From the NCBI GenBank assembly GCA_035530755.1, contig DATKUF010000036.1, positions 14,354 through 78,353 of the forward strand: a DNA stretch of 64,000 nucleotides, given 5' to 3'. This document shows positions 1 to 64,000 of this stretch, piece after piece. The stretch comes from Spirochaetia bacterium. Lineage in GTDB: Bacteria; Spirochaetota; Spirochaetia; DSM-27196; DATKUC01. The notes under the pieces were generated by a model. It did not search any database, had not been told where the DNA came from, and saw only the letters and a program-made list of their open reading frames with translations. Numbering within the stretch: position 1 is the first letter of the stretch; the number at the start of each line of letters is the position of its first letter. Both the position numbers and the translations under genes were made by a program.

Positions 1-1
1 C

Positions 2-178
2 CTGCAGGCAATGCGCGCACGATCGAAGCCGAGCAGCGGGGTGGACTTCACCCGGACGCATCCGCTGCCCGCGGACCGCATTACAGACGTACAAAAGACT
101 ATCGGCAACTACAAGGCTCCCGGCTACGATACCGCGGTTACAAAACAGCGGTTCGAGCAGGCGCTGAGCGGAATCTGA
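2..178 (+). CDS. 3' end of a gene entering from the left edge; possible M48-type metallopeptidase C-terminus
   Basis: Frame 2 is open from the window edge to TGA 176-178. It is absent from the ORF track because no start lies in the window. The tail reads ...GVDFTRTHPLPADRITDVQKTIGNYKAPGYDTAVTKQRFEQALSGI. T-H-P-x4-R-I resembles the conserved C-terminal element of M48 (HtpX/BepA-like) peptidases. Only 58 codons are visible. Confidence 0.35.
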   Translation: MQAMRARSKPSSGVDFTRTHPLPADRITDVQKTIGNYKAPGYDTAVTKQRFEQALSGI

Positions 179-501
179 CTCTTCTGAGGCGGCACTGGTT
201 CACTGTCCGGCGGCCTTGAACCGCCGGACCCTGCCGCACGCCAATCCAAACTCCTGAAAGGGGGCGTCCCATCAGCACCAAAAAATCCGTCCAGAGAAAA
301 GCCGAAACCAACGAGTCCGAGGAACAATCATCGGGCGCAACGCTGGTTCCGCGTCTGCTTCGCGGCGCCGCAGTAGGTGCGGCCGCGGCGCTTGTCGCGG
401 CGGTTCTCCTGCTTACGGGGACACTCGGCACCTTCGAGGCGAAGACCTGGGATGCACGCGCTCGGCTTTTTGCCCGACCCGACAGCGCGACAAGCAATGT
501 C

Positions 502-2505
502 GTGCTGATTCTGCTGGACCAAAAGAGCTACGATTGGGGAAAACAGACCAACGGCTGGAACTGGCCCTGGCCGCGCGAGGTCTACGCCGCAGTGGTGGAT
601 TTTTGCGCACGGGCCGGTGTGAAGGCGCTCGGATTCGATGTGCTGTTCAGCGATCCCTCTTCCTACGGCGTGGCAGATGATCAATCGTTCGGGGATGCGC
701 TCGGTGGGTTCGGCCACAGCGTCGCTGCGGTCTATCCCGGCACAGACAAGGGCGGCGTTAAAGTCTGGCCCGATTCCATCCCGACACCTCCGGTGCAAAT
801 TGATGGACTTGCGACCTGGCTCACCGGGACACGAAAGGCGGATTATACCTCCGAGTACGCTCGGTTCCCTATTCCGGAGGTGGCGCGAAGTGCCGCTGTG
901 CTCGGGAGCGTCAACTTCACCAATGACCCCGACGGCGTATACCGCCGGGGCCGGTTTTTCCGGATCTTCGACGGCAAGGTTGTTCCCTCAATCGCACTCG
1001 CGATGTATGTGGCCGGTGCGGAGAATCCGCCTCAGATCAAGATCGCGCCCGGCCGGTTCAGCGTGAATAAGGATCGAATACCAATCGACGCCGACGGGCT
1101 GGCGATCCTTCACTTCACAAGCCGATCATCTGATCGCACCCATCAAGCGTACAGCGCCGCTGCAATTGTCCAGAGTGACATCCAGCTCATGTCCGGCGAC
1201 AAGCCGACCGTTGATCCAAAGGAGCTTACCGGGAAGTACGTGCTGTTCGGTTTTTCCGCGCCCGACCTCTACGACCTCCGTCCGTCTCCGCTTGCTGCAA
1301 TTGTCCCGGGAGTCGAAATCCACGCCACCATGCTGGACAATCTCCTCTCCGGCTCGTTCATGCGGGCGGTCCCTGTTTGGCAGACTATCGTCTACCTTGC
1401 GCTTCTGGGAGTCGCAGCCGGTCTCCTCGGAGCCGTGATCAGCGGAACCGTCGGAACCATCCTCCTGTTCGTCCTCATGCTCCCGCTCCCCGTGGCAGCG
1501 AGTTTTCTCATGTATACCCAGGGCTACTGGCTGCAGCTCATTGCCGGGCTGGTTGCCGTTGCCCTCGCGCTCACCGGCGCGAACGTCGCGAACTATGCAA
1601 CCGAGGGCCGGCAGCGCCGGTACATCAAGAATGCGTTCCAGCAGTATCTGAGCCCGGCCGTGATCGAGCAGCTCATTGCGCATCCGGAGCGATTGCAGCT
1701 CGGCGGAGTCCGGCGCGAACTTTCCATCTTCTTCTCCGACCTCCAGGGCTTCACCGGCATATCGGAAGGGCTTTCGCCGGAGGAGCTGACTGCGCTTTTG
1801 AACGACTACCTGTCAGCGATGACCGACATTATCCAGGAGGAGGGCGGCACCATCGACAAGTATGAGGGGGATGCCATTATCGCCTTCTGGAACGCTCCCA
1901 TCGGCCAGAATGACCACGCGGTCCGAGCGATTCGCGCCGCGCTTCGATGCCAGGCCAAGCTGACCGAAATGCGGCCCGGGTTCCGTGACCGCGTCAACAA
2001 GGACATGTACATGCGTGTCGGCGTAAACACCGGTGCTGCGGTAGTCGGTAACATGGGTTCTCACACCCGGTTCGACTACACGATGCTCGGAGATGCAGTG
2101 AACCTCGCTTCACGTCTGGAAGGCATCAACAAGCAGTTCGGGACCTACACGATGATGTCTCAGACGACGAAGTCGGCATTGAACGACGCTTTTCCCGCGC
2201 GGGAACTTTCCCGCGTTGCGGTGGTCGGACGAAAGGAACCGGTGGTTGTCTACGAACCGATGCTGGCAGAAGAGTTTGAGTCGCGCCGACCCAAAATCGA
2301 GGAGTTCCTGGCCGCGCTTCATCTTTTTTATGACGGACGATTCCTGACCGCCGCCGCCGGTTTTGACGCACTATCGGACGCTGATCCCGCCGCGAAAATG
2401 TATGCAAGAAAGTGCCGCGAACTTGCGAAACACTACGGAGTTACGAGTCCCGGCGACGCGCCCCCTGCAGACTGGGAGGGTGTCTGGGTGATGACTGAGA
2501 AATAA
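502..2505 (+). CDS. CHASE2 sensor domain / class III adenylate (or guanylate) cyclase
   Basis: 667-aa ORF. The N-terminal half is CHASE2-like (ILLDQKSYDWGKQTNGWNWPWPREVYA...), followed by hydrophobic helices (WQTIVYLALLGVAAGLLGAVISG, LIAGLVAVALALTGANV). The C-terminal cyclase core has LSIFFSDLQGFTGISE, YEGDAIIAFWNAP and RVGVNTGAAVVGNMGS..FDYTMLGDAVNLASRLEG. The true start is probably upstream of the track GTG (see finding). Confidence 0.9.
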   Translation: MLILLDQKSYDWGKQTNGWNWPWPREVYAAVVDFCARAGVKALGFDVLFSDPSSYGVADDQSFGDALGGFGHSVAAVYPGTDKGGVKVWPDSIPTPPVQIDGLATWLTGTRKADYTSEYARFPIPEVARSAAVLGSVNFTNDPDGVYRRGRFFRIFDGKVVPSIALAMYVAGAENPPQIKIAPGRFSVNKDRIPIDADGLAILHFTSRSSDRTHQAYSAAAIVQSDIQLMSGDKPTVDPKELTGKYVLFGFSAPDLYDLRPSPLAAIVPGVEIHATMLDNLLSGSFMRAVPVWQTIVYLALLGVAAGLLGAVISGTVGTILLFVLMLPLPVAASFLMYTQGYWLQLIAGLVAVALALTGANVANYATEGRQRRYIKNAFQQYLSPAVIEQLIAHPERLQLGGVRRELSIFFSDLQGFTGISEGLSPEELTALLNDYLSAMTDIIQEEGGTIDKYEGDAIIAFWNAPIGQNDHAVRAIRAALRCQAKLTEMRPGFRDRVNKDMYMRVGVNTGAAVVGNMGSHTRFDYTMLGDAVNLASRLEGINKQFGTYTMMSQTTKSALNDAFPARELSRVAVVGRKEPVVVYEPMLAEEFESRRPKIEEFLAALHLFYDGRFLTAAAGFDALSDADPAAKMYARKCRELAKHYGVTSPGDAPPADWEGVWVMTEK

Positions 2506-2508
2506 CTG

Positions 2509-3948
2509 ATGGTGACTCTTCTCATCGATTGGTTGCTCCGGCTGGTGCAGAGACGGATGAACGGACTCGCTTCCCGAAGAACTCTTGCGCGGGTCGCACG
2601 ACGGGCGTGGTTGCCACGAAGCGAAAAGATCCCTGAATCGGAAACGGAGTTCGGGGCGGGACTCCTTCATCATCTACAGGAGAAGCGGCTGCGCTCCACC
2701 ATTCGTTTTGCCGCGAAGAACTCCCCCTACTACCGTGAGCTTTTTGAAACACATCGCATGCGCCCCGCCGATGTACGGTCGGTATCCGACCTTCGGCAGC
2801 TTCCGGTAACCGATTCGGAGGCAATGAACGACTGGCGAAAGTTTCTCGCCGTTCCACAGGAGCAGCTGCTCGTTGTGGCCGGTTCGGCCGGCACCGGTCC
2901 AACACGGAAAACCGTCGCGTTTACCGCGGCGGACTGGAACCAGGTTTGCACCGCGCGGGCGGTCGCCATCGGTATGCTGATTGGCAGCCGGCGGGCACCA
3001 GGGGTCGCGAAAACGACCGGCGACGGCGATCGGGCTGCCGGGAAAGGGGCTCTCATGATCCTTCCACCGGCGTCGGCGGGGTGGGTGGACAGCCGCCTTT
3101 TCCGTGACGCTCTGGCGAGGACCGGTGTGCCGCTGTTCGAAGCGGGTACCGACGCGCCGGAAGAGGCCGTGCGACTGCTCGTGGAGTTCACGCCCGCACT
3201 GCTCATCGGTACACCGCATTCACTCGATATCCTGACCCGATGTGCCGCGGATGTGGGGTTTGCCTACCGTCCGTCGGCAATAATCAGCCTGGCCGACGCT
3301 CTTTCGACCGCGGTCCTTTCCCGTCTGAACGTCCACTGGGACAGTGCAGTCGTTGCATGCTACGGCTCGGCAGAGCTCGGAGGCGCACAGTCGGTTGCGT
3401 TTTCATCGTGCCGTGGAACTCATCTGAACGCACTCGATCTGATTGTTGAAATCCTCGATCCCGAAACCGGCGATCCCGCGGCACTGGGGGACCTGGTGGT
3501 GACGACTCTGCTTCGCCGGGCAATGCCGCTCATCCGCTACCGGACCGGAGACACGGCACGCTGGGTGCAGCATGAGTGCCGTCTGCCGTTTCCTTCGTTG
3601 GAGATACTCGGCAGTCGGACCGGCGTCCTGTTTCGAAATCGCACGATCGGCGCGCGTGAGCTTTCCGAATGCATCGCCGGCGTCCCCGGAACATCCGGGC
3701 GTCTGCTGTGGCGATACGAGAACGCAGCCTCGGGCGGCGGAAGCAGCGTGGCCATAGAACGAGCCGGTTATGGCCCGGGTTCCGCGACCGACGAGAATGA
3801 GATCCTCGTGCAACTCCGTCGCGCAATCGAGAGTGCATTACCGCCGGGCACCTCCGCTGCTCTGCGCGGCGACAGACTCGCGATCTCTGTGTGCGACGAC
3901 TTGCCCGGCCAGATAAGGAATGTCCGTATCGAGGACCATAGTACGTAG
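2509..3948 (+). CDS. Adenylate-forming enzyme, phenylacetate-CoA ligase / F390 synthetase-like (PaaK/CapK family)
   Basis: 479-aa ORF starting 4 nt after the cyclase stop. FAAKNSPYYRELFETHRMRPADVRSVSDLRQLPVTD is the typical opening of this family. It has a degenerate P-loop (GSAGTGPTRKTV) and the AMP-binding motif IRYRTGDTARW. The start codon is uncertain. Confidence 0.6.
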   Translation: MVTLLIDWLLRLVQRRMNGLASRRTLARVARRAWLPRSEKIPESETEFGAGLLHHLQEKRLRSTIRFAAKNSPYYRELFETHRMRPADVRSVSDLRQLPVTDSEAMNDWRKFLAVPQEQLLVVAGSAGTGPTRKTVAFTAADWNQVCTARAVAIGMLIGSRRAPGVAKTTGDGDRAAGKGALMILPPASAGWVDSRLFRDALARTGVPLFEAGTDAPEEAVRLLVEFTPALLIGTPHSLDILTRCAADVGFAYRPSAIISLADALSTAVLSRLNVHWDSAVVACYGSAELGGAQSVAFSSCRGTHLNALDLIVEILDPETGDPAALGDLVVTTLLRRAMPLIRYRTGDTARWVQHECRLPFPSLEILGSRTGVLFRNRTIGARELSECIAGVPGTSGRLLWRYENAASGGGSSVAIERAGYGPGSATDENEILVQLRRAIESALPPGTSAALRGDRLAISVCDDLPGQIRNVRIEDHST

Positions 3949-3986
3949 TCGCCGGCGTGTACTTGTGTGCTCGTAAGAACGGGGGT

Positions 3987-4652
3987 ATGGTTCAGGTGAT
4001 GCAGAATCTGTTCCTGGTTTCACGAGGAATAATTCACCCATCGCTTCGCGCTCGAAAGCATCTTTTTTCCCTGCTCTCGTCCTCGGGAACCATCGCAATT
4101 TCTGCTCGCAACGCTGCGCGGGCCACATTTTCAAGTCTTGACCCCGCCGAGACGCCCGCTGCAATACTTTTCTACAACCGGCGCGTGCCGGCCGTCGGCA
4201 GCGACTCGAAGCAGGAGCCCGGGTACGATGAGCTGCTCGACTCCTATCTGCTCGCAGGCGGCGGTCTTCTGATAATCGGTAGTTCAGACCTGCCTCAGGG
4301 GAACGGTTGCGAACGGTTTCCGCGGGCTCGAGTTCTGATCCATCAGGTGAATGAGTTTTCCCGGGTCTTTGAAGGGGTGGGAGATTTTGAATTCAAAGAT
4401 ACGGTTTTTACCAGAACAGTTGCCGAAGGTACGGAGATCCAGTTTACGGTGTCCGGCCCGTGGCCGGGCGATGCCGATTCTCACCACAATGAAATACCGG
4501 TTGTTTGGACTCGATACAGGGGCAGGGGACGCCTTTGCTACATCGGCCTTGAATTGCGCGCCGCGAGTCTTCGACACGCGGGGGTTCGCGCAATAGTCCT
4601 TCAGGCCGTCGAATGGCTGTTGCTTGCCCGCCGAGACTCCTCCTCAGTTTGA
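3987..4652 (+). CDS. ThuA-like (class I glutamine amidotransferase-like fold) protein
   Basis: The tail NEIPVVWTRYRGRGRLCYIGLELRAASLRHAGVRAIVLQAVEWLL resembles the ThuA-domain ending (PV.WT..YGKGRVFYT.LGH). An LLIIGSSD strand is present. Start is ambiguous (ATG 3987 or 3999; track start 3957). Confidence 0.45.
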   Translation: MVQVMQNLFLVSRGIIHPSLRARKHLFSLLSSSGTIAISARNAARATFSSLDPAETPAAILFYNRRVPAVGSDSKQEPGYDELLDSYLLAGGGLLIIGSSDLPQGNGCERFPRARVLIHQVNEFSRVFEGVGDFEFKDTVFTRTVAEGTEIQFTVSGPWPGDADSHHNEIPVVWTRYRGRGRLCYIGLELRAASLRHAGVRAIVLQAVEWLLLARRDSSSV

Positions 4653-5036
4653 CTTCGACGGCGCGGTTGGGTTCTTCCTTCCGAGGTAATCCTGCAGAAT
4701 CTGAACGAGAGTCTGCAGAGTCTCCTGCGGTATGCTGTCGAGACGACTTGAGAGCTGCGCCGTCAGCGTCTTAAGTTCCTGCGTCGACTCTTTATTCCGC
4801 TCTATGTCGCCAATGAGTGACTGAAGGGTTGATTTCAGCGAATTCAATGTTTCGACGTCGGATTTGACCTTGTTCACATCGTTGGAAGTTTCGGCGAGCC
4901 GGGCATCGGTTTCTTCCCTGGTGGTCGAAATGTGTTTGTCCACATACCCCGTAGTGGCGATGAATCCGAGAAATCCGGTATTCGTGCAACCTAGGAACAA
5001 GAGGGCCAGAACCGGCACATACGCGAGACGTTTCAT
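4644..5036 (-). CDS. Coiled-coil lipoprotein, unknown function
   Basis: Start moved to ATG 5036, preceded by a GGAGG Shine-Dalgarno sequence. MKRLAYVPVLALLFLGC has a lipobox (L-F-L-G-C). The remainder is heptad-like (NDVNKVKSDVETLNSLKSTLQSLIGDIERNKESTQELKTL). Confidence 0.6.
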   Translation of the reverse strand: MKRLAYVPVLALLFLGCTNTGFLGFIATTGYVDKHISTTREETDARLAETSNDVNKVKSDVETLNSLKSTLQSLIGDIERNKESTQELKTLTAQLSSRLDSIPQETLQTLVQILQDYLGRKNPTAPSKSN

Positions 5037-5146
5037 GGGTACCTCCGCGGTGATTCTCATTCGTATCACGATTGGAGGCCCAGCTCAAGTCCGAATGTCA
5101 TCCCCTCGACAGTTCGCGGTTGTTCTCCACGCGCAGGGAACGGTTT

Positions 5147-6124
5147 TCACTCAAGAAGCGCCTGGGTGACTTCAATTGCCTCCGCAAGGCGTGCCTCCGG
5201 ATTCCCGTGAAGAAGGATCGCTTCGCTTCCTGTATCCGAAATCCGCGTGACGCATCGCTCGAGGAATTCGGACATCCCCTTATCGGCGGATGGAACGACA
5301 AGGTATCGGTCGTAGCGCTGCGCCCGGAAATAATGATCTGCGGCGGTATGTATTTCCTTTGAAAGTTGCGGAAAGTGGAGCTCAGCACGAACCGTTATCT
5401 GGAGCGCGGATGATTCAACGAAAAGAACGCGGTTCGCCTGAGCTGCGATCGCAGCCTCCGATGCGGCCTGGGCGCGAAGCAGCTCATCAAGTGAATCCGC
5501 AGAAAACGCGTTGTCGGAGCGTGAAAGCCAGAAGCGTGCATAATCGGTGACGTAGAGGGTGGAGCATTCCCGGGCAAGGGCGCGCGCGAGTTCATCCTGC
5601 GGAATTGTCGGATTAAGCGCCGAATCAGAAACCACGCAGATTCGCCGTAGATAGTAAGGTCGAACCGGCGGCGGAATGAACTTCCAGTTTCCGATAGGGT
5701 CCTTCCGGATCTCGGTCGCCGATACCGGGAAAACCGATCGCGCGGGGTCAACCGCAATGAAGGCCGCGCCAAGATCGACCGCAAGTTGCTTTCCGTAGTC
5801 CTCGGATGCGAAGACGAAATCGACTCCCGTCGGGACGTACCGTCTGATGGTCCGTGCCCAGATCGAGGTCGATCCCGGAGAATCCTTCTTTGCCTCGGGG
5901 ATCTCGTCGGTAATGTGAACGATATCGCAACCGGGAAACAGTTGTTGCATCCATCGGAATCGCAGCTCGCCGGGGATCGGCTCGCCGGGGAGAGTGCAGA
6001 CGAGCACGGTGAGGCGATCGCAGAAATTCCGCGCGAAGTCGACAAGATAGATGTGACCGGCGTGGGGCGGCATAAAGCGTCCGATGACCACGCCACGCGT
6101 GGGCCGCGGCGGCGATGTTTGCAT
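5147..6124 (-). CDS. nadR: NadR-like NMN adenylyltransferase with a degenerate ribosylnicotinamide-kinase-like C-terminal domain
   Basis: GVVIGRFMPPHAGHIYLVDFA carries the (H/T)xGH nucleotidyltransferase motif, and VSATEIRKDP carries ISxTxxR. The C-terminal half aligns to the NadR kinase domain, but the Walker A position reads SDSALNPT rather than GxxxxGKS. Confidence 0.7.
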   Translation of the reverse strand: MQTSPPRPTRGVVIGRFMPPHAGHIYLVDFARNFCDRLTVLVCTLPGEPIPGELRFRWMQQLFPGCDIVHITDEIPEAKKDSPGSTSIWARTIRRYVPTGVDFVFASEDYGKQLAVDLGAAFIAVDPARSVFPVSATEIRKDPIGNWKFIPPPVRPYYLRRICVVSDSALNPTIPQDELARALARECSTLYVTDYARFWLSRSDNAFSADSLDELLRAQAASEAAIAAQANRVLFVESSALQITVRAELHFPQLSKEIHTAADHYFRAQRYDRYLVVPSADKGMSEFLERCVTRISDTGSEAILLHGNPEARLAEAIEVTQALLE

Positions 6125-6176
6125 AAACGGGGTTCTATAGTAACATCAATTGTGCCGTGTGGTAAGGGGACACAAG

Positions 6177-7160
6177 ATGAACGACGACCGAAAGTATCTC
6201 ATCGGCTTTGATCTGGGTGGAACGAAAATGCTCGGTTGTCTCCTTACCCGGGATTTCGAGATTGTTGCGCGCAACAAGGAGAAGATTCGCGACGGGTCGA
6301 ACGGCGAAGAGGTATTCGACCGACTGACGAAGTGCATCACCACACTCGTGGAGAGTTTTGGCATAAAAATGGACGAAGTTGCGGGCGCGGGCGTCGCGGT
6401 GCCCAGTCCGATCGATCTCGCTACCGGTGTAGTTCTCGAGACTCCGAACCTCGGCTTTCGCGATTTTCCTTTGAAGGCGCGGCTCGAAGAATCGCTCGGT
6501 ATCCCGGTGATCCTCGAGAACGATGTGAACGCCGGGACATACGGCGAGCTGCGCCGGGGCGCGGCCGTTGGATACCGTCACGTGATAGGACTCTTCCCCG
6601 GGACCGGGATTGGCGGGGGAATCGTGATAGACGGAAAGCTCTATCGCGGAGCGACCGGGGGCGCCGGCGAGATAGGCCACATGATCATCCAGCTCGACGG
6701 CCCGCTATGCGGCGCTGGGCACTATGGCTGTCTGGAATCGGTCGCCTCGAAGACGGCGATGGCGAAGGATGCTGCGATGCTCGCGACCACAGGCGGGGCA
6801 CCGGTGATGGCTTCGCTCGCAGGCGGGGACGTATCAAAGATGAAGAGCAGTGTGTTTGCCAAGTCGATCGAGGGTGGGGATACCGGCATCGCCCGGCTGC
6901 TCGAGCGCGCGGCGTACTTTCTCGGGATAGGCCTCGCGAATTGCGTGAATATCTTCAATCCGGAAGCTATCATTGTGGGGGGTGGTCTGGTCGAGAGGTT
7001 CGGCGACGCCTATCTCTCGGTCGCCGAGAGGTCAATGAGAGAGAATGCGATGCAATCGCTCGCAAAAGTGGTGAAACTTCTGCCGGCAAAACTCGGCGAC
7101 GACGCCGTCGCGATCGGCGTCTCGTCGCTTTTGGCTGAAGCGCTCGCGAACAAGACGTAG
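6177..7160 (+). CDS. ROK-family sugar kinase (glucokinase-like)
   Basis: Start moved to ATG 6177 after an AAGGGGA Shine-Dalgarno sequence. Motifs: YLIGFDLGGTKM (phosphate-1), PGTGIGGGIV, GGAGEIGHM, CGAGHYGCLESVAS (ROK Zn/Cys region). There is no N-terminal HTH, so this is a kinase rather than a repressor. Confidence 0.85.
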   Translation: MNDDRKYLIGFDLGGTKMLGCLLTRDFEIVARNKEKIRDGSNGEEVFDRLTKCITTLVESFGIKMDEVAGAGVAVPSPIDLATGVVLETPNLGFRDFPLKARLEESLGIPVILENDVNAGTYGELRRGAAVGYRHVIGLFPGTGIGGGIVIDGKLYRGATGGAGEIGHMIIQLDGPLCGAGHYGCLESVASKTAMAKDAAMLATTGGAPVMASLAGGDVSKMKSSVFAKSIEGGDTGIARLLERAAYFLGIGLANCVNIFNPEAIIVGGGLVERFGDAYLSVAERSMRENAMQSLAKVVKLLPAKLGDDAVAIGVSSLLAEALANKT

Positions 7161-7176
7161 GCTTCGTCGGAATCAT

Positions 7177-8730
7177 ATGGAAAAGAAAAAAACACTGATC
7201 GCTCCCAAAATTGTTGCGGTTGTCGACATAGGGTCGACCGCCATTCGGATAGTAATTGCCGAGATCGACGAGAAAGGTGACTGGAAGCGCCTGGATCGCG
7301 CAACCAAGCCGGTCCCGCTTGGCCGGGACGTGTTCATGTCGGGACACCTCACCCGTGAGACAATGCTGCAGGCGATTCGGATTCTCAGCGGCTTCCTCGA
7401 GATGCTTTCCGGCTGGCACATTGGGCCGAGGGACGTGCGGGTGATTGCGACCAGCGCCATTCGCGAGGCGAAGAATCGGGACACGTTCGTCGACCGCGTA
7501 TTCATCAGGACGGGACTTCGGATCAACATCATCGAAGGAGTTGAAGAGAATCACCTCACCTATCTGGCGGTCCAGCACGCGGTCCACGACATGCCCGGCC
7601 CCTTCACCAGATCGAGCTCTCTTATCATCGAGGTAGGCGGGGGAACCACCGAAGTCATGCTGCTCGATCGTGGGAACATGGTGGCGGCGCATTCGTTCCG
7701 CATCGGAACTGTGCGGATCGAGCAGCAGGTGCGACCGCGCTGGGAATCAAATACGCAGATGGAAGGGTATCTGCGCGAGAATTTGCGCGGAACTCTGGAA
7801 ATCATGAACACCGAGCTCAGGCTCGCGCGCGTGCATTACTTCGTCGCCGTCGGGGGCGACGCGCGATTGGCCGCTGCCAGAGCGGGGACGAAGGAGGCCG
7901 AGCACTACTGGATCATCGAGAAGGCGGATTTTGCCGGGTTTCTCGCGCAACTGGCCGAGCTGTCGGTGGATGAGATCGTCACTCAGCTGGGCGTAACCTA
8001 CAACGAGGCGGAGGGGTTGTATCCGGCCCTGGTGATCTACAACCTTTTTCTTGAAGCCACCGGCGCCCGGCAGCTCATTGTTCCCGATGTCAGTATCCGG
8101 GAAGGAATGCTCGTTAGCTTCGCCCTCGGCAATACGAGCGATGTCAGGGCCGAGCTCTACGGTCAGGTTGTCACCTCGGCAAAAAGCCTTGGGCGGAAGT
8201 TTCATTACGATGAAAAACATGCTATTCATGTGGCGAAGCTGGCGCTCGCGTTTTTTGACCAATTTCAGAATGATCACGGTCTGGAACATCACGCTCGACT
8301 GTTGATGGAGGTCGCGGCAATCCTCCACGACATTGGCAACTTCGTCCGATCGAGCGGCCATCACAAGCACGGACAATATATTGTCGCGAATTCGGAAATA
8401 TTTGGACTCTCTCGCGAGGATATTCGGATCATTTCGAACGTTGTCCGATATCACCGCAAGTCGATGCCCCTGGCATCGCACCCGTCGTTCGTATCGCTTC
8501 GACAGGAGCAACGGCTCATCGTGCTGAAGCTGGCCGCGATGTTGCGCGTTGCCGATGGACTCGACCGAAGTCATCAGCAGCGCGTACAGACGTTTCGTCT
8601 GGAAGTCGCCGAGGGAGATCTCCTTGTGGATTGCACCCACCAGGGCGATATCTCTGTCGAGCGATATGGTATGGCGGTCAAAGCCCTGATGTTCGAAGAA
8701 GTCTTCGGGTATCATGTAGTTATAACTTAG
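7177..8730 (+). CDS. ppx: Exopolyphosphatase / guanosine pentaphosphate phosphohydrolase (Ppx/GppA) with C-terminal HD domain
   Basis: VAVVDIGSTAIRIVIAE and EVGGGTTEV are ASKHA-fold motifs of Ppx/GppA. The C-terminal HD region has AAILHDIGNFV and ISNVVRYHRK. Confidence 0.9.
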   Translation: MEKKKTLIAPKIVAVVDIGSTAIRIVIAEIDEKGDWKRLDRATKPVPLGRDVFMSGHLTRETMLQAIRILSGFLEMLSGWHIGPRDVRVIATSAIREAKNRDTFVDRVFIRTGLRINIIEGVEENHLTYLAVQHAVHDMPGPFTRSSSLIIEVGGGTTEVMLLDRGNMVAAHSFRIGTVRIEQQVRPRWESNTQMEGYLRENLRGTLEIMNTELRLARVHYFVAVGGDARLAAARAGTKEAEHYWIIEKADFAGFLAQLAELSVDEIVTQLGVTYNEAEGLYPALVIYNLFLEATGARQLIVPDVSIREGMLVSFALGNTSDVRAELYGQVVTSAKSLGRKFHYDEKHAIHVAKLALAFFDQFQNDHGLEHHARLLMEVAAILHDIGNFVRSSGHHKHGQYIVANSEIFGLSREDIRIISNVVRYHRKSMPLASHPSFVSLRQEQRLIVLKLAAMLRVADGLDRSHQQRVQTFRLEVAEGDLLVDCTHQGDISVERYGMAVKALMFEEVFGYHVVIT

Positions 8731-8742
8731 AGGTCCGGCAGC

Positions 8743-10914
8743 ATGGCAGAAATTATTCGAACATACAAAAAACACGAAGGTGGACGGTACTTCAACCGCG
8801 AACTGAGCTGGATTGCGTTCAACGAGCGAGTCCTGTCCGAATCGCTGCGACGGGACGTTCCGTTACTCGAACGGCTTCGATTTCTCTGTATCGTTGCGAG
8901 CAATTTCGATGAGTTCTTCATGGTGCGCGTTGCGTCGCTGAAGAGGCAGATCCGGACAGGACGCAGGGTCCATTGCCCATCCGGAATGAGCGCCGAAGAA
9001 CAGTTGCGTGAGATCAGTCTGCGCGTGCGGGAGATCGTCAAAACCAAATACGAATGCCTTCTGGATGATATTCTGCCGCAGCTTGCTGAGGCAGGATTGG
9101 TGCTGAAGGCCCCTGAGACCTATAGCCAGACTCAGAAGAAGTTTCTGGAAGAGCTGTTCCAGGAAGAGGTCTTTCCCGTTCTCACACCGGTCAGGTGTGA
9201 GCTGGGAAAGCCGCTGCCTTATACCGGGAATCTTCGTCTCCACGCAGCGTTTCTGCTTCGGCCGCTGCAGGGTGAAGACTTCCTCGTCCCGGAAACGGGA
9301 GCGGAAGCACTTGCGATTGTGCAGATCCCTGCGGGTATACCTCGCATCCTCTACCTTCCGGAAACCCGGGGGACCGTCTCCTTTGCGCTGCTCGAGCACG
9401 TCATTCGGGACCATGCAGCGCAGCTCTTTCCGGGGTACGAAATAACCGAAGACATGTTCTTCCGTGTCACACGGGATGCGGATCTGGGCGTGGACGAGGA
9501 GCGAGACGAAGACTTCGTAGAGGCTATGGAGCAGGTCCTCGAATCGCGCGAGCACAGCATGGCAATTCGCATGAGCATCAACAAGAGTACCGGGCGCCTG
9601 CGTGAGATGTTGACCGACGCTCTCGCCCTCAACTCGTCCGAAGTTTACATGAAAACCGATCCCATGGACCTGAGCACCTTCATGGAGCTCGTAGATCTTC
9701 CCGGATTCGACCACCTTAGGTACGAAAAGTGGAAGCCTCAGGATTCTCCCTATCTTCCGGAGGAGTCTTCGATCTGGGATGCGTTGAAGAAGCGTGACGT
9801 TCTGCTTCATCATCCTTTTGAGTCGTTCGCGCCCGTTGTGCGACTGGTCCGGGAAGCGGCTACCGATCCGTCGGTGCTGGCAATAAAGATGACACTCTAT
9901 CGCACGAGCGGATCTTCCCCCCTTGTCCAGGCACTCGAGGTCGCGGCCGAAAACGGGAAACAGGTCACAGTCCTGGTCGAACTGAAGGCGCGGTTCGACG
10001 AAGAGCAGAACATAGAATGGGCGCAGCGTCTCGAACGTGCAGGTGTCATTGTCGTCTATGGAATTGTTCGATTGAAAGTACACGCGAAAGCGATTCTCAT
10101 CATCCGCCGTGAGGAAAAAGGCGTGACCCGGTACGTGCACCTGGGAACGGGAAACTACAATGACAAAACCGCACGGGTCTACACAGACCTCGGTTTCATG
10201 ACCACCCAGGACGAACTCGCCTACGAAATTGGTCTTTTCTTCAATTCGATTACCGGCTACTCCGCCATACCGGCCCTTTCCAAGCTCGTGATGGCGCCGA
10301 CAGCGCTCAAGTCACGGCTGCTCCAGATGATAGACCGGGAAGCACAGCGATCGACGCCGGAGAATCCCGGGCGCATCATCGCCAAGATCAATTCGCTCGC
10401 GGATCCGGAGGTCATCGAAGCTCTGTACAACGCCTCGGCAAGAGGCGTGCAAATATCTCTGATTATTCGCGGTATATGCATGCTCGTGCCCGGTGTGCCG
10501 GGGATGAGCGAGAACATCGCTGTCACGAGTGTGGTGGGCCGTTACCTGGAGCACTCGCGAATCTATTTCTTTCACAACGGTGGAGCCGGCGAATACTACT
10601 GCGGGAGCGCCGATCTGATGCCCCGAAACCTCGAACGCCGCGTGGAACTTCTGTTCCCCATCGAGAATCCGGATCTGCAGAAACGCATCAAATCCATCCT
10701 GGAGACCTACCTGGCGGACAACAGTCAGTCGCATGCGCTGCGGCCCGACGGAGTCTACGTGAGACGCGAGTCCGAGTCCGGAGAAGTATCGGTAGGAAGC
10801 CAGTCGGTTCTCTACGAGGCGGCGTGCAATCGGGCAAGCATCGCTGCGCCCGTGAATAGAAAGGAGTTCAGCGTCAGGCGAAAACCGCCGCAGGCGAAGC
10901 GACTTCGCCGCTGA
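8743..10914 (+). CDS. ppk: Polyphosphate kinase 1
   Basis: YFNRELSWIAFNERVLSE is the classic PPK1 N-terminus. Also present: SNFDEFFMVRV, VHAKAILIIRRE, HLGTGNYN and the PLD-like GRYLEHSRIYFF. 723 aa. Confidence 0.95.
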   Translation: MAEIIRTYKKHEGGRYFNRELSWIAFNERVLSESLRRDVPLLERLRFLCIVASNFDEFFMVRVASLKRQIRTGRRVHCPSGMSAEEQLREISLRVREIVKTKYECLLDDILPQLAEAGLVLKAPETYSQTQKKFLEELFQEEVFPVLTPVRCELGKPLPYTGNLRLHAAFLLRPLQGEDFLVPETGAEALAIVQIPAGIPRILYLPETRGTVSFALLEHVIRDHAAQLFPGYEITEDMFFRVTRDADLGVDEERDEDFVEAMEQVLESREHSMAIRMSINKSTGRLREMLTDALALNSSEVYMKTDPMDLSTFMELVDLPGFDHLRYEKWKPQDSPYLPEESSIWDALKKRDVLLHHPFESFAPVVRLVREAATDPSVLAIKMTLYRTSGSSPLVQALEVAAENGKQVTVLVELKARFDEEQNIEWAQRLERAGVIVVYGIVRLKVHAKAILIIRREEKGVTRYVHLGTGNYNDKTARVYTDLGFMTTQDELAYEIGLFFNSITGYSAIPALSKLVMAPTALKSRLLQMIDREAQRSTPENPGRIIAKINSLADPEVIEALYNASARGVQISLIIRGICMLVPGVPGMSENIAVTSVVGRYLEHSRIYFFHNGGAGEYYCGSADLMPRNLERRVELLFPIENPDLQKRIKSILETYLADNSQSHALRPDGVYVRRESESGEVSVGSQSVLYEAACNRASIAAPVNRKEFSVRRKPPQAKRLRR

Positions 10915-10925
10915 GAGAATAGAGC

Positions 10926-11345
10926 ATGGATCGGGAACGAATCGCCGATGACATAGTGCAAAACTCGCGTTTATCCTTTTCCCGCGCCGGCGGTTCCGGG
11001 GGCCAGAACGTCAACAAGGTCAACACCCGCGTGACGGTCCACGTCCCTGTTTCGACGCTGCGAAGCCTCACCGAGGAGCAACAGGCCCGGGTCCGTGTAC
11101 GCCTCGCGGGCCGTATCACCGAAAACGACGAACTTGTGGTCCATGTCGACGAGGAAAGGTCCCAGCTGCGGAACCGGGAGATCGCTCTCCGTCGTCTTTT
11201 TGATCTTATCACTCAAGCAGCCGCCGATCGGCGCCAGCGGCGGCCGACGCGGCCGTCGAATGCGTCGCGTGAAAGACGGATGCAGGAAAAACGGCGCCAC
11301 GGACGGAAGAAGGATTCGCGCCGCGGAAATTTCGACAACGAATAG
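10926..11345 (+). CDS. arfB: Alternative ribosome-rescue factor ArfB (class I release-factor-like peptidyl-tRNA hydrolase)
   Basis: 139 aa with the GGQ motif in SRAGGSGGQNVNKVNTRV and a basic C-terminal tail (RRQRRPTRPSNASRERRMQEKRRHGRKKDSRR). This is the diagnostic ArfB/YaeJ architecture. Confidence 0.85.
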   Translation: MDRERIADDIVQNSRLSFSRAGGSGGQNVNKVNTRVTVHVPVSTLRSLTEEQQARVRVRLAGRITENDELVVHVDEERSQLRNREIALRRLFDLITQAAADRRQRRPTRPSNASRERRMQEKRRHGRKKDSRRGNFDNE

Positions 11346-11385
11346 CGTCACGACCGCGTTGTTCGGACAGTTTGCGGCTGTCCGT

Positions 11386-12528
11386 CTACTGAGTCGAAGT
11401 CGCCTCAAGTCGACAGGTATAACCGTAGCGTCGGGCCCCCGGGGCCGGCCGCAGCAGCGTGATAAAGACCTCCGTTGCCGCCGGTACCCGAACGACCGCC
11501 GGCATGGGAATTGAAGAAATCATGTCGCGCAAGCCCATGTGCACGCGAATCGTAGCGGGGGTGGGCAAGCCGTTTCGGGCAAAGACCACATAGGTCGGGT
11601 CTCGCGAATCAACGCGGAAATCCACAGTACCGCGAGCGACGATGCGCCTCTCGTAGTCCGCGAAGTCGGCGTTTGTGAGTTCGCCGGACGAAAGCGGCAG
11701 GAGCAACGGGACGCCCGGGTGGCAGGAACGGTAGGTCCGTCCCTCCAGCGGGACAACTGGTGCCGACGATCCGTCGAGAAACGAGACCGGGACCGATCTC
11801 ATGCGTCCGGTCTTCGTTGGAATGCGAACATCAAAGTGCAGGTGTGGCCCGGAGGTTCTTCCGGTATTGCCGCTGTACGCGATGCGCTGACCCGCCTCAA
11901 CGGTCTCTCCCGGGCGAACGAGCGAGCCGCCCCTCCTGAGGTGGGCGTAGTTCGCGAACGAGCCGTCATCGTGCGCAATGAGCAGGTAGTTTCCGTGCGG
12001 GGCGAATCCCGCGTCCAGGCCGGAAAGGGAAGAATTGTCCTTCACCTCTGCAACCACGCCGGCGCGTGCCGCGCAGACCACGGCTCCAGCGTCGAGATCG
12101 AAATCGAGCGCGTACTGGTTTTCACCGTAGTGCGAAAACCGGCCATTGTACCCCTGCGTCACCTGATGGATTCTTCCGTGTTCGAACGGAAACAGATATC
12201 GGTGGTACCGGTCCAGCCTCACTTCGTCGGGATTTCCCCGGGCGAAAGAATAGGATACTCCGAAGCTGCGAGGCCCCTTCCCGTCAGGTCTCAACGAGAA
12301 CAGATAGACTCGGTCCGCCCCGCTACGGATGAGCTGTTCGAACGGCATGCGGAGGTCCGGGACGAAGTTTTCCAGGTCGGTAAACTCGAAGCGCAACCAG
12401 GAATCGATAATGGCGTGCGGTCCGGCCAGAAAACGGTACCCGCCCCGACCGTCTTTTTCGGCGTGGACTTTCAATTTTCCGTCCGGGGCTGCCGGATTTT
12501 CCAATCTCCGCGGCACAGCCGAAAACAT
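11386..12528 (-). CDS. M23 family metallopeptidase
   Basis: HYGENQYALDFDL (HxxxD), GNYLLIAHDDGSFANYAHL and YSGNTGRTSGPHLHFDV (HxH) form the LytM/M23 catalytic signature. The N-terminal ~190 aa are unassigned. Confidence 0.85.
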   Translation of the reverse strand: MFSAVPRRLENPAAPDGKLKVHAEKDGRGGYRFLAGPHAIIDSWLRFEFTDLENFVPDLRMPFEQLIRSGADRVYLFSLRPDGKGPRSFGVSYSFARGNPDEVRLDRYHRYLFPFEHGRIHQVTQGYNGRFSHYGENQYALDFDLDAGAVVCAARAGVVAEVKDNSSLSGLDAGFAPHGNYLLIAHDDGSFANYAHLRRGGSLVRPGETVEAGQRIAYSGNTGRTSGPHLHFDVRIPTKTGRMRSVPVSFLDGSSAPVVPLEGRTYRSCHPGVPLLLPLSSGELTNADFADYERRIVARGTVDFRVDSRDPTYVVFARNGLPTPATIRVHMGLRDMISSIPMPAVVRVPAATEVFITLLRPAPGARRYGYTCRLEATSTQ

Positions 12529-12620
12529 ACCCTACTTTGCCTCCCGGCGTCATCCGGATGGCGATCGGGGGTTGACCGCCCCGGTCGACCGTTGGATACT
12601 TCAGCCGTTAAGGAGGCAGC

Positions 12621-13493
12621 ATGGCGCATTGCGTGGTCCCTGCGGCGGAAGAAATCCTCGACAAGGAGTTTCGAGTCCTCGACAAGGGGTTCGTACGCCT
12701 GGTCGACTATCTCGGAGGTGACGAGCGCATCGTGCAGGCGGCGCGGGTCTCCTACGGAGAGGGCACCAAGTCCTTCCGGCAGGATCGTGGGTTGATAGAC
12801 TACTTGTTGCGCAATCGGCACACTTCGCCATTTGAGCAGGTCATTCTGACGTTTCACGCGAAGTTGCCGATTTTTGTTGCCCGGCAGTGGGTGCGGCATC
12901 GCATGGCCCGACTGAACGAAATATCGGGCCGCTACTCCGTCCTGAAAGACGAATTTTATCTGCCCGAAGGAACTGCCGTGGCTCTGCAGAGCGAAGACAA
13001 CAAACAGGGACGCCGGAATGAGCCGGTTCCCGCGGAATTGCAGGAGAGCGCCCGCGCCAGGCTCGCCTCCGGGCAGCAGAACGCCTACGCGGCCTACGTC
13101 GAGTTGCTCGATACCGGCCTGGCCCGGGAACTTGCCAGAATCAACCTTCCGCTGAGCGCCTATACCGAATGGTACTGGCAAATCGATCTCCACAACCTCT
13201 TTCATTTTCTTCAGCTCCGCATGGATCCTCATGCGCAATTCGAGATTCGGGAATACGCACGAACAATTTATTCCATTGCAGCACGGGTTTGTCCTCTTGC
13301 CTGCGAGTCGTTTGACCAGCATCTGGTTGGAGGGGTCAGTTTCTCGCGATCGGAGATGGAGGTTATCGGCGCTCTACTGTCGCCGGATCACGTGAACGAG
13401 GAGACTCTTCGGGCAACTGCAGAAGAGTTCGGGCTGAAGGCTAAGGCACAGGATCGTCTGTTGGGAAAGCTGCGCGGAACCACCATACCCTGA
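12621..13493 (+). CDS. thyX: Flavin-dependent thymidylate synthase ThyX
   Basis: The ThyX motif RHRMARLNEISGRYS (RHRxxSxxxxSxR) is present, together with RHTSPFEQV and QIDLHNLFHFLQLR. Confidence 0.95.
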   Translation: MAHCVVPAAEEILDKEFRVLDKGFVRLVDYLGGDERIVQAARVSYGEGTKSFRQDRGLIDYLLRNRHTSPFEQVILTFHAKLPIFVARQWVRHRMARLNEISGRYSVLKDEFYLPEGTAVALQSEDNKQGRRNEPVPAELQESARARLASGQQNAYAAYVELLDTGLARELARINLPLSAYTEWYWQIDLHNLFHFLQLRMDPHAQFEIREYARTIYSIAARVCPLACESFDQHLVGGVSFSRSEMEVIGALLSPDHVNEETLRATAEEFGLKAKAQDRLLGKLRGTTIP

Positions 13494-13561
13494 TTCGAAC
13501 CCGTCACGGTTCAACAATCTGCGTGGCAGTTCCCATAGGCTGACTTCCGGGCGGTCAGGAT

Positions 13562-14452
13562 TCAGGCCCCTATCACGGCGACAGCCGCCGCCGCGATCGC
13601 TGCGGCTGCGGCCGTGCTCAAAAAGTTGACCACATCGTTGGTAAAGAGCGGAATACCGCGTATTCGGGCGTTAAGGCCGCCGGCATCTTTCCTTTGCTCG
13701 GTCAGATGCCCGGTCCCGGGTCGGATGTAGAGCGGCTGAACGGTCGCTCCGAGAACGCTGTCGAGAACCGCGCCAATCCATCCGGATATCCCGACAATTC
13801 CCGCGTCAACGCCGATCCTCGCAAGGTCGTTCACTCCGCCGAGGACGGCCAAACCGGCCGCAAAAACCACGGCCGCAAGGAGAGCACCCGCGGCGGCCGA
13901 AAGGAATCCCAGACCTGTAACGCCGCCGGACATTCCCGGCAGAATAGGGCGCCGGCTTATGATCGATACAGGTTTGTGGCGCGCGAGAACTCCGAGCTCG
14001 CTCGACCAGGTATCGGCGTTCGCCTCGGCGAAAGCGGCGGCGAGCGCGACAAGCCAGAGGTGGGCGCCTGAGGGCAGGTTCGCCCCCGGAATGCCGACAC
14101 CGGTTGCGGCAAGTAAGAATGGTACCCCGGAAATCGCAAATCCCACTGCGGCAATGAGCCCGACTCCTCCGTTTGCGAGAACCTGTAAAGCGTCGCGCCG
14201 ACTTCCCTTCTCCTGAATCAGCTCGATTCCCGATTTCCGGTCAAGACCGATTCGACTCGCAATCGAGGAGGTCACGAAAAATGCACCCAGGCAGATCCAT
14301 GCCGTCCATCCGGCGAGCAGCAGGATTCCGGCTCCGACGACGAAACCGGTCGCGGCACCGACCGAAGTGACGGCCCGGCGCCAGCCGGCGATAATCGCGA
14401 AGATCCCATTCAGCAACAGGGCCGCGAATATCAGCTCAAACGAAATATTCAT
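13562..14452 (-). CDS. DUF92 / TMEM19-family integral membrane protein (VTE6-like, candidate prenyl-phosphate kinase)
   Basis: Polytopic membrane protein with KGSRRDALQVLANGGVG, the conserved DUF92/COG1836 core. Its start overlaps the stop of the upstream gene by 4 nt (ATGA). Confidence 0.75.
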   Translation of the reverse strand: MNISFELIFAALLLNGIFAIIAGWRRAVTSVGAATGFVVGAGILLLAGWTAWICLGAFFVTSSIASRIGLDRKSGIELIQEKGSRRDALQVLANGGVGLIAAVGFAISGVPFLLAATGVGIPGANLPSGAHLWLVALAAAFAEANADTWSSELGVLARHKPVSIISRRPILPGMSGGVTGLGFLSAAAGALLAAVVFAAGLAVLGGVNDLARIGVDAGIVGISGWIGAVLDSVLGATVQPLYIRPGTGHLTEQRKDAGGLNARIRGIPLFTNDVVNFLSTAAAAAIAAAAVAVIGA

Positions 14453-15204
14453 AGTATCACCAGGTTGTAGAACAGCACCGAAAGAATCGGCACCGTCAGA
14501 TTGTCGAGGCCGAACGGCGTCACCGCCTCGACGATCGTCGCCACACCGGCGACCGCGCCCGCGCGAGCGGCGACTGTTGCCAGACCTGCCTGGGGACAGA
14601 AAGTACCAACGAGGATTGCCCCAACGGTGAACGAGGCGGCGAACATGGTGAGAGACCCTGCGATGCTCTTGGTCGCTCTGTCGCTCGTCGTATCAATGCC
14701 CGCATTCGGCAGCATGTTGCTCCGGCCGGCAACCGCATAGCGGCCTGACTTCACCCGCTCGCCGACCAGCGCGGCCAGTCCGTCCCCCCAGCCCATGATG
14801 AGGATACCAATTCCGCCGGTATAAACCGGAAATACGCCACCGAATGTGAGGAACACTATGGCGAGCAACGACAGTGGGAAGTAGATGGTTCCGAGATTAC
14901 TTCTGTCGGCGTGCGGGCGCAACGTCGCCATTGAGCCCCGTCTCCAGATCACCACATTGAAGATGAGAAAAAACGCAGGGCCGACTGCGGCAAACCAGGG
15001 GTTATCGTGAAAGAGCATGGCGAGCAGCCACCAGTGGGACGCGCCGATGTGCACGATTTTTCGACCGGTGGCTTCACGAACCAACTTTCTCGCGATGAGC
15101 AGTTCGACGACGACCAGGAGGGCGAATACCGCTGCGAATGACACAGCGATGCCCGTCAGATTCCGGTACAGACTGTAATCGCGAGGTCCGATAAACTGGA
15201 GCAT
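14449..15204 (-). CDS. Dolichol-kinase / phytol-kinase-like (VTE5-like, CTP-dependent prenol kinase family) membrane protein
   Basis: Start moved to ATG 15204 (MLQFIGPRDY...). The GRKIVHIGASHWWLLA motif (RK-x-VH-x-G) is typical of phytol/dolichol kinases. There are multiple TM helices and GWGDGLAALVGERVKSGRY near the C-terminus. Confidence 0.7.
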   Translation of the reverse strand: MLQFIGPRDYSLYRNLTGIAVSFAAVFALLVVVELLIARKLVREATGRKIVHIGASHWWLLAMLFHDNPWFAAVGPAFFLIFNVVIWRRGSMATLRPHADRSNLGTIYFPLSLLAIVFLTFGGVFPVYTGGIGILIMGWGDGLAALVGERVKSGRYAVAGRSNMLPNAGIDTTSDRATKSIAGSLTMFAASFTVGAILVGTFCPQAGLATVAARAGAVAGVATIVEAVTPFGLDNLTVPILSVLFYNLVIL

Positions 15205-15266
15205 GCCGTGGGCATTGTACCGCGCTTGAACAACCGGTGCAATTGATCTATTCTTTAAAGAAATCA

Positions 15267-16013
15267 ATGTCAGGTGAAGAACAACAAAAACGGCTTGCAG
15301 TACTTATCGATGCAGACAATACGCAGCCTTCAATTATCGAGCCGTTGCTCGAAGAGGTGGCGAAGTACGGTGTGTCGAGCGTGCGTCGCATTTATGGTGA
15401 CTGGACGAGCCCGAATCTGAAAGGCTGGAAAGAGGTTCTTCTCCAGTTTGCCATACAGCCGATCCAGCAATTTGCCTACACAAAGGGAAAAAACGCTACC
15501 GACAGCGCGATGATAATCGACGCGATGGATCTGCTCTATACCGAGAAGTTCGACGGTTTCTGCATCGTTTCCAGCGATAGTGATTTCACGCGGCTCTCGG
15601 CTCGTATTCGCGAAGCGGGGCTCACCGTTTACGGCTTCGGCGAGCAAAAAACGCCGAAAGCGTTTGTCGGCGCCTGCGACAAATTTATCTACACGGAGAT
15701 TCTACGCAAGAAGGACGAGAAGGAGCCGGAGGTTCGGCCCTCGCTCAGTTCCTCGGACTTGAAACGGGACACACGTCTGGTCACGCTGCTGCGCAACGCG
15801 ATCGAAGACTCTGCGGACGAAAATGGCTGGGCGCATCTCGGCTCCGTCGGAACGAATCTTGCCAATCGGTCACCCGAGTTCGATCCGCGCAACTACGGGC
15901 ACAAGAAGCTCGGGGATCTGATCCGCGTAATCGGCCTTTTCGAAACCGACGGACGTTCTGCGGAGAACTCGCCGGCGAAGAACATCTACGTGCGGGACAA
16001 ACGACGAAAATAG
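15267..16013 (+). CDS. NYN (LabA/PIN-like) ribonuclease domain protein with C-terminal OST-HTH/LOTUS domain
   Basis: Start moved to ATG 15267. NYN core: RLAVLIDADNTQ...RRIYGDWTS...KNATDSAMIIDAMDLLY...FCIVSSDSDFTRLSARIREAGLTVYGFG. C-terminal LOTUS-like region: GWAHLGSVGTNLANRSPEFDPRNYGHKKLGDLIRVIGLFE. Confidence 0.85.
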   Translation: MSGEEQQKRLAVLIDADNTQPSIIEPLLEEVAKYGVSSVRRIYGDWTSPNLKGWKEVLLQFAIQPIQQFAYTKGKNATDSAMIIDAMDLLYTEKFDGFCIVSSDSDFTRLSARIREAGLTVYGFGEQKTPKAFVGACDKFIYTEILRKKDEKEPEVRPSLSSSDLKRDTRLVTLLRNAIEDSADENGWAHLGSVGTNLANRSPEFDPRNYGHKKLGDLIRVIGLFETDGRSAENSPAKNIYVRDKRRK

Positions 16014-16017
16014 TACT

Positions 16018-16434
16018 ATGAGCAGCAAGAATCCCCGGGGGGATCGCGCTCGATTCGGGAATCGCGGCTTCCCCCTTCGCATACTCGACATCCTTTCCAT
16101 TGCCATGGCCCTGGGTGTAGTCGTGCTTTTCACCGTCCAAGCCTATACCGGCGCGGGGAAGAGCAGCGAAGTAAGCATACAGGCGAACGGACAGTACTAT
16201 CTCTATCCTTTGGACCAGGACACCGAGTTTTCGGTATCCGGGCCAATCGGTGAGACCACAATTCAGATTCGAAGCCACGCGGTCAGGGTAGTTTCTTCGC
16301 CGTGCCGCGACAAGATATGCATTGCTGCCGGCTGGCTGTCTCACTCCGGCCAGTGGACTGCCTGTCTGCCGAACCGCGTTTTTGTCCGTGTCGAAGGCGG
16401 CGATCCGGCGCCTGTAGATGCGCAGACATTCTGA
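16018..16434 (+). CDS. NusG domain II-containing (DUF1312) membrane-anchored protein
   Basis: One N-terminal TM helix (ILDILSIAMALGVVVLFTV), then a beta-rich domain with VRVVSSPCRDKICIAAGWLSHSGQWTACLPNRVFVRVEG. The C-x3-C ... C pattern and the LPN+V.V motif are characteristic of NusG_II proteins. Confidence 0.7.
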   Translation: MSSKNPRGDRARFGNRGFPLRILDILSIAMALGVVVLFTVQAYTGAGKSSEVSIQANGQYYLYPLDQDTEFSVSGPIGETTIQIRSHAVRVVSSPCRDKICIAAGWLSHSGQWTACLPNRVFVRVEGGDPAPVDAQTF

Positions 16435-16492
16435 GATTTGATCCGAGATTCGCAGATCTGATGCATGTCGCGCAGAACGGGGGATTGGACGC

Positions 16493-17413
16493 GTGAATGA
16501 TACTCGGAAACCACCTGGTTCTTATCCCGCGATCTGGATCCGGGCGTTGCGACCGTGGACTGTCGCCGTTGTAGCGTTTCCGACCACACTCGGCATTGTA
16601 TTCGCGGACGTCGCGGGGCGGGAGGGCCGACTCAAGGCGGCTCTGGTCCTTGTCTCGGCGGTTCTGCTCCAATTCGGAGCCAATATGGTGAACCACTTTT
16701 TCGCATTTGGCAGCTCGGGACCGGATATAGGGCGCACGGATATCGGCGTGTTCGGGCCCGGCCGCTCACGGATCGATTGGCTCGTCTTTCTCTCCGGCAT
16801 CGGGTGCTTTTTTCTTGCTATTCCCTTTGGAATGATTCTCGTCTACCTCGACGGGGTGCCGATCCTTCTGCTTGGCATTGTCGGTTTCGCGACCGCCTAC
16901 TTCTATTCTGCAGAGCCGGTGAACTATAAGCGACGTGGTTTTGCAGTTCCGGCCGCTTTTCTGTTTCTTGGCCTCTGTATGGTTGCGGGTTCAACCTATG
17001 CGGTACTGGAGCGGTTACCCGGTCGAGCGTTGCTCATTTCGTTTCCCGTGGGTTTTCTTGCTGCCGCGCTGCTTCTCGAAGAGGAGCTGCTTGGCGAGAG
17101 GCGAGACCGGGAAAACGGTGTCGGAACGCTCGCCGTCCGTCTGGGCCCGGCGCGCGGCCGGCTGCTTTTCCTTGTCCTCGTAGTTCTCGCCTACCTCTGG
17201 CCTGCCGTTCTGAACGCCGCATCCCGCGTCCCTCATCAGTCGGGACTTCCGATCTATTTCATCTATGCCGCAACCCCGTTTGCTGCAGCTTCGATTCGAC
17301 AGCTCTATCGGTCGCCCGCGCTCGTGAAGAGGCCGATACCGTGGATGCTTCTGCATCACTACGTCTTCGGCATTTTGTACATTGCGGCCAACTTTTCGCG
17401 AGGGCAGCGGTAG
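16493..17413 (+). CDS. UbiA-superfamily prenyltransferase-like membrane protein, MenA-like but with degenerate Asp-rich motifs
   Basis: WIRALRPWTVAVVAFPTTLGIVFA and LLQFGANMVNHFFAFGSSGPD align to the MenA N-terminus. ERRDRENGVGTLAVRLG aligns to the second motif (RDxxxDrenGkxTLxV). Eight or nine TM helices. GTG start. Confidence 0.7.
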   Translation: MNDTRKPPGSYPAIWIRALRPWTVAVVAFPTTLGIVFADVAGREGRLKAALVLVSAVLLQFGANMVNHFFAFGSSGPDIGRTDIGVFGPGRSRIDWLVFLSGIGCFFLAIPFGMILVYLDGVPILLLGIVGFATAYFYSAEPVNYKRRGFAVPAAFLFLGLCMVAGSTYAVLERLPGRALLISFPVGFLAAALLLEEELLGERRDRENGVGTLAVRLGPARGRLLFLVLVVLAYLWPAVLNAASRVPHQSGLPIYFIYAATPFAAASIRQLYRSPALVKRPIPWMLLHHYVFGILYIAANFSRGQR

Positions 17414-17428
17414 ACCCGCGTATCCGGT

Positions 17429-18160
17429 ATGCTGGAGGTACGTGCCTGTTCGGCTGTATATGGCGAAACTCCGGTGTTCGACCCGCTCTCATTTTCCGTC
17501 GCACCAGGCGAGACTCTCGCCGTGGTCGGGCCGTCGGGTTGCGGAAAATCCACGCTGCTTTCAGTAATCGCGGGCCTCAAAACTCCGGCCGGAGGAGAGT
17601 CTCTACTCAATGGAGCTCGAGTTTCCGCGGGTGACGCTTCGCTGATATTGCAGCAGTACGGCCTGTTTCCCTGGTTCACGGTCATGGAAAACGTGGAGCT
17701 TGGCCTGCGTATACGCCGCATTCCGCGTTCCGAACGGCGCGCAAGGGTACGCGCGGAGCTTGGCAACGTTCACCTGACAGGCCTCGAGCATCGTTTTCCG
17801 GCCGCACTCTCAGGTGGGCAGCAGCAGCGAGTGGCCATCGCAAGGGCGCTCGTTCTCGACCCCGCAGTCCTGCTGATGGACGAGCCGTTCTCGTCCCTTG
17901 ATGCACTCACCCGCGAGCGGCTGCAGGAGCTGCTCCTGGAGGTGCTGCGGGTCCGACAAATCCCGTCCATCATCGTGACGCACAGCATCGAAGAGGCGGC
18001 CTACCTGGGTTCATCGATTGCGGTGATGGCGGGGCGTCCGGCACAGCTGCGCATGATCGAGAACCCGGGTCAGGGGGCGGAAGCGTATCGCCTGAATCCC
18101 CGATACTTCGAAACATGTCGCACAGTTCGCGCGACGCTGGAACGGGAGATCGCGCGGTGA
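17429..18160 (+). CDS. ABC transporter ATP-binding protein, NitT/TauT (nitrate/sulfonate/ThiZ-like) family
   Basis: Walker A GPSGCGKSTLL, signature LSGGQQQRVAIARAL, Walker B LLMDEPFSSLD, H-loop IVTHSIEEA. Confidence 0.9.
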   Translation: MLEVRACSAVYGETPVFDPLSFSVAPGETLAVVGPSGCGKSTLLSVIAGLKTPAGGESLLNGARVSAGDASLILQQYGLFPWFTVMENVELGLRIRRIPRSERRARVRAELGNVHLTGLEHRFPAALSGGQQQRVAIARALVLDPAVLLMDEPFSSLDALTRERLQELLLEVLRVRQIPSIIVTHSIEEAAYLGSSIAVMAGRPAQLRMIENPGQGAEAYRLNPRYFETCRTVRATLEREIAR

Positions 18161-18909
18161 AAGGGTGGAGGCGTCGCGCGTTCCGGGCTGCGAGCGCGGT
18201 TCTGGTTATCACTGCTTTATGGGCCACAGCGACACAGCTTCTCGGGAATCGAATAGTGCCCTATCCCTGGGCAGTTTTCGAACGGTTTCTGGCGCTGCTT
18301 CCCGATCCACTGCTCACGCATATGCTGGCGAGCCTCGCGCGCGTGACGGCCGCCCTTGCCGTGAGCTTCGCGGTCGCGCTCCCGCTTGGAGTTGCAATGG
18401 GAAGGATCAAAGCTTTTGACTGGTTGCTCTCACCCGCTTCCTACCTCATGTTCCCCGTCCCGAAGATAGCGCTTCTTCCGGTCGTGCTCCTCGTCTTCGG
18501 ACTGGGAAACGTGGCCAAGGTATTTCTGGTTACGCTGGTGCTCTTCTTCCAGATTCTCACCGCCGTCCGTGACGGGGCCCGCAATATCGATCGGCGCTAC
18601 CTCCTATCTTTCCGGTCGCTCGGTGGATCCCGGCTCCAGTCGGTGCGCTACGTCATATTGCCGGCGCTTCTGCCGAATCTTTTCACCGCATTGCGCGTGG
18701 GTTCGGGGACCGCGCTGGCCGTCCTTTTCTTTGCCGAAACTTTTTTCACCCGCTTTGGTCTCGGGTACATGATCATGGACGCCTGGACTCGCGTCGCCTA
18801 TCTCGACATGTACGTCGGCATCCTGGGATTGAGCCTGCTCGGACTTGCGCTTTTTGCGGCAATAGACCTCGCCGAGCGGCTTCTCTGTCCATGGGCGCGT
18901 CGGGATTGA
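18157..18909 (+). CDS. ABC transporter permease, NitT/TauT (ThiX-like) family
   Basis: Start moved to GTG 18157, which overlaps the ATPase TGA (GTGA). There are six predicted TM helices and an EAA-like loop (SFRSLGGSRLQSVRYVILPALLP). Confidence 0.85.
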   Translation: MKGWRRRAFRAASAVLVITALWATATQLLGNRIVPYPWAVFERFLALLPDPLLTHMLASLARVTAALAVSFAVALPLGVAMGRIKAFDWLLSPASYLMFPVPKIALLPVVLLVFGLGNVAKVFLVTLVLFFQILTAVRDGARNIDRRYLLSFRSLGGSRLQSVRYVILPALLPNLFTALRVGSGTALAVLFFAETFFTRFGLGYMIMDAWTRVAYLDMYVGILGLSLLGLALFAAIDLAERLLCPWARRD

Positions 18910-18943
18910 AGGCCGGACTCCTTCTTCACCCCAGCACCCGTTC

Positions 18944-20077
18944 TTACGGGTTCACGCGGTCGAGTTTTTCGATGGCTGTCACCGCCGCCGGGTCCGGAGG
19001 CCAGTACTCGCCTGAGGGGACCGCCGTGGGGAAAGCTGCTCTTTTGTATTCTGTGTTAGTGATCTCGAATTTCCCTTCGAGTCCGTCCGTGTAGTACACC
19101 TTGTTATCATCCGTGACGAAGATTGCATCGACTCCTTTGAGCATCCGAATGAGCGCGGCGCCCTTATCCAGCCCCATCACGAATATCGAGGTGGACAGAC
19201 CGTCGCAGATCATCGAGACTCCGCTGTAGATAGTCGTGCTCGTAAGGTGCTGCTGAACCGGGTAGCCGGTCTTCGGATCGATGATGTGGTGGTACATCGT
19301 GCCATTCTTGATGAAGTAGCGTTCGTACGGACCGGAAGTCACCACCGACATGTCGGCAGTGCTCACGATTCCGAGGAACGACCCACGGGTCTGAAACGGC
19401 GTCTGTATCCCGATCCTCCAATTTGCTCCGTCCGGTTTGGATCCGAGCACAAGGATGTTTCCACCGAAGTCCAGGATTGCGTGCTTTACCCCGCCCTCTG
19501 CGAGGATACGCTCCGCCTCGTCGGCCGCATAGCCCTTCGCGATTCCGCCCAGATCGATTCCCATCCCCTTCTTCTCGAGATAGACGGAATTATCCGAGTC
19601 GTTGAGTTTGATCCATCTCCAATTGACCAGCGGAAGCAGAGCCTTGATCTCATCGGGCGACGGAAGCCGTTCGTGGTCCGTTCCTATTCCCCAGAGTTTG
19701 ACTATGGGGCCGACGGTTATGTCGAAGGCGCCGTTGGTAAGCCGGCTGAAGTCCAGTGACGTTTTGATTACGCCGTAGACGTCCGGTGTTACAGGAACCG
19801 GTCTGATGCCCGCCTCCTGATTTATCTTGTCGACCTCGCTTTCGGTACCCTCGGTGGTCATTCTGTTGTGAATGTCGCGCACTCGTGCAAATGCCCGGTC
19901 GAGAACTGCAGAGTTCACCCGGTCATAAACGGTCATCGTAATTGTGGTTCCGAGCAGCAATTCGGTTCGGGATATCGGTTTCGCCGGTCCTCCGGCGCAG
20001 GCTGTCAGCGTGAGCGCCGTCAATCCGAAGAGCATTAAGACTCCCGTGGATATCCGGCCGGTTGTTGATCTGTTCAT
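18944..20077 (-). CDS. apbE: FAD:protein FMN transferase ApbE, lipoprotein
   Basis: Signal plus lipobox (VLMLFGLTALTLTACAGG). ApbE core: GIDLGGIAKGYAADEA, TSGPYERYF, YHHIIDPKTGYP, CDGLSTSIFVMG. There is a ~50-aa C-terminal extension. Confidence 0.9.
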   Translation of the reverse strand: MNRSTTGRISTGVLMLFGLTALTLTACAGGPAKPISRTELLLGTTITMTVYDRVNSAVLDRAFARVRDIHNRMTTEGTESEVDKINQEAGIRPVPVTPDVYGVIKTSLDFSRLTNGAFDITVGPIVKLWGIGTDHERLPSPDEIKALLPLVNWRWIKLNDSDNSVYLEKKGMGIDLGGIAKGYAADEAERILAEGGVKHAILDFGGNILVLGSKPDGANWRIGIQTPFQTRGSFLGIVSTADMSVVTSGPYERYFIKNGTMYHHIIDPKTGYPVQQHLTSTTIYSGVSMICDGLSTSIFVMGLDKGAALIRMLKGVDAIFVTDDNKVYYTDGLEGKFEITNTEYKRAAFPTAVPSGEYWPPDPAAVTAIEKLDRVNP

Positions 20078-20254
20078 GATGAAATCAATAGTACCATAAT
20101 TATCGAATTCGGGTCAATGTATTACTCTTTTGGACGTAAAATAGGGATTAGTTGCTTTACATTATTCGATAAATGTTGTACGATAATTTTCAACCCAGAC
20201 AGAACCAATCTTTGGCCTTCCTTTGGCAGCCCAAAGTTTGCGGAGGACCGTTGT

Positions 20255-22453
20255 ATGGCAGAGAAAACACGTATTTCTATCCTTGGTGCCGGCTACGCCG
20301 GAATTGCTGCAGCGAAGTTGCTCTACAAAAGGTACAAGAAGAAACAGGATGTAGAGATAACCGTAATCGATCGCAACCCGTACCACACTTTGATGACTGA
20401 GTTGCATGAAATTGCCGGGTCCCGCACCGAACCGGGAGCTGTACAGGTGAGCCTTGCAAAGATATTCGGCGGGACAAGCGTCAACGTAGTCATCGATGAA
20501 ATCCAGACTATCGACTTCGAAAATAACCGACTGGTGTCAAAGATCGCCGAATATCCCTACGACCACCTCATAATTGGTGCGGGAGCCGAACCGGAATTCT
20601 TCGGAACACCGGGCGTGCAGGAGCACTCCTTCACCTGCTGGTCGCTCGAAGACGCCATCCGCATCCGCACTCACGTTGAAGACATGTTTCGGGCCGCAGC
20701 GAAGGAACCCGACGAAGCGCAGCGCCGGGAACAGCTGACCTTCGTCATAGCTGGGGCGGGTTTCACCGGAATTGAGCTTGCGGGAGAGCTTCTGGAGCGG
20801 CGCGATGTGCTTTGCACGCAGTACCACATCAATCCCGATGAGGTTCGGGTCATTATCGTGGAGATGAAGGATACGATTCTCCCCATCCTGCCCCCTTGGC
20901 CGGTCAAAAAGGCGGCAAAGTACCTGGCAAAACGTGGAGCCGAGGTGATGCTCAACGCGCCGGTCGCCGAGGCAGCTCCGGGCCGGGTCAAAGTCGGCGG
21001 CGATCACGACGTCGAGATACGAACCCAGACATTCATCTGGACCTGCGGAGTGCATGGGTCCGAATTCACCTCAAAAATCGTCCTCACGAAAGGAAGCTGC
21101 TCACCCGATCACAATGCGGTGGCCTCCATCGAAGGCATCCACGGAATGGCCGGTTGTCATTTCGACGACGACGAACGCTACATCGTGGGAGAACGCGGAC
21201 GCATTCTCGTCAACAAATACTCCCAGTCGGTAGACTTCAAGAATGTCTACCTCGTCGGCGATGTCATGTGGTATGTCATCAACGGAAAAGTCGTGCCTCA
21301 GATCGTAGAGACCGCACTGCAGTCGGGCGACGTAGCCGCCAGAAACATCGTATCCGATATCGAAGGCGGCGAAAAAGAGGAATTCCAGCCAAGGTACCAC
21401 GGGTTTATGGTATCAATCGGCGGCAGGTACGGTGTGGCTCACGGAATGGGGATGTCCTTCTCGGGTTTCATGGCGATGGGCGCGAAACATCTCATCAACA
21501 TGCACTATCTGCTTGGACTCACCGGTATCAACGCTGTGTGGGAGTACATGCAGCACGAGTTTTTCACCATAAAGGACCATCGTTCCTTCATCGGCGGACA
21601 TCTTGCGTGGAAAGTTCCTTCCTACTGGACCTTCCCCTTGCGCCTCTGGCTTGGCGGGAAATGGCTGTACGAAGGCATTAAAAAGATAACGGAAGGCTGG
21701 CTCAACCCGGGTAAAGAGGGGTTGTCCAACGTCTGGACCGGAGCCATCAAGATGCCGGGCGTTCACTTCGCAGCCCCCGTGGCCAACGCCGCAGGGCAGG
21801 CGGCCGGGCACGCCGCCGAAGCAACCTCTGCCGCAACAGCGGTTGCGCAGGCTGCCCCCGCGGCGGCGCAGGCGGCAGCCGACGCGACCTCCGCAGCAAC
21901 CGGAGCCGTCGCCCAGGCTGCGACCGCAGCAGCCCAGACGGCGGCAGACGCGACGTCAGCTGCAACCGGCGCAGTCGCCCAGGCAGCTACCGGAGCGGCG
22001 CAGCACGTAGCAGCCGCAGCGAGTCAGTACGGGCAGCCGCTCAGCGGGCCGTGGGGCATCTACACCTGGTTCGCCCAGAACGTCCTGAGCGCGTCACCGC
22101 TGCTTTCGTTTCTGCTCCAGACCCTGGTGGTAATCATCGAGGTCGGCATCGGACTCGCTTTCGTGGGCGGCGCTTTCACATGGCTTGCGGCCCTCGTTTC
22201 GATCCTGCTCGGCCTGATGTTCATCGCCTCCGGATGGGGGAGCAACGAGATTCTCTGGTACATGTTTGCTGCTCTTGTCATGTTCGGCGGTGCCGGCCGC
22301 GGCCTCGGTCTCGATCACTGGATCATGCCGTGGCTCAAGGATCGCTGGAACGGTACGGGATTTGCAAAGCGCACGTTCCTCTACACCGACGAACCGCGCG
22401 ATCGCTGGTCCCGGAAAGGTCGCCCTGCGAAAGAGCTCGCGGGAAAAAAATAG
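20255..22453 (+). CDS. Type II NADH:quinone oxidoreductase (NDH-2) fused to a C-terminal DoxX/DoxD-like membrane domain interrupted by an Ala-rich tandem repeat
   Basis: Start moved to ATG 20255, after a GGAGGA Shine-Dalgarno sequence. Two Rossmann motifs (ISILGAGYAGIAA, FVIAGAGFTGIELAGEL) and YLVGDV. The C-terminus has DoxX-like helices (TFPLRLWLGGKWLYEGIKKI ... LQTLVVIIEVGIGLAFVGGAFTWLAALVSILLGLMFIASGWG). Confidence 0.85.
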   Translation: MAEKTRISILGAGYAGIAAAKLLYKRYKKKQDVEITVIDRNPYHTLMTELHEIAGSRTEPGAVQVSLAKIFGGTSVNVVIDEIQTIDFENNRLVSKIAEYPYDHLIIGAGAEPEFFGTPGVQEHSFTCWSLEDAIRIRTHVEDMFRAAAKEPDEAQRREQLTFVIAGAGFTGIELAGELLERRDVLCTQYHINPDEVRVIIVEMKDTILPILPPWPVKKAAKYLAKRGAEVMLNAPVAEAAPGRVKVGGDHDVEIRTQTFIWTCGVHGSEFTSKIVLTKGSCSPDHNAVASIEGIHGMAGCHFDDDERYIVGERGRILVNKYSQSVDFKNVYLVGDVMWYVINGKVVPQIVETALQSGDVAARNIVSDIEGGEKEEFQPRYHGFMVSIGGRYGVAHGMGMSFSGFMAMGAKHLINMHYLLGLTGINAVWEYMQHEFFTIKDHRSFIGGHLAWKVPSYWTFPLRLWLGGKWLYEGIKKITEGWLNPGKEGLSNVWTGAIKMPGVHFAAPVANAAGQAAGHAAEATSAATAVAQAAPAAAQAAADATSAATGAVAQAATAAAQTAADATSAATGAVAQAATGAAQHVAAAASQYGQPLSGPWGIYTWFAQNVLSASPLLSFLLQTLVVIIEVGIGLAFVGGAFTWLAALVSILLGLMFIASGWGSNEILWYMFAALVMFGGAGRGLGLDHWIMPWLKDRWNGTGFAKRTFLYTDEPRDRWSRKGRPAKELAGKK
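21812..22006 (+). repeat. In-frame tandem repeat (63+66+66 nt) encoding an Ala-rich 21/22-aa unit inside the NDH-2 fusion gene
   Basis: Codon-by-codon reading gives three units: AAEATSAATAVAQAAPAAAQA (21812-21874), AADATSAATGAVAQAATAAAQT (21875-21940) and AADATSAATGAVAQAATGAAQH (21941-22006). Confidence 0.9.
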
Positions 22454-22519
22454 GCGCGACTCACATCGCATTGTAGAACGTCCCGAATATCTGTACATTA
22501 CACACTGACTGGCGTGTGG

Positions 22520-22550
22520 AGCGGCTGGCAACGTCCAGCCGCTTCTCGTT
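22520..22550 (+). terminator. Candidate intrinsic terminator after the NDH-2 fusion gene
   Basis: AGCGGCTGG (22520-22528), loop CAACGT, then CCAGCCGCT (22535-22543) forms a 9-bp GC-rich stem. It is followed by TCTCGTT. The T-tract is weak. Confidence 0.35.
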
Positions 22551-22577
22551 CCCGGTCGAATCGATGCAGGAAAGAGT

Positions 22578-23723
22578 ATGACACGATTCTGGGACGACTT
22601 CCCGACAATAAAATATGACCTGGAACTCGTACAGGAAGTGATCCTCGAGAGTGTCCGCAGTCGCAGCAGGACGATAACCGAGGCGCTCTCGAACCTGGCG
22701 AATCGTAACGGGAAACTGCTTCGGCCCGGTTTTGTGGTTCTGAGTGCGCGAATCAGGGGCGATGCAGAAACGAACAGGTCCGGGCGCGATGAGCCGGGTG
22801 TGGACTCCGGGGGACCCGGACCTAACCATAAGCCCGCGCTCGGTGAAATCGGTTCGGCAGACAAGAATGGAAGCCTGCGCGTCGAGCTCGCGTTCGCCGA
22901 CGTGCGGGAAAGAGATCGACGACCCGAACCGAAGGCTCTTCCGCAAAACATCTATCGTGTCGCCGCCGCGATCGAGCTGCTCCACCTGGCGACGCTCATC
23001 CACGATGACGTTATCGATGAAGCCGATGTTCGACGTGGACAGCCGACGCTTCACCGTGAGTACGGCACGAAAGAGGCCATTCTCATGGGCGACTTTCTCT
23101 TCAGTCGCTGCTACCGCATTCTTGCCGACAATGCCAGCCTTGAGAACGCGAAACGGCTGGCGATTGTGGTTAGTCAGATCGTCACCGGGGAGATCGAGCA
23201 GTCGGTGCATGGCCCGGAAACCCAATCCACGCCTCGCGCCTATCTGAGACGGGTTGTCGGAAAGACGGCTACTCTGGTGGCCGACAGTTTCTATCTCGGC
23301 GCTTCCGAAGCCGGGATCGGCCTTGCGCAAACGCTTCTACTGCGGCGTATCGGCTACAGTATTGGAATGGCCTTCCAGATCATCGACGACATTCTCGATT
23401 TTACCGGGCGCGCCGACCTGCTCGGCAAAGCACCGGGATCGGACCTTCGCCAGGGCGTCGTGACCTTGCCGCTTATTTATGCGATGAGAGAAGAGGCCGG
23501 GGAGATGATTCGTCGTCGGGTGATGCATCCTGAGAGTCTGACCGACGCCGAAATGACCGATGTCATAGCGCAGATCGACCGATGCGGTGGGTTCGCGATG
23601 GCTCGTGAGAAGGCCGATCTGTTCACCCGGCGCGCACTGCGCCAGATTGCAGTCCTTCCACGGGGCGTCAATCGCGATACCCTGTCCGAAGTCACAAGCC
23701 GGCTCCTCGACCGCGGTTACTGA
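22578..23723 (+). CDS. trans-Polyprenyl diphosphate synthase (HepT/IspB-like) with an N-terminal insertion
   Basis: First DDxxD in ELLHLATLIHDDVIDEADVRRGQPT and second in MAFQIIDDILDFTG. KLLRPGFVVLSA is also present. About 55 extra residues lie between LSARI and the first Asp-rich helix. Confidence 0.9.
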   Translation: MTRFWDDFPTIKYDLELVQEVILESVRSRSRTITEALSNLANRNGKLLRPGFVVLSARIRGDAETNRSGRDEPGVDSGGPGPNHKPALGEIGSADKNGSLRVELAFADVRERDRRPEPKALPQNIYRVAAAIELLHLATLIHDDVIDEADVRRGQPTLHREYGTKEAILMGDFLFSRCYRILADNASLENAKRLAIVVSQIVTGEIEQSVHGPETQSTPRAYLRRVVGKTATLVADSFYLGASEAGIGLAQTLLLRRIGYSIGMAFQIIDDILDFTGRADLLGKAPGSDLRQGVVTLPLIYAMREEAGEMIRRRVMHPESLTDAEMTDVIAQIDRCGGFAMAREKADLFTRRALRQIAVLPRGVNRDTLSEVTSRLLDRGY

Positions 23724-23726
23724 CCG

Positions 23727-25253
23727 TCACTCCGGGTACTTTCGCCGGACATCGCGGAAGGTGTCCTGGATTCCCACGGCCAGATCTACCAGTACCGGAT
23801 CAAAGTGCTTCTCGCGTGCGGCGAGAATCTCTGAGAATGCCTGCTCGTGCAGCCACGGTTCCTTGTATGGCCGCTTGGAGGTGAGTGCATCGTAAACGTC
23901 CGCTATTGCGGTGATGCGGGCGGAGAGGGGGATTTCCGAGCCGCTGAGGCCGTGCGGATAACCGGTCCCGTCCCATCGCTCGTGGTGATGCAATGCGATG
24001 CGCGACGAAAGCGTGAGAAACGACTGCTTGCCGAGCTCCTGTTCAGCTTCATTCAGAATGTTCCATCCCCAGATGGTGTGCTTCTTCATCACTGTCCATT
24101 CCGACGGGGTGAGCGCGCCCTCCTTCAACAGAATACCGTCCGGCACTCCAACCTTGCCGATATCGTGCAGCATCGAAGAGAGGTGCATGTCGTCGATGTA
24201 CTCATCGGAGATATTGAACTTGAACGGCTGGAAGCGGTAGACCTCCGCTGCAAGCGCCGCGTTGTACTCGGAGATTCGGTGGAGGTGTTTCCCGGTCTCG
24301 AGGTCACGATATTCGGCCAAAGCCGCCAGCGATTTCATCGCGGTGGCCTGAGTCTTCTGCAGAACGGAGGTTGTCGCCTGGAGCTTCTCGTTGACCATGC
24401 GATGGTTCTCGAGCGTCTCCTGCAGGTCCTCGTTCAGCCTGACGAAATCGCTGACGTCGAAGAGCACACCGAGCGTGTTACGTCCGATGATCGTCGATGC
24501 GTTCTGGACGACCCGTGTGTCGCCTCGCCCGGTTCTGACGTGCACGTTAATTACTCCGCTCCGACCGTGCAGGATCTGCGCGATTCCCTCGGACCACTGA
24601 TCTTCGTCTGCGAAAAACTGCCCTTTCCCGTTGAGATCCTCGATTCGTTCATACCCGAAGGTGTGAAGAAACACATCATTTACCGACAGGAAATCTCCGT
24701 TCCCGTTCGTGACATACATGGGAATGCTCAGCATGTTCATGAGCCTGCCGAGCATGGCCGGAGTAAACAGATCTGCATCGTCACGGTTTCCGCGGAGGCT
24801 GCGAACCTGTCTTTGCAGCCGTCCCAGGCAGCTGATATCCTGCGCCTTCGACGCGAGAAATCCAAGCGGAAGCTGATTTTGCGCCAGAAACTTGCGCGGG
24901 GAGACGCACTTCAGAAGAATAGCGCCGGCAAGATCTCCGTTCGCCGACGCGAGTGGATAATAGAGAGTTACATCTTTCTGGTATTCGACCGGGAAAATGT
25001 TCTGGGGTATAGGCGATTTTCCGTTGAGGACTGCTGGTTCCTTAGGGAACAGCGGTACTTGCCTGGACGGAATGAGAAAGGAAAAATCTGACGCTTTGTC
25101 GCTGCCGGGATTGTCGAAGTGGACCAGACGTGTGGCACGAACGCCCGGAAACCGATCCAGCCAATCGACGAGCATCCGCATCTTGCGCCCGTTCGAGAGC
25201 TCGTTGTCCAGCTTCCGGAACAGCTCCAGTAACGGTTCGAGTACACGCGTCAT
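23727..25253 (-). CDS. HD-GYP domain cyclic-di-GMP phosphodiesterase with N-terminal sensory (PAS-like) region
   Basis: HLHRISEYNAALA, SSMLHDIGKVGVPDGILLK and ALHHHERWDGTGYPHGLSG..IPLSARITAIADVYDALTSKRPYK give the complete HD-GYP signature. Confidence 0.9.
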   Translation of the reverse strand: MTRVLEPLLELFRKLDNELSNGRKMRMLVDWLDRFPGVRATRLVHFDNPGSDKASDFSFLIPSRQVPLFPKEPAVLNGKSPIPQNIFPVEYQKDVTLYYPLASANGDLAGAILLKCVSPRKFLAQNQLPLGFLASKAQDISCLGRLQRQVRSLRGNRDDADLFTPAMLGRLMNMLSIPMYVTNGNGDFLSVNDVFLHTFGYERIEDLNGKGQFFADEDQWSEGIAQILHGRSGVINVHVRTGRGDTRVVQNASTIIGRNTLGVLFDVSDFVRLNEDLQETLENHRMVNEKLQATTSVLQKTQATAMKSLAALAEYRDLETGKHLHRISEYNAALAAEVYRFQPFKFNISDEYIDDMHLSSMLHDIGKVGVPDGILLKEGALTPSEWTVMKKHTIWGWNILNEAEQELGKQSFLTLSSRIALHHHERWDGTGYPHGLSGSEIPLSARITAIADVYDALTSKRPYKEPWLHEQAFSEILAAREKHFDPVLVDLAVGIQDTFRDVRRKYPE

Positions 25254-25379
25254 GAAAATGGACCCCTCTCATTTCCACTTATCGGCGCGCCTCATCCCAT
25301 ACTTGCGAGAAAACTGGCGAGGTCTTACGAAGTTTCCCGCACGCTCGTACCACACGACTTTTTCAGCGGTGTTGCGAGC

Positions 25380-25979
25380 TCAATCGACTCCCGACTTTCG
25401 CCCGATGCCGACCAGAAACGTCTCGAACGACTCTTTACGGCTGGACTTCGGTTTGAACGGTTTGGCCGTCGTGAACAGCGTACGGAAGCGGGCGAGAAAC
25501 TGGTGCTCCTCTCCGCCCTGGAAGATCTTGACTATCAGGTTTCCGCCCGGTCGGAGGTGGTCCACCGCTATGGCAAGCACGGTATCCACCAGTGCACTCG
25601 ATCTCGCCGTATCCACCGTCCGGTTCCCGGTTGTCGACGGTGCCACATCGCTGAGAACCACGTCAAAGGGAGCATGCGACGCGAGCCACAGGCGAACTTC
25701 ATCGCTCGTAATGTCTCCCTGGCGAAACTCGAGATTTCCAGGGACCGGGGAGAGGTTGAGGGGGTTGAGATCGACGGCGAACACCCGACCGCCGCCGATC
25801 CGTTTTGCCGCGTATGCCGACCAGCTTCCCGGGGCCGCCCCTACATCGAGCACGATGTTGCCGGGACGCAGCAGGCCGAAACGCTCCTGTGCCTCCTGGA
25901 GCTTGTAGATTGACCGAGCGGGGTAACCTTCGAGGTGCGCGCGGCGCGTATAGTGATCAGGAGTGTCGCGGCCCGTCAT
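25380..25979 (-). CDS. rlmE: 23S rRNA (uridine-2'-O)-methyltransferase RlmE/FtsJ
   Basis: ARSIYKLQEAQERFGLLRPGNIVLDVGAAPGSWSAYA, VLSDVAPSTTGN and NLIVKIFQG are FtsJ-family motifs. 199 aa. Confidence 0.9.
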   Translation of the reverse strand: MTGRDTPDHYTRRAHLEGYPARSIYKLQEAQERFGLLRPGNIVLDVGAAPGSWSAYAAKRIGGGRVFAVDLNPLNLSPVPGNLEFRQGDITSDEVRLWLASHAPFDVVLSDVAPSTTGNRTVDTARSSALVDTVLAIAVDHLRPGGNLIVKIFQGGEEHQFLARFRTLFTTAKPFKPKSSRKESFETFLVGIGRKSGVD

Positions 25980-25999
25980 CGGTTTTCCCGCCGCCGCAA

Positions 26000-27187
26000 T
26001 CAGGAATCAGACAATGGCGAGACGTAACTCTTCAATGGCGGGAAACCGTTGAAGTAGATCGAGCTGTAGCTCTGCGTATAGGCGCCGGTGGTAAAGATGT
26101 ACACGCGATCGCGGGCCTTTGTCATTGACGGCATCTTGTATTTGAAATCCTGGTACATTACATCCATTGAATCGCAGGTTGGACCGGCGAGGATGATTTC
26201 CTCCGCCTCCCCCTGCCCTTCGAAGTAGATGGGATACTTGATAGCTTCGCCGATTGTCTCGATAAGGCCGCCGAAGAGACCTACGTCCAGGTAGGCCCAC
26301 CGATAGAGGTTGTTCTTGGACTTTTTCGAAATTCGGATAACTTCCGAAACGATGACCCCCGCATCGGCCGTCATTGCCCGTCCCGGCTCCATGTAGATTT
26401 CCGGAAGCGTGTCACCGAAATCTTCGAAAAGGAATCTCTTTATTTCGCTGGCGTAGACATCGAGCGGCAGGGTAGGCGAGAGGTAACTGGCGGGAAAACC
26501 ACCGCCGAGATTGATCATCTTGAGCTTGATCCCTTCGTCCGCCTCTATCGCGTCGAAGAGGTACTTGCAGCGCGCAATCGCATCGTCCCACTGACCGATA
26601 TCGCGCTGCTGCGACCCGACATGGAACGAGAAGCCGAACGGCTCGAGACCGGCGTTGCGCGCCTCGATGATCAGATAGTAGATCATGTCGGAGTGTGCGC
26701 CGAACTTCCGGGAGAGCGGCCAGTCCGATCCGGTCCCTTCAGTAAGCAGGCGGAAAAACACGCGGGAACCCGGGGCTTCCCTTGCGACTTCCTGCAGATC
26801 CTCGTGTGAATCGGTAACAAAAAGCCTGATTCCCTTTTGATAGAAGTACCTGATGTCCTCGGCTTTCTTTATCGTGTTGCCGAAGCTCATGCGGGCCGGA
26901 TCGACTCCAAGCTGCAACAGCTGGTCGAGCTCGAATCGGGTCGCGACGTCAAAGCAGGAACCGAGCTCGTTCAGCAGGGTGATGACTTCGTCGACGGGGT
27001 TTGCCTTGATCGCATAGTATATCTGCGCAAACGGCAGCGCATTCTTCATCTCCATGTACTTCCGCCGGACCGCCTCGAGATCGATTACGAGAAATGGCGT
27101 CTCTTTGTCCTTTGAAAATTCTTTGATGCGCTGAAATCGGTCGGCAGACATGTAGCGATCCAGGGGAAAGTAGTAATTTTCCTGCAT
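26000..27187 (-). CDS. Type III (alanine-racemase fold) PLP-dependent ornithine/lysine decarboxylase
   Basis: PFLVIDLEAVRRKYMEMKNALPFAQIYYAIKANP carries the PLP-lysine. Also present: FSFHVGSQ, INLGGGFPASY, EPGRAM, GPTCDSMD. Substrate (Orn/Lys/DAP-like) cannot be resolved by eye. Confidence 0.8.
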   Translation of the reverse strand: MQENYYFPLDRYMSADRFQRIKEFSKDKETPFLVIDLEAVRRKYMEMKNALPFAQIYYAIKANPVDEVITLLNELGSCFDVATRFELDQLLQLGVDPARMSFGNTIKKAEDIRYFYQKGIRLFVTDSHEDLQEVAREAPGSRVFFRLLTEGTGSDWPLSRKFGAHSDMIYYLIIEARNAGLEPFGFSFHVGSQQRDIGQWDDAIARCKYLFDAIEADEGIKLKMINLGGGFPASYLSPTLPLDVYASEIKRFLFEDFGDTLPEIYMEPGRAMTADAGVIVSEVIRISKKSKNNLYRWAYLDVGLFGGLIETIGEAIKYPIYFEGQGEAEEIILAGPTCDSMDVMYQDFKYKMPSMTKARDRVYIFTTGAYTQSYSSIYFNGFPPLKSYVSPLSDS

Positions 27188-27265
27188 GAATCCTCCTCTG
27201 GTGGTGACGTAGGATAGATATAATCAAATTTCTGCGTTATTGTCATTCCCCATGGGGCTGATTCC

Positions 27266-27294
27266 TTGACCGGCTCGAGAGCTTTCCGTAAATT
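27266..27294 (+). promoter_or_regulatory. Candidate sigma70-type promoter placed for a leaderless rhomboid transcript
   Basis: TTGACC (27266-27271), a 17-nt spacer, then TAAATT (27289-27294). The ATG at 27301 lies 7 nt after the -10 element and no Shine-Dalgarno sequence is visible. Confidence 0.3.
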
Positions 27295-27300
27295 GTGTCC

Positions 27301-27957
27301 ATGAGTACATCACGTCCCGGTTCACTCCTGCGTCGGCCGTTCGAGTACCGGCAGTACAACATTTCGATCATCCTCATTGCGGCGAACGTACTTGTATTTC
27401 TGCTGAACTACATGGCGCCTGAGACCCGGATAGAAATGTCGCTGGTATCGCCGGCGGTACCTGTCGAATATGCGCACACAGCTTTTTGGCAGCTTCTGAC
27501 TTACATGTTCGTGCACGCCGGCTTTTCGCACATCTTCTTCAACATGCTTGGCCTTTTCTTCTTCGGCATTCAGGTGGAACGCCGCGTGGGCAGCAGCGAG
27601 TTTCTCCTGTTTTACCTCGTCACCGGCGTAGGCGCCGGCCTCGTATCCCTGCTCATCTTCTGGCTCACGGGGACTCCCACGATACTGCTTGGTGCCTCCG
27701 GCGCGGTTTTCGGCGTTCTACTTGCGTTCGCCACGTTCTTTCCCACCGCTATGATCTACGTATTCGGAATCATTCCGGTGCGGGCCCCGCTTCTCGTTCT
27801 CGTCTATACCGGTATCGAGCTGTTCTCCCAGCTTACCGGCGCGCGTAGCGGCGTTGCGCACCTCACGCATCTTGCCGGTTTTGCGGTGGCTTACCTCTAC
27901 CTCATTGTCCGGTTCGGGCTGAATCCCATTCGAGTTTTCCTGGGGTCGCGCCGATAG
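27301..27957 (+). CDS. Rhomboid family intramembrane serine protease
   Basis: FSHIFFNMLGLFFFG (HxxxN), the catalytic LLGASGAVFGVLLAF (GxSG), and the His helix VAHLTHLAGFAVAY. Six TM helices. Confidence 0.85.
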   Translation: MSTSRPGSLLRRPFEYRQYNISIILIAANVLVFLLNYMAPETRIEMSLVSPAVPVEYAHTAFWQLLTYMFVHAGFSHIFFNMLGLFFFGIQVERRVGSSEFLLFYLVTGVGAGLVSLLIFWLTGTPTILLGASGAVFGVLLAFATFFPTAMIYVFGIIPVRAPLLVLVYTGIELFSQLTGARSGVAHLTHLAGFAVAYLYLIVRFGLNPIRVFLGSRR

Positions 27958-27965
27958 ATAAACAG

Positions 27966-28667
27966 ATGCCTTCAAACGGGAATGGGCGGTGTGGAGGGAT
28001 CTCCGTACCGCCGGTTTTTTTGGTCTCAATATGCCTGCTCGTCGCCGCGCCGCCTTCCGTCGCCTCAGCAGAAAAGCTGCTCATAGCCGAGTTCTCGGCA
28101 GAAACCCATCCGCTCATCGTCGAAACCCCCGAGCCCCCGACAAAGGAACAGATAGTTCTGTCGCTACTGGAAGAGGCTCGTTTCGCCTTTTCCGGGATGA
28201 TCTATGGATTCGATTTCGTTTATACTCCGAGCGACCCATTACGAAAGGTGGCGGAGGAGTTTGACCTGAAGCCGGTCGCCCAGCTGCGCTGGGGCGATCC
28301 GCGGATGCGAGTCCTGGACACACGGACCGAATCCGATCTGCTGTTCGCCCGCATCACCTACAGTCTGGCCGACTTTCAATTGCCGAGGTGGCAGGGCTGG
28401 CAGAGCAACTCACTCGAACATGCTTCCGGTCTCGGCGCATCCTCCTACCTCAAGGGCCCGAGCTCCCGACACGCGGCGATAGTGGAAGCCATAAAGAACG
28501 CGATACGGGAACAGGTGCGCCAACGAGTCTACAACCGGCCGAGGGAAATTCGCGGCAGTCTTGCGCTGCTCGATGCGCCGCGAATAGCAGTTCGAGAGGG
28601 AAACTACGAGGCCACGGTCCGGATAGCATTGGACGTGAAATCCATCATTCCCTACACAATTTTCTAG
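27966..28667 (+). CDS. Secreted or membrane-anchored hypothetical protein
   Basis: Hydrophobic N-terminus ISVPPVFLVSICLLVAAPPSVASA (signal or anchor). I recognise no other motif. It lies 9 nt downstream of the rhomboid gene. Confidence 0.45.
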   Translation: MPSNGNGRCGGISVPPVFLVSICLLVAAPPSVASAEKLLIAEFSAETHPLIVETPEPPTKEQIVLSLLEEARFAFSGMIYGFDFVYTPSDPLRKVAEEFDLKPVAQLRWGDPRMRVLDTRTESDLLFARITYSLADFQLPRWQGWQSNSLEHASGLGASSYLKGPSSRHAAIVEAIKNAIREQVRQRVYNRPREIRGSLALLDAPRIAVREGNYEATVRIALDVKSIIPYTIF

Positions 28668-28715
28668 GAAAATTCGGTCTGAACTGGCACCCGGTGAAAT
28701 TACCGACCCATCGTC

Positions 28716-29144
28716 TCAAATAATGAAGTAGGCGACCAGCCCCAGCACCCCTCCCACCAGGATCCCCGCGGCAATTTCGGTGATCGAGTGGCCTATCATC
28801 TCGGTCATGCGAATCTCTTCATGGTGATCGAGCCGATCGAGCAGGCGGTTAATGACGACGGTCTGCTGCTGGACGTGGCCCCGGAGCCGGTAGGCGTCGA
28901 AGATCACCACTGCGGAAAAGGCGGCACACACCGCGAAAATGTCCGAACCGATTCCGTCGCGCAGCACGATCAGGACCGACAGGGTTGTGACGAACGCGGA
29001 GTGCGCACTCGGAATTCCCCCGGCCGTCGTCAGATACTTCCACCCTATTCTGCCGTCCCGAATCGAGTAGTACACGAGTTTGAAAACCTGACAGGTTACC
29101 TGTACCGCGCCGGCAGCGATCAGTACGGCTGGAAATCCGTGCAC
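28716..29144 (-). CDS. Divergent PAP2 (DUF212, acid phosphatase/vanadium haloperoxidase-related) membrane protein
   Basis: TAGGIPSAHSAFVTTLS, FDAYRLRGHVQQQ and GHSITEIAAGILVGGVLG are the three conserved blocks of the divergent PAP2 family. Confidence 0.75.
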   Translation of the reverse strand: MHGFPAVLIAAGAVQVTCQVFKLVYYSIRDGRIGWKYLTTAGGIPSAHSAFVTTLSVLIVLRDGIGSDIFAVCAAFSAVVIFDAYRLRGHVQQQTVVINRLLDRLDHHEEIRMTEMIGHSITEIAAGILVGGVLGLVAYFII

Positions 29145-29156
29145 AGCATCCTCCTG

Positions 29157-30689
29157 CTACAGAAGCCTGTTGCGTATCTCTGCGCTCACATAGTCCAGAA
29201 TTGCTACGGTGATCGCGATGAACCAGACTGCTATTCCTGCCTCCCGATACTGAAGGAGACGAATATACTGAAAAAGTATGAAGCCGATTCCGCCGCCGCC
29301 CACTACTCCGATAATCGTCGACATACGCACGTTGATGTCCCACCGATAGATGGAGAATGAGATGAACGGCGATATCATCTGCGGGATGACCGCATACATG
29401 ATTGTCTGCAGCCGCCCCGCGCCGGTCGCCTGGATCGCTTCGATTGGTCCGTGGTCGATACCCTCGATTGCTTCCGAGTAGAGTTTTCCGAGCGCCGCCA
29501 CCGAATGCAGGGTGAGCGCGATGATTCCGGCGAATGGACCCAGGCCCACCCAGACTACCGCGATCAGCGCCCAGATAAGCGGCTCTATCGAGCGCACAAT
29601 GTTGAGAATCGTGCGGGTGAGGAAGTAGATGGCCATCGTGACCCAGGAACCTGACATGATGTTGCGGGACGCAAGAAACGCGATCGGGATCGAGAAGAGT
29701 ATGCCGAAGAAGGTGGCCATCATGCCCATCATGATAGTCTCGACCATCCGTGCGACCGTCAACTTCAGCGCATCGCTGGGAAGCGGGGGGCCGGAGCGGG
29801 AGACCTGGCGCGCTTCGGCTGTGTCGTACTGGGGGCCTTTCGCACTCGGCGGGACCAGTTGGTAGGGCATCGCGAACGAGGTTTCGAATGCACCTGCGGC
29901 GTCAGTCGTGACGCTTACGTATTTGCCACCCTCCCGGGGTTGAAACTCGTTTCCGATCGGGTCGATCCACCATATCTCGGTCCTGGTGTTCGGCCGGAAA
30001 TTGCCGCCCGACAGATGCAGCACCGTCCCGGGTATCATCTGGTTGCTGTCGCTCACTCGGGAGAGCTCGCCCCGGGTCGGCTCCACAATGAGATATGGTT
30101 CTTTCGATTTCTTCTCATTCGGCAGGGGGGCCGGAAACTCCGTGCCTATCAGCACTTTCGCATCCGCGGAGACCGTCTGGTCCTTGTAGGTAATCCCTGC
30201 TTCCCACGGCCACAGTACTTTGGAAAGAGGTCCCCACGCTTTCGGCGCCTCGGTTACCATCTTGCCGAGGTCAATTTCGGAAATCTGCCAGCCGAGCGCG
30301 AAGAATGCTACGATGATTGCGGCAAACAGACCGATGGCCCCCGATTTGCGGCGCAGTTTGGCCGACCGGTAGGCATCCCACGCGGTCCAGAGCCATGCGG
30401 CAATCGTCGCTAAGAGCACCAGAATAAGAAAAAACGGTCGGCGTCCGATTGCTTTCAGGAAGATATCCTGAGATCCGGTCAACCGGGGCGCGAGCGCCAC
30501 CATTCGCGAAATGAACAGCGCGATAATTCCGGTCAAAGAAAGGATAATGAGAATTCCGCGGCCGACTTGCCGGTTGAGTATCTGGCCAAGTCCCGGAACG
30601 AGAAGGGATGCGATTCCGGAAACCGGCGCCGGGAAGAGCGGACGGACCGATACGTCGTTTCGATTCTTTGTCTTCTTGTTGCGGGGCAT
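29157..30689 (-). CDS. phnE: Phosphonate/phosphite-type ABC permease PhnE with N-terminal TM extension and a large extracytoplasmic insertion
   Basis: The C-terminal ~200 aa form the PhnE core (VETIMMGMMATFFGILFSIPIAFLASRN; EAA loop IEAIQATGAGRLQTIMYAVIPQMISP). 510 aa total. The start overlaps the phnC stop. Confidence 0.85.
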   Translation of the reverse strand: MPRNKKTKNRNDVSVRPLFPAPVSGIASLLVPGLGQILNRQVGRGILIILSLTGIIALFISRMVALAPRLTGSQDIFLKAIGRRPFFLILVLLATIAAWLWTAWDAYRSAKLRRKSGAIGLFAAIIVAFFALGWQISEIDLGKMVTEAPKAWGPLSKVLWPWEAGITYKDQTVSADAKVLIGTEFPAPLPNEKKSKEPYLIVEPTRGELSRVSDSNQMIPGTVLHLSGGNFRPNTRTEIWWIDPIGNEFQPREGGKYVSVTTDAAGAFETSFAMPYQLVPPSAKGPQYDTAEARQVSRSGPPLPSDALKLTVARMVETIMMGMMATFFGILFSIPIAFLASRNIMSGSWVTMAIYFLTRTILNIVRSIEPLIWALIAVVWVGLGPFAGIIALTLHSVAALGKLYSEAIEGIDHGPIEAIQATGAGRLQTIMYAVIPQMISPFISFSIYRWDINVRMSTIIGVVGGGGIGFILFQYIRLLQYREAGIAVWFIAITVAILDYVSAEIRNRLL

Positions 30690-31489
30690 TACTCGCCGTC
30701 CTTTTGCTGTTCGCCGGTGAGCGGACCGGTGGCGACCCGTACTGCCTCTTCGCCGTAGATCTCTTTGAACTGTTCGTCGGTCATGTTCCGGATGTCCTCG
30801 CGGGAGCCCTGATAGACAAGCCGCCCTGCCCGAAGGCCGATAACCTGGGTTGCGTAACGCTGTACCAGATCAAGGTAGTGGAGGCTGCAAATGATCGTCA
30901 TGCCCTCATCACGATTGAGCTGCTCGAGGTAACCGAGAATGGTATGAGCGAGTACCGGATCGAGACTCGCGACCGGCTCATCGGCAAGTATGATCGAGGG
31001 CTCCTGCATCAGCGCGCGCGCAATGCCGACACGTTGCTGCTGACCTCCGGAGAGCTCGCTTGCCCGCTTGTTGGATTGTTCGGTGAGTCCGACCCTTTTC
31101 AGCGCGTGGACCGCGCGCTCCCGGTCCTCGCGTGGAAACCTGTGCAGCAGGGTGGGCCAGGTGTTCACATATCCGAGTCTGCCCGCCATGACATTCGTGA
31201 GCACGCTCGAACGACGGACGAGGTTGAAGTGCTGGAAAATCATCCCGATCCTTCGCCTGACCTTCCTCAGCGCCGTTGAATCGGCTGCGGTAACATCCTC
31301 GCCGTCCCACATAATCTTGCCGCTGGTGGGCTCGATGAGCCGGTTGATGCACCGGAGCAGCGTCGATTTTCCGGAACCGGAAAGACCGATTACCACAAGG
31401 AACTCGCCTTCTTTGACCGAGAAGCTCACTTCTTCGAGTGCGCGTGTTCCGTCGTCGTAGACCTTCGTGAGATTCGTTATTTCCAGCAT
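30689..31489 (-). CDS. phnC: Phosphonate-type ABC transporter ATP-binding protein PhnC
   Basis: MLEITNLTKVYDDGTRALEEVSFSV.., Walker A GLSGSGKSTLLRCINRL, signature LSGGQQQRVGIARAL, Walker B IILADEPVASLD. Confidence 0.9.
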   Translation of the reverse strand: MLEITNLTKVYDDGTRALEEVSFSVKEGEFLVVIGLSGSGKSTLLRCINRLIEPTSGKIMWDGEDVTAADSTALRKVRRRIGMIFQHFNLVRRSSVLTNVMAGRLGYVNTWPTLLHRFPREDRERAVHALKRVGLTEQSNKRASELSGGQQQRVGIARALMQEPSIILADEPVASLDPVLAHTILGYLEQLNRDEGMTIICSLHYLDLVQRYATQVIGLRAGRLVYQGSREDIRNMTDEQFKEIYGEEAVRVATGPLTGEQQKDGE

Positions 31490-31657
31490 CAGATACTACC
31501 GTTCGTATTTTAACCGCAGAGCCAAAAAAAAGGCTACCCTGCCGAAACAGTTGCGGGATCCCTCGAGGCCGGCGGGACGACCGGCAAGTCGGTCTCGGTT
31601 CGGCATCGATGGTGGTCTCGTTCTATTCTCCGACCAGGATAGCGCTTCCGTCGATCG

Positions 31658-31683
31658 CAGACCCGGGCTTTCGTCCGGGCCTG
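31658..31683 (-). other. Intercistronic stem-loop between phnD and phnC
   Basis: The minus strand reads CAGGCCCGG-ACGAAAGC-CCGGGTCTG, a 9-bp stem including one G-U pair. It sits directly after the phnD stop inside a 205-nt intercistronic gap. No U-tract follows. Confidence 0.35.
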
Positions 31684-31694
31684 CACAGGAAAAC

Positions 31695-32603
31695 TTACTT
31701 CATCAGGTCTTCGATCTTCATTCCGGAAGACTGCAGAACCTGGCGGAACGGGTCATAGAAGTTGTCTCCCTGCTTTTCGAGACCGGTCCAGGAGTAGGCC
31801 TTCTTCAAGGCATCTTTTCCCTCCGGCGTCTGGGCGATTTCGAGCAGTGCGTTCGTTATCTTGTCGCGAAGATCCTGTGGGACCGTCTTCTGGAACTGCA
31901 CGCCGTCATTCGGGATGTTCACCGATACATTGATAACCTTGACCTTGTCGTTTACGTCCGGATGGTCCTTCTGAATATTCTGGCGCGCATCCACGAAGGT
32001 CGCACCTGCGTCGACGTCTCCGTTATAGACAGCCGTCACAACGGCGGTGTGCCCACCGGCGTCGACAATCTGTTTCAGATCCTTCTCCGGGTTGATTCCT
32101 GCGGCTCTCATGGTCAATTCGGGAATGATCCAGCCACTGGTTGACAAGGGATCCGGGCGCGCGAAGGTTTTTCCTTTCAGGTCTGCGAGAGTCTTTATGC
32201 CGCTTTTTACGTTCGCGATGATCTGGCCGTTGTAGTAGGGCGTCCCGAACCTCACCGCAACAAGGGCGGCCTGTGCCACACCCCGGTCCGCCGCGAGGAC
32301 GTAGGCGAACGTTGCAAGTGAAGCCATGTGAGCCTTCGGCGGTGTGCTAGAAAGCGCTTCAATGACTCCGGCGTAGTCGGTCGCGACCATTACTTTGAAG
32401 TAGAGGCCGGTCTTCTTGAACAACAGGTCCGATACCGCCTGCCCACCCGCAACAATTGTTTGTGTATCACCGGACGGAACGAATGCCCATATGATTGGGT
32501 TTTCTTCCGTGCCCAGTTTCTGAGCCTCTTTGGCTCCCGCTGCCATTGCCAATCCAGCACTCACTAGCAATACCAGGAGCGCAAGGAACACTCTCTTCAT
32601 CAC
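31695..32603 (-). CDS. phnD: Phosphate/phosphite/phosphonate ABC substrate-binding protein PhnD
   Basis: Signal peptide MMKRVFLALLVLLVSAGLAMAAG. PhnD-like blocks: NPIIWAFVPSGDTQ, ATDYAGVIEAL and FARPDPLSTSGWIIP. Confidence 0.85.
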   Translation of the reverse strand: MMKRVFLALLVLLVSAGLAMAAGAKEAQKLGTEENPIIWAFVPSGDTQTIVAGGQAVSDLLFKKTGLYFKVMVATDYAGVIEALSSTPPKAHMASLATFAYVLAADRGVAQAALVAVRFGTPYYNGQIIANVKSGIKTLADLKGKTFARPDPLSTSGWIIPELTMRAAGINPEKDLKQIVDAGGHTAVVTAVYNGDVDAGATFVDARQNIQKDHPDVNDKVKVINVSVNIPNDGVQFQKTVPQDLRDKITNALLEIAQTPEGKDALKKAYSWTGLEKQGDNFYDPFRQVLQSSGMKIEDLMK

Positions 32604-32647
32604 AACACCTCCCGCGATTTTTTGTTGAGAAACCCCTAAATAGACCC

Positions 32648-33679
32648 CTAACCAGAGGGTTTAGCCAGTATAACAGGAAATTTGACAATGCAACAGGCGC
32701 CGGTTTCGTTGACGAGGCGCAGATCTCCACCCAGCGTCGCGACGATAGTCCGAATCAGCGGAATACCGAGTCCGTGTTGCGCGATTCGCTGGTTGTAGAG
32801 CACCGGTTCGGGAAATCCCGCGCCGTGATCGGTCAAGCGCAATTCAGCCAGATCGCCGTCGACCTCAAGCTCGAGATCAATAATGGCGTCGGTATCGACT
32901 CCTGTCCCGAACTGGACGGCGTTCTGCACCATTTCGGTCACCGCCTGGCCCAGCAGTAACGCTTCCCGCGGCCCGATTCTCCAGGTGTCGAGTTCGGGAT
33001 TGAACTCCACGGTGGTCGGTCGGATCCTCTCCAGATGGCGTTCCACGACATCCTGCAGAAAATGCCCGGCGTCCACGTCGGTTGGCGAGGTCGTCCCCGC
33101 GTACAGTATTGCGTAGATCTGCGGGAGAAAGGCGAGGTGTCGGCTGATGTCGGCAACGGGCAGAAGATCCGCGCGCGCTGTTTCCGATTGCGCGTCGGGA
33201 TCGGCCGGCTCAGATGAGAGATTGCGAACGGCACGGGTCGCTTCGAGACCGGCCAGCATGCGGATCGTCTCCATCATGCGATCGAGGCCCTCGCCGATGC
33301 CCGCGCGGAAGCTGTCCCTGTCTGATAGCGCGGCCGCCAGGTCGCCCTGCAGCCGGTCGCGCTCCCGCCTGTTGCGAACCAGAAGTCCGCTGAGAATCCC
33401 CGCGATAACAACCATTGCAAAAGAAGGCAGAAGCGGGCCCGTGCTATCGAGGACCGGAACCCGAAGCGCGCGCCCGACGATGATAAGGGTCACCGGAATG
33501 TTGACCAGCGACAGGAATAGCGCAGGCCACACCCGAACCGTGGCGGCGATCACCACCGGAACGACAGCGATCAGCGATGCCGCAGCGAACGCCCCGCTGA
33601 ACGCCGGCAGGATCATGACGTAAATGATGTAGAGGATGAGAGCCAGGGAAAAGCGTATGTAAAGCCGGGTCCAATCCAT
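32648..33679 (-). CDS. Membrane sensor histidine kinase-like protein (HisKA_2-like + HATPase_c), no cognate regulator adjacent
   Basis: Four N-terminal TM helices. N-box GQAVTEMVQNAVQFG, G1 LRLTDHGAGFP, G2 HGLGIPLIRTIVATLGGDL. The putative phospho-His region is divergent (VADISRHLAFLPQIYAIL). Confidence 0.6.
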   Translation of the reverse strand: MDWTRLYIRFSLALILYIIYVMILPAFSGAFAAASLIAVVPVVIAATVRVWPALFLSLVNIPVTLIIVGRALRVPVLDSTGPLLPSFAMVVIAGILSGLLVRNRRERDRLQGDLAAALSDRDSFRAGIGEGLDRMMETIRMLAGLEATRAVRNLSSEPADPDAQSETARADLLPVADISRHLAFLPQIYAILYAGTTSPTDVDAGHFLQDVVERHLERIRPTTVEFNPELDTWRIGPREALLLGQAVTEMVQNAVQFGTGVDTDAIIDLELEVDGDLAELRLTDHGAGFPEPVLYNQRIAQHGLGIPLIRTIVATLGGDLRLVNETGACCIVKFPVILAKPSG

Positions 33680-33763
33680 GATTTGAGACTCATGATAAAC
33701 GCCGGACGGTCGGGCGGCAAGCGGTGGAACGGGAGACGATCAGCCCCGAGAAAGTTTCGACTG

Positions 33764-35506
33764 TCAAAGCAGCTTCCGCCGACGGAGGCGGTCGGTGAGC
33801 TGTTCGAAGCTGATCCCGTATTGCGACGCAATATCGCTTGCGAAGCTCTTTCCCGCCGGTGCGCCTTTGCGGATGTGGAAAGTGCGAATTGCTGCTGCCG
33901 AATCGAGCCGCTCCTCGACGCCGGCGACCAGACTTCCCAGCCGGCTGCGTCCGTCCGTCGAATCGTTGAGCTCGGCAACCCGGTCGGCCAGCCCATGCAG
34001 ATGCGTAGCGAAGATGCCTCTCGCGCCGAGGACCGAGAGAGCGCGGACGATGTCTTCCGCGAGGTATTCACCCTCGCCTGGACTCGTGCTCGCGAGCGAT
34101 TCATTCAACAGAACCATGCTTCGCTCGGTTATGGTTTCGAAGATGGCGGCGAATCTCTGCGCCTCCTCTCCCAGGCGACCGGTCGCAAGCTGCCCCTTCT
34201 CCTCGGCCGGGAAGTGAGTGACGATCTCATCCGCGGGACTGAGCGTAGTGCTCTCGGCCGGCACGTAGAGTCCGCACTGTGCGAGAACCTGGAGAATGCC
34301 GATGCCCTGCGTGTAGGTAGTCTTTCCCCCCTGATTGGGGCCGGTAAGAATTTGAAGCCGTGCTTCGGAGTCGAGCTCCGCATCATTGAGAACGATGTGA
34401 TTTTTCACATTGCGGTTTGTCTCATCCCGGCCGACGTCGGCCGGGATCGTCTTCCCGGTCTTTTCCAGCAGCCGCGTTGCCAGAAGTAGGTTGTAGAAGT
34501 TCACAGCCCGAAGCTCCCGATCGCCGGGAGACAGAATGCCGGGTTTACACAACGGCAGTCCGGCCGACGCAAGTTCTTTGAAAAGGCTCGCTGCTCCGAG
34601 AAAGAATGCGACGTCGGCCTGCAGGCGTCTCAGAATCGACGTGTTCACCATGAGGTACTTGTTGAGAACATGCACCATCGGTCGCACAGTAGCTCCGAGG
34701 AGCTGCTCGAGATCCTGAAAAAGCGGTGAAAGGGGAAACTTACGATGCGGTTCCCGCGCGTAGGACTCCGGCACGGGGGAACTGTGCATCGGAGCGGAGG
34801 TCACAAACTCGTCGTCACGCCCCACGCCGAAGATTCGAGGAAGCATCGCCTGCTCGCGAAAAGTGAACTCATTTATCGAAAGAAGGGTCGCCTCGACGGG
34901 TCGGAGTCTTTCGTCGAGATTGACGCCGATCGTGACGCTCTGCTTCTTTCGGAGGCCGGCACGAAGCTTCGGGAGCTCATCGCGCATGTTGCTGAACTTT
35001 GGTGACGAGGTGGTCGCCTCGATGTAACTGCGAAAAAGTGTCAGTCCGACGGACCTGATCTCCTCCGTCGCCCTGGAGAACCCGGCCGCAAGAGTCTCGA
35101 TGCAGTCGACGTACAGCTCGAGCTCTCCCAGCCTCCATATCGTCTCCTGCAGCGGCGAACGCGAATCCTTTCGGGTCTCGGCGAACAGCGATATCTCTTC
35201 AATTTTCGGAATGACCGAGGCGAACGCGTCGAACATCGTTTGGGACCGGTAGAAGTCCGAGAAGATATCCTGTCGGTATCGGATTACGTCGGAGTCGATT
35301 GCGGGAGAAGACAGGATCTCGAGCACGCGGGCCGGTTGTACTCCGTTTCGGCTGAGACGGATCGAAAGCTCGGTAAGGCCAAGGTCGCGTACCGTCTCGC
35401 CCGCAAGCGGGCGAAGAGCATCTTCCGGGTTCGAATCGGGCGGGAAGAGGAGACTGCCGCGAAAATCGTTCAGTTCCACACGATAGAATACTGAGCGCCC
35501 GCTCAA
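33764..35506 (-). CDS. MutS-family ATPase paralog (domain V only; no Smr or mismatch-recognition motif seen)
   Basis: Walker A LTGPNQGGKTTYTQGIGILQVLAQCGLYVPA, Walker B MVLLNESLASTSPGEG, and FATHLHGLA. 580 aa. Confidence 0.75.
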   Translation of the reverse strand: MSGRSVFYRVELNDFRGSLLFPPDSNPEDALRPLAGETVRDLGLTELSIRLSRNGVQPARVLEILSSPAIDSDVIRYRQDIFSDFYRSQTMFDAFASVIPKIEEISLFAETRKDSRSPLQETIWRLGELELYVDCIETLAAGFSRATEEIRSVGLTLFRSYIEATTSSPKFSNMRDELPKLRAGLRKKQSVTIGVNLDERLRPVEATLLSINEFTFREQAMLPRIFGVGRDDEFVTSAPMHSSPVPESYAREPHRKFPLSPLFQDLEQLLGATVRPMVHVLNKYLMVNTSILRRLQADVAFFLGAASLFKELASAGLPLCKPGILSPGDRELRAVNFYNLLLATRLLEKTGKTIPADVGRDETNRNVKNHIVLNDAELDSEARLQILTGPNQGGKTTYTQGIGILQVLAQCGLYVPAESTTLSPADEIVTHFPAEEKGQLATGRLGEEAQRFAAIFETITERSMVLLNESLASTSPGEGEYLAEDIVRALSVLGARGIFATHLHGLADRVAELNDSTDGRSRLGSLVAGVEERLDSAAAIRTFHIRKGAPAGKSFASDIASQYGISFEQLTDRLRRRKLL

Positions 35507-35610
35507 CTGTCAAAAATGGCGTTCGGCCCTGCGGACCTGGCACGCTACCGTGAATCCGGTGGGCCGTTCCTGCAGCCTGCTTGCGGTGCCTCACAGATTC
35601 CGGCCGCGGG

Positions 35611-35639
35611 TTGACAGCAGTTTAGCTTCCGCTGATAAT
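35611..35639 (+). promoter_or_regulatory. Near-consensus sigma70 promoter for tRNA-Val
   Basis: TTGACA (35611-35616), a 17-nt spacer, then GATAAT (35634-39), about 22 nt upstream of the tRNA 5' end. Confidence 0.45.
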
Positions 35640-35661
35640 ATGGCCATTCGGTGGCTTTCGC

Positions 35662-35733
35662 GGGCGATTAACTCAGCGGGAGAGTGCTTCCCTCACACGG
35701 AAGAAGTCAGCAGTTCAAATCTGCTATCGCCCA
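35662..35733 (+). tRNA. tRNA-Val (anticodon CAC)
   Basis: Hand-folded cloverleaf of 72 nt. Acceptor GGGCGAT/ATCGCCC; D-arm ACTC-AGCGGGA-GAGT; anticodon arm CTTCC-CTCACAC-GGAAG; variable AAGTC; T-arm AGCAG-TTCAAAT-CTGCT; discriminator A. CCA is not encoded. Confidence 0.9.
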
Positions 35734-35897
35734 CAAAGGCCACCGGCCGAGCACCCGCCTGAACGCGTCTTCGGTTCCCGTAACTGTTACTCACACAGAT
35801 ACTTACTTCCGCTCTATATCCAATCTTCGTCACAGCAATTATAGTTGAATCCGCAGGGGCTGTCGGTTTGATGCGCAGTTCCGGGGGAGGCCGAAAC

Positions 35898-36728
35898 ATG
35901 ACCGGGAAGAGACCTTTTTCGGACAGAGTTGTCGTGATCACCGGCTCGAGCCGCGGGATCGGGCGGGAGACGGCAATCGCTTTCGGTCGCGCCGGTGCGC
36001 GGGTAGTGATCAACGGTCGGGATGCCGAGCGACTCGAGAAGACCGCTGCACAGCTGCGCGCTGAAGGAATAGAGGTCGAAGCCGTCGCCGCAGACATTGC
36101 GCGGGGCTCCGACGCGGCCAGACTCATCAGCGCGGCAAAGGCGCGGTTCGGACATATCGATGTGCTCGTGAACAACGCGGGCGTCTCGATGCGCGGCCTG
36201 TTCTCCGAGCTTGTACCCGAGGTCGTAGAAACCGTCGTGCGGACCAACATCACCGGTGCCGTAGTGCCGACCGTGGCGGCGATGAACGAGCTGCGCGAGC
36301 GTCGCGGGAGCATCATCTTTGTTTCCAGTCTTGCCGGTGTGCATGGCTTTCCAAATGTTTCGATCTACTCCGCCGCGAAGATGGCGCTCACCGGTCTTGC
36401 TCAGTCTCTCGACGCGGAGCTCGCAGGAAGCGGAGTTCACGTCGGGCTGATCTTTCTCGGCTTCACGGAAAATGACCCTGACAAGAGCATTCTTGCGGCC
36501 GACGGTCGCGAGATCATAGTAAAGCGCCGTCACCAGATGAGTCAGTCGCAAGCCGCGCAGGAGATAGTGAAGCTGACGGTCCGCAGGCGGCGGCAGCGGG
36601 TGCTTACGCCTCCCGGCCGTCTCCTCTATCTCGCCGCTCACGTTGCGCCCGTACTCGTCCGCGCCGTTCTGCGGAGATCCGGAGGACGAATCCATGCGGG
36701 AACCTCGGCCCGGGAAGCGAATAGATGA
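35898..36728 (+). CDS. Short-chain dehydrogenase/reductase (classical SDR)
   Basis: Start moved to ATG 35898 after a GGGGGAGG Shine-Dalgarno sequence. VVVITGSSRGIGRETA (TGxxxGIG), NNAG, and the catalytic SIYSAAKMAL (YxxxK). Confidence 0.85.
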   Translation: MTGKRPFSDRVVVITGSSRGIGRETAIAFGRAGARVVINGRDAERLEKTAAQLRAEGIEVEAVAADIARGSDAARLISAAKARFGHIDVLVNNAGVSMRGLFSELVPEVVETVVRTNITGAVVPTVAAMNELRERRGSIIFVSSLAGVHGFPNVSIYSAAKMALTGLAQSLDAELAGSGVHVGLIFLGFTENDPDKSILAADGREIIVKRRHQMSQSQAAQEIVKLTVRRRRQRVLTPPGRLLYLAAHVAPVLVRAVLRRSGGRIHAGTSAREANR

Positions 36729-38245
36729 TCGACCTTGACCGGTGGATGAACGAGAGGACGTTTCATCACTCCCAGTTCAGCGACATCCGCGAGCTCGTGG
36801 CCCGAAAAAGGGCGCAGGGGCTCACCATAAGTCTCTGTTTTCCTGCGCTGAACGAAGAGCGGACGATTGGCCGCGAAATTCGTATCCTGCGTCGTGAGCT
36901 CATGGAGCGCTATCCGCTTCTCGACGAAATCGGCGTGGTGGACAGCGGGAGCACCGACAGGACTCGCGAGGTAAGTGAGCGCGCCGGAGCCTCGTTTCAT
37001 CTCGCTGCGGATTGTCTGCCCTCGCTCGGCTCCCGTCGGGGCAAGGGCGAGAACCTCTGGAAAAGTCTCTACCTTTTCTCGGGCGACATCATTGTCTGGA
37101 TCGACTCGGACATCCGCAATATCCATCCGAAGTTCGTCTACGGGCTGCTGGGCCCGCTCCTGCATGATCCGGCGATCGGCTACGTGAAAGCGTTCTACCG
37201 CCGGCCAATTCGCATTGGACGGCGCACCTTCCCGGGAGGCGGCCGGGTAACCGAGCTGCTCGTCCGGCCATTTCTCAACATGTTCTATCCGGATCTTTCG
37301 CTGTTCGCGCAGCCGCTTTCGGGTGAATACGCGGGCAGACGGCAGCTGCTCGAGCAAATGCCGTTCTTCAGCGGGTACGGCGTAGAGATCGGGCTGCTCA
37401 TCGACCTCGAACAGCGATTCGGAATTGGCGCCATCGCACAGGTGGATGTCGATGAGCGAATCCACCGAAACCAGAATCTGGAAAGCCTCCGGCGGATGTC
37501 CTACGTGATTCTTTCGGTGATGATCGAGCGCTCAGAACAGCTGGGCAAACTGGCGTTGCTCGAAAGTCTCGGTCACCGGCTTCACCTCCTTCAGCGCGAG
37601 GGGGCACACTATCTGCACGCAACCGAGGAAGTCCGCGGCACCGAACGCCCCCCGATGATTACCGTGAGCGAGTATCAGCGGAAACGGGGGATTGCCGATG
37701 ACGACCGGACGCTCATCGAGGGATTCATCGGCCAAAAACGGCAGGTGATGCCGCCGATCATCGCACATATCGACGACGCGATCGTCGTAATGGATATGTC
37801 GTCGAAAACGGCAGCCGAATCATTCCGTGAGCTTGTCGAACGGATTCCGTCTGATCGGTGCCCGGTAGGCGCGCAAGAGCTGGTGACCGGTCTCATCGAT
37901 CGGGAACATAGAATGAACACCGGTCTCGGGCAGGGTGTTGCTATCCCCCATTTCGTGTCGCCACGACTGCGGGCGTTGCAGCTTATAATTGGAAGATCAG
38001 CCGCCGGGATCGACTTTGGCGCCGTCGACCAGGAGCCGGTTCGTCTCGTTGTGATGCTGCTCGCCCCGGAAAACCAGCGTGACCGTTATCTGAATGTGCT
38101 TGCCGCGATCGCCCGACTACTCCAGGAACCGGGAGCCCTGGCGCGTCTGGCCGAAGCAGAGACACCCGATAGCCTTTTGACGGTGCTCAAGAAGTACGAG
38201 GCTCTGATCAGGCTCCGGCAGGAACTCGAGCCGACCGCCGGCTGA
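36725..38245 (+). CDS. Glucosyl-3-phosphoglycerate synthase-like GT-A glycosyltransferase fused to a C-terminal PTS EIIA(Ntr/Fru)-type domain
   Basis: N-terminal ~330 aa: ISLCFPALNEERTIGREI, VVDSGSTDRT, RRGKGENLWKSLY and the DxD motif in VWIDSDI. C-terminal ~150 aa: GLGQGVAIPHFVSP (conserved His) and PVRLVVMLLAPENQRDRYLNVLAAIARLL. The ATG overlaps the SDR stop (ATGA). Confidence 0.7.
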   Translation: MIDLDRWMNERTFHHSQFSDIRELVARKRAQGLTISLCFPALNEERTIGREIRILRRELMERYPLLDEIGVVDSGSTDRTREVSERAGASFHLAADCLPSLGSRRGKGENLWKSLYLFSGDIIVWIDSDIRNIHPKFVYGLLGPLLHDPAIGYVKAFYRRPIRIGRRTFPGGGRVTELLVRPFLNMFYPDLSLFAQPLSGEYAGRRQLLEQMPFFSGYGVEIGLLIDLEQRFGIGAIAQVDVDERIHRNQNLESLRRMSYVILSVMIERSEQLGKLALLESLGHRLHLLQREGAHYLHATEEVRGTERPPMITVSEYQRKRGIADDDRTLIEGFIGQKRQVMPPIIAHIDDAIVVMDMSSKTAAESFRELVERIPSDRCPVGAQELVTGLIDREHRMNTGLGQGVAIPHFVSPRLRALQLIIGRSAAGIDFGAVDQEPVRLVVMLLAPENQRDRYLNVLAAIARLLQEPGALARLAEAETPDSLLTVLKKYEALIRLRQELEPTAG

Positions 38246-38317
38246 GGGGCCGGCTCGACAACCGCAGAAGGAGTTTCATACTGTGTTATACTTCTACCGT
38301 TTAGTGGCGTAACAAGA

Positions 38318-39919
38318 ATGTACACGTTTCTCATCATCGACGACGAACCCATTGTTCGCGAAGGAATTTCAGAAAACATCGACTGGCTCGCTCACGGTTT
38401 CCGCCTCGTCGGCGCATGTCGGGACGGTCGGGAAGGAATTCGAGCAATAGAAGATCTTCGACCGGATGTCGTTCTCACCGACATCTGCATGCCATTCGTT
38501 GACGGTCTCGAGCTGGCGGGGTTCATCGCCGACCGGTATCCTGAAACCAAAACGATTCTTCTGACTGGTTTCGATGAGTTCGAATATGCGCAGGAGGCAG
38601 TCAGGCTCAAGGTCAACGATCTCCTGCTCAAACCGATCACCGCTGATGAGCTTCGCACGAAACTGGACCGGCTCCGTGCCGAGCTCGATGAGGAGCGTCG
38701 CAGACAGCGGGATCTCGCCAGGCTTCGGGAGCAGAACCAGGAGAGTCTCCCGCTTCTGCGTGAACGTTTTCTCAAAAGGCTTGTTCTGGGAGAACTGGAC
38801 GAAGCCGAAGCGGCGCGCAGATGTGCGACCCTCGAAATCGATCTGCCGGGGCCATTCTTCAACCTGCTTATCATCGATCCGGACCGGGTCGACCCCGATG
38901 ACGACATGCGAAGCCTCGCGATTCAGAATGTCGTGGACGGAGTGATGCGCAATCGCGCCGGTGCAATGTCTTTTTCGACCGAAAGGGAACATGTCGTTGT
39001 TCTGCTTTCAGCGGCGGATGGACGTTGCGCGGTCGATCTGGCGCTCGAGACCGCGGAGGAGCTGTCGGAGCGCGTGAGAAGAACGCTTGGGACCACGGTT
39101 TCGATCGGAGTCGGATCGCCCGTGACCCTTATCGCGCACATCGACGAATCCTACCGCGGAGCCCGTGCGGCGCTCGGACAGCGGCTTGTGCTCGGGCCGC
39201 ACCAGATAGTAATTGCCGAACAGATACCGGACGACGTCGGCGAGCAGGTACCTCACGCCGAGCAGCAGGCCCGGGGGAGGGTGATACGCGAGTTCAGGGC
39301 CGGAACGGCCGTACAAACGGAGTCGGCCGTACGAGATTTCGTGGCGCTGTACCGATCGACCGGCCGCAGCGTGGAGGCGTGCTACGTCGGAATGCTGCGA
39401 CTCCTTGCGGACCTGCTGTCCGCGTTCGAATCGCTCGGAGTTCAATACTCTCAGATTCCGGAGACTGCCGACGATCCATTTGGAGAACTCGCGGGACTGA
39501 AGACGCTCGAGGCCATCGAGCAATGGTTTCGCGATCTGCAGCGAAAGGCGCGCGCAGTGATTGCCGAACGGCAGAACCGGCAATCGGTGGCGAAGGCTCT
39601 TGAAGCCGAAGACTACATCGCGGCGCATTTTGCCGAACCCGGTTTGTCGCTCACACGCCTGTGCCGCGCCATCTCGATAAGCAAGAGCTACCTCAGTACC
39701 GTATTCAAGGGTCACACGGGCATGACCTTCGTGGAGTACCTGACGAATATCCGCATGGAACGCGCGCGTGAGCTGCTCGGCTCAAGCAACCTCAAAAGCT
39801 ACGAGGTCGCAGAACAGGTCGGCTTCACCGACGCGCACTATTTCAGCCTCACCTTCCGAAAGCAGACCGGAATAAGTCCGACCGAGTACCGCGACTCGGT
39901 TCGGGGAGTGGCGCAGTGA
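38318..39919 (+). CDS. Response regulator with AraC-type HTH output (YesN-like)
   Basis: REC domain: MYTFLIIDDEPIVREG, DVVLTDICMPFVDGLEL, LLLKPI. C-terminal AraC HTH: LSLTRLCRAISISKSYLSTVFK, GFTDAHYFSLTFRKQTGISPTEYR. Confidence 0.9.
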   Translation: MYTFLIIDDEPIVREGISENIDWLAHGFRLVGACRDGREGIRAIEDLRPDVVLTDICMPFVDGLELAGFIADRYPETKTILLTGFDEFEYAQEAVRLKVNDLLLKPITADELRTKLDRLRAELDEERRRQRDLARLREQNQESLPLLRERFLKRLVLGELDEAEAARRCATLEIDLPGPFFNLLIIDPDRVDPDDDMRSLAIQNVVDGVMRNRAGAMSFSTEREHVVVLLSAADGRCAVDLALETAEELSERVRRTLGTTVSIGVGSPVTLIAHIDESYRGARAALGQRLVLGPHQIVIAEQIPDDVGEQVPHAEQQARGRVIREFRAGTAVQTESAVRDFVALYRSTGRSVEACYVGMLRLLADLLSAFESLGVQYSQIPETADDPFGELAGLKTLEAIEQWFRDLQRKARAVIAERQNRQSVAKALEAEDYIAAHFAEPGLSLTRLCRAISISKSYLSTVFKGHTGMTFVEYLTNIRMERARELLGSSNLKSYEVAEQVGFTDAHYFSLTFRKQTGISPTEYRDSVRGVAQ

Positions 39920-41763
39920 TCGATAGTCGGCATCGCAGTATTCAGACGACTATCGCGCTCGCATTCGGAGCGCTGGTTCTTGCGATGGTCATCATCATGG
40001 CATTCTTGTCATACACCTTCACCCAGGATGCGGTGGAGCAGACGTCACGGGACTACACGCAACTTCTTGTTGCGCAGATACAGACCAACATTGACTCCTA
40101 CGTCACTCATATGGAGAACATCGCCGAAGTCGTTCACCTGAACGAACAGGTGCAGAGTTATCTCAGCTCGGCCGGCAGACTTTCGCAGTCGGAAGAGCAA
40201 CGGTACCAGGAACGAATCTCCGGTTTTCTCAGCTCCATCGCACATACCCGAAACGACATATCGCTCATCCTGATCGTGGATACCCGCGGGCAGGTCATCA
40301 CCCAGGACGCGAGAATCCGATTACGCAGCTCCGTCACGCTGGAAAACGAGGCGTGGTTCAATCGGGCGTGGGAGGCGGCCGGGAAGCCGGTCATTTCTTC
40401 GCCTCATGTGCAGAACATTGTGGAAGGAGTGTACCGCTGGGTGATTACGCTCAGCCGGACCATCAACGACGTGCACACCGGTCGGCGACTCGGGGTGCTG
40501 CTTGTCGATCTGAACTTCTCGGTCATCAACAACCTGGTCAACGACATCAGCCTCGGGAAGAAAGGTTATCTGTTCATCGTGGACCCCGAAGGCGGTATCG
40601 TGTATCACCCGCGTCAGGAGCTGCTGTACAGCGACCTCGAACGCGAGCATATCAACAGGGTACTCGAAGCAGGCGTCGGTTCGTTTTCCGTAAACGACGC
40701 AAGAGGCGATCGCATATATTCCGTGGACGTCTCGAAAGAGACCGGATGGCGCACCGTCGGCGTCAACTACGTATCCGATCTGGTCCGCAACCGCCCCACC
40801 ATCCAGCGCTACTACTTTTACTGGACGCTCGTGTGTGTGGCCGCCGCAATCTTTGTGGCCGCGATCATCTCCTACAGGCTCTCACGTCCGATCACGCGCC
40901 TGCGCAAGTCGATGCAGGCGGTGGAACAGGGCAATTTCGATGTTTCGGCGGAGGTTACCGGCAGCAACGAGATTGGAGCGCTCGCGCGCGACTTCAACAT
41001 CATGATTACGCAGATCAAAGAGCTCATGCTGCGCAACGCGGCAGAACAGGAACAGAAACGCAAGAGCGAGCTTCTGGCGCTGCAGAACCAGATCACGCCG
41101 CACTTTCTCTACAACACGCTGGATTCGGTGATATGGATGGCCGAGGGACGCCAGTATTCCAACGTGATTACCACTATTTCGGCGCTCGCGCGCCTGTTGC
41201 GCCTGTCGATCAGCCGCGGCGACGAGCTGATAAGCATTCATGACGAGATCGAGCACATCAAGAGCTACCTGACGATACAGAAGCTCCGCTACAAAGACAA
41301 ACTGGATTTCGCGATCGATGTCGACAGCGCGCTTATGCCGTTGAAGACGCCGAAGGTCATTCTCCAACCGCTCGTCGAAAATGCGATCTATCACGGCATC
41401 AAGAACAAGGAGGGTACGGGCCAGATTGTCATTACCGGACGCCGGATTCGAAATGTGGTGGATATTCTGGTGACCGATGACGGGGTTGGAATGAGCGAAG
41501 AGAAGCGCCGCGAGATACTGCACAGCCACACAGACGAAATCGACGATTCCGTCTCGGCGAAATCCGCAGGCGGAAACGGCGCGAAACCGTCCCCGGTGCC
41601 GAAAGGCCGGGCAACACGCGTGGGTGTTCTAAACGTCCACGAACGAATCCAGCTCTATTTCGGCCCCGAATACGGTCTCACGTTCCAGAGCAACAACGGT
41701 TGCGGGACAGTCGTGCACGTACGACTTCCGGTTGTGGAGGACGATGATACACACGATGCGTAG
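39916..41763 (+). CDS. Sensor histidine kinase (YesM-like: Cache/dCache, HAMP, His_kinase, HATPase_c)
   Basis: Two TM segments flank a periplasmic domain. HAMP (RPITRLRKSMQAVEQGNFD), phospho-His box QNQITPHFLYNTLDSV, N-box PKVILQPLVENAIYHG, and DDGVGM. GTG start overlaps the regulator stop. Confidence 0.9.
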   Translation: MIDSRHRSIQTTIALAFGALVLAMVIIMAFLSYTFTQDAVEQTSRDYTQLLVAQIQTNIDSYVTHMENIAEVVHLNEQVQSYLSSAGRLSQSEEQRYQERISGFLSSIAHTRNDISLILIVDTRGQVITQDARIRLRSSVTLENEAWFNRAWEAAGKPVISSPHVQNIVEGVYRWVITLSRTINDVHTGRRLGVLLVDLNFSVINNLVNDISLGKKGYLFIVDPEGGIVYHPRQELLYSDLEREHINRVLEAGVGSFSVNDARGDRIYSVDVSKETGWRTVGVNYVSDLVRNRPTIQRYYFYWTLVCVAAAIFVAAIISYRLSRPITRLRKSMQAVEQGNFDVSAEVTGSNEIGALARDFNIMITQIKELMLRNAAEQEQKRKSELLALQNQITPHFLYNTLDSVIWMAEGRQYSNVITTISALARLLRLSISRGDELISIHDEIEHIKSYLTIQKLRYKDKLDFAIDVDSALMPLKTPKVILQPLVENAIYHGIKNKEGTGQIVITGRRIRNVVDILVTDDGVGMSEEKRREILHSHTDEIDDSVSAKSAGGNGAKPSPVPKGRATRVGVLNVHERIQLYFGPEYGLTFQSNNGCGTVVHVRLPVVEDDDTHDA

Positions 41764-42751
41764 AGTATGGAAAATCTGGATACCAATTCTCCTCCTCGTC
41801 GTCGTCGCGGTTGTTCTCAGTCAGACACGGTTCGTCCGACTCATCAACCGGCACGCGCACGAGTCGGTGTATGTCGTGCTGAAAGCCACTGGCCAAAGCA
41901 TGGAATTCTGGCAGATCGTGCGCGCCGGTATCCAGGTGGCTGCCACCGAGTACGACATCGAGCCGAAAATCGTTGGCCCGGAGTGGGAGAAAGACGTCGA
42001 CAAGCAGATCGAAATCCTCGGCCAGGTCATCAAGAAGAAGCCGGACGCGATACTGCTCGCCGCCTCCGATTACAAGCGTCTGGTACCCCTCGCGGAGAAA
42101 GCGGTCAAGGAGGGCATCACGATTGTTACGCTCGACTCGGCGCTCGACAGCGACGCGCCGGTTAGCTTCGTGGCCACCGACAACGTTGCTGCCGGCCGCA
42201 AAGCGGGGGCCGAGATAGCGGGCCTCGTGCCACATGGCCGTCCGATAGCAATCATCTCCCACATCCGGGGAGTCGCGACAGCGATCGACCGCGAGAAAGG
42301 TGTCCGCGACGCATTGAGCGATGCCGGACGGTCTGCGCCGGTCGGAACCTTCTACAGCGAGAACGACTTCGATATCGCATATCGCGAGACGAAGAAACTT
42401 CTCGCCGAGTATCCGAATCTCGGTGGTATCGTCGCGCTGAACGAAAACTCCGCGATCGGCACAGGCAGGGCACTCCGCGACGCCGGTGCGGCCGGGCGGG
42501 TGAAGCTCGTGGGATTCGACAATTCGCAGGAAGAGATCGAATTTCTCGAGGACGGGGTAGTCCAGGCTCTTATCGTGCAGAAGCCGTTCAACATGGGGTA
42601 TCTCGGAATACGAACGGTGGTGCAGGCCCTGCGCGGCGAAAAGGTTCCTCGAGTCATCCATACCGAATCGGTACTGGTCCGAAAAGAGGACATGTTCACA
42701 CCGGAAAACCAGAAACTGCTTTTCCCCATTCTTCGAGACCGGCAGGAGTAG
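41744..42751 (+). CDS. Membrane-anchored periplasmic sugar-binding protein (type I PBP), probable co-sensor for the YesM/YesN pair
   Basis: N-terminal anchor RRVWKIWIPILLLVVVAVVL, then a PBP1 fold: YVVLKATGQSMEFWQIVRAG, KPDAILLAASD, ITIVTLDS, GIVALNENSAIGTGRAL, VKLVGFDNS. Start is ambiguous (41744 or 41756). Confidence 0.8.
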   Translation: MIHTMRRVWKIWIPILLLVVVAVVLSQTRFVRLINRHAHESVYVVLKATGQSMEFWQIVRAGIQVAATEYDIEPKIVGPEWEKDVDKQIEILGQVIKKKPDAILLAASDYKRLVPLAEKAVKEGITIVTLDSALDSDAPVSFVATDNVAAGRKAGAEIAGLVPHGRPIAIISHIRGVATAIDREKGVRDALSDAGRSAPVGTFYSENDFDIAYRETKKLLAEYPNLGGIVALNENSAIGTGRALRDAGAAGRVKLVGFDNSQEEIEFLEDGVVQALIVQKPFNMGYLGIRTVVQALRGEKVPRVIHTESVLVRKEDMFTPENQKLLFPILRDRQE

Positions 42752-42850
42752 GCGGATTCCGTACGATTGCGACCAATCCGTGGAATATTCTCCATTTACC
42801 GCTGGTACAAAGCATGCGAAGCTCTATGGAGAGCGTAAGGAGTCGCGTCA

Positions 42851-44371
42851 GTGGGCCAGCAAATCCTTTTAATGGAGAAAATAGACAAGCGCTTCACGGG
42901 CGTGCATGCCCTGAACCAGGTAGACTTCGACCTCAACGAGGGTGAGATCCACGCCCTCGTCGGCGAGAACGGTGCCGGCAAGTCCACGCTGATGAAAGTT
43001 CTTGTCGGAATTAACTCGAAGGACTCCGGCGAAATCCACTACCTCGGCCGTCTGTTCAATCCCCGCAATCCACGACACGCCATGGAGATGGGAATTGGCA
43101 TCATTCATCAAGAGTTGAACATGATGGACCACCTCACTGTCGCCCAGAACATCTTTATCGGACGGGAATCCACCCGAATGAATGGAATGCTGCTGGACAA
43201 GCGAGAGCAGAACAGGCGGACGGCAGAGCTGTTCAAGCGGCTCAAGATGAATATCGATCCGACCGAGCAGCTCTCGCGTCTCACGGTCGGGAAGCAGCAG
43301 ATGGTGGAGATCGCCAAGGCGGTATCGCATCGATTGCGCGTGCTCATCCTCGACGAGCCGACCGCGGCGCTCACCGAAAGCGAAATCAAGGAGCTTTTTG
43401 TCATCATGCGGGACCTCGCGAGCCGCGGGGTGGGCATGATTCACATTTCGCACCGACTCGAAGAGATCCACCAGATCGCCGACCGGGTCACGGTCCTGCG
43501 TGACGGGGAGCTGGTCGGCACGAAGAACACTTCAGAAGTCACCAAGGCGCAGATCATCAACATGATGGTCGGTCGGGTAATCTACGAAAAACCGAAAGCG
43601 AAGAGCAATGTTCTTGCCGATGCGCCGGTCGTTCTTCGCGTGCAGAACCTGAACGCGGGAAGGCTGGTTCGCAACATCAGCTTCGAGCTTCGCAAAGGCG
43701 AGATCCTCGGATTCTCCGGCCTCGTCGGGGCGGGTAGAACCGAGACTGCACGGGCGATTTTCGGCGCGGATGAGATTCAAAGCGGAACCATCGAGATAGG
43801 CGGACGGCGCGTTACGATTCGGTCGCCCGAGGATGCAGTTGCCCATGGATTGGGATACCTCTCCGAGGACCGCAAGCGGTATGGGCTGGCCGTGAATCTC
43901 AGCGTCAAAGACAATCTGGTCATGGCGACCTACGACCTTTTCGTTCGCGGACTGTTCGTGCATGCAGGAAAAATCCGAAAAGTGTCCGAGGAATACGCGG
44001 ATCGGCTCAGCATAAAGACGCCTTCGCTGGAACAGCTTCTTCGCAACCTCTCCGGCGGCAATCAGCAGAAGGTGGTTATAGCGAAGTGGCTGATTCGCAA
44101 CTGCGACATCCTCGTTTTTGACGAACCGACCCGGGGAATCGACGTTGGTGCGAAAAGCGAAATATATACGTTGATGAACGAATTGGTGCGGGAAGGCAAA
44201 TCAATCATCATGATCTCTTCCGAGCTGCCGGAGATTCTCCGCATGAGCGACCGAATTATCGTCATGTGCGAAGGTCGAATTACCGGAGAGCTTGCCATCG
44301 AAGATGCAAGCCAGGAGGCGATCATGGAGTATGCCACCATGGGGCACCAGGAAGTCCTTGCCGGGAGTTGA
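42851..44371 (+). CDS. Sugar ABC transporter ATP-binding protein, duplicated cassette (RbsA/MglA type)
   Basis: Two cassettes: GENGAGKSTLMK ... LTVGKQQMVEIAKA ... LILDEPTAAL, and GLVGAGRTE ... LSGGNQQKVVIAKWL ... LVFDEPTRGID. Confidence 0.9.
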   Translation: MGQQILLMEKIDKRFTGVHALNQVDFDLNEGEIHALVGENGAGKSTLMKVLVGINSKDSGEIHYLGRLFNPRNPRHAMEMGIGIIHQELNMMDHLTVAQNIFIGRESTRMNGMLLDKREQNRRTAELFKRLKMNIDPTEQLSRLTVGKQQMVEIAKAVSHRLRVLILDEPTAALTESEIKELFVIMRDLASRGVGMIHISHRLEEIHQIADRVTVLRDGELVGTKNTSEVTKAQIINMMVGRVIYEKPKAKSNVLADAPVVLRVQNLNAGRLVRNISFELRKGEILGFSGLVGAGRTETARAIFGADEIQSGTIEIGGRRVTIRSPEDAVAHGLGYLSEDRKRYGLAVNLSVKDNLVMATYDLFVRGLFVHAGKIRKVSEEYADRLSIKTPSLEQLLRNLSGGNQQKVVIAKWLIRNCDILVFDEPTRGIDVGAKSEIYTLMNELVREGKSIIMISSELPEILRMSDRIIVMCEGRITGELAIEDASQEAIMEYATMGHQEVLAGS

Positions 44372-44376
44372 AAAGT

Positions 44377-45663
44377 ATGGCAGATGCAACCATCGAAATC
44401 AGCCGAATGCAGCGGTTCAAGCAGCAGGGTCTCAAGTACATGCTTGCTCCGGCCGCGCTGCTCATCCTCTACGTTTTGTTCGGGATACTTGGACGTGATT
44501 ACTTCTCCTACCCGACCTTCGTAAACATCATTGACGCGGCCTTCTACATCGGGTTCATCTCTATGGGTGTTACCTTCGTGATCATAAGCGGCGGAATCGA
44601 TCTTTCGGTCGGGACCGTCATGATGGCGGCGACCCTCATTGGTGGAACGGCGATGAAACACGGGCTGCCCATGGTGCCGACCCTCTTGTTGATTATCGTA
44701 GTTGGCCTCCTCTTCGGACTTTTCAACGGGCTGCTGGTGTCGCGGCTCAAGATGCCGCCGTTCATCGTCACTCTCGGTACCATGATGATCTCGATGGGTG
44801 TCGGTTCGATCGTCTCGAACGTGCAAAGTGCGACCTTCCCCATTCGCAGCGCCCCGGGAGGTTGGTTCAAGAGCATCTTTCTCTACCTCAGTCCCAACGG
44901 CGTCAATATTCCAACGGGCGCCTTCCTGCTGGTGGCGATTGCGGTGATCTGTCACCTCATGCTTTCGAATACGAAACTGGGCCGCTACACCTACGCCATC
45001 GGCAGCAACAAAGAGGCGGCACGCCTCTCGGGTGTCGATGTCAAGAAGTGGGAGCTTCTGGTCTACGTGATCGCCGGTGGAACTGCCGGTATCGGCGGCA
45101 TCTCCTACGCCGCAATCTATACCACGATTCTCCCGGCGCAGGGCCAGGGATTCGAGTTGTACGCAATCGCAGCCGCAGTTATCGGCGGCACCTCGCTTGC
45201 CGGAGGAGTCGGCACCATCTGGGGCACAATGATCGGCGTTTTCATCATGTCGGTTCTTGCCACCGGATTGCCTGCCATGGGACTTCAGGCGCACTGGCAG
45301 ACCTTCTTCACCGGTGTCATCGTGATCGGCGCGGTGCTCCTCGATATGTACCGGAACAAGAAGGCGTCGGAGGTTCGCATCGTAACTCCAGCAGACACGT
45401 ACCGGACGTCGATGATGGACAAGATCGCGTTGATCAAGCATGAGGCGTCGGTCCACAAGTCGGCAGGACGGTCTTCTGAAGCTGCAGCGTTGCAGAAGCA
45501 GATCGTCGAAGCGCGCGTGGAGATGAAGGCAACCTACGCGAGAATGAAGGCGGAAGAGAAGGCCGATGAGGCGCGGGTCCGGGCCGAAGAAAAGGCGGCG
45601 GACCGGGATTTTGCCGAAATGCTTCGGGCACGGGAACTGGAACAGGAAAGCAGCGCGAAATGA
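44377..45663 (+). CDS. Sugar ABC permease (RbsC/BPD_transp_2 type) with a ~100-aa charged C-terminal tail
   Basis: Start moved to ATG 44377, just after the ATPase stop. The core has GGIDLSVGTVM, PPFIVTLGTMMI, IGGTSLAGGVGTIWGTMIG. The tail is Lys/Glu/Ala/Arg-rich. Confidence 0.85.
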   Translation: MADATIEISRMQRFKQQGLKYMLAPAALLILYVLFGILGRDYFSYPTFVNIIDAAFYIGFISMGVTFVIISGGIDLSVGTVMMAATLIGGTAMKHGLPMVPTLLLIIVVGLLFGLFNGLLVSRLKMPPFIVTLGTMMISMGVGSIVSNVQSATFPIRSAPGGWFKSIFLYLSPNGVNIPTGAFLLVAIAVICHLMLSNTKLGRYTYAIGSNKEAARLSGVDVKKWELLVYVIAGGTAGIGGISYAAIYTTILPAQGQGFELYAIAAAVIGGTSLAGGVGTIWGTMIGVFIMSVLATGLPAMGLQAHWQTFFTGVIVIGAVLLDMYRNKKASEVRIVTPADTYRTSMMDKIALIKHEASVHKSAGRSSEAAALQKQIVEARVEMKATYARMKAEEKADEARVRAEEKAADRDFAEMLRARELEQESSAK

Positions 45664-45760
45664 CGGCAACGGTCGGTCGCGGACAGAATTACGGTAAATT
45701 TCCCGGAATACGGGTTCAGTCCTGGGCGTACGCTCGGGCAGAAAAATTACGGAGGTATCT

Positions 45761-46894
45761 ATGAGTATTTCCAGACGTACAGGAGCGTTGCTTGTTGCAG
45801 TCGCTTTCCTCTTGGCGCTCGCGCTCCCCGTTTTTGCGAACGGTTCGAAAGAGAGCGGAAGTCAGGGATCGGCGGCGCAGGGCAGCAAGATCTTCATTCC
45901 TATGGTTTCGAAGGGATTCCAGTTCCAGTACTGGCAGGTCGTCATGAAGGGCGCGCAGGCAGCCGCGAAGAAGTACGGCGTCGACATGACCTTCGAAGGG
46001 CCGCCAACTGAGAGCGACATTCAGATCCAGGTCCAGGAACTGTCGAACGCGATGGCGAAGAACCCGTCTGCCATCTGTCTCGCAGCGCTCGACACCAATT
46101 CAGTCATGGACATGCTGAACCAGGCCGTCGCCAAGAAAATCCCGGTCATCGGGTTTGACTCCGGAGTTCCGAATGCACCCAAGGGCGCTATCTACGCGAC
46201 CGCGTCAACCGACAACATGGCTGCAGCCGGCATAGCGGCCGACCATATGTTCGCGAAGATCAAGGACAAAATCATTGCGGCCACCGCATCGAATCCGGTC
46301 ACCATCATCGATTTCAACCAGGATGCCACCAGCCAGTCGGTTACTTTCCGTGGTAAGGGTTTTCGCGATGAGATGGTCAAGCTGATCGAGACCCAGGGCA
46401 ACCATCCGGCGAGCGACATCAAAGTCACCGGCAATCCGGCCTACATCGCGTCGGACAGCCCGAACAGTTCGAATCCAGCGGTCATTATCGAGGCGATCGT
46501 CCCTGCCAGCACGAAGACCGTGGACGCGACCAATTCGGCCAACGCCATCCTGAGCCGCTTCAAGTCCAGCAACATCGCAGGAATCTTCTGCTCGAACGAA
46601 GGTACCGTGAGCGGAGTGCTCGCCGCCACCAATGACGGCAGTGCGATCCCGACCCAGTACCCCGGCCTGATCGTCATCGGTTTCGACGCCGGAAAGGCCC
46701 AGAAGACCGCCGTCCGCAAGGGTTACTTCCTCGGCTCGATCACCCAGGACCCCTACATGATCGGGTACGACGCGATGGAGCTTGCCTACAAGGCAGTGAA
46801 GGGCGAGCCCGTATCGAACGTAGACACGGGTGCAAAGTGGTGGGATGTTTCCAACATGGACCAGCCCGACATCGCTCAGCTCCTCTACGATTGA
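45761..46894 (+). CDS. Sugar ABC substrate-binding protein (type I PBP)
   Basis: Signal MSISRRTGALLVAVAFLLALALPVFANG. PBP1 blocks: KIFIPMVSKGFQFQYWQVVMKGA, NPSAICLAALD, IPVIGFDSG, GIFCSNEGTVSG, VIGFDAG. Confidence 0.85.
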   Translation: MSISRRTGALLVAVAFLLALALPVFANGSKESGSQGSAAQGSKIFIPMVSKGFQFQYWQVVMKGAQAAAKKYGVDMTFEGPPTESDIQIQVQELSNAMAKNPSAICLAALDTNSVMDMLNQAVAKKIPVIGFDSGVPNAPKGAIYATASTDNMAAAGIAADHMFAKIKDKIIAATASNPVTIIDFNQDATSQSVTFRGKGFRDEMVKLIETQGNHPASDIKVTGNPAYIASDSPNSSNPAVIIEAIVPASTKTVDATNSANAILSRFKSSNIAGIFCSNEGTVSGVLAATNDGSAIPTQYPGLIVIGFDAGKAQKTAVRKGYFLGSITQDPYMIGYDAMELAYKAVKGEPVSNVDTGAKWWDVSNMDQPDIAQLLYD

Positions 46895-46924
46895 GAAATC
46901 GAAGTCTACGATTGAGAAATCGAA
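46884..46924 (+). repeat. Perfect 20-nt direct duplication (21-nt period) spanning the stop codon of the binding-protein gene
   Basis: TCTACGATTGAGAAATCGAA occurs at 46884-46903 and again at 46905-46924, separated by a single G. The first copy contains the TGA stop (46892-46894). Confidence 0.85.
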
Positions 46925-46941
46925 CTATTTAAAACGTTTGA

Positions 46942-47003
46942 GGTCCCGGGAAGATTTCCCGGGACCGAATAAAGGCTCGCCTCTCGGCGGGCCTTTATTT
47001 TTT
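46942..47003. terminator. Two consecutive hairpins between convergent operons; the second is an intrinsic terminator
   Basis: Hairpin 1: GGTCCCGGG-AAGATTT-CCCGGGACC (46942-46966), a perfect 9-bp stem. Hairpin 2: AAAGGCTCGCC-TCTC-GGCGGGCCTTT (46971-46996), followed by ATTTTTT (to 47003). On the opposite strand hairpin 2 is followed by TTTATT. Confidence 0.6.
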
Positions 47004-47021
47004 CGTGACGGCCTGACGGGT

Positions 47022-47648
47022 CTACGCCGCTGATAGTTCTGCCCGCACAAAGTAGAGGCTCTTCTGCCTCGGCGAATCGCTTACCTCCAGAACCGTGAAC
47101 CCGGCGTCGCGAAGCATTTCGCGAAGCTCGTCCGGCGGGATGCGAACCTCCATGGGCGGGCCAAATCCGCCGTCTATGCGGTCGATTTCTATCATAAAGA
47201 GGGTTCCGCCCGGTTTGAGAACGCGCGCGGCCTCGGCGAGTGCCTGCGTGCGGGTATCGATGTCGTGGAGCATCATCGACAGGAGAACCACGTCGACCGA
47301 GCTGTCGGCAAGCGGGACGTTTGCCGCAGGGGCGGTGATCCCCTCGACATTCGAAAGCTGCGCCTCTTTCACCCGTCGCAGGGTCGTGTCCACCATGGAC
47401 TTCTGAAGATCAACCGCGTACACCTTCCCCGCAGTCAGAAATCTCGCCGCGGGTAGCGTGAAGAATCCTGCTCCGCACCCCAGGTCGAGCATGACGGCGT
47501 CGTTCCGGGTGAGAAATTGCGGGAGGATCTCGTCTGGCGGGAGCATCGTTTTTCGATGTTCTTCCCTGGCGAGCAGCACTTCGGGGTCGAAACCTGGAAG
47601 AATGTGGCCGCCGAAATGAACGCCGTGCTTGTGTTTTTTGTCCTGCAT
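47022..47648 (-). CDS. Class I SAM-dependent methyltransferase
   Basis: Start moved to ATG 47648 after an AAGGAG Shine-Dalgarno sequence. Motif I is VMLDLGCGAGFFTLPAA, with post-I YAVDL and VLKPGGTLFMIE. Confidence 0.8.
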   Translation of the reverse strand: MQDKKHKHGVHFGGHILPGFDPEVLLAREEHRKTMLPPDEILPQFLTRNDAVMLDLGCGAGFFTLPAARFLTAGKVYAVDLQKSMVDTTLRRVKEAQLSNVEGITAPAANVPLADSSVDVVLLSMMLHDIDTRTQALAEAARVLKPGGTLFMIEIDRIDGGFGPPMEVRIPPDELREMLRDAGFTVLEVSDSPRQKSLYFVRAELSAA

Positions 47649-47707
47649 AGAATCGTCTCCTTTGTCACATGACATTGATGCTTTTTGCGCCCGTTCCCGT
47701 CGAAGGG

Positions 47708-48910
47708 CTACCGCACATAAGCCTGACCGGTCGCGGTCTCGAGCCTCTGCGCGCGCGCTGAGGGGCGACTCTTCAGAAACAGTGCGAGGAGCCCGGCCGC
47801 AAGCGGCAGTGCGAAAAGCAGCGCCATCGCAGCGCCGATCCCGGCGGCATCGCCGATGGATCCCACCGGTATCACGAGCAGTGCGCCGAGCCCTCCCGCG
47901 AAGCCCATGCTGATTCCGGCAGCAAGCGCCTTGTTGTCAGGGATTGCCTCCTGTGCGGCGACGACCGTCACCGAGAAGTTCGACATGAGCGTTGCGCCGG
48001 CCAGTCCAAGAAGCACCATGCTGAGCGCCCCCTGGGTGACAAGGAAGCCGAAGAACAGCGGCGTAGCGAGGATCAGGGAACCTGCGATGAGCCGCTTGCG
48101 CCCGTAATGGTCGGAGATCAGCCCTCCAATGATCCCGCCGATCGCGCCGCTCAACAGCATGATCGTCAGAAGATGGCTCGAGGCGATATTCGAGAGATTC
48201 CGCGACCTGAAGTAGAGCGGCAGTATTGCGAGCATGCCGGTGTACGCGAGGGATCGAAGCGCAATCACGCCGACCAGGACGCTCAGCTCGCTCGCAGCCG
48301 ATTTCAGCGACGCCGCCATCTGTGCAATTGTTGGCCTCGCTGCGGCGGCAGCCGGGGACCTTGGCGTGAAGAACAACAGCAGGAGCGCGACCAGGGCACC
48401 GGGAACCACCGTGAAGACGGTGGCGTGCAGGCCATAGGTCTGAAAGAGCGGAATCAGCAGGAGCGGGCTCAACGCAAAGCCGAGGTTCCCACAGGCGATA
48501 AACGCCGAAAGGACTACCGCCTTACGATTTCCGGCGGCGTTGCTGACGAGCGTAGATGCCTGAGGGTGAAAGGCAGCAGTACCGAGTCCGGCCAGCGCGG
48601 CGACAACTACGAGCAAGGGGTAGGAGTGGATGATTCCGGTAAGCGCGAGCAGCACGGCCATCCACACGGTCCCCAGATTGAAAATCCATCCCCTGCCACT
48701 CCCGTCAAAAAGGTAGCCGAAGAACGGCTGTGCAAAGGACGAGGTTATGGTGAAAATCGCTACAAGAACAGCTGCCTGAGTCACCGTAAATCCGGGGATG
48801 AGCACCACCAGGAACGGCAGCATCTGCGGCAGGTAGTTTGAATACAGATCGTTCAGCATGTGCGAAAGTGAAAGCACGGAAATTGCCGCAACCGGCCTGG
48901 TGTTTTTCAT
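47708..48910 (-). CDS. MFS transporter
   Basis: Start moved to ATG 48910 after an AAGGAG Shine-Dalgarno sequence. Twelve predicted TM helices and an MFS loop motif (GLISDHYGRKRL). Confidence 0.85.
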   Translation of the reverse strand: MKNTRPVAAISVLSLSHMLNDLYSNYLPQMLPFLVVLIPGFTVTQAAVLVAIFTITSSFAQPFFGYLFDGSGRGWIFNLGTVWMAVLLALTGIIHSYPLLVVVAALAGLGTAAFHPQASTLVSNAAGNRKAVVLSAFIACGNLGFALSPLLLIPLFQTYGLHATVFTVVPGALVALLLLFFTPRSPAAAAARPTIAQMAASLKSAASELSVLVGVIALRSLAYTGMLAILPLYFRSRNLSNIASSHLLTIMLLSGAIGGIIGGLISDHYGRKRLIAGSLILATPLFFGFLVTQGALSMVLLGLAGATLMSNFSVTVVAAQEAIPDNKALAAGISMGFAGGLGALLVIPVGSIGDAAGIGAAMALLFALPLAAGLLALFLKSRPSARAQRLETATGQAYVR

Positions 48911-48961
48911 GAAAGCGCTCCTTCTGATCATGCGGCGCGTGCTGCCGCATCTCCGCAATCG

Positions 48962-49300
48962 TCAGATTGACGGCTCAAGTTCTTTGTACCTGTCGAGAAA
49001 AAACTGGAGGTTGGCCTGGCGTCGCCTGATGTCTTCGGCATGCTCGGCAAGTGCCGCAGAACCGCGCCTGCTCAGGGTGTACCATTTCCGCGGCGCTCCG
49101 GAATCTTCAGGAACCCACCGCGTCTCGACGAGTCCCTGCTCTTCCATCTGTTTGAGACTGCGATAGACGATGGCACTGTCGGAGAGGCAGAACGGAAGCT
49201 CCGTCTGAAGGCGGGAGAGAAGCAGCGCCCCATAGGACGGACCATCGGCAAGAAGCAGCAGCAAAAAAGCCGGCGTATGCCGTCCGTGCGTCTTGGCCAT
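48962..49300 (-). CDS. PadR family transcriptional regulator
   Basis: FLLLLLADGPSYGALLLSRLQ..., AIVYRSLKQMEEQGLVETRW and PRKWYTLSRRG form the canonical PadR winged helix. 112 aa. First gene of the PadR-MFS-methyltransferase operon. Confidence 0.85.
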   Translation of the reverse strand: MAKTHGRHTPAFLLLLLADGPSYGALLLSRLQTELPFCLSDSAIVYRSLKQMEEQGLVETRWVPEDSGAPRKWYTLSRRGSAALAEHAEDIRRRQANLQFFLDRYKELEPSI

Positions 49301-49322
49301 ATGTGGAAATCACCTCCAGTAA

Positions 49323-49353
49323 GTGTTAAACACATCTAACTGTTAATAACAGT
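49323..49353. promoter_or_regulatory. Two palindromes upstream of padR, candidate operator
   Basis: GTGTT-A-AACAC (49323-49333) and the perfect 7-1-7 palindrome ACTGTTA-A-TAACAGT (49339-49353). They lie 23-53 bp upstream of the padR ATG (49300, minus strand). Confidence 0.4.
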
Positions 49354-49459
49354 ACCAACCGGCCTGCGCAACGTCAAGCTCAATCATCCCGCTCCGCCAT
49401 TTTTTTCGCACACCGCCCCACAAATTCTCACCTCCGTGCGTCTTATACTGTGAAGACCA

Positions 49460-50011
49460 ATGAGCGAAGAGTCAGACCGACGAATTGGAGTAGAAAAACT
49501 CGAGGCCGCTTACGTGGAACAGAAGCCGGCGTTTCTGCGTCTCGGCGGTCGGGTTGCGAACCGCTTCATGGATGCTGAGGACGTTGTGCACGACGCCTTC
49601 GTCAGCGCGCTGTCCCGGGTAAACGTCGGCGGCGCAGTCGGCGACTCGGCCGCGTGGATCTACACGGGAATCCGCAACCGCCTGATCGATCTATGGCGGC
49701 GGGAGAGGGTACATCGAGACAAGGGCGAGGTGAATGTCGCCCAGGAAACTCTCGAGGAGATAGTCTGTGCGACCGGATTCGATCCGGCAGACGCAGTCGT
49801 GCAGGACGAACTTGCCGACGCGCTCGCCGAAGCGATCGACGCACTGCCGGAATCGCAGCGTGAGGTGATCGTCGCTCAGGTCTTCGAAGGAACGACTTTC
49901 CGCGAGCTGTCACAGCGGAGTGGAGTCTCCCCGGACACGCTCGCCGCGCGCAAACGGTCTGCGGTCCGTGCCATAGCCCGCGCGCTGCGCGGATGGATCG
50001 ACGAAGGCTGA
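49460..50011 (+). CDS. ECF-type RNA polymerase sigma-70 family factor
   Basis: Region 2: EDVVHDAFVSAL ... WIYTGIRNRLIDLWRRE. Region 4: LPESQREVIVAQVFEGTTFRELSQRSGVSPDTLAARKRSAVRAIARAL. Confidence 0.8.
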   Translation: MSEESDRRIGVEKLEAAYVEQKPAFLRLGGRVANRFMDAEDVVHDAFVSALSRVNVGGAVGDSAAWIYTGIRNRLIDLWRRERVHRDKGEVNVAQETLEEIVCATGFDPADAVVQDELADALAEAIDALPESQREVIVAQVFEGTTFRELSQRSGVSPDTLAARKRSAVRAIARALRGWIDEG

Positions 50012-50031
50012 ATGAGAAAGGAGAAAATTGT

Positions 50032-50394
50032 ATGAGTGGATCAAAAAGCGGTCGCCACTTCGACTGGCAGAAGATCGGTGTCCCCGCACGAATCGGGATC
50101 ATTCTTGCGGGAGTCGTCGCAGCGGCCGGATTTTTCGTTCTGGCCGGTTTCATTGTGGTGTGGCTCTGGAACTGGCTGATGCCTGTGATCTTTCGCCTTC
50201 CGCAGATAGGCTTCTGGCAGGCCTGGGGATTACTCGTGCTTTCGAGCATCCTGTTCAAGCGACACCCGTCGGCCTCACATGCAGGCCGCGAACGGAGAAG
50301 AAAGCAGGCGCTTCGCGAACGAATGCATGAAATGGGCGACAGGGGCGAGTCGGGACCGGAATCAGTCACCCCCGGCCCGGGCGAGGTAATGTAG
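50032..50394 (+). CDS. Small two-TM membrane protein downstream of the ECF sigma factor (possible cognate regulator)
   Basis: Start moved to ATG 50032 after an AAAGGAGAAAA Shine-Dalgarno region. Helices are IGIILAGVVAAAGFFVLAGFIVVWLW and FWQAWGLLVLSSILF, with a basic tail. No zf-HC2 anti-sigma motif was seen. Confidence 0.5.
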   Translation: MSGSKSGRHFDWQKIGVPARIGIILAGVVAAAGFFVLAGFIVVWLWNWLMPVIFRLPQIGFWQAWGLLVLSSILFKRHPSASHAGRERRRKQALRERMHEMGDRGESGPESVTPGPGEVM

Positions 50395-50817
50395 GTGGCC
50401 GAGCATGTCTGCCCATGGTGGCTTGGTTACCTTCTCGCGAGCCCGGTACGCAGAGCGATGCAGAATCCGCAGACAATTCTCGGGCCGTGGGTGACGCCCG
50501 GGATGACGGTCGTCGAACCCGGCTGTGGGATGGGGTACTTCAGTCTCCCGATTGCACGGATGGTTGGAGCGGACGGCCGCGTCGTCTGCGTCGACGTCCA
50601 GGAAAAAATGCTTGCCGGGCTGACCCGGCGAGCCGAACGCGCGGGCTTGCTCGAAAGAATCGAAGCGCGCCTTTGCGATACCGACTCTCTTGCGGTTGAA
50701 GATTTCGAGGGTCAGGCGGACTTCGTCCTCGCGTTTGCTTTCGTGCACGAAGTGCCCGATGCGGATCCGCAGATTCCCCGCAGTCTGGCAGCAGTCATGC
50801 AGAATGGAGCGGCCTGA
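50395..50817 (+). CDS. Class I SAM-dependent methyltransferase, apparently 3'-truncated
   Basis: Motif I VVEPGCGMGYFSLPIA, post-I VCVDVQ, and FAFVHEVPD. The ORF stops about where the KPGG block is expected, roughly 60-70 aa short of the paralog at 47022-47648. Confidence 0.55.
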   Translation: MAEHVCPWWLGYLLASPVRRAMQNPQTILGPWVTPGMTVVEPGCGMGYFSLPIARMVGADGRVVCVDVQEKMLAGLTRRAERAGLLERIEARLCDTDSLAVEDFEGQADFVLAFAFVHEVPDADPQIPRSLAAVMQNGAA

Positions 50818-50841
50818 GGTATCAACGAGCTTGTTGATGCC

Positions 50842-51612
50842 TCAGAAACCGTCATACTTCGCGAGCGTTTTGAGCAGCGCGGCGAAATCCTTCGGGTAGG
50901 GAGCCTCGAACGTGTATTTCCGGTCGAACAACTCGAAGCTGATCGCGCAGGCATGCAGCGCAACGCGGGAGATGAGCGGTCGTTCAGGTCCTTCGCCGGA
51001 GTGGCGGTAGCCACGTTTCAGTTCCGACAGGTAGGCGGCAGCACCTCGGTAGAGAGGGTCGCAGACTACAGGATAACCCTCCCGCGAGAGGTGTGCGCGA
51101 ATTTGATGCATGCGGCCGGTCACCGGTCGGCATTCCACAAGCGAAAAATGGCGGGATGTGGAAAGCGTAGTGACGATCGTTTGAGACGGGCGTCCCCGCC
51201 GTGTGTCCAGCACTGCGCGAAAAGTCGAGACCGGCGACACCTCTTCGCCGTCGAGATGGAAGGGAACGTAGACCGAGGAAATGGTACGCAGCGGGTGCTC
51301 GATTGTTTCTCCGGCGAAAGCGGCCCGTCCCCAGACCAGCGCATGGTAGATTTTTCTTACCTGCCTCCGACGGAACTGTTCGGCAAGAACGCGATGGACC
51401 GGAAAGTGCTTCGCGGCCACTATGACTCCGCTCGTTTCGCGATCGATTCTGTGACAGAGCCTGGTTCCTGGATTTCGGGCGCGAAGAAGGCCGAGAAGAC
51501 TCGGTCGCGAGGTATCCCGCTCATCTGCGCTTGCCAATCCGGCCGGCTTGTTGATGATGATGATGTCGTCGTCCTCGTAGAGGAGCATGTCGTCGATTCG
51601 AAACTGTTTCAT
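50842..51612 (-). CDS. RluA-family pseudouridine synthase
   Basis: DDIIIINKPAGL, the catalytic HRIDRETSGVIVAAK, YHALVWG, GRMHQIRAHL. Confidence 0.85.
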   Translation of the reverse strand: MKQFRIDDMLLYEDDDIIIINKPAGLASADERDTSRPSLLGLLRARNPGTRLCHRIDRETSGVIVAAKHFPVHRVLAEQFRRRQVRKIYHALVWGRAAFAGETIEHPLRTISSVYVPFHLDGEEVSPVSTFRAVLDTRRGRPSQTIVTTLSTSRHFSLVECRPVTGRMHQIRAHLSREGYPVVCDPLYRGAAAYLSELKRGYRHSGEGPERPLISRVALHACAISFELFDRKYTFEAPYPKDFAALLKTLAKYDGF

Positions 51613-51694
51613 GAGTCTGGACCGGGGTTACTATAGTCCGCCCCACGCGAAATTGAAAGCCGGAAAGGAGGGCTCGCGCGGGTGATAACCCGAC

Positions 51695-53353
51695 TCACCG
51701 ACCGAACGACGAGGCATAGCGCTCGTCGGCATAACGGGAAAGGGGCCGGCGAAGAAGCAGTGCGCCGACTGCTGCGGCCGCCCCTGCAAGGAGGACAGTG
51801 AACGGTCCTTTCGTTCCGGCGGCGATCGAGACAATGACGATTGCGGCCAAAGCGATCGTCATGAGAAAGACCAGCCCCATGGAAACCAGCACGTTCGTGT
51901 TCTGTTTCATTGCCTGCTGCGGGTGTGTCCAGTCGAGAAGCGGTCGGCGCAGGTCAGTGGCAATCGATATCGCGAAGATCAGATCGAGGACAGGAATCCC
52001 GGCGGCGATAAGGGAGATCGTATTCACCATGCCGAGCCGTAGAAGGATTGCAGCGATGAGTACATTCAATATAAAAGCCGGTCCGAAAAGCAGAAAGAAA
52101 CAGGCTCGCTTGCCGCCGATCTGCTGTCGTCCGGACAGCGGAAGACTGAGGCTCAGGCCGACGCTTTTTCCCTCCCGGGAGATGGCAGTCGCAGACACAG
52201 TGTTGAATCCCGCCATCAAAGTCAACACCCCGAGCACGATCGAAACAGTGAACGGAAAGCCCCGGATCACGGGAACGGCTCCGGAAAGGACTTCCGCAGG
52301 CGTCACCAGAGTGAAAATGACAAGTACGAGAGGCAGGATTACCACTTCCCCGGCGACTTCCACGAGGAAGGTCGAGTTCGACGACAGGATCGTGAGCTCG
52401 CGATAGACAAGCGCCCACATGACCGGACGCCGCCGAAGGATTCCGCCAATCCGAGTAGCCGAACCGCGTGACGCCTTCCGGGCGGCGAACTCACCGCGCG
52501 ACATCATCTGGGAAAGATACCCGTGATTGACAAGGAGTGCGGCAGCCAGAGTCATGACGGCGCCTACCGCTGCGAAGGGCAGAAGCAATGCGGGCGAGCG
52601 GGGCCCAACGGCGCCCCACAGAAGCGGCGGGATCGAACCACCGATGGAAATGAGTCCTGCCGCCAGCGACCGCATTGCTGCCGTCGGTCCAGCGGCGGAA
52701 ACGGAGCTCATCATGCTTCGGGAGGCTGCTACCTGGAAGAAGATGAGCATGAGGATCAGAAGCACCATCCCGGACGTTTCGAGGGCAACACGGTGGCGGC
52801 TGATGTTGATTGCGCGGGTAAGCGCAAGAACTAGCATCACCGACAGCGCGAGCGGCGGAAGGGATCCGGTGAGCATGACCGTCAGCGCGCCGACTATCCC
52901 GGAAAGGGTGATCCCCTGCGCCGCCAGATAGATAATGAATGCCGGGGCAAGGACCAGAACCTGGACCGGGAGTGTGTACGCATAGAGCAGCAGATAATTC
53001 GCCGCCACTATCCGTTTCGGCGGAATCGGAAGCGACAGCAGCAGTTTTGTATCGTGCGAGAAGTAGAGAAGCGAGATTGCGATTGGAAAGCTCACTACCA
53101 GAGTCAACGCCCAATCGGTGAAGATAGCCGCCAAAAGCGAGAGCTCCGGCCGCCCGACGGCCACGCCGAGCCGGTAGAGCGCTACGGAGTTCTGGATGAG
53201 GAAGAGCAGACCGAATGCTCCCAGAGCGCCGAACCCGATGACCGCCAGAGGCAGTATCCACACCTGTCCTCCGATTCGCAGCCGCTCCAGCCGGCCGCGC
53301 GACAGCCAGGTTGTTGCTTCGACCTTGATCCTAAGGAGCGAGAGCGTCTTCAT
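51695..53353 (-). CDS. Polytopic membrane protein, putative ABC exporter permease
   Basis: 552 aa with 12 or more hydrophobic helices. Its start overlaps the upstream ABC ATPase gene by 23 nt. I recognise no catalytic motif; the assignment rests on operon context. Confidence 0.55.
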   Translation of the reverse strand: MKTLSLLRIKVEATTWLSRGRLERLRIGGQVWILPLAVIGFGALGAFGLLFLIQNSVALYRLGVAVGRPELSLLAAIFTDWALTLVVSFPIAISLLYFSHDTKLLLSLPIPPKRIVAANYLLLYAYTLPVQVLVLAPAFIIYLAAQGITLSGIVGALTVMLTGSLPPLALSVMLVLALTRAINISRHRVALETSGMVLLILMLIFFQVAASRSMMSSVSAAGPTAAMRSLAAGLISIGGSIPPLLWGAVGPRSPALLLPFAAVGAVMTLAAALLVNHGYLSQMMSRGEFAARKASRGSATRIGGILRRRPVMWALVYRELTILSSNSTFLVEVAGEVVILPLVLVIFTLVTPAEVLSGAVPVIRGFPFTVSIVLGVLTLMAGFNTVSATAISREGKSVGLSLSLPLSGRQQIGGKRACFFLLFGPAFILNVLIAAILLRLGMVNTISLIAAGIPVLDLIFAISIATDLRRPLLDWTHPQQAMKQNTNVLVSMGLVFLMTIALAAIVIVSIAAGTKGPFTVLLAGAAAAVGALLLRRPLSRYADERYASSFGR

Positions 53354-54071
53354 CGGTCAGCTCCAGAAAAAGTTTTTCGAGAGTGGCATCGGCTTCACCC
53401 GCGGTTCGCCGCAGCTCGGCGAGCGGACCGGCGGCGATCATCCGTCCGCCGCGAATTATGCCGACCCGGTCGCAAAGCCGTTCCGCGACCTCCATGACGT
53501 GGGTCGAGAAGAAGACCGTTCCTCCGCGGCTGCACAGCTCGCGCATCTTTTCCTTCAAGACGAACGACGCGCGTGGGTCGAGGCCTACTATCGGCTCATC
53601 GAGTATGAATACCTCCGGACGATGAAGCAGTGCCGCAATTATGGACAGTTTCTGCCGCATTCCGTGAGAATAGGCGCTGATTCGTTCGTCGAGCTGACCC
53701 TTCAGCTCAAACTGTTCCGCCAGTTCTGCGATTATGCTTCGCTTGTCGGTCGGCACTTCGTAGACGTCCGCAATGAAACCCAAGAATCGGCCTCCCGTCA
53801 GATTATCGTACAGCATTGGCTCATCGGGAACGTAGCCGATACGGCGTTTGAGTTCCAGCGGACTGCTCAGGCAGTCGATGCCGTCCACCTCGGCTCTGCC
53901 GCTATCGGGTCGAAGAAGGCCGACGAGGATCTTGATAGTCGTGGTCTTGCCCGCGCCGTTCGGTCCGAGAAACCCAAACAATTCACCACGTTCGACGCTG
54001 AACGTCAGATCATTCAGCGCATTCGGTCCGTTTTTGCCGTACCGTTTAGACAGATGTTCGAGTCGGATCAT
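53331..54071 (-). CDS. ABC transporter ATP-binding protein (ABC-2/DrrA-like)
   Basis: Walker A GPNGAGKTTTIK, signature YSHGMRQKLSIIAALL, Walker B FILDEPIVGLD, H-loop FFSTHVMEVAE. Confidence 0.9.
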   Translation of the reverse strand: MIRLEHLSKRYGKNGPNALNDLTFSVERGELFGFLGPNGAGKTTTIKILVGLLRPDSGRAEVDGIDCLSSPLELKRRIGYVPDEPMLYDNLTGGRFLGFIADVYEVPTDKRSIIAELAEQFELKGQLDERISAYSHGMRQKLSIIAALLHRPEVFILDEPIVGLDPRASFVLKEKMRELCSRGGTVFFSTHVMEVAERLCDRVGIIRGGRMIAAGPLAELRRTAGEADATLEKLFLELTDEDALAP

Positions 54072-54269
54072 TGTTGGCTCCCCGCGAGGGCCACATTATC
54101 GCCTGTTGGGCGATCGAGTGCAACAATTCCGGTGTCGGCCCCGAAGAAAAACATTGACAGACGCAGGGATTCAACGTAGAATTATTTCGTGACGTGAATT
54201 AATTCCATAAGAAATGGGTAGTATGTCTATTTATATAAGAAATTTATATCAATACGAAAGGGGAAATTA

Positions 54270-55457
54270 TTGAGGACTTCGCAGCCGAAGGATCGCCGAT
54301 CCCGACCGAGTCAAACGGCTGACCTCAAGTCGAACAACAGATCCCTCATCCTGCAGTCGCTCTTCAAGCATCCCTTGCGTTCGCGACACGACCTTATCGC
54401 GGAGACCCAGCTTGCACCCTCGACAATCTCCAGCATCACGGCCGAGCTGCTCGACCAGGGATTGATCCGACGCGCCGGAGACGTCGGACACAGCGGAGCC
54501 GGAAGGCGCTCACAGATCCTTGCGCGGAACCCCGCCGCGGGCTACGCCGCGGCGGTGCACGTCACACCTGAGAGGTGCCGGATCGGAGTGGTTGATTTTG
54601 GTTACAACGTGCTCGAAACTCAGGAGCTCATTTTCGACCGTGGATTTCAGGAACACTATACCTCCGACGTTGTTTCTGCGCTTCTGAAACTTGTCGCCCG
54701 GCTCCGGGCCGGAGCAAGGCTTGTTGCCGTTGCGCTCGCTCTGCCGAATCATCCCTACAACGTCGCTGCGATACACGACCAGTTCCAGCAGGCGTTCAAG
54801 ACCGTTCCGGTCCACCGTATCAACAATACCGAGGCAATGGCGGTGCACGAGTTCTACCGGAGGCTCGGTCAGGAACTTCACACCGCTGTCTACGTCTATG
54901 TCGGCACCGGAATCGGCTCGGGGCTCATTATCAATGGGAACCTCTATCGCGGTGTGCATGGCGACGCGTGCGACTTCGGTCACATGTACATGACCGACCG
55001 GCCGCTGCTCTGTCGATGCGGCCGAGAGGGTTGTCTGGAGACTGTCGCATCCGAGCAGGCGGTCTCCTCGGCGCTTGCCGGCCATTTCCGTCTTGCCCGT
55101 CCGCCGGTCCGCGAAGAGCTCATCGAGTTTCTGATCGCCCGGCTTACCGCGCATGACCCCTTCTGCACGAGTCTCATTCGTGAGGCAGCCGACTACCTGG
55201 GCAAAGGGCTCTTCAATCTGGTGTCAATCACCGACCCCGAACGCGTGATTGTCGCCGGTCGACTGACAACCCTCGGCCCGCTCTACTGGACCATGGTCCA
55301 GGAATCCTACATGAAGCGCGTGAGAAGCTATTCGCCGCAGACCGTGCCTCTGGAGTTCGTGACTGTCCGCGACGATTCGGCCCTTATCGGAGGCGCAATG
55401 TTCTCGTTCATTACTCTCTACTGCGGGGTGGTTCAACCGGTCGCTGCGGCGGCCTGA
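54270..55457 (+). CDS. ROK family transcriptional regulator (NagC/XylR-like)
   Basis: N-terminal winged HTH: NNRSLILQSLFKHPLRSRHDLIAETQLAPSTISSITAELLDQGLI. ROK domain: VGTGIGSGLIING, GHMYM, CRCGREGCLETVAS. TTG start after an AAAGGGGAAA Shine-Dalgarno region. Confidence 0.85.
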   Translation: MRTSQPKDRRSRPSQTADLKSNNRSLILQSLFKHPLRSRHDLIAETQLAPSTISSITAELLDQGLIRRAGDVGHSGAGRRSQILARNPAAGYAAAVHVTPERCRIGVVDFGYNVLETQELIFDRGFQEHYTSDVVSALLKLVARLRAGARLVAVALALPNHPYNVAAIHDQFQQAFKTVPVHRINNTEAMAVHEFYRRLGQELHTAVYVYVGTGIGSGLIINGNLYRGVHGDACDFGHMYMTDRPLLCRCGREGCLETVASEQAVSSALAGHFRLARPPVREELIEFLIARLTAHDPFCTSLIREAADYLGKGLFNLVSITDPERVIVAGRLTTLGPLYWTMVQESYMKRVRSYSPQTVPLEFVTVRDDSALIGGAMFSFITLYCGVVQPVAAAA

Positions 55458-55483
55458 AGAAAACGGTCGGAAAGGAGGCGTCT

Positions 55484-56779
55484 ATGTCCAGATCGGGAAA
55501 ATGGGTTGCATTCGCAATCTTCGCATTTGCTGCGGTCTCGGTTGCGATGGCGGGAGGCAAACAGGAGCCTGCCATGCAAAAGCCGGTATCAATTCAATTT
55601 GCTATTTCTCCTCGGGAGGTCGGAAAGGTAATACCCGATTACATTTCCGGATTCGAGAAAGAAAATCCAAACATCAAGGTCGACTGGCTGCAGGTTCCCG
55701 GCGTACCCGACGAGCAGCACACGCTCTACGTCACCAATATGGCGTCTCAGGCGGATAAGCCCGATGTGCTCGCGGTCGATGTGATCTGGCCCGGCGAGTT
55801 CATCGCGAACGGATGGGCGGCGCCGATCAACGATTCCTTCTCCTCGTCTGAGCTCAGCCAGTACCTGCCGGGAATGATGAACTCGGTAACTGTGGACGGT
55901 AAAGCCTACGGTGTGCCGCTCTACACCAACGCCATTCACCTTTTTTACCGGAAGGATCTCCTGGACAAATACGGACTGAGCGTACCAAAAACCTGGGAGG
56001 AACTGGCGTCTACCGCAAAAGAGATTGTACAAAAAGAGAACAATCCTGACCTCGTGGGTTACATCAGCATGTGGGCGCAAATCGAAGGATTGTTCATGAA
56101 CTACCTTCAATTCTTCTGGGGAGCGGGCGGCCACTTCTTCGACAACGCAGGCAAAGCCTCGATCGACACGCCGGCCGGCGTCAAGGCGCTCAAGACGATG
56201 GTCGGATTCGTGAAGGACGGACTTGCCCCGCAGAGCATCATCACCTACAAACCCAACGACGCGATGGCGCTGTTCCGGCAGGGCAGGGCAGTATTCATGG
56301 TCGTCCAGGATTTTGTTTGGCCGATGCTGAACGCCGCCGACTCGCCGGTCAACGGAAAAGTTGGAATGACACGCGTACCCTATTTCGCCGGACACCCGGA
56401 TGCAAGCACTGTTTGCATGGGGGGCTGGATTCTCATCGTGAATCCCTACTCCACTCACAAGGCCGAGGCGGCCAGGTTCATAAAATACATAACCTCCGAG
56501 AAGGCCGGTCTCGAGATGGCTGTCCAGACAGGCAGTATGCCTGCCCGCAACGGAATGGACGCCAACGCCCAGCTGCTCCAGCAGTATCCGATAGCCAAGC
56601 AACTTTACGCCGATTTCGCGGTCGGTGACGTTCGGCCGTCGGCTCAGGCCGGGGCCAGGTATCCGGAGCTCTCGCATGAGATGCAGCTGGAGATCCACTC
56701 CGCGCTTGCCGGGGAGAAGACCCCGGAGCAGGCTCTGGCAGACGCCCAGAAGAACGTGACGAAAATTCTGGGAAAGTAG
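55484..56779 (+). CDS. Extracellular solute-binding protein family 1 (CUT1 sugar ABC)
   Basis: Signal KWVAFAIFAFAAVSVAMAGG. Typical SBP_bac_1 blocks: PDVLAVDVIWPGEF, VDGKAYGVPLYTNAIHLFYRKD, GGWILIVNPYS. Confidence 0.85.
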   Translation: MSRSGKWVAFAIFAFAAVSVAMAGGKQEPAMQKPVSIQFAISPREVGKVIPDYISGFEKENPNIKVDWLQVPGVPDEQHTLYVTNMASQADKPDVLAVDVIWPGEFIANGWAAPINDSFSSSELSQYLPGMMNSVTVDGKAYGVPLYTNAIHLFYRKDLLDKYGLSVPKTWEELASTAKEIVQKENNPDLVGYISMWAQIEGLFMNYLQFFWGAGGHFFDNAGKASIDTPAGVKALKTMVGFVKDGLAPQSIITYKPNDAMALFRQGRAVFMVVQDFVWPMLNAADSPVNGKVGMTRVPYFAGHPDASTVCMGGWILIVNPYSTHKAEAARFIKYITSEKAGLEMAVQTGSMPARNGMDANAQLLQQYPIAKQLYADFAVGDVRPSAQAGARYPELSHEMQLEIHSALAGEKTPEQALADAQKNVTKILGK

Positions 56780-56864
56780 ACTCGAAGGATAGGACTCGGT
56801 GTGACATCGGGGCGTGCCGGCAAAGCGTCCGGGCGCCCCTTCCGCCGATCTCAAGTGAGCGGTT

Positions 56865-57749
56865 ATGGTCCAAAGAAAGCTGAACGACTCTACCTACGGC
56901 CTGCTCCTCGTTGCGCCGGTGTTCATAATCGTAGTCGGGATCCTCTTTCTCCCGACTCTCTACACCATCGGGTTAAGCCTTTCTAATTTTTCGTTCCTGA
57001 AAGGGCACACACTCCGTTTTGTAGGATTCACCAATTTCGTTTCGATATTTTCCGATTCCGAGTTCGTTTCGTCCCTCGCCAACACCGTAGTGTTTACCGT
57101 GGTAACGGTCTTTCTAGAGCTTTCAATAGGGCTGGTACTCGCGTTGATCCTGAACCGAAGCTTTGCTTTCATGGGGCTCCTGCGAACCACAATTCTATTC
57201 CCGTGGGCGCTTCCCACAGCGCTGAACGCGATCATCTGGAGATGGTTGTTCAATCCGGATTTCGGATTCTTCAATACTATTCTTATCCAGCTGGGTCTCA
57301 CGAGCGTGAAGACCAACTGGCTCGGCGAGATTCCCCTCAGTATGTACAGCATGATGACCGTTGCTATCTGGAAAACGAGCTCGTTCATGGCGCTGATTCT
57401 CCTTACGGGCCTCCAGACTATACCGGGGGACCTGTATGAAGCCGCGGAGATCGACGGTGCAGGATGGTTCTCGCGATTGCGGAAGATCACCCTGCCCCTG
57501 TTGGTCCCTTCGATTCTTCTTGCGCTGCTATTCCGCTCGATGGACGCGTTTCGAGCCTTTGAGCTGCCGTTTGCGCTGACCGAAGGCGGGCCTGCCGGTT
57601 CGACGCAGACGCTCAGCCTCTTCGGCTACCGGCAGTTCTTCCAGTTCCTGAAATTCGACACGGGTTCCGCGGTGTCGGTGGTACAGTTTGTTCTTATCCT
57701 GCTTCTTGGAACCTTCTATCTTCGAATATTCCGCACGGAGAACGAATGA
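56865..57749 (+). CDS. Sugar ABC permease (MalF/BPD_transp_1 type)
   Basis: Six TM helices and an EAA loop (YEAAEIDGAGWFSRLRKITLPLLVP). Confidence 0.9.
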   Translation: MVQRKLNDSTYGLLLVAPVFIIVVGILFLPTLYTIGLSLSNFSFLKGHTLRFVGFTNFVSIFSDSEFVSSLANTVVFTVVTVFLELSIGLVLALILNRSFAFMGLLRTTILFPWALPTALNAIIWRWLFNPDFGFFNTILIQLGLTSVKTNWLGEIPLSMYSMMTVAIWKTSSFMALILLTGLQTIPGDLYEAAEIDGAGWFSRLRKITLPLLVPSILLALLFRSMDAFRAFELPFALTEGGPAGSTQTLSLFGYRQFFQFLKFDTGSAVSVVQFVLILLLGTFYLRIFRTENE

Positions 57750-58588
57750 TGCAGGCAAATCTTTTCGGACGCGTGATCAGTCTCATTGCTAAGTATCTGT
57801 TCGTTCTATTCTTAGTCGTTCTGTTCTTCTTTCCCGTCGCCTGGATCCTGTTGACGTCGATCAAGACGACAGGCGACATCTACGCGTGGCCGCCGGTCTA
57901 CATACCGGCTCATCCAACGCTGCAGAACTACCACACGGTGCTGTTCGGATCAAAATTGGGGCGCTACATCCTGAACTCGGTGATTGTGTCCTCGTTGTCG
58001 ACGCTATCCGTGCTCTTTTTCGCGTCCCTCGCCGGGTACAGCATCGCGCGGATACGTTTCCGAGGCCGCCATCTGCTTCTGATGTTTTTCCTTTCGATGT
58101 CGATGTTTCCGCAGCTGGCAATCGTTCCCTCACTTTTTATCTGGTTTCGTCAAATCGGGCTCATCAACAGTTTCATGGGAATCGTTCTTGCCTATACCGG
58201 TCTGTTCTCACCGCTCGCCCTGTGGATTCTCGCGACCTATTTTCGGACTATTCCCCTTGAAATTGAAGAATCCGCCAAACTCGACGGTTGCAGCCGCCTA
58301 CGGATTCTCTGGTCGATCCTCATGCCCCTTTCGATCCCCGGTGTAATTGCGGCCTCGCTGATTGTGTTCATCCAGACCTGGAATGAGTTCTTCCTCGCGC
58401 TTGTCATTCTTTCGAAGAATCTGCTGCGGACGGCAACAGTCGGAATTGCGCTCTACCCGGGGGAGTACGCATTCCCCTGGGAGCTCATTACGACCGCGAC
58501 CTTTCTCGCCATCGTGCCGATCTTCGCACTTACCGCGGTTTTCCAGAAACAGATCATTGGCGGTCTGACCGCAGGCTCGTTGAAGTGA
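57746..58588 (+). CDS. Sugar ABC permease (MalG type)
   Basis: EAA loop EESAKLDGCSRLRILWSILMPLSIP. The ATG overlaps the upstream stop (ATGA). Confidence 0.9.
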   Translation: MMQANLFGRVISLIAKYLFVLFLVVLFFFPVAWILLTSIKTTGDIYAWPPVYIPAHPTLQNYHTVLFGSKLGRYILNSVIVSSLSTLSVLFFASLAGYSIARIRFRGRHLLLMFFLSMSMFPQLAIVPSLFIWFRQIGLINSFMGIVLAYTGLFSPLALWILATYFRTIPLEIEESAKLDGCSRLRILWSILMPLSIPGVIAASLIVFIQTWNEFFLALVILSKNLLRTATVGIALYPGEYAFPWELITTATFLAIVPIFALTAVFQKQIIGGLTAGSLK

Positions 58589-58635
58589 ATGTGCGGCAGA
58601 ATCCGATCCAAATCAGGCAAAGGAGTCTGTGAATC

Positions 58636-59748
58636 ATGAATACTCTCTCTCAGCATGCCCGGGAGAAGCTGTCGGCTTTCGCGAGAGCTCTTGTCGATCA
58701 GAGTGCGGCGAAAGTCATCGTCCCCCCGCAGGAGTCCCGTGAAGGATTCTGGTTCGGAGCCGGAAACCTCTCCATCGGTCCGGATGGCGCGATGTACCTC
58801 ATCGGAAGATACAGGAACTTTGGTGACTCCCGGACCGGACTCGGCGCAGGAACACGCGGCCTCGAGCTCGCGATCTTCCGATCGACCGACCGTGGGAAGA
58901 GCTTCACAAAGATCGTGAGTTTTTCGAAATCCGGCTTGAACAACGGAAAGCGGGAAGTTGTATCGATAGAGGGGGCGAAACTCCTGTTCGGTGATGGCGG
59001 AGTAGAGCTTTTTGTCTCGACCGAAAAGAGGGGAATTGCCTATCCGGCCGGGCTCGAAGCTTTTCTGAAACCCGGAACCGGCGTGTGGACAATCGACCAC
59101 GCCCGCGCCGACTCAGTTGAGGGGCTCGCCGACGCGGCGATTGATCCGCTCATCGAGTGCAGCGATCCCCGGTGGCTTCACGTAAAGGATCCGGCAATTC
59201 ACCGAAGCCCGGGCGGCGAGACGGTGCTCTACTTCTGTACGCATCCGTTCAACTGGTCGAGCGCCAACACCGGAATGGCAGTGCGCCCGGCAGGCAGCGA
59301 CAGTTTCGGCGAGCCTGACTTCGAGCGGTTCCCCCGCGGATTCACCTGGGATGTTGCGGCAAGCAGGGTGACCGGCATGGTTCCGGTTCCGCCGGTCGGT
59401 GCGTTCGCAGACCGGCGACAAATCTTCATACTCTTTTACGACGGAGCGGAGTCTCTTCGGAAATACGATGAACATCCGTCCGCAGTCAGCCGGCCGAGAG
59501 GATACTCATGCGAGGAGCTCGGTGGCGCTGCGTTCAGCGACGAAGGACTCATCGGCCCGATCGAACGGCTCTCGCAGACACTCCCGTACTTCGTGAGTCC
59601 GCATGGAACGGGCTGCAGCCGGTATGTCGATGTGCTCGAGACCGAAGAGGGTTACTACGCGAGCTGGCAGCAGTCGCAGCCTGACCGCTCGCAGCCGCTT
59701 GTCCTCAACTTCGTCCCGCGAGCGGACGTGGAACGCATTCTTCGATAG
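58636..59748 (+). CDS. Hypothetical protein with a BNR/Asp-box-like motif; possible beta-propeller glycosidase of the sugar operon
   Basis: There is no signal peptide. RSTDRGKSF fits the Asp-box pattern S-x-D-x-G-x-[ST]-[WF]. The rest is beta-rich, and it is the last gene of the ROK-regulated CUT1 operon. Family not recognised by eye. Confidence 0.4.
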   Translation: MNTLSQHAREKLSAFARALVDQSAAKVIVPPQESREGFWFGAGNLSIGPDGAMYLIGRYRNFGDSRTGLGAGTRGLELAIFRSTDRGKSFTKIVSFSKSGLNNGKREVVSIEGAKLLFGDGGVELFVSTEKRGIAYPAGLEAFLKPGTGVWTIDHARADSVEGLADAAIDPLIECSDPRWLHVKDPAIHRSPGGETVLYFCTHPFNWSSANTGMAVRPAGSDSFGEPDFERFPRGFTWDVAASRVTGMVPVPPVGAFADRRQIFILFYDGAESLRKYDEHPSAVSRPRGYSCEELGGAAFSDEGLIGPIERLSQTLPYFVSPHGTGCSRYVDVLETEEGYYASWQQSQPDRSQPLVLNFVPRADVERILR

Positions 59749-59758
59749 GGCCTCGCGG

Positions 59759-60784
59759 CTATGGCTGTTGCGCCAGCGGGTTCACGATGCTTTCCGCCGC
59801 ATAGACGGACGGAATCAGACCCATTGCCGTCATCGTTCTGATCGACTCCTGATAGCGGGCAGTGTCAATGTACCCGTAGCCTTTGGGCGAATTCCAGAGG
59901 TCCGCCGTCGTGCGCAGAGCGCTGGTGAGAAAGGGTCTCTGGCTCTCGTTGGCGCCGTTGATGTATTTCATCGCTATTGTGACCGATTCGTCTATATGGC
60001 CTGCAGTGTATTCCATCGCCCTTTTCGTCGCCTCGAAAAAACGTTCGAGGACATCGGCGCGGTTTTTGAGATCCGCCTTGGAGCTGATAAACGACGAGCT
60101 CACGAGGTTCGAGAAATTCATGACGTCCCATGCGTTGATGGGCACATTCATCTGCCGGAGCTTCACCGGCTCGTTCGTCACGAAAACGACGGCGCCCGCA
60201 ATTTTGTCGCTGAGCAGAGCCGGAATCTGCGTATAACCGATCTTTTCGACTTTGACTTTGTCCTTGAGATTGTAGTGTTCGAGGAAGAGCTGAAGCCCGA
60301 TATAGCTCGTGCCGAACAGCTCGGGAACTCCAATGGTTTTTCCGGCAAAATCCGCCGGAGTGTCCACCACGCCTTTCCTGGCTACAATTGTCACCGGATA
60401 TCGCTCGTAGTACTGAAAGGCCGCGGCGAGCGCAAGTCCCTTCGATCCGGCGATTATGAGCTGATCCGAGTCGGCAAGCCCGACATCGATCTTCCCTGCA
60501 AGAAGCAGCGAGTAGATGTCCATGCCGAATCCGTACTCAATCTTCAGATCAACGCCAGCGTCCCGGTAGTAGCCCTTTTCAATTCCGACGTACAACGGCG
60601 TAAACTGGATATTGGGGATGTAGGCGATTGCAAGCTTTACCGGATCGAGCTGCTGCGCGTGCGCCAGCGGTAAGGCTGCCGTCATGAGTAGAAGCACAAG
60701 TCCGGTCATTCGCGACGCACCGCCGCGCGGCCGCGTGATCCACTTAATGAATGCCGTGAAGGTCTCCCGCATCTGTTCTCTCAT
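59759..60784 (-). CDS. ABC substrate-binding protein, NMT1/THI5-like (ThiY/RibY-like)
   Basis: Start moved to ATG 60784, 2 nt after the stop of the upstream gene. Signal MTGLVLLLMTAALPLAHA. Blocks: LKIEYGFGMDIYSLLLAGKIDVGLADSDQLIIAGSKG and GKTIGVPELFGTSYIGLQLFL. Confidence 0.8.
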   Translation of the reverse strand: MREQMRETFTAFIKWITRPRGGASRMTGLVLLLMTAALPLAHAQQLDPVKLAIAYIPNIQFTPLYVGIEKGYYRDAGVDLKIEYGFGMDIYSLLLAGKIDVGLADSDQLIIAGSKGLALAAAFQYYERYPVTIVARKGVVDTPADFAGKTIGVPELFGTSYIGLQLFLEHYNLKDKVKVEKIGYTQIPALLSDKIAGAVVFVTNEPVKLRQMNVPINAWDVMNFSNLVSSSFISSKADLKNRADVLERFFEATKRAMEYTAGHIDESVTIAMKYINGANESQRPFLTSALRTTADLWNSPKGYGYIDTARYQESIRTMTAMGLIPSVYAAESIVNPLAQQP

Positions 60785-60786
60785 AT

Positions 60787-62367
60787 CTATCTCCTTGAAC
60801 CTGATTTTCTCTTTGCCTGAATGAGCGCATAAAGTCCGCTTGCGATACCAAAATAGAAGAGCCCGAGGAAACCGAGCCACAAAAGCCCGACGAACATCAG
60901 CTCCATGTCGAAATTCGCCTTCGCCAGATTCACGAGTGCACCAAGCCCATCCTGTCCGGATACGAACTCGCCGACGACCGCGCCGATAACCGACAGAGTA
61001 ATCGAGACCTTGATCCCGCTGAAAATGACCGGGAGTGCCGCCGGAAGCTCGAACCTGGTGAATGCACGCCTGCGCGTCGGTCTGTAGAAGCGTACAAGCG
61101 TGCGCACCCGCTCCTCCGCCAGGTGAATGGCCGAAATGTTGTTGATGAGCATCGGAAAGAACATGAGAATGACGGCGGTTGTTACCTTCGGCGCGAAACC
61201 GAACCCGAACCAGAGCACCAGGAAAGGTGCGAGCGCTACGGCGGGGATAGTGTTCAGCGCGATAAGATGAGGCATCATGAGATTGGAGGCGACTTTAGAT
61301 TTTGCTATTGCATATCCGAGAACCAGCGTAAGGACAAAGGCGATCAGGAATCCGGTCGCCGATTCGTAGACAGTGGCCGCGAGGTTCGGGAGGATCGACC
61401 CGTCAAGCAGCGTCGATACGAAACGGGTGATTATGGCCGCAGGCGCGGGAAAAATGTAGTCGGGGACCTTGAACCGGCTTTTCACGAATGAGAGAAGCAG
61501 AAAGATGACGACGGCTTCTACCGGGATGAGCCAGCGATTGTAGTTTCTCTTGAAACTGCCGAGTAGTTTCGCTGCGATTCCGGTCGGCGGTTTCACGGTC
61601 TGAAGCTCGACCGCGGGTTCAGGCCGCGTGCTCCACAGTGCCTTGGCCTCTGCCCGGATCGACCTGTCCACACGTGATTCCGCATCGGTCAGCGAAAATT
61701 GTTCTCTGCTCTCCTGTCCGTTACGTTCAATGCGCTCAGTTTTGATGATTCCCGCAGGTTTGTTTGATAGCACGTAAACCGTGTCTGAAAGAAAGCAGGC
61801 CTCCTCGACCGAGTGCGTAACCATGACAACCGTCTGGTCTGCCCGCGAGTGGATATTCTTGATGAGGATGTTCAATCGTTCCCGGCTTATTATGTCGAGA
61901 GAGGAGAATGGCTCATCGAGCACCAGCAATTCCGGACGTGTTACCAGCGCCCGAGCGATCTCGACGCGCTTCTTCATCCCCCCGGATAGCTCATTCGGGA
62001 ACAGGTGTTCGTAACCTTCGAGGCCGACGGTCTCCAGGATGTGAAGCGCGCGTTTACGGATCTCTTCGGTTACCGGGATTCCGCGAGACTCAAACGGGAG
62101 AAGCACATTCGACAATGCATCGCGCCATTCCAGCAGCGAATCATGCTGAAACACGAATGATGTGTTGGCAGTCGAGACTTCCACGGATCCCTCAAAATGG
62201 CGATGCATCCCGAGCAGAATATAGAGCAGCGTCGTTTTACCGCAACCGGAGGGGCCGACGAATGAGACGAACTGATTCTGGCGTACATCGAAGGAAATGT
62301 CCCGAAGCACGGGATTTGCAAAAGCAAAATTCAGATTTTGGACGTGAATGAGCGTTGCATCATCCAT
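60787..62367 (-). CDS. Fused ABC ATPase (N-terminal) and NitT/TauT-type permease (C-terminal)
   Basis: N-terminal half: GPSGCGKTTLL, LSGGMKKRVEIARAL, LVLDEPFSSLD, VTHSVEEA. C-terminal half: six TM helices with an EAA-like loop (LVRFYRPTRRRAFTRFELPAALP). Single 526-aa ORF. Confidence 0.9.
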   Translation of the reverse strand: MDDATLIHVQNLNFAFANPVLRDISFDVRQNQFVSFVGPSGCGKTTLLYILLGMHRHFEGSVEVSTANTSFVFQHDSLLEWRDALSNVLLPFESRGIPVTEEIRKRALHILETVGLEGYEHLFPNELSGGMKKRVEIARALVTRPELLVLDEPFSSLDIISRERLNILIKNIHSRADQTVVMVTHSVEEACFLSDTVYVLSNKPAGIIKTERIERNGQESREQFSLTDAESRVDRSIRAEAKALWSTRPEPAVELQTVKPPTGIAAKLLGSFKRNYNRWLIPVEAVVIFLLLSFVKSRFKVPDYIFPAPAAIITRFVSTLLDGSILPNLAATVYESATGFLIAFVLTLVLGYAIAKSKVASNLMMPHLIALNTIPAVALAPFLVLWFGFGFAPKVTTAVILMFFPMLINNISAIHLAEERVRTLVRFYRPTRRRAFTRFELPAALPVIFSGIKVSITLSVIGAVVGEFVSGQDGLGALVNLAKANFDMELMFVGLLWLGFLGLFYFGIASGLYALIQAKRKSGSRR

Positions 62368-62375
62368 TCGATAGA

Positions 62376-62395
62376 CTCCGCGCTTCTTCGCGGAG
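62376..62395 (-). promoter_or_regulatory. Shine-Dalgarno-sequestering hairpin (expression platform of the FMN riboswitch)
   Basis: The minus strand reads CTCCGCG-AAGAAG-CGCGGAG. The 3' arm contains the GGAG Shine-Dalgarno sequence, 9 nt before the ATG at 62367. Confidence 0.4.
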
Positions 62396-62466
62396 AGAGT
62401 GTGGGAGAGTGAAGGTCAAGAAAGGATCTCAATAGATAGACTACTATCGACAAGATAACCTTTCTC

Positions 62467-62585
62467 TCTTCTCCCATCCAGACTCTCACTGTCGGCAACG
62501 GAATCTCACCGTTTCCCCCGCTGGCATGGCTGCCACCGGATTGCGGACTATAACCGCCGGTCGGGATTTCTCCCTCCCTCGAAGA
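62467..62585 (-). promoter_or_regulatory. FMN riboswitch (RFN element) aptamer
   Basis: The minus strand reads TCTTCGAGGGAGGGAGAAATCCCGACCGGCGGTTATAGTCCGCAATCCGG ... GGGGGAAACGGTGAGATTCCGTTGCCGACAGTGAGAGTCTGGATGGGAGAAGA. This matches the invariant RFN cores (GGG.GAAA.TCCCGACCGGCGGT..AGTCCGC and GGTGA.ATTCC...GCCGACAGT.A.AGTCTGGATGGGAGAAG). P1 closes as TCTTC/GAAGA. Confidence 0.9.
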
Positions 62586-62603
62586 AAAAAGGTTGTTCTA
62601 GCA

Positions 62604-62632
62604 TAGATACGATTTTCAACGTGATTAGTCAA
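62604..62632 (-). promoter_or_regulatory. Candidate sigma70 promoter driving the riboswitch-controlled operon
   Basis: The minus strand reads TTGACT (62632-62627), a 17-nt spacer, then TATCTA (62609-62604), about 20 nt upstream of the aptamer. Confidence 0.45.
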
Positions 62633-62816
62633 GTGAGATTCCGCAACTTGCCGTTTCGGTTGCCGCGTAGGTATTATTGTCGCGTGCTGACCTTCACCGG
62701 AAGCTCCTGATGCACAACTGCCTCTTTTTTGCTGACGCGGCTCTCGCTGCGTCCGGTGTCATTTCGGCTTTCACGCCCTCGACATACAATTCTACTTCAC
62801 CAGAAAGGAACACCTT

Positions 62817-64000
62817 ATGACCAATCGTTCACGCGCGACTGTTGCGATTCTTCTCGCCGTTGCACTCGTCTCGCTCGCCGGATGCACCTCTCAAAGCGCC
62901 GCGATCGCACCGACCGGAAGTGCTGTCGATGTCGTTCGCACGACCCTCGACAACGGGCTGCGGGTAGTCGTTGTTCGGGACCCGCTTGCTCCGGTCGTCA
63001 CACAGCAGATCACCTACTTTGCCGGATCGAAAGAATCGCCCGCGGGTTTTCCGGGGACGGCCCACGCTCAGGAGCACATGATGTTCCGCGGTGCGTCCGG
63101 ATTGAGCGGGGACCAGCTGTCTCAGATCTCCGCCCAGCTTGGTGGGAACATGGACGCTTTCACTACAGAAGATACAACGAGCTACTACTTCACCGTGCCG
63201 GCTTCCGATCTCGACGTCACGCTCAAAATCGGCGCGATCCGCATGTCGAGTGTGGACGACAGGCAGTCCGACTGGGAGAAAGAGCGCGGTGCGATAGAGC
63301 AGGAGGTGGCCCGGGACAACTCGAACCCGCTCTACGTCCTGGAATCGAAAGCGCAGGCCGCCGTTTTCGCCGGTACACCCTATGAGGACACCGGCCTCGG
63401 AACGAAACCGACCTTCGACAATACGAACGCGACGCTCCTCAAGAGCTTTTACGATAGCTGGTACGCCCCGAACAACGCTCTCCTGGTTGTGGCCGGCGAC
63501 GTCGACCCCGCAAAGGTTACCTCGAAGATCCGGGAGCTGTACGGATCGATTCCAAAACGGAATCTTCCCGCACGTCCTGCGTTCAATCTGAAACCTGTCG
63601 CGCCGCAGACTTTTTCGTCGACAACCGATCAGTCCTACGGCATTGTGGCATTTGTATTCCGCATGCCCGGGTATCAGAGTCCCGACTACGCGACGGCCCG
63701 GCTGATGGCGCGCGTGCTCGACTCTCAGCGCGGCGCGCTCACCGAGCTCGCCTATCAGGGCAAGACACTCAATTCCGGATTCAGCTATCAGGCGATGGTG
63801 AGGGGCGGCTACGCCTACGCGTGGGCGGCATTTCCGGCGGGCACCGACCCGAAAAAGATCGAGACTGAGGTCCGCGATGCGGTCGAGAAGTCAAAGGCAG
63901 GCGTGGCGCCCGATCTGATTGCGGCCGAGAGAAGCCGAGCCATTCTGGCAACCGAGCTTCAGAGTAATTCGGTTTCCGGGCTCGTGAACGCATGGACAAA
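62817..64000 (+). CDS. M16 (pitrilysin) family zinc peptidase lipoprotein, 3'-truncated by the window edge
   Basis: Not in the ORF track because there is no in-window stop. ATG 62817, frame 3, open to the edge. MTNRSRATVAILLAVALVSLAGCTS carries a lipobox. The inverted zinc motif HxxEH is in GTAHAQEHMMFRG, with RGAIEQEV downstream. Confidence 0.85.
   Translation, partial: MTNRSRATVAILLAVALVSLAGCTSQSAAIAPTGSAVDVVRTTLDNGLRVVVVRDPLAPVVTQQITYFAGSKESPAGFPGTAHAQEHMMFRGASGLSGDQLSQISAQLGGNMDAFTTEDTTSYYFTVPASDLDVTLKIGAIRMSSVDDRQSDWEKERGAIEQEVARDNSNPLYVLESKAQAAVFAGTPYEDTGLGTKPTFDNTNATLLKSFYDSWYAPNNALLVVAGDVDPAKVTSKIRELYGSIPKRNLPARPAFNLKPVAPQTFSSTTDQSYGIVAFVFRMPGYQSPDYATARLMARVLDSQRGALTELAYQGKTLNSGFSYQAMVRGGYAYAWAAFPAGTDPKKIETEVRDAVEKSKAGVAPDLIAAERSRAILATELQSNSVSGLVNAWT

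Follow-up and report, generated by a model that had tools for sequence, protein, structure and literature searches.

The closest described relatives of the gene studied here are the NADH dehydrogenases of flavin-based extracellular electron transfer (FLEET), namely Ndh2 of Listeria monocytogenes and Lactiplantibacillus plantarum and Ndh3 of Enterococcus faecalis, in which a type II NADH dehydrogenase (NDH-2) is likewise extended by a C-terminal membrane domain. An NADH dehydrogenase with a transmembrane helix, encoded in a flavinylation gene cluster, has served as the operational marker of the extracellular electron transfer system (Meheust et al., 2021). Published FLEET models call for PplA as the sole flavinylated carrier. 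In L. plantarum, Ndh2-dependent anode reduction proceeds without PplA, and E. faecalis reduces Fe3+ without PplA but requires EetA/EetB and Ndh3; the FAD-export/flavinylation machinery and Ndh2/3 are required where PplA is dispensable. For E. faecalis, the electron donor past the quinone has been stated to be 'not known'.

A second body of work concerns covalent flavinylation by ApbE, which recognizes the motif D-x-x-[S/T]-G-A-[S/T]. Seven residues suffice for modification, even when placed in surface loops; exchange of the Gly for Ala lowers modification but does not abolish it, and exchange of the Asp for Ala has a minor effect. Known substrates include FMN_bind domains (NqrC, RnfG, PplA), NqrB/RnfD, DUF2271, DUF3570, the C-terminal extensions of FMN_red proteins, on which the sites are unstructured, and multi-flavinylated proteins with several sites. 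The flavinylation surveys covered here do not name Ndh2 among ApbE substrates (Meheust et al., 2021, included). In the literature covered, which omits most subscription journals, the Listeria flavinylation studies discuss PplA and not Ndh2, and we found no description of a flavinylated Ndh2 or Ndh3.

The spirochaete locus and its Gram-positive counterparts

The window, by which we mean the whole 64-kb stretch of DNA analysed, carries an ndh2 gene in the following setting:

16018..16434, + strand, EetA-like small membrane protein with a NusG_II domain (Pfam NusG_II, E = 6.8e-25)
16493..17413, + strand, MenA/UbiA-family polyprenyltransferase, DmkA-like by family and position (Pfam UbiA, E = 2e-13)
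17429..18160, + strand, ABC transporter ATPase, NitT/TauT-like (Pfam ABC_tran, E = 4e-31)
18115..18909, + strand, ABC transporter permease, TauC/SsuC-like (Pfam BPD_transp_1, E = 9e-18)
18944..20077, - strand, ApbE/FmnB-type FAD:protein FMN transferase, predicted lipoprotein, divergent from ndh2 (Pfam ApbE, E = 3.8e-93)
20255..22453, + strand, ndh2, FLEET-type NDH-2 with a C-terminal DoxX-like membrane domain, 732 aa
22578..23723, + strand, long-chain polyprenyl diphosphate synthase, DmkB-like (Pfam polyprenyl_synt, E = 2e-55)

Judged by its sequence, this ndh2 gene corresponds in spirochaetes to FLEET Ndh2/Ndh3. A profile of its C-terminal part matches Lacticaseibacillus P0170 (E = 3e-31) and Secundilactobacillus P0264 (E = 2e-10). 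P0170 lies in a complete FLEET locus and is flanked by FMN_bind/PplA and ApbE genes, with NusG_II/EetA, Hpre_diP_synt_I/EetB and polyprenyl_synt genes on the other side, and ApbE also stands beside Ndh2/Ndh3 genes in Lactobacillales FLEET loci. The 648-aa E. faecalis protein P0416, which is related to Lactobacillales Ndh2 and likewise lies in a complete FLEET locus, agrees with the 1947 bp published for the NADH dehydrogenase of the cad/FLEET locus.

The comparison with the model organisms, based on E. faecalis and Lactobacillaceae sequences, extends to the neighbouring genes. Like the FLEET loci, the window combines an NDH-2 bearing an added transmembrane domain (four TM helices) with ApbE/FmnB, EetA (NusG_II), UbiA-family prenyltransferase and polyprenyl synthase gene types, all within 16018-23723. 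The ApbE protein is 43% identical to Lacticaseibacillus FmnB (E = 3e-90) and has a lipobox at its N-terminus (...LTALTLTAC AGG). The EetA-like protein shares 48% identity with the ApbE-adjacent NusG_II gene of locus L001 and gives a weak tblastn match to Lacticaseibacillus EetA; in the FLEET loci L083 and L085, EetA is a NusG_II protein. The polyprenyl synthase matches a HepT-like model below its cut-off (E = 3e-66) and is 30% identical to Lacticaseibacillus DmkB (E = 7e-51). For the MenA-like protein, NCBIfam DHNA polyprenyltransferase models are matched below their equivalog cut-offs (best E = 9e-34) and Lacticaseibacillus DmkA finds no tblastn match in the window, so it is DmkA-like only by family and position. 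Synteny of ndh2 with the genes for polyprenyl synthase, ApbE and an EetA-like protein is kept across Spirochaetota; out of 80 spirochaete loci, about 76 have the synthase immediately 3' of ndh2.

Unlike the Gram-positive loci, the window gave no tblastn or Pfam match, anywhere in its 64 kb, to pplA (the FMN_bind lipoprotein) or eetB/fmnA (the FAD exporter), and instead has the ABC ATPase/permease pair. The best NCBIfam models of this pair are TauB-like and SaoP/TauC-like, respectively, both matched below cut-off, and the position of the ATPase gene is matched in loci L003, L057 and L080. The lack of PplA and EetB, the missing DmkA match and the canonical catalytic domain described below would all suit a general respiratory NDH-2 with a DoxX-type anchor, serving the ordinary menaquinone pool with no extracytosolic electron transfer. 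We consider this very improbable, given that the C-terminal domain belongs to a narrow family (358 clusters among 1.84 billion proteins) that takes in Lactobacillales Ndh2, that the related E. faecalis protein sits in a FLEET locus, that the synteny is conserved, and that some sister spirochaete loci do have PplA-like and EetB-like genes.

Architecture of the fusion protein

The open reading frame around ndh2 spans 20117-22453 (+), within which the start at 20255 given by the sequence-only reading is correct, a GGAGGA ribosome-binding site lying at 20242-20247. The 732-aa product is 100% identical to the deposited Spirochaetia MAG protein P0001, and its parts are as follows:

20255..21565, + strand, NDH-2 catalytic domain, aa 1-437, with both GxGxxG motifs and C-terminal amphipathic helices
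21077..21193, + strand, clade-specific Cys-containing insertion in the NDH-2 domain, aa 275-313 (gap against 4NWZ, pLDDT < 50)
21620..21691, + strand, TM1 of the DoxX-like domain, aa 456-479, PLRLWLGGKWLYEGIKK (AlphaFold helix, pLDDT > 90)
21692..22093, + strand, TM1-TM2 loop, aa 480-613, predicted extracytoplasmic, acidic, largely disordered, motif-bearing
22097..22306, + strand, TM2-TM4 of the DoxX-like domain, aa 615-684 (AlphaFold helices)
22307..22450, + strand, basic cytoplasmic tail, aa 685-732, with 12 K/R, opening with the conserved GLDHW

That aa 1-437 form a complete type II NADH dehydrogenase, as first read from the sequence for residues 1 to about 430, was confirmed by Pfam (Pyr_redox_2, E = 2e-27; Pyr_redox, E = 9e-9), by alignment with Caldalkalibacillus thermarum NDH-2 4NWZ (E = 8.5e-64, residues 4-274 and 314-429) and by superposition of the AlphaFold model on 5KMP/4NWZ (Foldseek TM-score 0.95, rmsd 1.7 A). 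The 4NWZ alignment reaches chain residue 394 of 405, and thus includes the C-terminal membrane-anchoring helices. The two GxGxxG motifs are likewise present, GAGYAG at residues 11-16 and GAGFTG at 167-172. By dinucleotide motifs, homology and fold the protein fits the NDH-2 class, and NADH:quinone activity is predicted. It has the fold and both dinucleotide-binding motifs in common with the canonical monotopic enzymes (4NWZ; S. aureus 5NA1), at 32% identity; whereas these stop at about 400 aa, at the amphipathic helices, the window protein adds about 295 residues, made up of four TM helices and an extracytoplasmic loop. The Cys-containing insertion is kept in spirochaete homologues, with G294, G297 and C301 invariant, and sets the protein apart from the Firmicute Ndh2 sequences inspected, from which it is missing.

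The additional residues form four confident AlphaFold helices (456-479, 615-638, 642-659 and 664-677), divided by a low-confidence loop (509-592, pLDDT < 50). Conservation is strongest at defined points: P461, R463, G467, W470, E473 and G474 are invariant in TM1, as is D687 of the GLDHW segment, with H688 nearly so. Hydropathy peaks at 2.34 over aa 619-637, in the TM2 region. Over 285 proteins, the net charge is -6.6 in the TM1-TM2 loop and +2.3 in the segments before TM1 and after TM4, from which, with the cytoplasmic NDH-2 domain preceding TM1, we infer by the positive-inside rule a topology with the N-terminus in, the loop out and the C-terminus in. The host being a diderm member of the Spirochaetota, the loop would face the periplasm, unlike that of Gram-positive FLEET proteins.

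The likeness to DoxX/DoxD that the sequence-only reading had claimed for this region shows at the level of the family and not in the window protein itself. Among 26 family members, 19 match DoxX (E <= 1, best 5e-6) and 12 match DoxD (best 2.7e-6), and precomputed matches exist for relatives P0114, P0186, P0339, P0340 and P0345. The window protein falls under the Pfam gathering thresholds for both DoxD (E = 0.013, 15.9 bits against a cut-off of 22.7) and DoxX (E = 0.24, 12.5 bits against 23.6), and its C-terminal part searched alone yielded only these sub-threshold families in Pfam and no family in NCBIfam. Lack of a significant match, the outcome named beforehand as telling against the proposal, is hence what was obtained for this protein. 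With DoxX/DoxD (PF07681/PF04173) the domain has a four-helix membrane arrangement in common, and its TM2-TM4 align, below threshold, to DoxX profile positions 28-77; it differs in the long loop inserted behind the first helix. These data suggest a DoxX/DoxD-clan-like membrane domain whose relation is visible at family level only.

The fusion itself is genuine and widespread. Searches with the ndh2 product returned 2940 homologues of like architecture at E < 1e-5, mostly 640-770 aa long, and an exhaustive search with the C-terminal profile placed the domain from about residue 405 of a 540-740-aa protein in every full-length match; unlike DoxX/DoxD, it is in these matches always fused to NDH-2. 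In 80 genome loci, the C-terminal match is preceded on its own strand, at a distance of some 1.2-1.8 kb, by the NDH-2 part, consistent with one gene. The alternative that two distinct genes, ndh and DoxX, were run together by misassembly or a frameshift has only the unusual length in its favour. It is ruled out by these homologues, fusion-only matches and loci and by the identical protein deposited independently, and we regard it as hardly conceivable. The architecture is not new, being the known FLEET Ndh2/Ndh3 type, and the earlier idea of a fusion that couples NADH oxidation to a quinone route of its own is in keeping with this family.

The motif array in the TM1-TM2 loop

The Ala-rich repeat noticed in the sequence is real at the DNA level, where Tandem Repeats Finder reports a 66-nt unit in 2.4 copies. 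It had been taken as a mere interruption of the DoxX-like region, a description we replace: it belongs to a conserved array of ApbE-flavinylation-like motifs, the most informative part of the protein. The elements concerned are:

21848..22003, + strand, 66-nt tandem DNA repeat, 2.4 copies, 80% matches, which yields motif copies 2 and 3
21818..21838, + strand, motif copy 1, EATSAAT, candidate FMN acceptor Thr528
21881..21901, + strand, motif copy 2, DATSAAT, candidate FMN acceptor Thr549
21947..21967, + strand, motif copy 3, DATSAAT, candidate FMN acceptor Thr571

The three (E/D)ATSAAT copies are a variant of the ApbE motif with Ala for Gly; P0002, 90% identical to the window protein, has DATSAAT three times. 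Nowhere else in the 64-kb window does the strict motif occur. Across the family, D-x-x-[S/T]-[G/A/S]-A-[S/T] recurs in the loops with 1-7 copies per motif-bearing protein. Counted over related sequences, so that matches are not independent events, the strict motif was found 150 times in 97 loops of close homologues against 0.7 expected from composition-preserving shuffles (maximum 4 in 1000 shuffles), and not once in their 55,241 non-loop residues; in cluster representatives at 50% identity, 28 of 37 loops had at least one core motif (6.8 expected), with 62 matches in all (8.4 expected) and 4 in 20,979 non-loop residues.

The pattern of conservation within the loop is equally marked. The Asp at -6, the Ala at -1 and the Ser/Thr acceptor are fixed while the remaining loop cannot be aligned between clades, and the motif is kept where its flanks change wholly (DGDSGASPE, DAVSAATD, ETVASASQ, TSGAS). 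The first copy stands at a fixed site directly behind a conserved LPGVSF / FPWL segment. The fully canonical D..[ST]GA[ST] is found in only 18 of 97 close homologues, and relatives that have the canonical motif show DGDSGAS, DAGSGAS or TSGAS/T. Gram-positive FLEET proteins share [S/T][G/A]A[S/T] motifs in the corresponding loop (TGAS and TAAS in E. faecalis Ndh3; SGAS twice in Lactiplantibacillus), from which the window loop differs in its tandem-repeat expansion and its change of the motif Gly to Ala.

A sceptical reading would accept the protein as a FLEET-type Ndh2 and see in the loop only a flexible, low-complexity spacer without flavin; the DoxX-like domain would then provide anchoring and quinone handling, and the motif likeness would stem from Ala/Ser/Thr/Gly-rich composition and repeat expansion. 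Such a spacer could well be disordered, vary in length from 26 to 170 aa across the family, arise by recent tandem duplication, lack the canonical Gly in most motif copies and be dispensable in some functional-looking members (loop or motif is missing in Secundilactobacillus P0264, P0265, P0191 and P0199), all of which is the case; PplA alone, moreover, suffices as flavinylated carrier in published FLEET models. Composition does not, however, account for the excess over shuffles in close and diverged sequences alike, nor for the constant residues and fixed first copy amid an unalignable loop, and ApbE adjoins the gene, often with no other local substrate. We therefore think a mere spacer unlikely, if still worth serious attention.

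The association with ApbE is frequent and not universal. The gene adjoins ndh2 in 34 of the 52 spirochaete loci with sufficient flank, and in roughly one spirochaete locus out of three ApbE is missing from the surrounding 8-10 kb; motif count shows no correlation with ApbE adjacency, the motif being present either way. In 32 of 45 ApbE-adjacent loci the motif occurs in no other open reading frame of at least 100 aa, and the same scan does pick up PplA-like proteins in the remaining ones.

Outside the cytoplasm, the motifs might also direct some other modification of the loop, general O-glycosylation for instance, or let it bind a partner or the cell wall. Bacterial O-glycosylation systems prefer Ala/Ser/Pro-rich low-complexity regions, and many motif copies precede Pro or sit in an ASP/AAS-rich context (SGASPE, SAATP). 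The conserved register D-x-x-S-x-A-[S/T] is nonetheless that of ApbE, which is also the genomic partner; Firmicute homologues from ApbE-containing loci have the canonical TSGAS/TSGAT; and the ndh2 locus showed no glycosyltransferase gene. We rate this alternative as very improbable, marginally more so than an ordinary respiratory enzyme.

A possible flavinylated electron conduit

On these grounds we lean, if only slightly, towards a FLEET-type Ndh2/Ndh3 counterpart whose loop is flavinylated by ApbE and which would serve the exit of electrons from the cytoplasm. Two features expected of an ApbE substrate, a motif predicted to be extracytoplasmic and a cognate extracytosolic ApbE encoded nearby, were found. 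The extracytosolic [S/T]GA[S/T]-like motif adjoining an apbE gene resembles those of known substrates; the candidate sites differ from them in their place, a disordered loop within a polytopic membrane domain, and in that an NADH-oxidizing donor and a flavin carrier would share one polypeptide.

Several observations weigh against flavinylation. In the window loop, motif position 5 is Ala and copy 1 opens with Glu. The loop is predicted to be disordered, and in most known ApbE substrates a folded domain bears the site. Loop or motif is absent from some family members, as a nearby ApbE is from some spirochaete loci, and the window has neither EetB nor PplA and a protein whose DoxX homology is sub-threshold.

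More tentatively, it is tempting to speculate that FLEET-type Ndh2/Ndh3 proteins at large are multi-flavinylated transmembrane electron conduits, leading from NADH through a DoxX-domain quinone to ApbE-tethered FMN on the loop within a single polypeptide. In the mechanism that we propose with the main reading, NADH would reduce the FAD of the NDH-2 domain, and this FAD in turn a (demethyl)menaquinone that is made locally and sits at the DoxX-like domain. The quinol would then be re-oxidized at the outer face by FMN attached to loop Thr/Ser residues by the neighbouring ApbE, and from the tethered flavins electrons could go on to acceptors in the periplasm or outside the cell, or else to PplA-like proteins where such proteins exist. 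Tandem duplication would tune the number of flavin sites, and perhaps motif expansion in spirochaetes (up to 7 copies) has produced a periplasmic flavin 'fishing line'. The step from demethylmenaquinol to FMN runs uphill thermodynamically, a problem that the accepted FLEET scheme has as well.

FLEET-type NADH dehydrogenases, so far a Gram-positive system, are extended by these results to many Spirochaetota, and the new point is the conserved flavinylation-like motif array in the loop rather than the fusion. How electrons leave reduced demethylmenaquinone for the exterior is acknowledged to be a missing step, and for its carrier the Ndh2/Ndh3 loop array is a concrete candidate that can be tested by mutation. 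The array also offers genome annotators a simple sequence marker. If the proposal is true, a disordered loop in a polytopic membrane protein that is joined to the primary dehydrogenase would represent a new class of ApbE substrate, and some 'orphan' ApbE genes could be accounted for.

The NDH-2 fusion and its family

The open reading frame at 20255-22453 (+) is real: 20255, likely the true start of ndh2, has a GGAGGA Shine-Dalgarno sequence seven bases 5' of it, and a Spirochaetia MAG protein already on deposit (P0001) matches the 732-aa product at 100% identity. As the sequence-only reading had proposed, its N-terminal 437 residues form a complete type II NADH dehydrogenase (NDH-2) with two GxGxxG motifs, recognized by Pfam Pyr_redox_2 and Pyr_redox, aligned with the C. 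thermarum enzyme 4NWZ (E = 8.5e-64; residues 4-274 and 314-429), and superposed in an AlphaFold model on 5KMP/4NWZ with a TM-score of 0.95 and an rmsd of 1.7 Å. The domain is broken by an insertion of about 39 residues with two cysteines (aa 275-313, window 21077-21193: IVLTKGSCSPDHNAVASIEGIHGMAGCHFDDDERYIVGE), in which G294, G297 and C301 are invariant and kept throughout the spirochaete clade. Neither the solved NDH-2 structures nor the inspected Firmicute Ndh2 sequences of flavin-based extracellular electron transfer (FLEET) contain this insertion; it has pLDDT < 50 in the AlphaFold model and is possibly a redox-sensitive or metal-binding element.

Within the last ~295 residues (aa 438-732) AlphaFold models four helices confidently, and a low-confidence stretch after the first helix bears out the suggestion that an Ala-rich stretch, at the DNA level a 66-nt tandem repeat, splits the membrane region. 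The proposed DoxX/DoxD likeness held only in part: taken alone, the window protein is not DoxX-like by the test that the sequence-only reading had set, as both Pfam scores fall below the gathering cut-offs (DoxD, E = 0.013; DoxX, E = 0.24), but the signal is consistent across relatives. Of 26 diverse relatives, 19 gave a DoxX match (best 5e-6), 12 a DoxD match (best 2.7e-6) and 10 a MauE match; precomputed DoxX/DoxD matches are present on several relatives.

The combination of NDH-2 with a membrane domain, whose spread the sequence-only reading had proposed to survey, is widespread, with 2940 homologues at E < 1e-5, mostly of 640-770 aa. Searched exhaustively with a profile of the C-terminal domain, 1.84 billion representatives yielded only 358 clusters; the fusion is general, yet the domain family is narrow. 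All full-length profile matches place this domain from about residue 405 in proteins of 540-740 aa, and the short matches look like fragments. A fusion created by misassembly or frameshift is ruled out, since the architecture is common to all full-length matches and no split orthologues were seen among the homologues and C-terminal profile matches.

Gene neighbourhood and probable FLEET identity

Genes at the ndh2 locus, in window coordinates
16018-16434, EetA-like NusG_II protein, first in locus order
16493-17413, MenA/UbiA-family prenyltransferase
17429-18909, ABC ATPase and TauC/SsuC-like permease, between the MenA-like gene and apbE
18944-20077, ApbE (FAD:protein FMN transferase), predicted lipoprotein, divergent from ndh2
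22578-23723, long-chain polyprenyl synthase, 3' of ndh2

The window protein is very probably a FLEET-type Ndh2. The C-terminal profile matched a Lacticaseibacillus protein (P0170) encoded in a textbook FLEET cluster (two UbiA, ApbE, FMN_bind/PplA, Ndh2, NusG_II/EetA, Hpre_diP_synt_I/EetB and polyprenyl_synt), and the same gene arrangement surrounds a 648-aa E. faecalis homologue. The latter fits the 1947-bp NADH dehydrogenase gene of the E. faecalis cad/FLEET locus, which encodes Ndh3. In the working definition of Meheust et al., an EET system is marked by an NADH dehydrogenase that has a transmembrane helix and is encoded in a flavinylation cluster. The fusion picked out from sequence is real, but its architecture is a known one, that of FLEET Ndh2, found here in a spirochaete. 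Polyprenyl synthase directly follows ndh2 in about 76 of 80 Spirochaetota loci, and ApbE adjoins ndh2 in 34 of the 52 that have enough flank. Across the 80 loci, EetA-like genes occur in 32-34, EetB-like genes in 11 and genes resembling that of the flavinylated carrier PplA in about 12; neither PplA nor EetB was found in the 64-kb window.

The ABC pair at 17429-18909 has no binding-protein gene alongside, an arrangement repeated in the related loci L003, L057 and L080, and in the Lacticaseibacillus FLEET locus L083 BPD_transp_1, ABC_tran and an NMT1 binding protein lie just 3' of dmkB. The FAD exporter EetB/FmnA is absent from the window, so the ABC pair might be the source of flavin or of a precursor of quinone. 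Upstream of the locus, a conserved block (13562-16013; shared by many spirochaete genomes, among them L003, L004, L012, L048, L050 and L070) encodes a DUF92 membrane protein, a 272-aa protein (14449-15267) with no Pfam or NCBIfam match, and a NYN/LOTUS-domain protein. Directly downstream, a PAS and HD-GYP (HD_5) protein (23727-25253, -), also found in L003, L004 and L012, could be a redox-sensing c-di-GMP phosphodiesterase that regulates the locus. The tandem exopolyphosphatase (Ppx/GppA with HD domain) and polyphosphate kinase 1 genes at 7177-10914 are ordinary housekeeping genes, unrelated to Ndh2.

A motif array in the loop between TM1 and TM2

The part of this protein worth following up is a conserved array of flavinylation-like motifs in the predicted outward loop. 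The NDH-2 domain has to lie in the cytoplasm. In 285 family members, the net charge is +2.3 both for the segment that precedes TM1 and for the C-terminal tail, and -6.6 for the loop; in the window protein the tail has 12 Lys/Arg and the loop none. Together with the four helices, this pattern predicts an inward N-terminus, an outward loop and an inward C-terminus, which would bring the motifs within reach of the lipoprotein ApbE.

ApbE recognizes D-x-x-[S/T]-G-A-[S/T], and these seven residues suffice, also when grafted onto a surface loop. The Ala-rich repeat of the window protein carries EATSAAT (aa 522-528) and DATSAAT twice (aa 543-549 and 565-571), with Thr528, Thr549 and Thr571 as candidate FMN acceptors. 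Most homologues bear motifs in this loop, the remainder of which is unalignable between clades; variants include DGDSGASPE (x6), DAGSGASPEWE (x3), DAVSAATD (x6), ETVASASQA (x5) and D(A/T)VTAASGA (x7). The first copy directly follows a conserved segment, LPGVSF in spirochaetes and FPWL/FDWL in Lactobacillales. The loops of 97 close homologues contain D..[ST][GAS]A[ST] 150 times, where composition-preserving shuffles lead one to expect 0.7 (at most 4 in 1000 shuffles), and the pattern does not occur once in the 55,241 residues outside them. Asp -6, Ala -1 and the Ser/Thr acceptor are set by the search pattern and so invariant among the counted matches; position -3 is Ser in 80%. Among representatives clustered at 50% identity, [ST][GAS]A[ST] is present in 28 of 37 loops (6.8 expected), with 62 loop matches (8.4 expected) and 4 in 20,979 non-loop residues.

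The same motif is found in the loops of E. faecalis Ndh3 (...FPWLQEQVT[TGAS]QATETAT[TAAS]...) and of Ndh2 from a Lactiplantibacillus species (T[SGAS][SAAS]AAT[SGAS]) and Lacticaseibacillus (T[SGAS]AAGADAT[SAAS]); judged by sequence, the array is a feature common to bona fide FLEET Ndh2/Ndh3 proteins. The loop is at its most extreme, seven D(A/T)V[TAAS]GA or [TAA(S/T)] units in tandem, in P0141 (a Spirochaetaceae MAG protein of 736 aa) and P0159 (a Bacillota MAG protein of 643 aa). A few members, such as a 547-aa Secundilactobacillus protein, are missing the loop or motif.

Is the loop an ApbE substrate?

The motifs of the window protein have Ala at the Gly position, a non-canonical form that counts against flavinylation; in known ApbE motifs, G-to-A substitution reduces modification without abolishing it, and D-to-A has little effect. 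The disordered context and loop-less family members are further weak points; flavinylation sites of FMN_red proteins lie on unstructured extensions.

Among all six-frame ORFs of 80 aa or more in the 64-kb window, the strict motif occurs in this loop only, and 32 of 45 spirochaete loci with an adjacent ApbE contain no second ORF (100 aa or more, within +/-10 kb) that carries it. The remaining 13 loci provide a positive control: there the scan picks up PplA-like proteins, whose sites are of the canonical DAVTGAT type. Rnf or Nqr encoded elsewhere may be served by this ApbE as well. Overall, we lean slightly towards the loop being an ApbE substrate. PplA-like FMN_bind proteins with canonical DAVTGAT/DVVSGAT sites stand beside ApbE in several sister loci (L004:6410-7288, L016:6805-7254, L038, L046, L054, L065), and no such gene is present in the window or its closest relative, L003. 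PplA presence therefore varies within the clade, unlike the Ndh2 loop motif, which most members have.

The analysis shows the domain composition, the family membership, the locus, and how conserved and enriched the motif is; the electron route that follows is a proposal. NADH would reduce the FAD of the NDH-2 domain, which would in turn reduce (demethyl)menaquinone, a product of the locus enzymes that the DoxX-like bundle would hold or conduct; FMN attached by ApbE to the outward loop would then take up electrons and hand them on to acceptors in the periplasm or outside the cell or, in species that have it, to PplA. The quinol-to-FMN step is thermodynamically uphill, a weakness the accepted FLEET scheme shares.

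The surveys of ApbE substrates that were consulted list FMN_bind, NqrB/RnfD, DUF2271, DUF3570, fumarate/urocanate reductases, Flavodoxin_4 and FMN_red, note residual orphan ApbEs, and never name Ndh2 or DoxX; the Listeria FAD-export study considered PplA alone. No description of a flavinylated Ndh2 or Ndh3 was found in the literature searched, most subscription journals lying outside its scope. L. plantarum can dispense with PplA when it reduces an anode in an Ndh2-dependent manner, and E. faecalis reduces Fe3+ without PplA, requiring Ndh3 and EetA/EetB, by an electron path that beyond quinone 'is not known'. A flavinylated Ndh2 loop, if true, would fill this explicit gap in the literature, the electron path beyond quinone.

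Follow-up and report, generated by a model that had tools for sequence, protein, structure and literature searches.

The 64-kb stretch of DNA analysed here (the window) contains a forward-strand gene, at 36725..38245, for a 506-aa protein that its open reading frame and Pfam/NCBIfam matches resolve into a GT81 GpgS domain, a linker and a PTS EIIA-2 domain. The protein is 100% identical to a cluster (P0001) annotated as GpgS from a Spirochaetia MAG. Its start codon (ATG, 36725-36727) overlaps the stop codon (TGA, 36726-36728) of an upstream SDR oxidoreductase gene (35898..36728, forward strand; 276 aa from the ATG at 35898; adh_short, 173 bits), which bears out the ATGA coupling described in the first-pass annotation. 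The longest SDR reading frame begins at a TTG at 35868, and a GGAGG precedes the ATG at 35898. The same gene pair was found in relatives at 67% and 75% identity; the pairing is confined to the close Salinispira-like lineage and is absent at loci from other phyla. Further upstream, a tRNA-Val (CAC) gene (35662..35734, forward strand; Rfam RF00005, 65 bits; ARAGORN) sits between a divergent MutS-like gene and the SDR-fusion pair. It lies 22 nt downstream of a near-consensus sigma-70-like promoter (TTGACA-17-GATAAT, 35611..35639, forward strand, 11/12 matches), which most likely serves the tRNA-Val, with possible read-through into the SDR-fusion pair. An Rfam scan of the intergenic region returned the tRNA-Val alone and no riboswitch.

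The genes of the window were surveyed with Pfam lists covering 1-20.9 kb, 26.7-48.2 kb and 45.5-64 kb and with our own scan of 20.1-25.9 kb. In addition, an HPr HMM, a weak model built from three sequences, was run on every open reading frame of 50 aa or more from the window and from 87 loci. No PTS component, HPr, EI, HAD phosphatase or histidine phosphatase was found among the genes of the 64-kb window, in agreement with the earlier observation that neither GpgP nor another PTS component lies there. The sole match of the weak HPr model fell in a locus (L017) whose GpgS lacks EIIA, and with this model no HPr, NPr or EI was detected within 10 kb of any fusion locus examined. An all-against-all comparison of open reading frames from 10 fusion loci revealed no neighbours common across phyla except a PF04008 gene in two lineages. 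Gene context thus varies between phyla, and the neighbours lend no support to phospho-control. Genes for GpgP/MggB-type phosphatases are often unlinked (PMC3736172), so a missing phosphatase in the window does not disqualify the protein as a GpgS.

Residues 1-322 (36725..37690, forward strand) form a glucosyl/mannosyl-3-phosphoglycerate synthase domain of family GT81 with a GT-A fold. The NCBIfam GpgS equivalog NF010496 matched residues 4-315 (model positions 5-306 of 307) with 373.1 bits against a cutoff of 262, and Pfam Glycos_transf_2 matched residues 36-168 with 40 bits. PDB sequence matches of the domain include 3f1y, 7p5l and 4y6n. The closest solved relative by sequence is the Rubrobacter xylanophilus MpgS (GT81; 3f1y, 3kia, 3o3p) at 1.4e-68, which is also the best match in fold (E 9e-29, TM 0.90); mycobacterial GpgS follows in sequence at about 1e-61. 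Foldseek superposed the AlphaFold model on GpgS/MpgS crystal structures with TM scores of 0.87-0.93. The N-terminal domain therefore groups with GT81 GpgS/MpgS rather than with unrelated GT2 enzymes, as the first-pass annotation had proposed from its motifs. All of the motifs quoted there are present in the 506-aa translation: FPALNEERTIGREI at residues 39-52, DSGSTDRT at 73-80, GKGENLWKSLY at 106-116 and WIDSDI, with the DxD at D127/D129, at 125-130.

Among 114 homologues, invariant positions include the DxD metal and nucleotide-sugar motif (D127-S-D129, 37103..37111, forward strand), K107-G108, G172-E177 (GGRVTE; L178 is excepted), Q196-Y202 (QPLSGEY), G217, Y218, V220 and E221, and H247 and N249 of the HRN motif. 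The codon of His247 lies at 37463..37465 (forward strand), and the residue aligns with the M. hassiacum GpgS sequence 'aHRNrpl'. The motifs GGGRVTEL, QPL.GEYAG, GYGVE and HRN all align with M. hassiacum GpgS, in which we take them to line the acceptor (3-phosphoglycerate) and metal sites; from mycobacterial GpgS structures, His247 is presumably a metal ligand. Actinobacterial GpgS proteins (M. tuberculosis Rv1208, M. hassiacum; 4y6n, 7p5l) thus share with the window protein the GT-A fold (TM 0.87-0.93), 40-45% identity, the DxD, GKGE, GGGRVTEL, QPL.GEYAG, GYGVEIGLL and HRN motifs, and the same NCBIfam equivalog. Unlike the window protein, the characterised members are single-domain proteins of about 320-330 aa that lack EIIA.

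As a retaining GT81 enzyme, the protein would join an NDP-hexose, most likely NDP-glucose, to 3-phosphoglycerate. From the sequence we infer glucosyl-3-phosphoglycerate as its product, from which the cell would make either glucosylglycerate, a compatible solute, or a larger derivative, for example mannosylglucosylglycerate. The cues to the donor sugar diverge, since the top PDB sequence match is a mannosyl-3-phosphoglycerate synthase while the equivalog model is GpgS, and homology leaves glucose or mannose unsettled. The R. xylanophilus MpgS is annotated as a mannosyl transferase and, unlike the window protein, has no EIIA; the donor sugar of the window enzyme stays uncertain in this comparison. 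It is conceivable, though distinctly unlikely, that the enzyme makes something other than a precursor of free glucosylglycerate as osmolyte, namely mannosyl-3-phosphoglycerate or a primer for some larger glycoconjugate or polysaccharide; the dual-specificity Rubrobacter MpgS and mycobacterial MGLP are precedents, and EIIA would then regulate that pathway. In sequence comparisons the R. xylanophilus mannosyl-3-phosphoglycerate synthase outscores mycobacterial GpgS (235 versus 213 bits), the window carries no GpgP gene, and Spirochaetaceae carry mggA/mggB homologues (PMC3736172). In Eisenbacteria, the gene after the fusion encodes a second, MGS_GT-like glycosyltransferase, which together with the existence of GpgS-GT fusions suggests further glycosylation. 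Glucosyl-3-phosphoglycerate is favoured, however, by the wide margin over the GpgS equivalog cutoff (373 versus 262), by the similar scores on that model (362-382 bits) of fusion proteins from three phyla, with Eisenbacteria, Calditrichia and 528-aa-subtype proteins among them, and by Foldseek-alignment identities that are higher to mycobacterial GpgS (40-45%) than to Rubrobacter MpgS (37%). This alternative bears on the product alone and can coexist with phospho-control as proposed below.

GpgS homologues without an EIIA tail end within 25 aa of the residue 322 boundary. Beyond it, the fusion protein continues into a helical linker (residues 323-345, 37691..37759, forward strand), placed between the two domains by AlphaFold secondary structure and absent from those tail-less homologues. 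The model has a helix at residues 325-334, with a mean pLDDT of 91 for residues 321-330 and of 77 for residues 331-340. For the two-domain chain as a whole, AlphaFold gave a pTM of 0.88 and a pLDDT of 89.9. No solved structure covering both domains was among the Foldseek matches.

The C-terminal third of the 506-aa enzyme, residues 346-501 (37760..38227, forward strand), is a PTS EIIA-2 domain of the Fru/Mtl/Ntr class. Pfam PTS_EIIA_2 (PF00359) matched residues 352-490 (model positions 6-143 of 144) with 86.9 bits against a cutoff of 27; both Pfam families named for checking in the first-pass annotation were thus recovered. PtsN structures matched the domain by sequence at 1e-11 to 1e-12, and Foldseek matched the modelled fold to 2a0j, 3urr and 1a6j with TM scores of 0.80-0.85. 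The nearest sequence relatives are free-standing proteins of 150-155 aa with 33-45% identity, many of which are named nitrogen-regulatory IIA. The earlier description of the domain as Ntr-type holds by this nearest-neighbour similarity only: the scores for the PtsN equivalogs TIGR01419 and NF008145 (56.2 bits against a cutoff of 138.7, and 45.2 against 221) fall short of both cutoffs, and we therefore file the domain as PtsN-like rather than as PtsN. A special tie to MngA, the PTS transporter of E. coli for mannosylglycerate, was considered and rejected, as the model of its EIIA scored 37 bits compared with 69 for the fructose-type model and 56 for PtsN.

Alignment with E. coli PtsN identified the predicted phospho-acceptor as His409 (codon 37949..37951, forward strand), which corresponds to PtsN H73 and EIIA-Mtl H65; the role of the equivalent residue as phospho-acceptor has been described (PMC1201152). 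The residue lies within GQGVAIPHF (residues 402-410), and the phosphorylatable histidine context reported at first pass is indeed kept, with the histidine present in 113 of the 114 fusion proteins. An arginine equivalent to PtsN R57 and EIIA-Mtl R49 occupies position 393 (37901..37903, forward strand). Of the fusion proteins 83/114 have it, as do 120/120 free-standing relatives, and it is described as conserved in all EIIA-Ntr and EIIA-Mtl proteins (PMC1201152). The complete acceptor signature, R...G[IV]A[IV]PH, is retained by the window protein and 82 other members. In the remaining 31, a subtype of roughly 528 aa, the arginine is lost and GxA[IV]PH has become NxAFFH, which suggests that canonical phosphotransfer may be limited to part of the family. 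Where EIIA-Mtl (H111) and PtsN (H120) have their second active-site histidine, the window protein has Tyr455 (38087..38089, forward strand); tyrosine is found here in 110/114 fusion proteins, while 118/120 free-standing relatives have histidine.

The combined architecture is real and conserved. An artefact, in which an assembly frameshift or a chimeric contig welded two separate genes together, has a practically negligible probability: the reading frame is continuous in 114 or more clusters, drawn from independent assemblies and sources (NCBI, ENA, JGI, Logan), at 42-100% identity and is also intact in six GTDB species representatives. Orthologues from several phyla thus show none of the splitting that would mark a frameshift at this locus, and we dismissed this explanation. 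Among the best 120 protein clusters, 114 are full-length, at about 505-545 aa, and carry both Pfam domains; the other six are shorter entries, mostly on short contigs. These full-length clusters, at least 114 in number, come from Spirochaetota, Calditrichota and Eisenbacteria, and the Salinispira pacifica orthologue is 76% identical to the window protein. In a tree of the GT domain, all 123 fusion proteins formed one clade, separate from 74 tail-less GpgS genes. The fusion thus had a single origin and has persisted, and its presence in one clade across the three phyla indicates that it is kept as a unit.

We propose that the protein is a GT81 glucosyl-3-phosphoglycerate synthase gated in cis by phosphorylation of His409 from HPr or NPr, and assign this reading a probability of roughly 0.55. 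Enzyme I would charge HPr or NPr from PEP, and the charged carrier (HPr~P or NPr~P) would then pass its phosphate to His409. The PtsN-like EIIA domain, joined through the short helical linker, would act as the terminal phospho-acceptor, and the phosphorylation state of His409 would allosterically switch the attached transferase. Solute synthesis would then track the PEP/pyruvate ratio and, if an EI-Ntr-type enzyme is the donor, the 2-oxoglutarate/glutamine ratio as well. Phosphorylation at His409, HPr or NPr as its donor and any effect on catalysis are all predictions. A phospho-donor is available in at least one fusion host, since the genome of the halophile S. pacifica (growth at 2-15% NaCl) carries two genes each for phosphocarriers and Enzyme I (PMC4511686) in addition to its 76%-identical orthologue. 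Our search found no literature on a GpgS-EIIA fusion or its phospho-control; subscription journals were mostly outside its reach, and an earlier mention is possible.

One pointer to phosphorylation is the contrast in evolutionary rate. Mean identity among members is 34% for the EIIA domain versus 61% for the GT domain, and His409 is one of only about eight EIIA residues conserved in at least 90% of members, which points to selection on this histidine. The same divergence could indicate that EIIA is degenerate and unphosphorylated, serving in ligand binding, oligomerisation or docking of a partner such as a metabolite or another regulator, with His409 kept for structure or binding. We consider this rather unlikely, even though the second histidine is replaced by tyrosine in 110/114 members, the otherwise universal arginine is lost in the 31/114 with the NxAFFH motif, both PtsN equivalog cutoffs are missed and most loci have no PTS gene nearby. 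Against it, His409 stands out in a fast-evolving domain, and the full acceptor signature is kept by the window protein and 82 others. The loss of the second histidine is also open to another explanation. EIIA-Mtl H111 has been proposed to serve transfer to EIIB, and its PtsN equivalent points away from the active site (PMC1201152). A tyrosine here would thus fit an end-point acceptor that passes no phosphate on, and Tyr455 need not affect phosphate acceptance.

Signal flow could also run in reverse, with the protein being mainly a PtsN-like regulator whose GT domain senses 3-phosphoglycerate or NDP-sugar and whose EIIA signals this state to other targets, for example K+ transporters or kinases. 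Free-standing PtsN does act by binding many partner proteins (PMC13104625), and one MAG (accession prefix CAZNYW01) carries the fusion plus a separate GpgS without an EIIA tail, so the fusion may not be the housekeeping synthase there. We nevertheless judge this arrangement very improbable, because every catalytic and substrate-binding motif in the GT domain is invariant across the family, as expected of an active enzyme rather than a sensor relic, and because the GT domain evolves slowly and the EIIA domain fast.

Returning to cis control of the synthase, its direction is a matter of guesswork. We guess that GpgS is activated when phosphorylated, as both PTS-Ntr phosphorylation and glucosylglycerate accumulation are tied to nitrogen limitation. 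PTS-Ntr phosphorylation increases with 2-oxoglutarate and is inhibited by glutamine (PMC13104625), and glucosylglycerate accumulates under nitrogen deprivation, with the control of its level called 'elusive' (PMC5381378). A more far-reaching version, possible rather than probable in our estimation, is that the nitrogen-type PTS is linked directly to compatible-solute synthesis. Under nitrogen limitation or carbon surplus, NPr~P acting on His409 would switch GpgS on, and glucosylglycerate, a nitrogen-free anionic solute, would replace glutamate.

Several known systems resemble the proposed arrangement in part. PRD-type transcription regulators of the MtlR and LicR class have a built-in EIIA-2-like domain, and PTS phosphorylation switches their activity in cis; their output is DNA binding or antitermination, and PRD and EIIB-like domains lie beside the EIIA-2. 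The window fusion differs in that its output is a glycosyltransferase and it has no PRD. PtsN/EIIA-Ntr proteins (E. coli 1a6j, Burkholderia 3urr/4gqx, Neisseria 2a0j) share the fold, the GxAxPH histidine and the active-site arginine with the window EIIA. They are free proteins of about 150-165 aa (150-163 aa among these comparators), whereas the window EIIA is fused in cis to an enzyme, has the tyrosine substitution, scores below the equivalog cutoffs and is not linked to rpoN/ptsO in the window. Acting in trans, PtsN controls enzymes including GlmS (PMC13104625), and in Salmonella EIIA-Ntr controls this sugar-metabolic enzyme post-translationally through its phosphorylation state (PMC5024086; review PMC13104625). 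We propose this pair as a functional analogy for GpgS control, with the difference that EIIA-Ntr is a separate regulator with many targets and the window EIIA is covalently dedicated to one enzyme.

Other GpgS lineages carry extra domains as well. We found Usp-Usp-GpgS (in Chloroflexota and others), GpgS-cpYpsA(SLOG), GpgS-HAD and GpgS-GT fusions, with GpgS joined to an MGS_GT-like transferase or GT4 in some proteins. All have the same GT81 core (50-60% identity) and the extra domain in one polypeptide. They differ from the EIIA fusion in partner and position (Usp is N-terminal) and fall outside its clade. HAD and GT are enzymes of the pathway rather than regulators, while Usp and SLOG, like EIIA, are sensor or nucleotide-binding type domains, and their fusions support the view of extra domains as regulatory add-ons. 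Whether other C-terminal extensions of GpgS are divergent EIIA domains was also considered and rejected, as the profile alignments of two such clusters (P0339, P0325) covered no more than the GT part.

Regulatory PTS branches report carbon/nitrogen status and K+ balance, and few of their enzyme targets are known, those in trans (PMC13104625). Several bacteria build up glucosylglycerate under nitrogen scarcity or high salt, and what sets its level has been called elusive (PMC5381378). A conserved acceptor EIIA within GpgS names both a target and its likely phosphorylation site, which brings the proposed link within reach of a direct test that needs a single purified protein plus three PTS components. 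In practical terms the stakes are modest, since the finding would concern a detail of how a known pathway is regulated in bacteria that are uncultured or little studied. If correct, the more far-reaching version given above, a direct tie of the nitrogen-type PTS to solute synthesis, would describe the first known PTS relay that ends in cis on a biosynthetic glycosyltransferase. Viewed alongside the Usp and SLOG fusions, it would further imply that sensor domains within the GpgS polypeptide widely control the enzyme. The independent gain of EIIA, tandem Usp and SLOG by the GpgS core suggests that this pathway is commonly under post-translational control and that such control has been overlooked.

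As the first-pass annotation had claimed, the open reading frame at 36725-38245 on the forward strand is uninterrupted; it encodes a protein of 506 aa, and every peptide motif quoted there was found where it had been placed. The proposed GpgS-type N-terminal domain was borne out by the NCBIfam equivalog for glucosyl-3-phosphoglycerate synthase (NF010496), which matched residues 4-315 with 373 bits (cutoff 262); the Pfam family Glycos_transf_2 matched residues 36-168 with 40 bits. The C-terminal EIIA domain was likewise recognized, by PTS_EIIA_2 at residues 352-490 (86.9 bits, Pfam cutoff 27). The window protein has a 100% identical counterpart in the databases, encoded on an 87-kb contig of a Spirochaetia MAG. 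When the 120 best clusters from a collection of 5.8 billion proteins were examined, 114 were full-length (approximately 505-545 aa), carried both Pfam domains and shared 42-100% identity with the window protein; their named sources were Spirochaetia, Salinispira pacifica (76% identity), Candidatus Eisenbacteria and Calditrichota. The frame is unsplit in these 114, which settles the frameshift concern raised at first pass, and with at least 114 full-length clusters carrying both domains an assembly artefact is ruled out as the source of the fusion.

With each GTDB species represented by a single genome, at least 582 GpgS relatives were recovered. Among the best 80, six (loci L008-L013) continue into an EIIA domain, and in the other 74 genes no more than 25 residues separate the stop from the end of the glycosyltransferase (GT) domain. 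Searching a library of 50%-identity representatives gave 638 matches at E<=1e-30, and only three representatives and one fragment among the 150 best spanned the EIIA part, so within this large family of enzymes the fusion makes up only a small branch. In a neighbour-joining tree of 201 sequences, built on the GT domain alone, all 123 fusion proteins fell into a single clade of 127, the remaining four members being truncated fragments, and none of the 74 tail-less GpgS genes lay inside it. From this exclusive clade we infer that the fusion arose once and was retained during its spread across three or more phyla. The family comprises two subtypes, one of about 507 aa (83 members, including the window protein) and one of about 528 aa (31 members).

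The best solved relatives of the transferase half were, by sequence, the mannosyl-3-phosphoglycerate synthase of Rubrobacter xylanophilus (1.4e-68) and mycobacterial GpgS (approximately 1e-61). An AlphaFold model of the window protein, computed from the 114-sequence family alignment, reached a mean pLDDT of 89.9 and a pTM of 0.88; between its N-terminal part and those structures the TM scores are 0.87-0.93. Residues invariant across the 114 sequences include D127 and D129 of the DxD motif, K107-G108, G172-E177, Q196-Y202, G217/Y218/V220/E221 and H247/N249, and the alignment pairs them with the equivalent motifs in M. hassiacum GpgS. This is what the conservation pattern of an active 3-phosphoglycerate-using enzyme would look like. 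As to the sugar donor, the equivalog model and a higher structural-alignment identity favour glucose over mannose; the top sequence match of the GT domain is, however, a mannosyl enzyme, and homology alone is not decisive.

The label 'EIIA(Ntr)-type' given to the C-terminal half held in part. Sequence searches with the domain found PtsN structures at 1e-11 to 1e-12 and EIIA-mannitol at 6e-07, its fold matches PtsN with TM scores of 0.80-0.85, and a search with the EIIA domain only returned free-standing proteins of 150-155 aa (33-45% identity), many of them named nitrogen-regulatory IIA. Since sequence, fold and free-standing neighbours all point to PtsN, 'PtsN-like' is a fair label, but the domain scores below both PtsN equivalog cutoffs and so is not PtsN proper. 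We aligned the 114 fused EIIA domains with 120 free-standing relatives and E. coli PtsN. The phospho-acceptor histidine (H73 in PtsN, H409 here) is present in 113/114 fused and 120/120 free-standing domains, and the active-site arginine (R57 in PtsN, R393 here) in 83/114 and 120/120. The second histidine (H120 in PtsN, H111 in EIIA-Mtl), kept by 118 of the 120 free-standing relatives, is a tyrosine in 110 of the 114 fusions (Y455 here). The acceptor histidine and the arginine are conserved in every EIIA-Ntr and EIIA-Mtl protein, and the proposed role of H111 in EIIA-Mtl is onward transfer of phosphate to EIIB (PMC1201152). With the acceptor histidine kept and the onward-transfer histidine replaced, the active-site residues of the fused domain would fit a terminal phospho-acceptor. 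Retention of His409 is informative because the EIIA domain is by far the faster-evolving of the two halves (mean pairwise identity within the fusion family 34%, versus 61% for the GT domain). Members of the ~507-aa subtype carry the canonical R...G[IV]A[IV]PH...Y signature; in the ~528-aa subtype the arginine is gone and the motif reads NxAFFH, which makes canonical phosphotransfer there less certain.

The fusion ATG overlaps the TGA of the upstream short-chain dehydrogenase (SDR) gene (35898-36728, forward strand) at 36725-36728, in agreement with the translational coupling proposed earlier, and the overlapping pair recurs at two loci of close relatives, L089 (75% identity) and L088 (67%). 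A MutS-domain gene (33764-35506, reverse strand; 580 aa, MutS domain V (ATPase) only) and an adjoining HATPase_c gene (32648-33679, reverse strand; 343 aa) lie upstream in the window; the former is upstream of the pair in both L088 and L089, the latter in L089. Outside this lineage no SDR was found beside the fusion at the loci of other phyla examined, nor any neighbour gene common to fusion loci across phyla. Between the divergent MutS-domain and SDR genes, a tRNA-Val (CAC) and a near-consensus TTGACA-17-GATAAT promoter occupy 35611-35734; this promoter should not be ascribed to the SDR-fusion pair without evidence. At the two related loci the stretch separating the MutS-domain gene from the SDR is annotated with an opposite-strand gene of 84-86 aa, which may overlie the position of the tRNA-Val.

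Downstream, at 38318-46894, an AraC-type response regulator and a dCache/HAMP histidine kinase form a two-component pair of the YesN/YesM type, alongside genes for sugar-binding proteins and a sugar ABC transporter. L089 keeps this pair together with the first binding-protein gene; L088 lacks the pair, and the genes downstream of its fusion differ from those of the window, so the block is probably a unit separate from the fusion. Searches of the 64 kb for PTS components, phosphocarriers and candidate GpgP phosphatases came back empty, just as had been noted from the sequence. Elsewhere in the window (7177-10914) a Ppx/GppA-HD gene adjoins a polyphosphate kinase gene; in E. coli, PtsN has been linked to the production of polyphosphate (bioRxiv preprint, 10.1101/2021.10.15.464621).

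Three gene contexts in other lineages are suggestive, as single observations that carry little weight. On a 2.69-Mb Eisenbacteria chromosome (L004:11598-13471) the fusion is followed by a 419-aa MGS_GT-like glycosyltransferase with weak GpgS similarity and then by a 197-aa protein with mechanosensitive-channel TM helices, a context that fits osmoadaptation. In Calditrichia, genes for a HAD-IB phosphatase and a sorbose-type PTS EIIB lie 1-2 kb upstream of the fusion; at two loci (L005:7612-9194, L010:2442-4446) the genes just upstream are a histidine-kinase-like gene, EIIB and YjbQ, and L005 has in addition the phosphatase gene, which is MtnX-like. At a spirochaete locus whose GpgS has no EIIA tail (L033:4719-10993), three genes within about 3 kb upstream of gpgS encode a free-standing 167-aa EIIA (PF00359, 106 bits), a cofactor-independent phosphoglycerate mutase and a SpoIIE-type phosphatase. 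The contigs of L089 (CAZNYW010000084.1) and L058 (CAZNYW010000005.1) share an accession prefix and so apparently belong to one Spirochaetales MAG; the first encodes an EIIA-fused GpgS (P0003, 75% identity to the window protein) and the second a tail-less one (53%), which, if the binning is right, coexist as paralogues. Separately, two distinct lineages, Calditrichia and a Spirochaetes clade, have a small gene no more than a few kb from the fusion (L005:14340-14828, L010:9799-10344, L012:10434-11075, L013:5813-6304); its L005 copy is annotated PF04008 ('adenosine-specific kinase').

GpgS has acquired other partners as well. In 38 of the 74 loci without an EIIA tail (L018, L021, L022, L026-L032, L034-L036, L038, L039, L043, L045, L048-L050, L053, L055-L057, L061-L064, L066, L069, L073-L076, L080, L084-L086; e.g. 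L021:3816-5816) the same ORF carries an N-terminal module of about 280 aa, which was a tandem Usp (PF00582) in all three scanned with Pfam (L021, L026, L057). These loci are mostly from Anaerolineae and other Chloroflexota, with one MAG each of Acidobacteriota, Deltaproteobacteria and Sphingomonadaceae also represented. Further architectures occur among the representatives (P0276, P0243, P0313, P0340, P0280, P0265, P0295, P0325, P0339), some of which join GpgS to a HAD phosphatase (Hydrolase_3), an MGS_GT-like transferase, a GT4 transferase or cpYpsA/SLOG. Given these architectures, GpgS is a hub for two kinds of fusion, with pathway partners and with sensor-type domains, a pattern that supports the EIIA domain being a regulatory add-on. 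Four of the listed proteins end in a C-terminal region, about 190 aa long, without a Pfam match; the two compared (P0339, P0325) did not align with the EIIA profile, and we rejected divergent EIIA as their identity. In two GpgS genes of Treponematales/Spirochaetota the stop-free ORF extends 376-410 residues further at the N-terminus (L051:3260-5398, L054:6937-9177); these putative extensions are conserved between the loci (467 bits) and have neither a Pfam match nor an ATG.

Both domains are well known, and the architecture is already in databases under automatic names. In the literature searched we found no paper mentioning a GpgS-EIIA protein, consistent with the first-pass view that the arrangement is uncharacterised, and neither 'fused' nor 'fusion' occurs in a 2026 review of PTS-Ntr (PMC13104625). 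It is best classed as an uncharacterised pairing of a known enzyme with a known signalling domain. We regard the observation and the assignment of both domains as solid, and the mechanism of regulation as plausible.

Regarding a phosphate donor, the nearest cultured relative carrying the fusion, Salinispira pacifica, is a halophile growing at 2-15% NaCl whose genome has two phosphocarrier genes, L21SP2_2173 and L21SP2_3294, two Enzyme I genes, L21SP2_1343 and L21SP2_3295, and several Enzyme II genes (PMC4511686), and Treponema denticola is credited, by way of reference 60 in PMC2937029, with PTS phosphoryl-transfer proteins and no PTS permeases; regulatory PTS branches therefore exist in spirochaetes. 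Glucosylglycerate builds up under nitrogen deprivation, and control of its level has been called elusive (PMC5381378). 2-Oxoglutarate promotes the autophosphorylation of EI-Ntr and glutamine inhibits it, and PtsN controls enzymes such as GlmS, as well as potassium transport, in trans (PMC13104625). We propose that the fusion enzyme would make glucosyl-3-phosphoglycerate, that HPr~P or NPr~P would pass phosphate onto His409 of the fused domain, and that the phosphorylation state of His409 would set transferase activity in cis. Such control is a specific proposal, as yet unproven, and which way phosphorylation would act is a guess. Because 3-phosphoglycerate is two enzymatic steps from PEP, the PEP/pyruvate ratio would also report substrate supply to the enzyme.

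What the first reader, a model, noticed from the sequence alone, without database searches (positions are those of the whole stretch)
59759..62367. Riboswitch-controlled ThiXYZ/RibXY-like ABC importer with ATPase and permease fused into one polypeptide: candidate riboflavin uptake system
- **Operon (seen directly):** the FMN riboswitch controls a two-gene operon.
  - The first gene is a 526-aa fusion of a NitT/TauT-type ATPase (GPSGCGKTTLL, LSGGMKKRVEIARAL) to its six-TM permease.
  - The second, starting 2 nt after the first gene's stop, is an NMT1/THI5-like binding protein.
- **Family context:** this family normally carries HMP/thiamine precursors (ThiXYZ) or sulfonates/nitrate.
- **Established knowledge:** an FMN riboswitch in front of a transporter is the classical signature of flavin uptake. 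A RibXY ABC system of this family was predicted by comparative genomics, but to my knowledge it has little or no biochemical characterisation.
- **Architecture:** the fused ATPase-permease is an unusual arrangement for an importer.
Basis: inference. Interest (0 to 1): 0.65.

Follow-up and report, generated by a model that had tools for sequence, protein, structure and literature searches.

The report
Riboswitch-controlled riboflavin ABC importer, fused subunits
This is a vitamin B2 (riboflavin) uptake operon, switched off by an FMN-sensing RNA, in an uncultured spirochaete; it belongs to the already validated RibXY(Z) transporter family and differs mainly in having its ATPase and membrane subunits joined into one protein, so it is a tidy but unsurprising find.

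Summary
An FMN riboswitch (97 bits, 62462-62590, minus strand) precedes a 526-aa protein. That protein is an N-terminal NitT/TauT-type ABC ATPase joined by a disordered linker to a six-helix type I importer permease. An NMT1/THI5-type binding protein starts 2 nt after its stop.

All three modules are homologous to the FMN-riboswitch-linked ribX-ribY-ribZ genes of Anaerolinea, where they are separate genes. The binding protein resembles that RibY far more (141 bits) than ThiY (49 bits).

Of 44 related genomic loci, 42 are Spirochaetota MAGs:
- 37 of the 39 Spirochaetota/KSB3 loci that show both modules keep the fusion.
- 31 of 38 assessable loci keep the FMN riboswitch.
- None has a TPP riboswitch.

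The riboflavin-importer reading is therefore well supported, but the novelty premise is overstated. Chloroflexus RibXY has complemented an E. coli riboflavin auxotroph, and its RibY binds flavins (2015 papers). ATPase-permease fusions in this family are numerous in sequence databases, and some are already auto-named "putative riboflavin transport system permease".

What seems undescribed is the fused RibZX form and its spread in Spirochaetota, for which one 2015 survey listed only RfuABCD. Substrate specificity and the switching mechanism in this leader remain inferred.

The parts
62462..62590 (-). FMN riboswitch aptamer (RFN element)
   Evidence: Rfam RF00050, 97.0 bits against a gathering threshold of 66.2, E=3.5e-21, full-length model match. 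The same element lies upstream of the orthologous operon in 29 related loci. Its 3' end is also present in 2 truncated loci.
62368..62461 (-). 94-nt leader and expression platform. It contains a pyrimidine-rich tract (about 62396-62425) that can pair with the 3' half of the aptamer. It also contains a hairpin (62376-62395, CUCCGCG-AAGAAG-CGCGGAG) whose 3' arm holds the Shine-Dalgarno GGAG (62376-62379), 8 nt before the ATG.
   Evidence: Sequence read directly. The clade consensus structure pairs the P1 3' strand with the downstream pyrimidine tract. No terminator-like site was found in the leader. The switching logic was not resolved: the SD is predicted to be paired whether P1 is enforced or blocked.
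60787..62367 (-). ribZX: one 526-aa polypeptide. Residues 1-245 are the NitT/TauT-type ABC ATPase (about nt 61633-62367). Residues 246-263 are a disordered linker. Residues 264-526 are a six-TM type I importer permease (about nt 60790-61578).
   Evidence: Pfam PF00005 plus PF00528. ATPase motifs and six hydrophobic segments. AlphaFold2 mean pLDDT 84.3, with the only internal low-confidence stretch at 248-263. ATPase part 43% identical to Anaerolinea RibZ and permease part 41% identical to RibX. The fusion is conserved in 37 of 39 loci.
59759..60784 (-). ribY: 341-aa periplasmic substrate-binding protein of the NMT1/THI5 fold. A predicted Sec signal peptide covers residues 1-43 (..LPLAHA|QQ, nt 60656-60784). 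The gene is likely translationally coupled to ribZX (2-nt gap, AAGGAG 6 nt upstream of the ATG).
   Evidence: Pfam PF09084, 118 bits. AlphaFold2 pLDDT 93.6. Best structural matches are ThiY 3ix1, thiamin-binding 4nmy and THI5. It is 29% identical (141 bits) to the riboswitch-linked RibY of Anaerolinea, against 48.9 bits to ThiY. The signal peptide is read from the sequence and is an inference.

Best explanation
**What it is.** This is an FMN-repressed, binding-protein-dependent type I ABC importer for riboflavin. It belongs to the RibXY(Z) branch of the NitT/TauT family, in an uncultured Spirochaetia bacterium.

**Proposed mechanism (all steps inferred from homology and anatomy; none is shown experimentally for this locus)**
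1. Periplasmic RibY captures riboflavin and docks on the transporter.
2. Two copies of RibZX form the transporter. This gives 2 x 6 TM helices and 2 ATPase domains, each ATPase tethered to its own permease by a flexible linker of about 18 residues.
3. ATP hydrolysis drives uptake.
4. Once in the cell, riboflavin is converted to FMN.
5. When FMN is plentiful it binds the leader aptamer. This stabilises P1 and shuts down expression, most likely by blocking ribosome access to the Shine-Dalgarno sequence.
6. ribY is translated by coupling to ribZX.
For: **Regulation**
- There is a full-length FMN aptamer immediately upstream on the same strand.

**Homology of all three modules**
- Each module is homologous to the FMN-riboswitch-linked ribX / ribY / ribZ genes of Anaerolinea thermophila (locus L044). 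The permease scores 162 bits, the ATPase 167 bits and the SBP 141 bits.
- The SBP scores only 48.9 bits against ThiY.
- Motifs shared with RibY but not with ThiY include IPNIQF-P-Y, Y-YP, IGYTQ and NEP.

**Comparative genomics of the 44 related loci**
- 29 loci have the riboswitch by Rfam, and 2 truncated loci keep its 3' end.
- 7 loci lack it and 6 cannot be assessed.
- No locus has a TPP riboswitch or any other riboswitch.

**Expression platforms in relatives**
- In 12 relatives the start codon lies 2-5 nt after the aptamer, so the SD sits in the P1 3' strand (GGGAGAAGGAAGGA-NNN-AUG). This is a direct translational off-switch.
- A KSB3 relative has a classical terminator instead.

**Transporter competence and direction**
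- The ATPase motifs are intact and there are six TM segments, with basic residues before TM1.
- The BPD_transp_1 fold together with a secreted SBP indicates import.

**Family-level experimental support (literature)**
- C. aurantiacus ribXY rescues E. coli ribB at low riboflavin, and its RibY binds flavins (PMC4418817).
- RibXY was first predicted from FMN regulons (PMC3766115).
Against: - No binding or transport data exist for this clade. Identity to the nearest riboswitch-linked Chloroflexi RibY is only 29%.
- I could not obtain the characterised C. aurantiacus RibY sequence for a direct comparison.
- One subclade of 7 loci, plus a 46%-identical fused homologue (L045), has no riboswitch. Regulation by FMN is therefore not universal. 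The binding-protein residues that are invariant elsewhere are retained in that subclade.
- For this particular leader, thermodynamic folding predicts the SD hairpin both with and without P1. The on/off logic is therefore not demonstrated.
- No structure coordinates were available to inspect an isoalloxazine pocket.
Confidence: 0.8

Rival explanations
1. The transporter imports a flavin-related compound other than riboflavin. Candidates are FMN or FAD, lumichrome, a lumazine precursor, or an analogue such as roseoflavin. The FMN riboswitch would then report only the end product of the pathway.
For: - The riboswitch senses FMN, not the transported molecule, so any FMN precursor would fit.
- The SBP is only 29% identical to the Chloroflexi RibY.
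- C. aurantiacus RibY is described as binding 'flavins' in general (PMC4418817).
- The NMT1 fold also accommodates other planar cofactors, for example PqqT with PQQ, among the structural matches.
- The same window encodes an ApbE/Ftp flavin transferase lipoprotein, which hints at a periplasmic flavin economy.
Against: - Every experimentally tested FMN-riboswitch-linked transporter cited in PMC4418817 (RibU, RibM, RibN, ImpX, RibZ of Clostridium, RibXY) supports riboflavin uptake.
- Nothing in the operon, such as a phosphatase or hydrolase, suggests processing of a different substrate.
Confidence: 0.12
2. It is a ThiXYZ-type importer of thiamine pyrimidine precursors (HMP/FAMP), or of sulfonates or nitrate, which merely sits behind an FMN riboswitch.
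For: - The closest solved structures are ThiY (3ix1, Foldseek E=3e-25) and a thiamin-bound SBP (4nmy).
- The ATPase best matches sulfonate, taurine and nitrate ATPase models.
- In four of the riboswitch-less loci the operon is divergent from a TPP-dependent E1 dehydrogenase gene. Pfam confirmed this for L011, and the others were judged by sequence resemblance.
Against: - Identity to ThiY is only about 21%. The residues shared with RibY differ in ThiY.
- No TPP riboswitch (RF00059) occurs in the window or in any of the 45 related loci, whereas the FMN element is present in 31.
- All NCBIfam sulfonate and taurine SBP models score far below their cut-offs, for example 30.9 bits against a cut-off of 163.5.
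Confidence: 0.04
3. The ATPase-permease fusion is an artefact (a frameshift or misassembly joining two genes) or a decaying pseudogene, and the real system has separate RibZ and RibX.
For: - Chloroflexi have separate genes.
- Two related loci (L009, L022) show the modules in different frames.
Against: - The modules share one continuous ORF in 37 of 39 loci from independent assemblies.
- The 120 best protein clusters listed are nearly all fused.
- The gene order differs from Chloroflexi: ATPase first here, last there. Simple read-through of ribX-ribY-ribZ therefore cannot produce this fusion.
- The junction has conserved residues and a confident AlphaFold model on both sides.
- L009 and L022 are the exceptions and look like frameshift errors.
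Confidence: 0.01

Closest known systems
RibXY / RibXYZ riboflavin ABC importer of Chloroflexi (C. aurantiacus Caur_0816-0817; Anaerolinea thermophila ribXYZ)
   Same: - It has an FMN riboswitch leader, a COG0600-type permease, a COG0715/NMT1-type binding protein and a NitT/TauT ATPase.
- All three modules are detectably homologous to the Anaerolinea genes (41%, 29% and 43% identity).
- The inferred function is the same. For Chloroflexus that function is backed by auxotroph complementation and flavin binding (PMC4418817).
   Different: - The ATPase is fused to the N-terminus of the permease. In Chloroflexi it is absent from the operon (C. aurantiacus, PMC3766115) or encoded as a separate third gene (Anaerolinea).
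- The gene order is ZX-Y rather than X-Y-Z.
- The host phylum is Spirochaetota, which the 2015 survey does not list for RibXY.
- The SBP has a Sec-type signal peptide, whereas the Anaerolinea protein has a lipobox.
- Divergence is deep, with 29% SBP identity.
ThiXYZ / ThiY (HMP/FAMP importer, Bacillus halodurans; PDB 3ix1) and the thiamin-binding SBP 4nmy
   Same: - It shares the NMT1/THI5 periplasmic-binding fold (TM-score 0.74-0.83).
- It belongs to the same NitT/TauT transporter family, and it is a vitamin-related importer under riboswitch control.
   Different: - It is controlled by an FMN riboswitch, not a TPP riboswitch.
- Identity is only 19-21%.
- The RibY-type motifs (IPNIQF-P-Y, IGYTQ, NEP) are replaced in ThiY.
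- The ThiXYZ subunits are separate proteins.
RfuABCD riboflavin ABC importer of spirochaetes (Treponema pallidum)
   Same: It is a riboflavin uptake ABC system in the same phylum. In Spirochaeta smaragdinae it is also preceded by an FMN riboswitch (PMC4418817).
   Different: It belongs to an unrelated ABC family. PMC4418817 lists COG3845, COG4603 and COG1079 for its ATPase and permease genes. From my own knowledge, RfuA is a Bmp-type lipoprotein and the system has a duplicated ATPase and two permeases. No Rfu-like genes are next to this locus.
NrtBCD / CmpBCD nitrate and bicarbonate transporters (PDB 8w9m, 8wm7, 9u9z)
   Same: These are the closest solved transporter structures for the ATPase module (Foldseek E about 1e-17, 31-34% identity). 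They belong to the same NitT/TauT family and are type I importers.
   Different: - The substrates differ.
- Their ATPases are separate chains; NrtC and CmpC are fused to an SBP-like regulatory domain, not to the permease.
- They have no riboswitch.

Membership tests
RibXY(Z) riboflavin ABC importer | FMN riboswitch (RF00050) in the leader of the transporter operon | tested here: met
   97 bits against a gathering threshold of 66.2, on the same strand, 94 nt upstream of the start codon. The element is conserved in 31 of 38 assessable orthologous loci.
RibXY(Z) riboflavin ABC importer | RibX: NitT/TauT (COG0600, BPD_transp_1) permease homologous to Chloroflexi RibX | tested here: met
   PF00528 at 78 bits. 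tblastn gives 41% identity and 162 bits to the permease gene that follows the FMN riboswitch in Anaerolinea L044.
RibXY(Z) riboflavin ABC importer | RibY: co-transcribed NMT1/COG0715 binding protein that is closer to RibY than to ThiY or SsuA | tested here: met
   PF09084 at 118 bits. The SBP scores 141 bits to Anaerolinea RibY, 48.9 bits to ThiY and at most 31 bits to SsuA/TauA models. Caveat: no comparison with the experimentally studied C. aurantiacus RibY could be made.
RibXY(Z) riboflavin ABC importer | Subunits encoded as separate polypeptides (permease and SBP, with the ATPase absent or a separate ribZ) | tested here: not met
   The ATPase and permease form one 526-aa ORF. This is an architectural difference and does not conflict with the function.
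RibXY(Z) riboflavin ABC importer | Binding protein binds riboflavin or flavins, and the system supports riboflavin uptake | not testable with these tools
   This is known only for C. aurantiacus RibXY/RibY (PMC4418817). It requires purified protein or complementation assays.
ThiXYZ thiamine-pyrimidine importer | TPP riboswitch control or membership of a thiamine regulon | tested here: not met
   No RF00059 match occurs in the window or in any related locus. That includes the permissive searches (E<=1 for the seven riboswitch-less loci; E<=0.1 for L045).
ThiXYZ thiamine-pyrimidine importer | ThiY-like binding protein | tested here: inconclusive
   The fold is the same (3ix1, TM 0.74/0.83). Identity is only 21%, and the motifs shared with RibY are replaced in ThiY. 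Pocket geometry could not be inspected.
Type I binding-protein-dependent ABC importer | BPD_transp_1 permease with a coupling (EAA-like) loop, a catalytically complete NBD and a secreted SBP | tested here: met
   PF00528 and PF00005 both match. Walker A and B, the signature and the H-loop are present, with six TM segments. A divergent EAA-type loop (..FYRP..FELPAALP) is conserved across 68 homologues. The SBP has an N-terminal signal sequence, read.

The most novel reading that the evidence does not exclude
The fused RibZX/RibY clade may be more than a gene-fusion copy of RibXYZ. It could be a functionally distinct flavin importer that takes up FMN, FAD or flavin breakdown products. These would feed the periplasmic ApbE/Ftp flavinylation economy typical of spirochaetes. 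It would work as a homodimeric single-chain NBD-TMD type I importer, an arrangement for which no solved structure turned up.
Probability: 0.12. Interest if true: 0.5.

Novelty: new variant of a known kind. Interest (0 to 1): 0.3.

Why it matters
**What it adds**
- It extends the experimentally validated RibXY riboflavin importer family to free-living Spirochaetota. One 2015 survey of riboflavin transporters listed only RfuABCD for that phylum.
- In this lineage the ATPase missing from the original RibXY description is dedicated and physically tethered to the permease.

**Possible uses**
- For annotation: NCBIfam has no RibY model, and the protein is currently named only as a generic ABC substrate-binding protein. 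The riboswitch-linked clade defined here could seed such a model.
- For structural biology: a homodimeric NBD-TMD type I importer with a small, fluorescent ligand would be a convenient model. No RibY structure and no fused type I importer structure turned up in the PDB searches.

**Limits**
- None of this overturns current understanding.

Tried and rejected
1. **Retrieving C. aurantiacus RibY (Caur_0817).** I tried a homologue search seeded with Anaerolinea RibY. The top 120 hits that carry a name are all Chloroflexi/Anaerolineales MAGs. The PLoS One supplements give locus tags only. The Rodionova paper is not held. The comparison therefore rests on Anaerolinea RibY.
2. **AFDB search.** A Foldseek search of AFDB50 for annotated RibY models was not possible because the library is unavailable.
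3. **Modelling the riboswitch.**
   - The MFE, sub-sequence folds and constrained partition functions all keep the SD hairpin, with or without P1.
   - The five-sequence consensus fold supports only the anti-P1 helix, with little covariation.
   - No intrinsic terminator or sigma-70 consensus promoter was found on the minus strand. A TTGACT at 62627-62632 is at best a weak -35 candidate.
   - Translational control is therefore inferred mainly from relatives whose SD lies inside P1.
4. **Fusion as artefact.** Rejected.
5. **ThiXYZ or sulfonate reading.** Rejected on riboswitch type and similarity scores.
6. **Riboswitch-less subclade as a different specificity.** Not supported. The residues invariant in riboswitch-linked SBPs are retained, apart from conservative changes and one truncated sequence.
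7. **Second NitT/TauT pair in the window (17429-18909).** It is not a recent split copy of the fused gene. The permease is only 27% identical.
Full report
**1. Observation**

- The window holds one FMN riboswitch (Rfam RF00050) at 62462-62590 on the minus strand. It scores 97 bits against a gathering score of 66.2, E=3.5e-21, with the full model matched.
- Ninety-four nucleotides downstream, an ATG at 62367 opens a 526-aa ORF that ends at 60787.
- Pfam finds ABC_tran at residues 21-154 and BPD_transp_1 at 348-510.
- Walker A, the signature, Walker B and the H-loop are intact, and six hydrophobic segments lie between residues 279 and 516.
- NCBIfam places the ATPase nearest to sulfonate, taurine and nitrate (NitT/TauT) ATPases, all below their equivalog cut-offs.
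- The stop codon TAG (60789-60787) is followed after 2 nt by an ATG at 60784, which is preceded by AAGGAG. This opens a 341-aa NMT1/THI5 protein (PF09084, 118 bits) ending at 59759.
- Gene calls on the public source contig (ENA ERZ27256847 k141_83858, 87 kb) are identical.
- The operon is bounded by a divergent M16 peptidase gene upstream and by a convergent gene whose stop lies 10 nt from the ribY stop.

**2. Organism and relatives**

- The binding protein is identical to an NCBI entry from a 'Spirochaetia bacterium' MAG. The nearest named relative is Salinispira pacifica, at 79-82% identity.
- A scan of one genome per GTDB species, using an alignment of the binding protein, returned 44 loci. 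These are 42 Spirochaetota MAGs, one KSB3 MAG and one Anaerolinea thermophila MAG.

**3. Is the fusion real and conserved?**

- In 37 of the 39 Spirochaetota/KSB3 loci where both modules are on the contig, the ATPase and permease lie in one stop-to-stop frame. The two exceptions look like frameshift errors.
- The 120 best protein clusters (51-92% identity) are nearly all 510-670 aa and carry both Pfam domains; one is a partial entry.
- AlphaFold2 models both domains confidently (mean pLDDT 84.3). A disordered linker lies at about 246-263.
- Basic residues (KRNYNR) precede TM1. This suggests an N-terminus-in topology, which a cytoplasmic ATPase requires.
- In Anaerolinea the homologous genes are separate and in a different order: riboswitch, permease, binding protein, ATPase. 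The spirochaete fusion is therefore a rearrangement, not read-through.

**4. Is it the riboflavin system?**

- Against the Anaerolinea locus, the permease part is 41% identical, the ATPase part 43% and the binding protein 29% (141 bits, E=4e-44).
- The best solved relative, ThiY (3ix1), reaches only 48.9 bits. The NCBIfam sulfonate and taurine binding-protein models (SsuA_fam, taurine_ABC_bnd) score at most 31 bits.
- The structural search of the confident model (pLDDT 93.6) finds ThiY, the thiamin-binding 4nmy and THI5 at 16-21% identity. PqqT appears further down the list. No RibY structure exists in the PDB copy.
- Motifs conserved between the spirochaete proteins and Anaerolinea RibY are replaced in ThiY. 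They include I56-P57, Q60-F61, P63, Y65, Y126, Y129-P130, I182-G-Y-T-Q186 and N204-E205. That these are flavin-binding residues is inference only.

**5.

| Category | Loci |
|---|---|
| FMN riboswitch found by Rfam, same strand, upstream | 29 of 44 |
| Truncated contigs that keep the aptamer 3' end (L004, L016) | 2 |
| Contig ends too early to judge | 6 |
| No riboswitch even at E<=1 | 7 |
| TPP riboswitch or any other riboswitch | 0 |

- The seven riboswitch-less loci form a single subclade of the binding-protein tree.
- That subclade keeps the residues that are invariant elsewhere. This argues for a lineage-specific loss or change of regulation rather than a new specificity.
- A more distant fused homologue (46% identity, L045) also lacks the element and sits directly after sppA.
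- The window's own subclade (L001-L005) is riboswitch-linked throughout.

**6. Regulation**

- Relatives show three kinds of expression platform.
  - In 12 loci the start codon lies 2-5 nt after the aptamer, so the Shine-Dalgarno sequence is part of the P1 3' strand.
  - In the KSB3 locus a GC-rich hairpin followed by a U-run is a classical terminator.
  - In the window's subclade there is an extra leader of about 85-95 nt.
- In the window, the GGAG at 62376-62379 sits in the 3' arm of a hairpin (62376-62395).
- A pyrimidine-rich tract can pair with the aptamer's P6/P1 3' strands. That helix is the consensus fold of the five closest leaders, but covariation support is weak.
- Constrained partition functions predict the SD to be paired whether P1 is enforced or blocked.
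- No terminator-like site occurs in the leader.
- I therefore infer translational repression by analogy with the relatives. The switching logic of this leader remains unresolved.

**7. Comparison with what is known**

- RibXY was predicted from FMN regulons in Chloroflexi. It was described as a ThiXYZ homologue lacking an ATPase (PMC3766115).
- C. aurantiacus ribXY then restored growth of E. coli ribB at low riboflavin. The same paper cites work showing that RibY binds flavins, and notes that a ribZ ATPase gene accompanies ribXY in a few Chloroflexi (PMC4418817).
- That survey lists RibXY in Actinobacteria, Chloroflexi, Proteobacteria and Thermobaculum. For Spirochaetes it lists only RfuABCD (supplements).
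- The family and its function are thus established.

**8. How unusual is the fusion?**

- A review states that the TMD and NBD of importers are individual chains (PMC4245157).
- An exhaustive HMMER search of 1.84 billion cluster representatives tells a different story. By my manual tally of the top 150, about 38 are full-length collinear ATPase-permease proteins of 28-62% identity.
- About 27 more appear to have the reverse domain order.
- JGI already labels some fused relatives 'putative riboflavin transport system permease protein'.
- No solved structure covered both domains convincingly.
- The fusion is under-described rather than rare.

**9. Verdict**

- This is a new architectural and taxonomic variant of a known, validated transporter family.
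- My confidence that this is an FMN-repressed riboflavin (or close flavin) importer is about 0.8.
- The main residual uncertainty is the exact ligand and the mechanism of the expression platform.

Noticed in passing
window 16493-20077: An ApbE/Ftp flavin-transferase lipoprotein (18944-20077, minus; PF02424, 312 bits) lies next to a second, unfused NitT/TauT-type ATPase (17429-18160) and permease (18115-18909). No binding-protein gene is adjacent, and a UbiA-like membrane protein (16493-17413) precedes them. The permease is only 27% identical to the fused gene and the ATPase 39%.
   Followed up: partly
L010, L011, L014, L020, L024, L025, L041 (related loci): One subclade of orthologous fused operons has no FMN riboswitch or any other Rfam element, even at E<=1. 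In L011, L020, L024 and L025 the operon is divergent from a roughly 730-aa fused E1 alpha/beta TPP-dependent dehydrogenase gene (Pfam-checked in L011 only). In L014 and L041 it is divergent from a DctP-type TRAP binding protein. How these copies are regulated is unknown.
   Followed up: partly
L008, L012, L013, L015, L017, L018, L021, L023, L027, L029, L032, L043; L026: Expression platforms for the same operon are diverse. In twelve loci the start codon lies 2-5 nt after the aptamer, so the SD is inside the P1 3' strand. The KSB3 locus L026 instead has a classical GC hairpin plus U-run terminator.
   Followed up: partly
L045 3001-5497: A fused ATPase-permease (46% identity) and a RibY-like SBP (44% identity, RibY-type motifs kept) follow dnaB and sppA. 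The gap to sppA is only 3 nt and there is no riboswitch, so this is a possibly constitutive or differently regulated copy in an unidentified metagenomic organism.
   Followed up: partly
window 20117-22453 (+): A 778-aa protein has an N-terminal Pyr_redox_2 (NDH-2-like) domain, an Ala/Thr/Gln-rich repetitive stretch and a hydrophobic C-terminal region. This is an unusual architecture and lies next to apbE.
   Followed up: no
window 58636-59748 (+): A 370-aa protein has no Pfam family apart from a sub-threshold BNR-like hit. It is the last gene of a ROK regulator / SBP_bac_1 / two-permease sugar operon, and its stop codon is 10 nt from the ribY stop (convergent).
   Followed up: no
window 29157-32603 (-): A phosphonate-type ABC system is encoded here. 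It comprises a PhnD-like binding protein (PF12974), an ATPase and a 510-aa permease in which only the C-terminal third (residues 334-500) matches BPD_transp_1.
   Followed up: no
L009, L022: In these two long-contig MAG loci the fused gene is split across reading frames. They are probably assembly frameshifts rather than true split genes.
   Followed up: no
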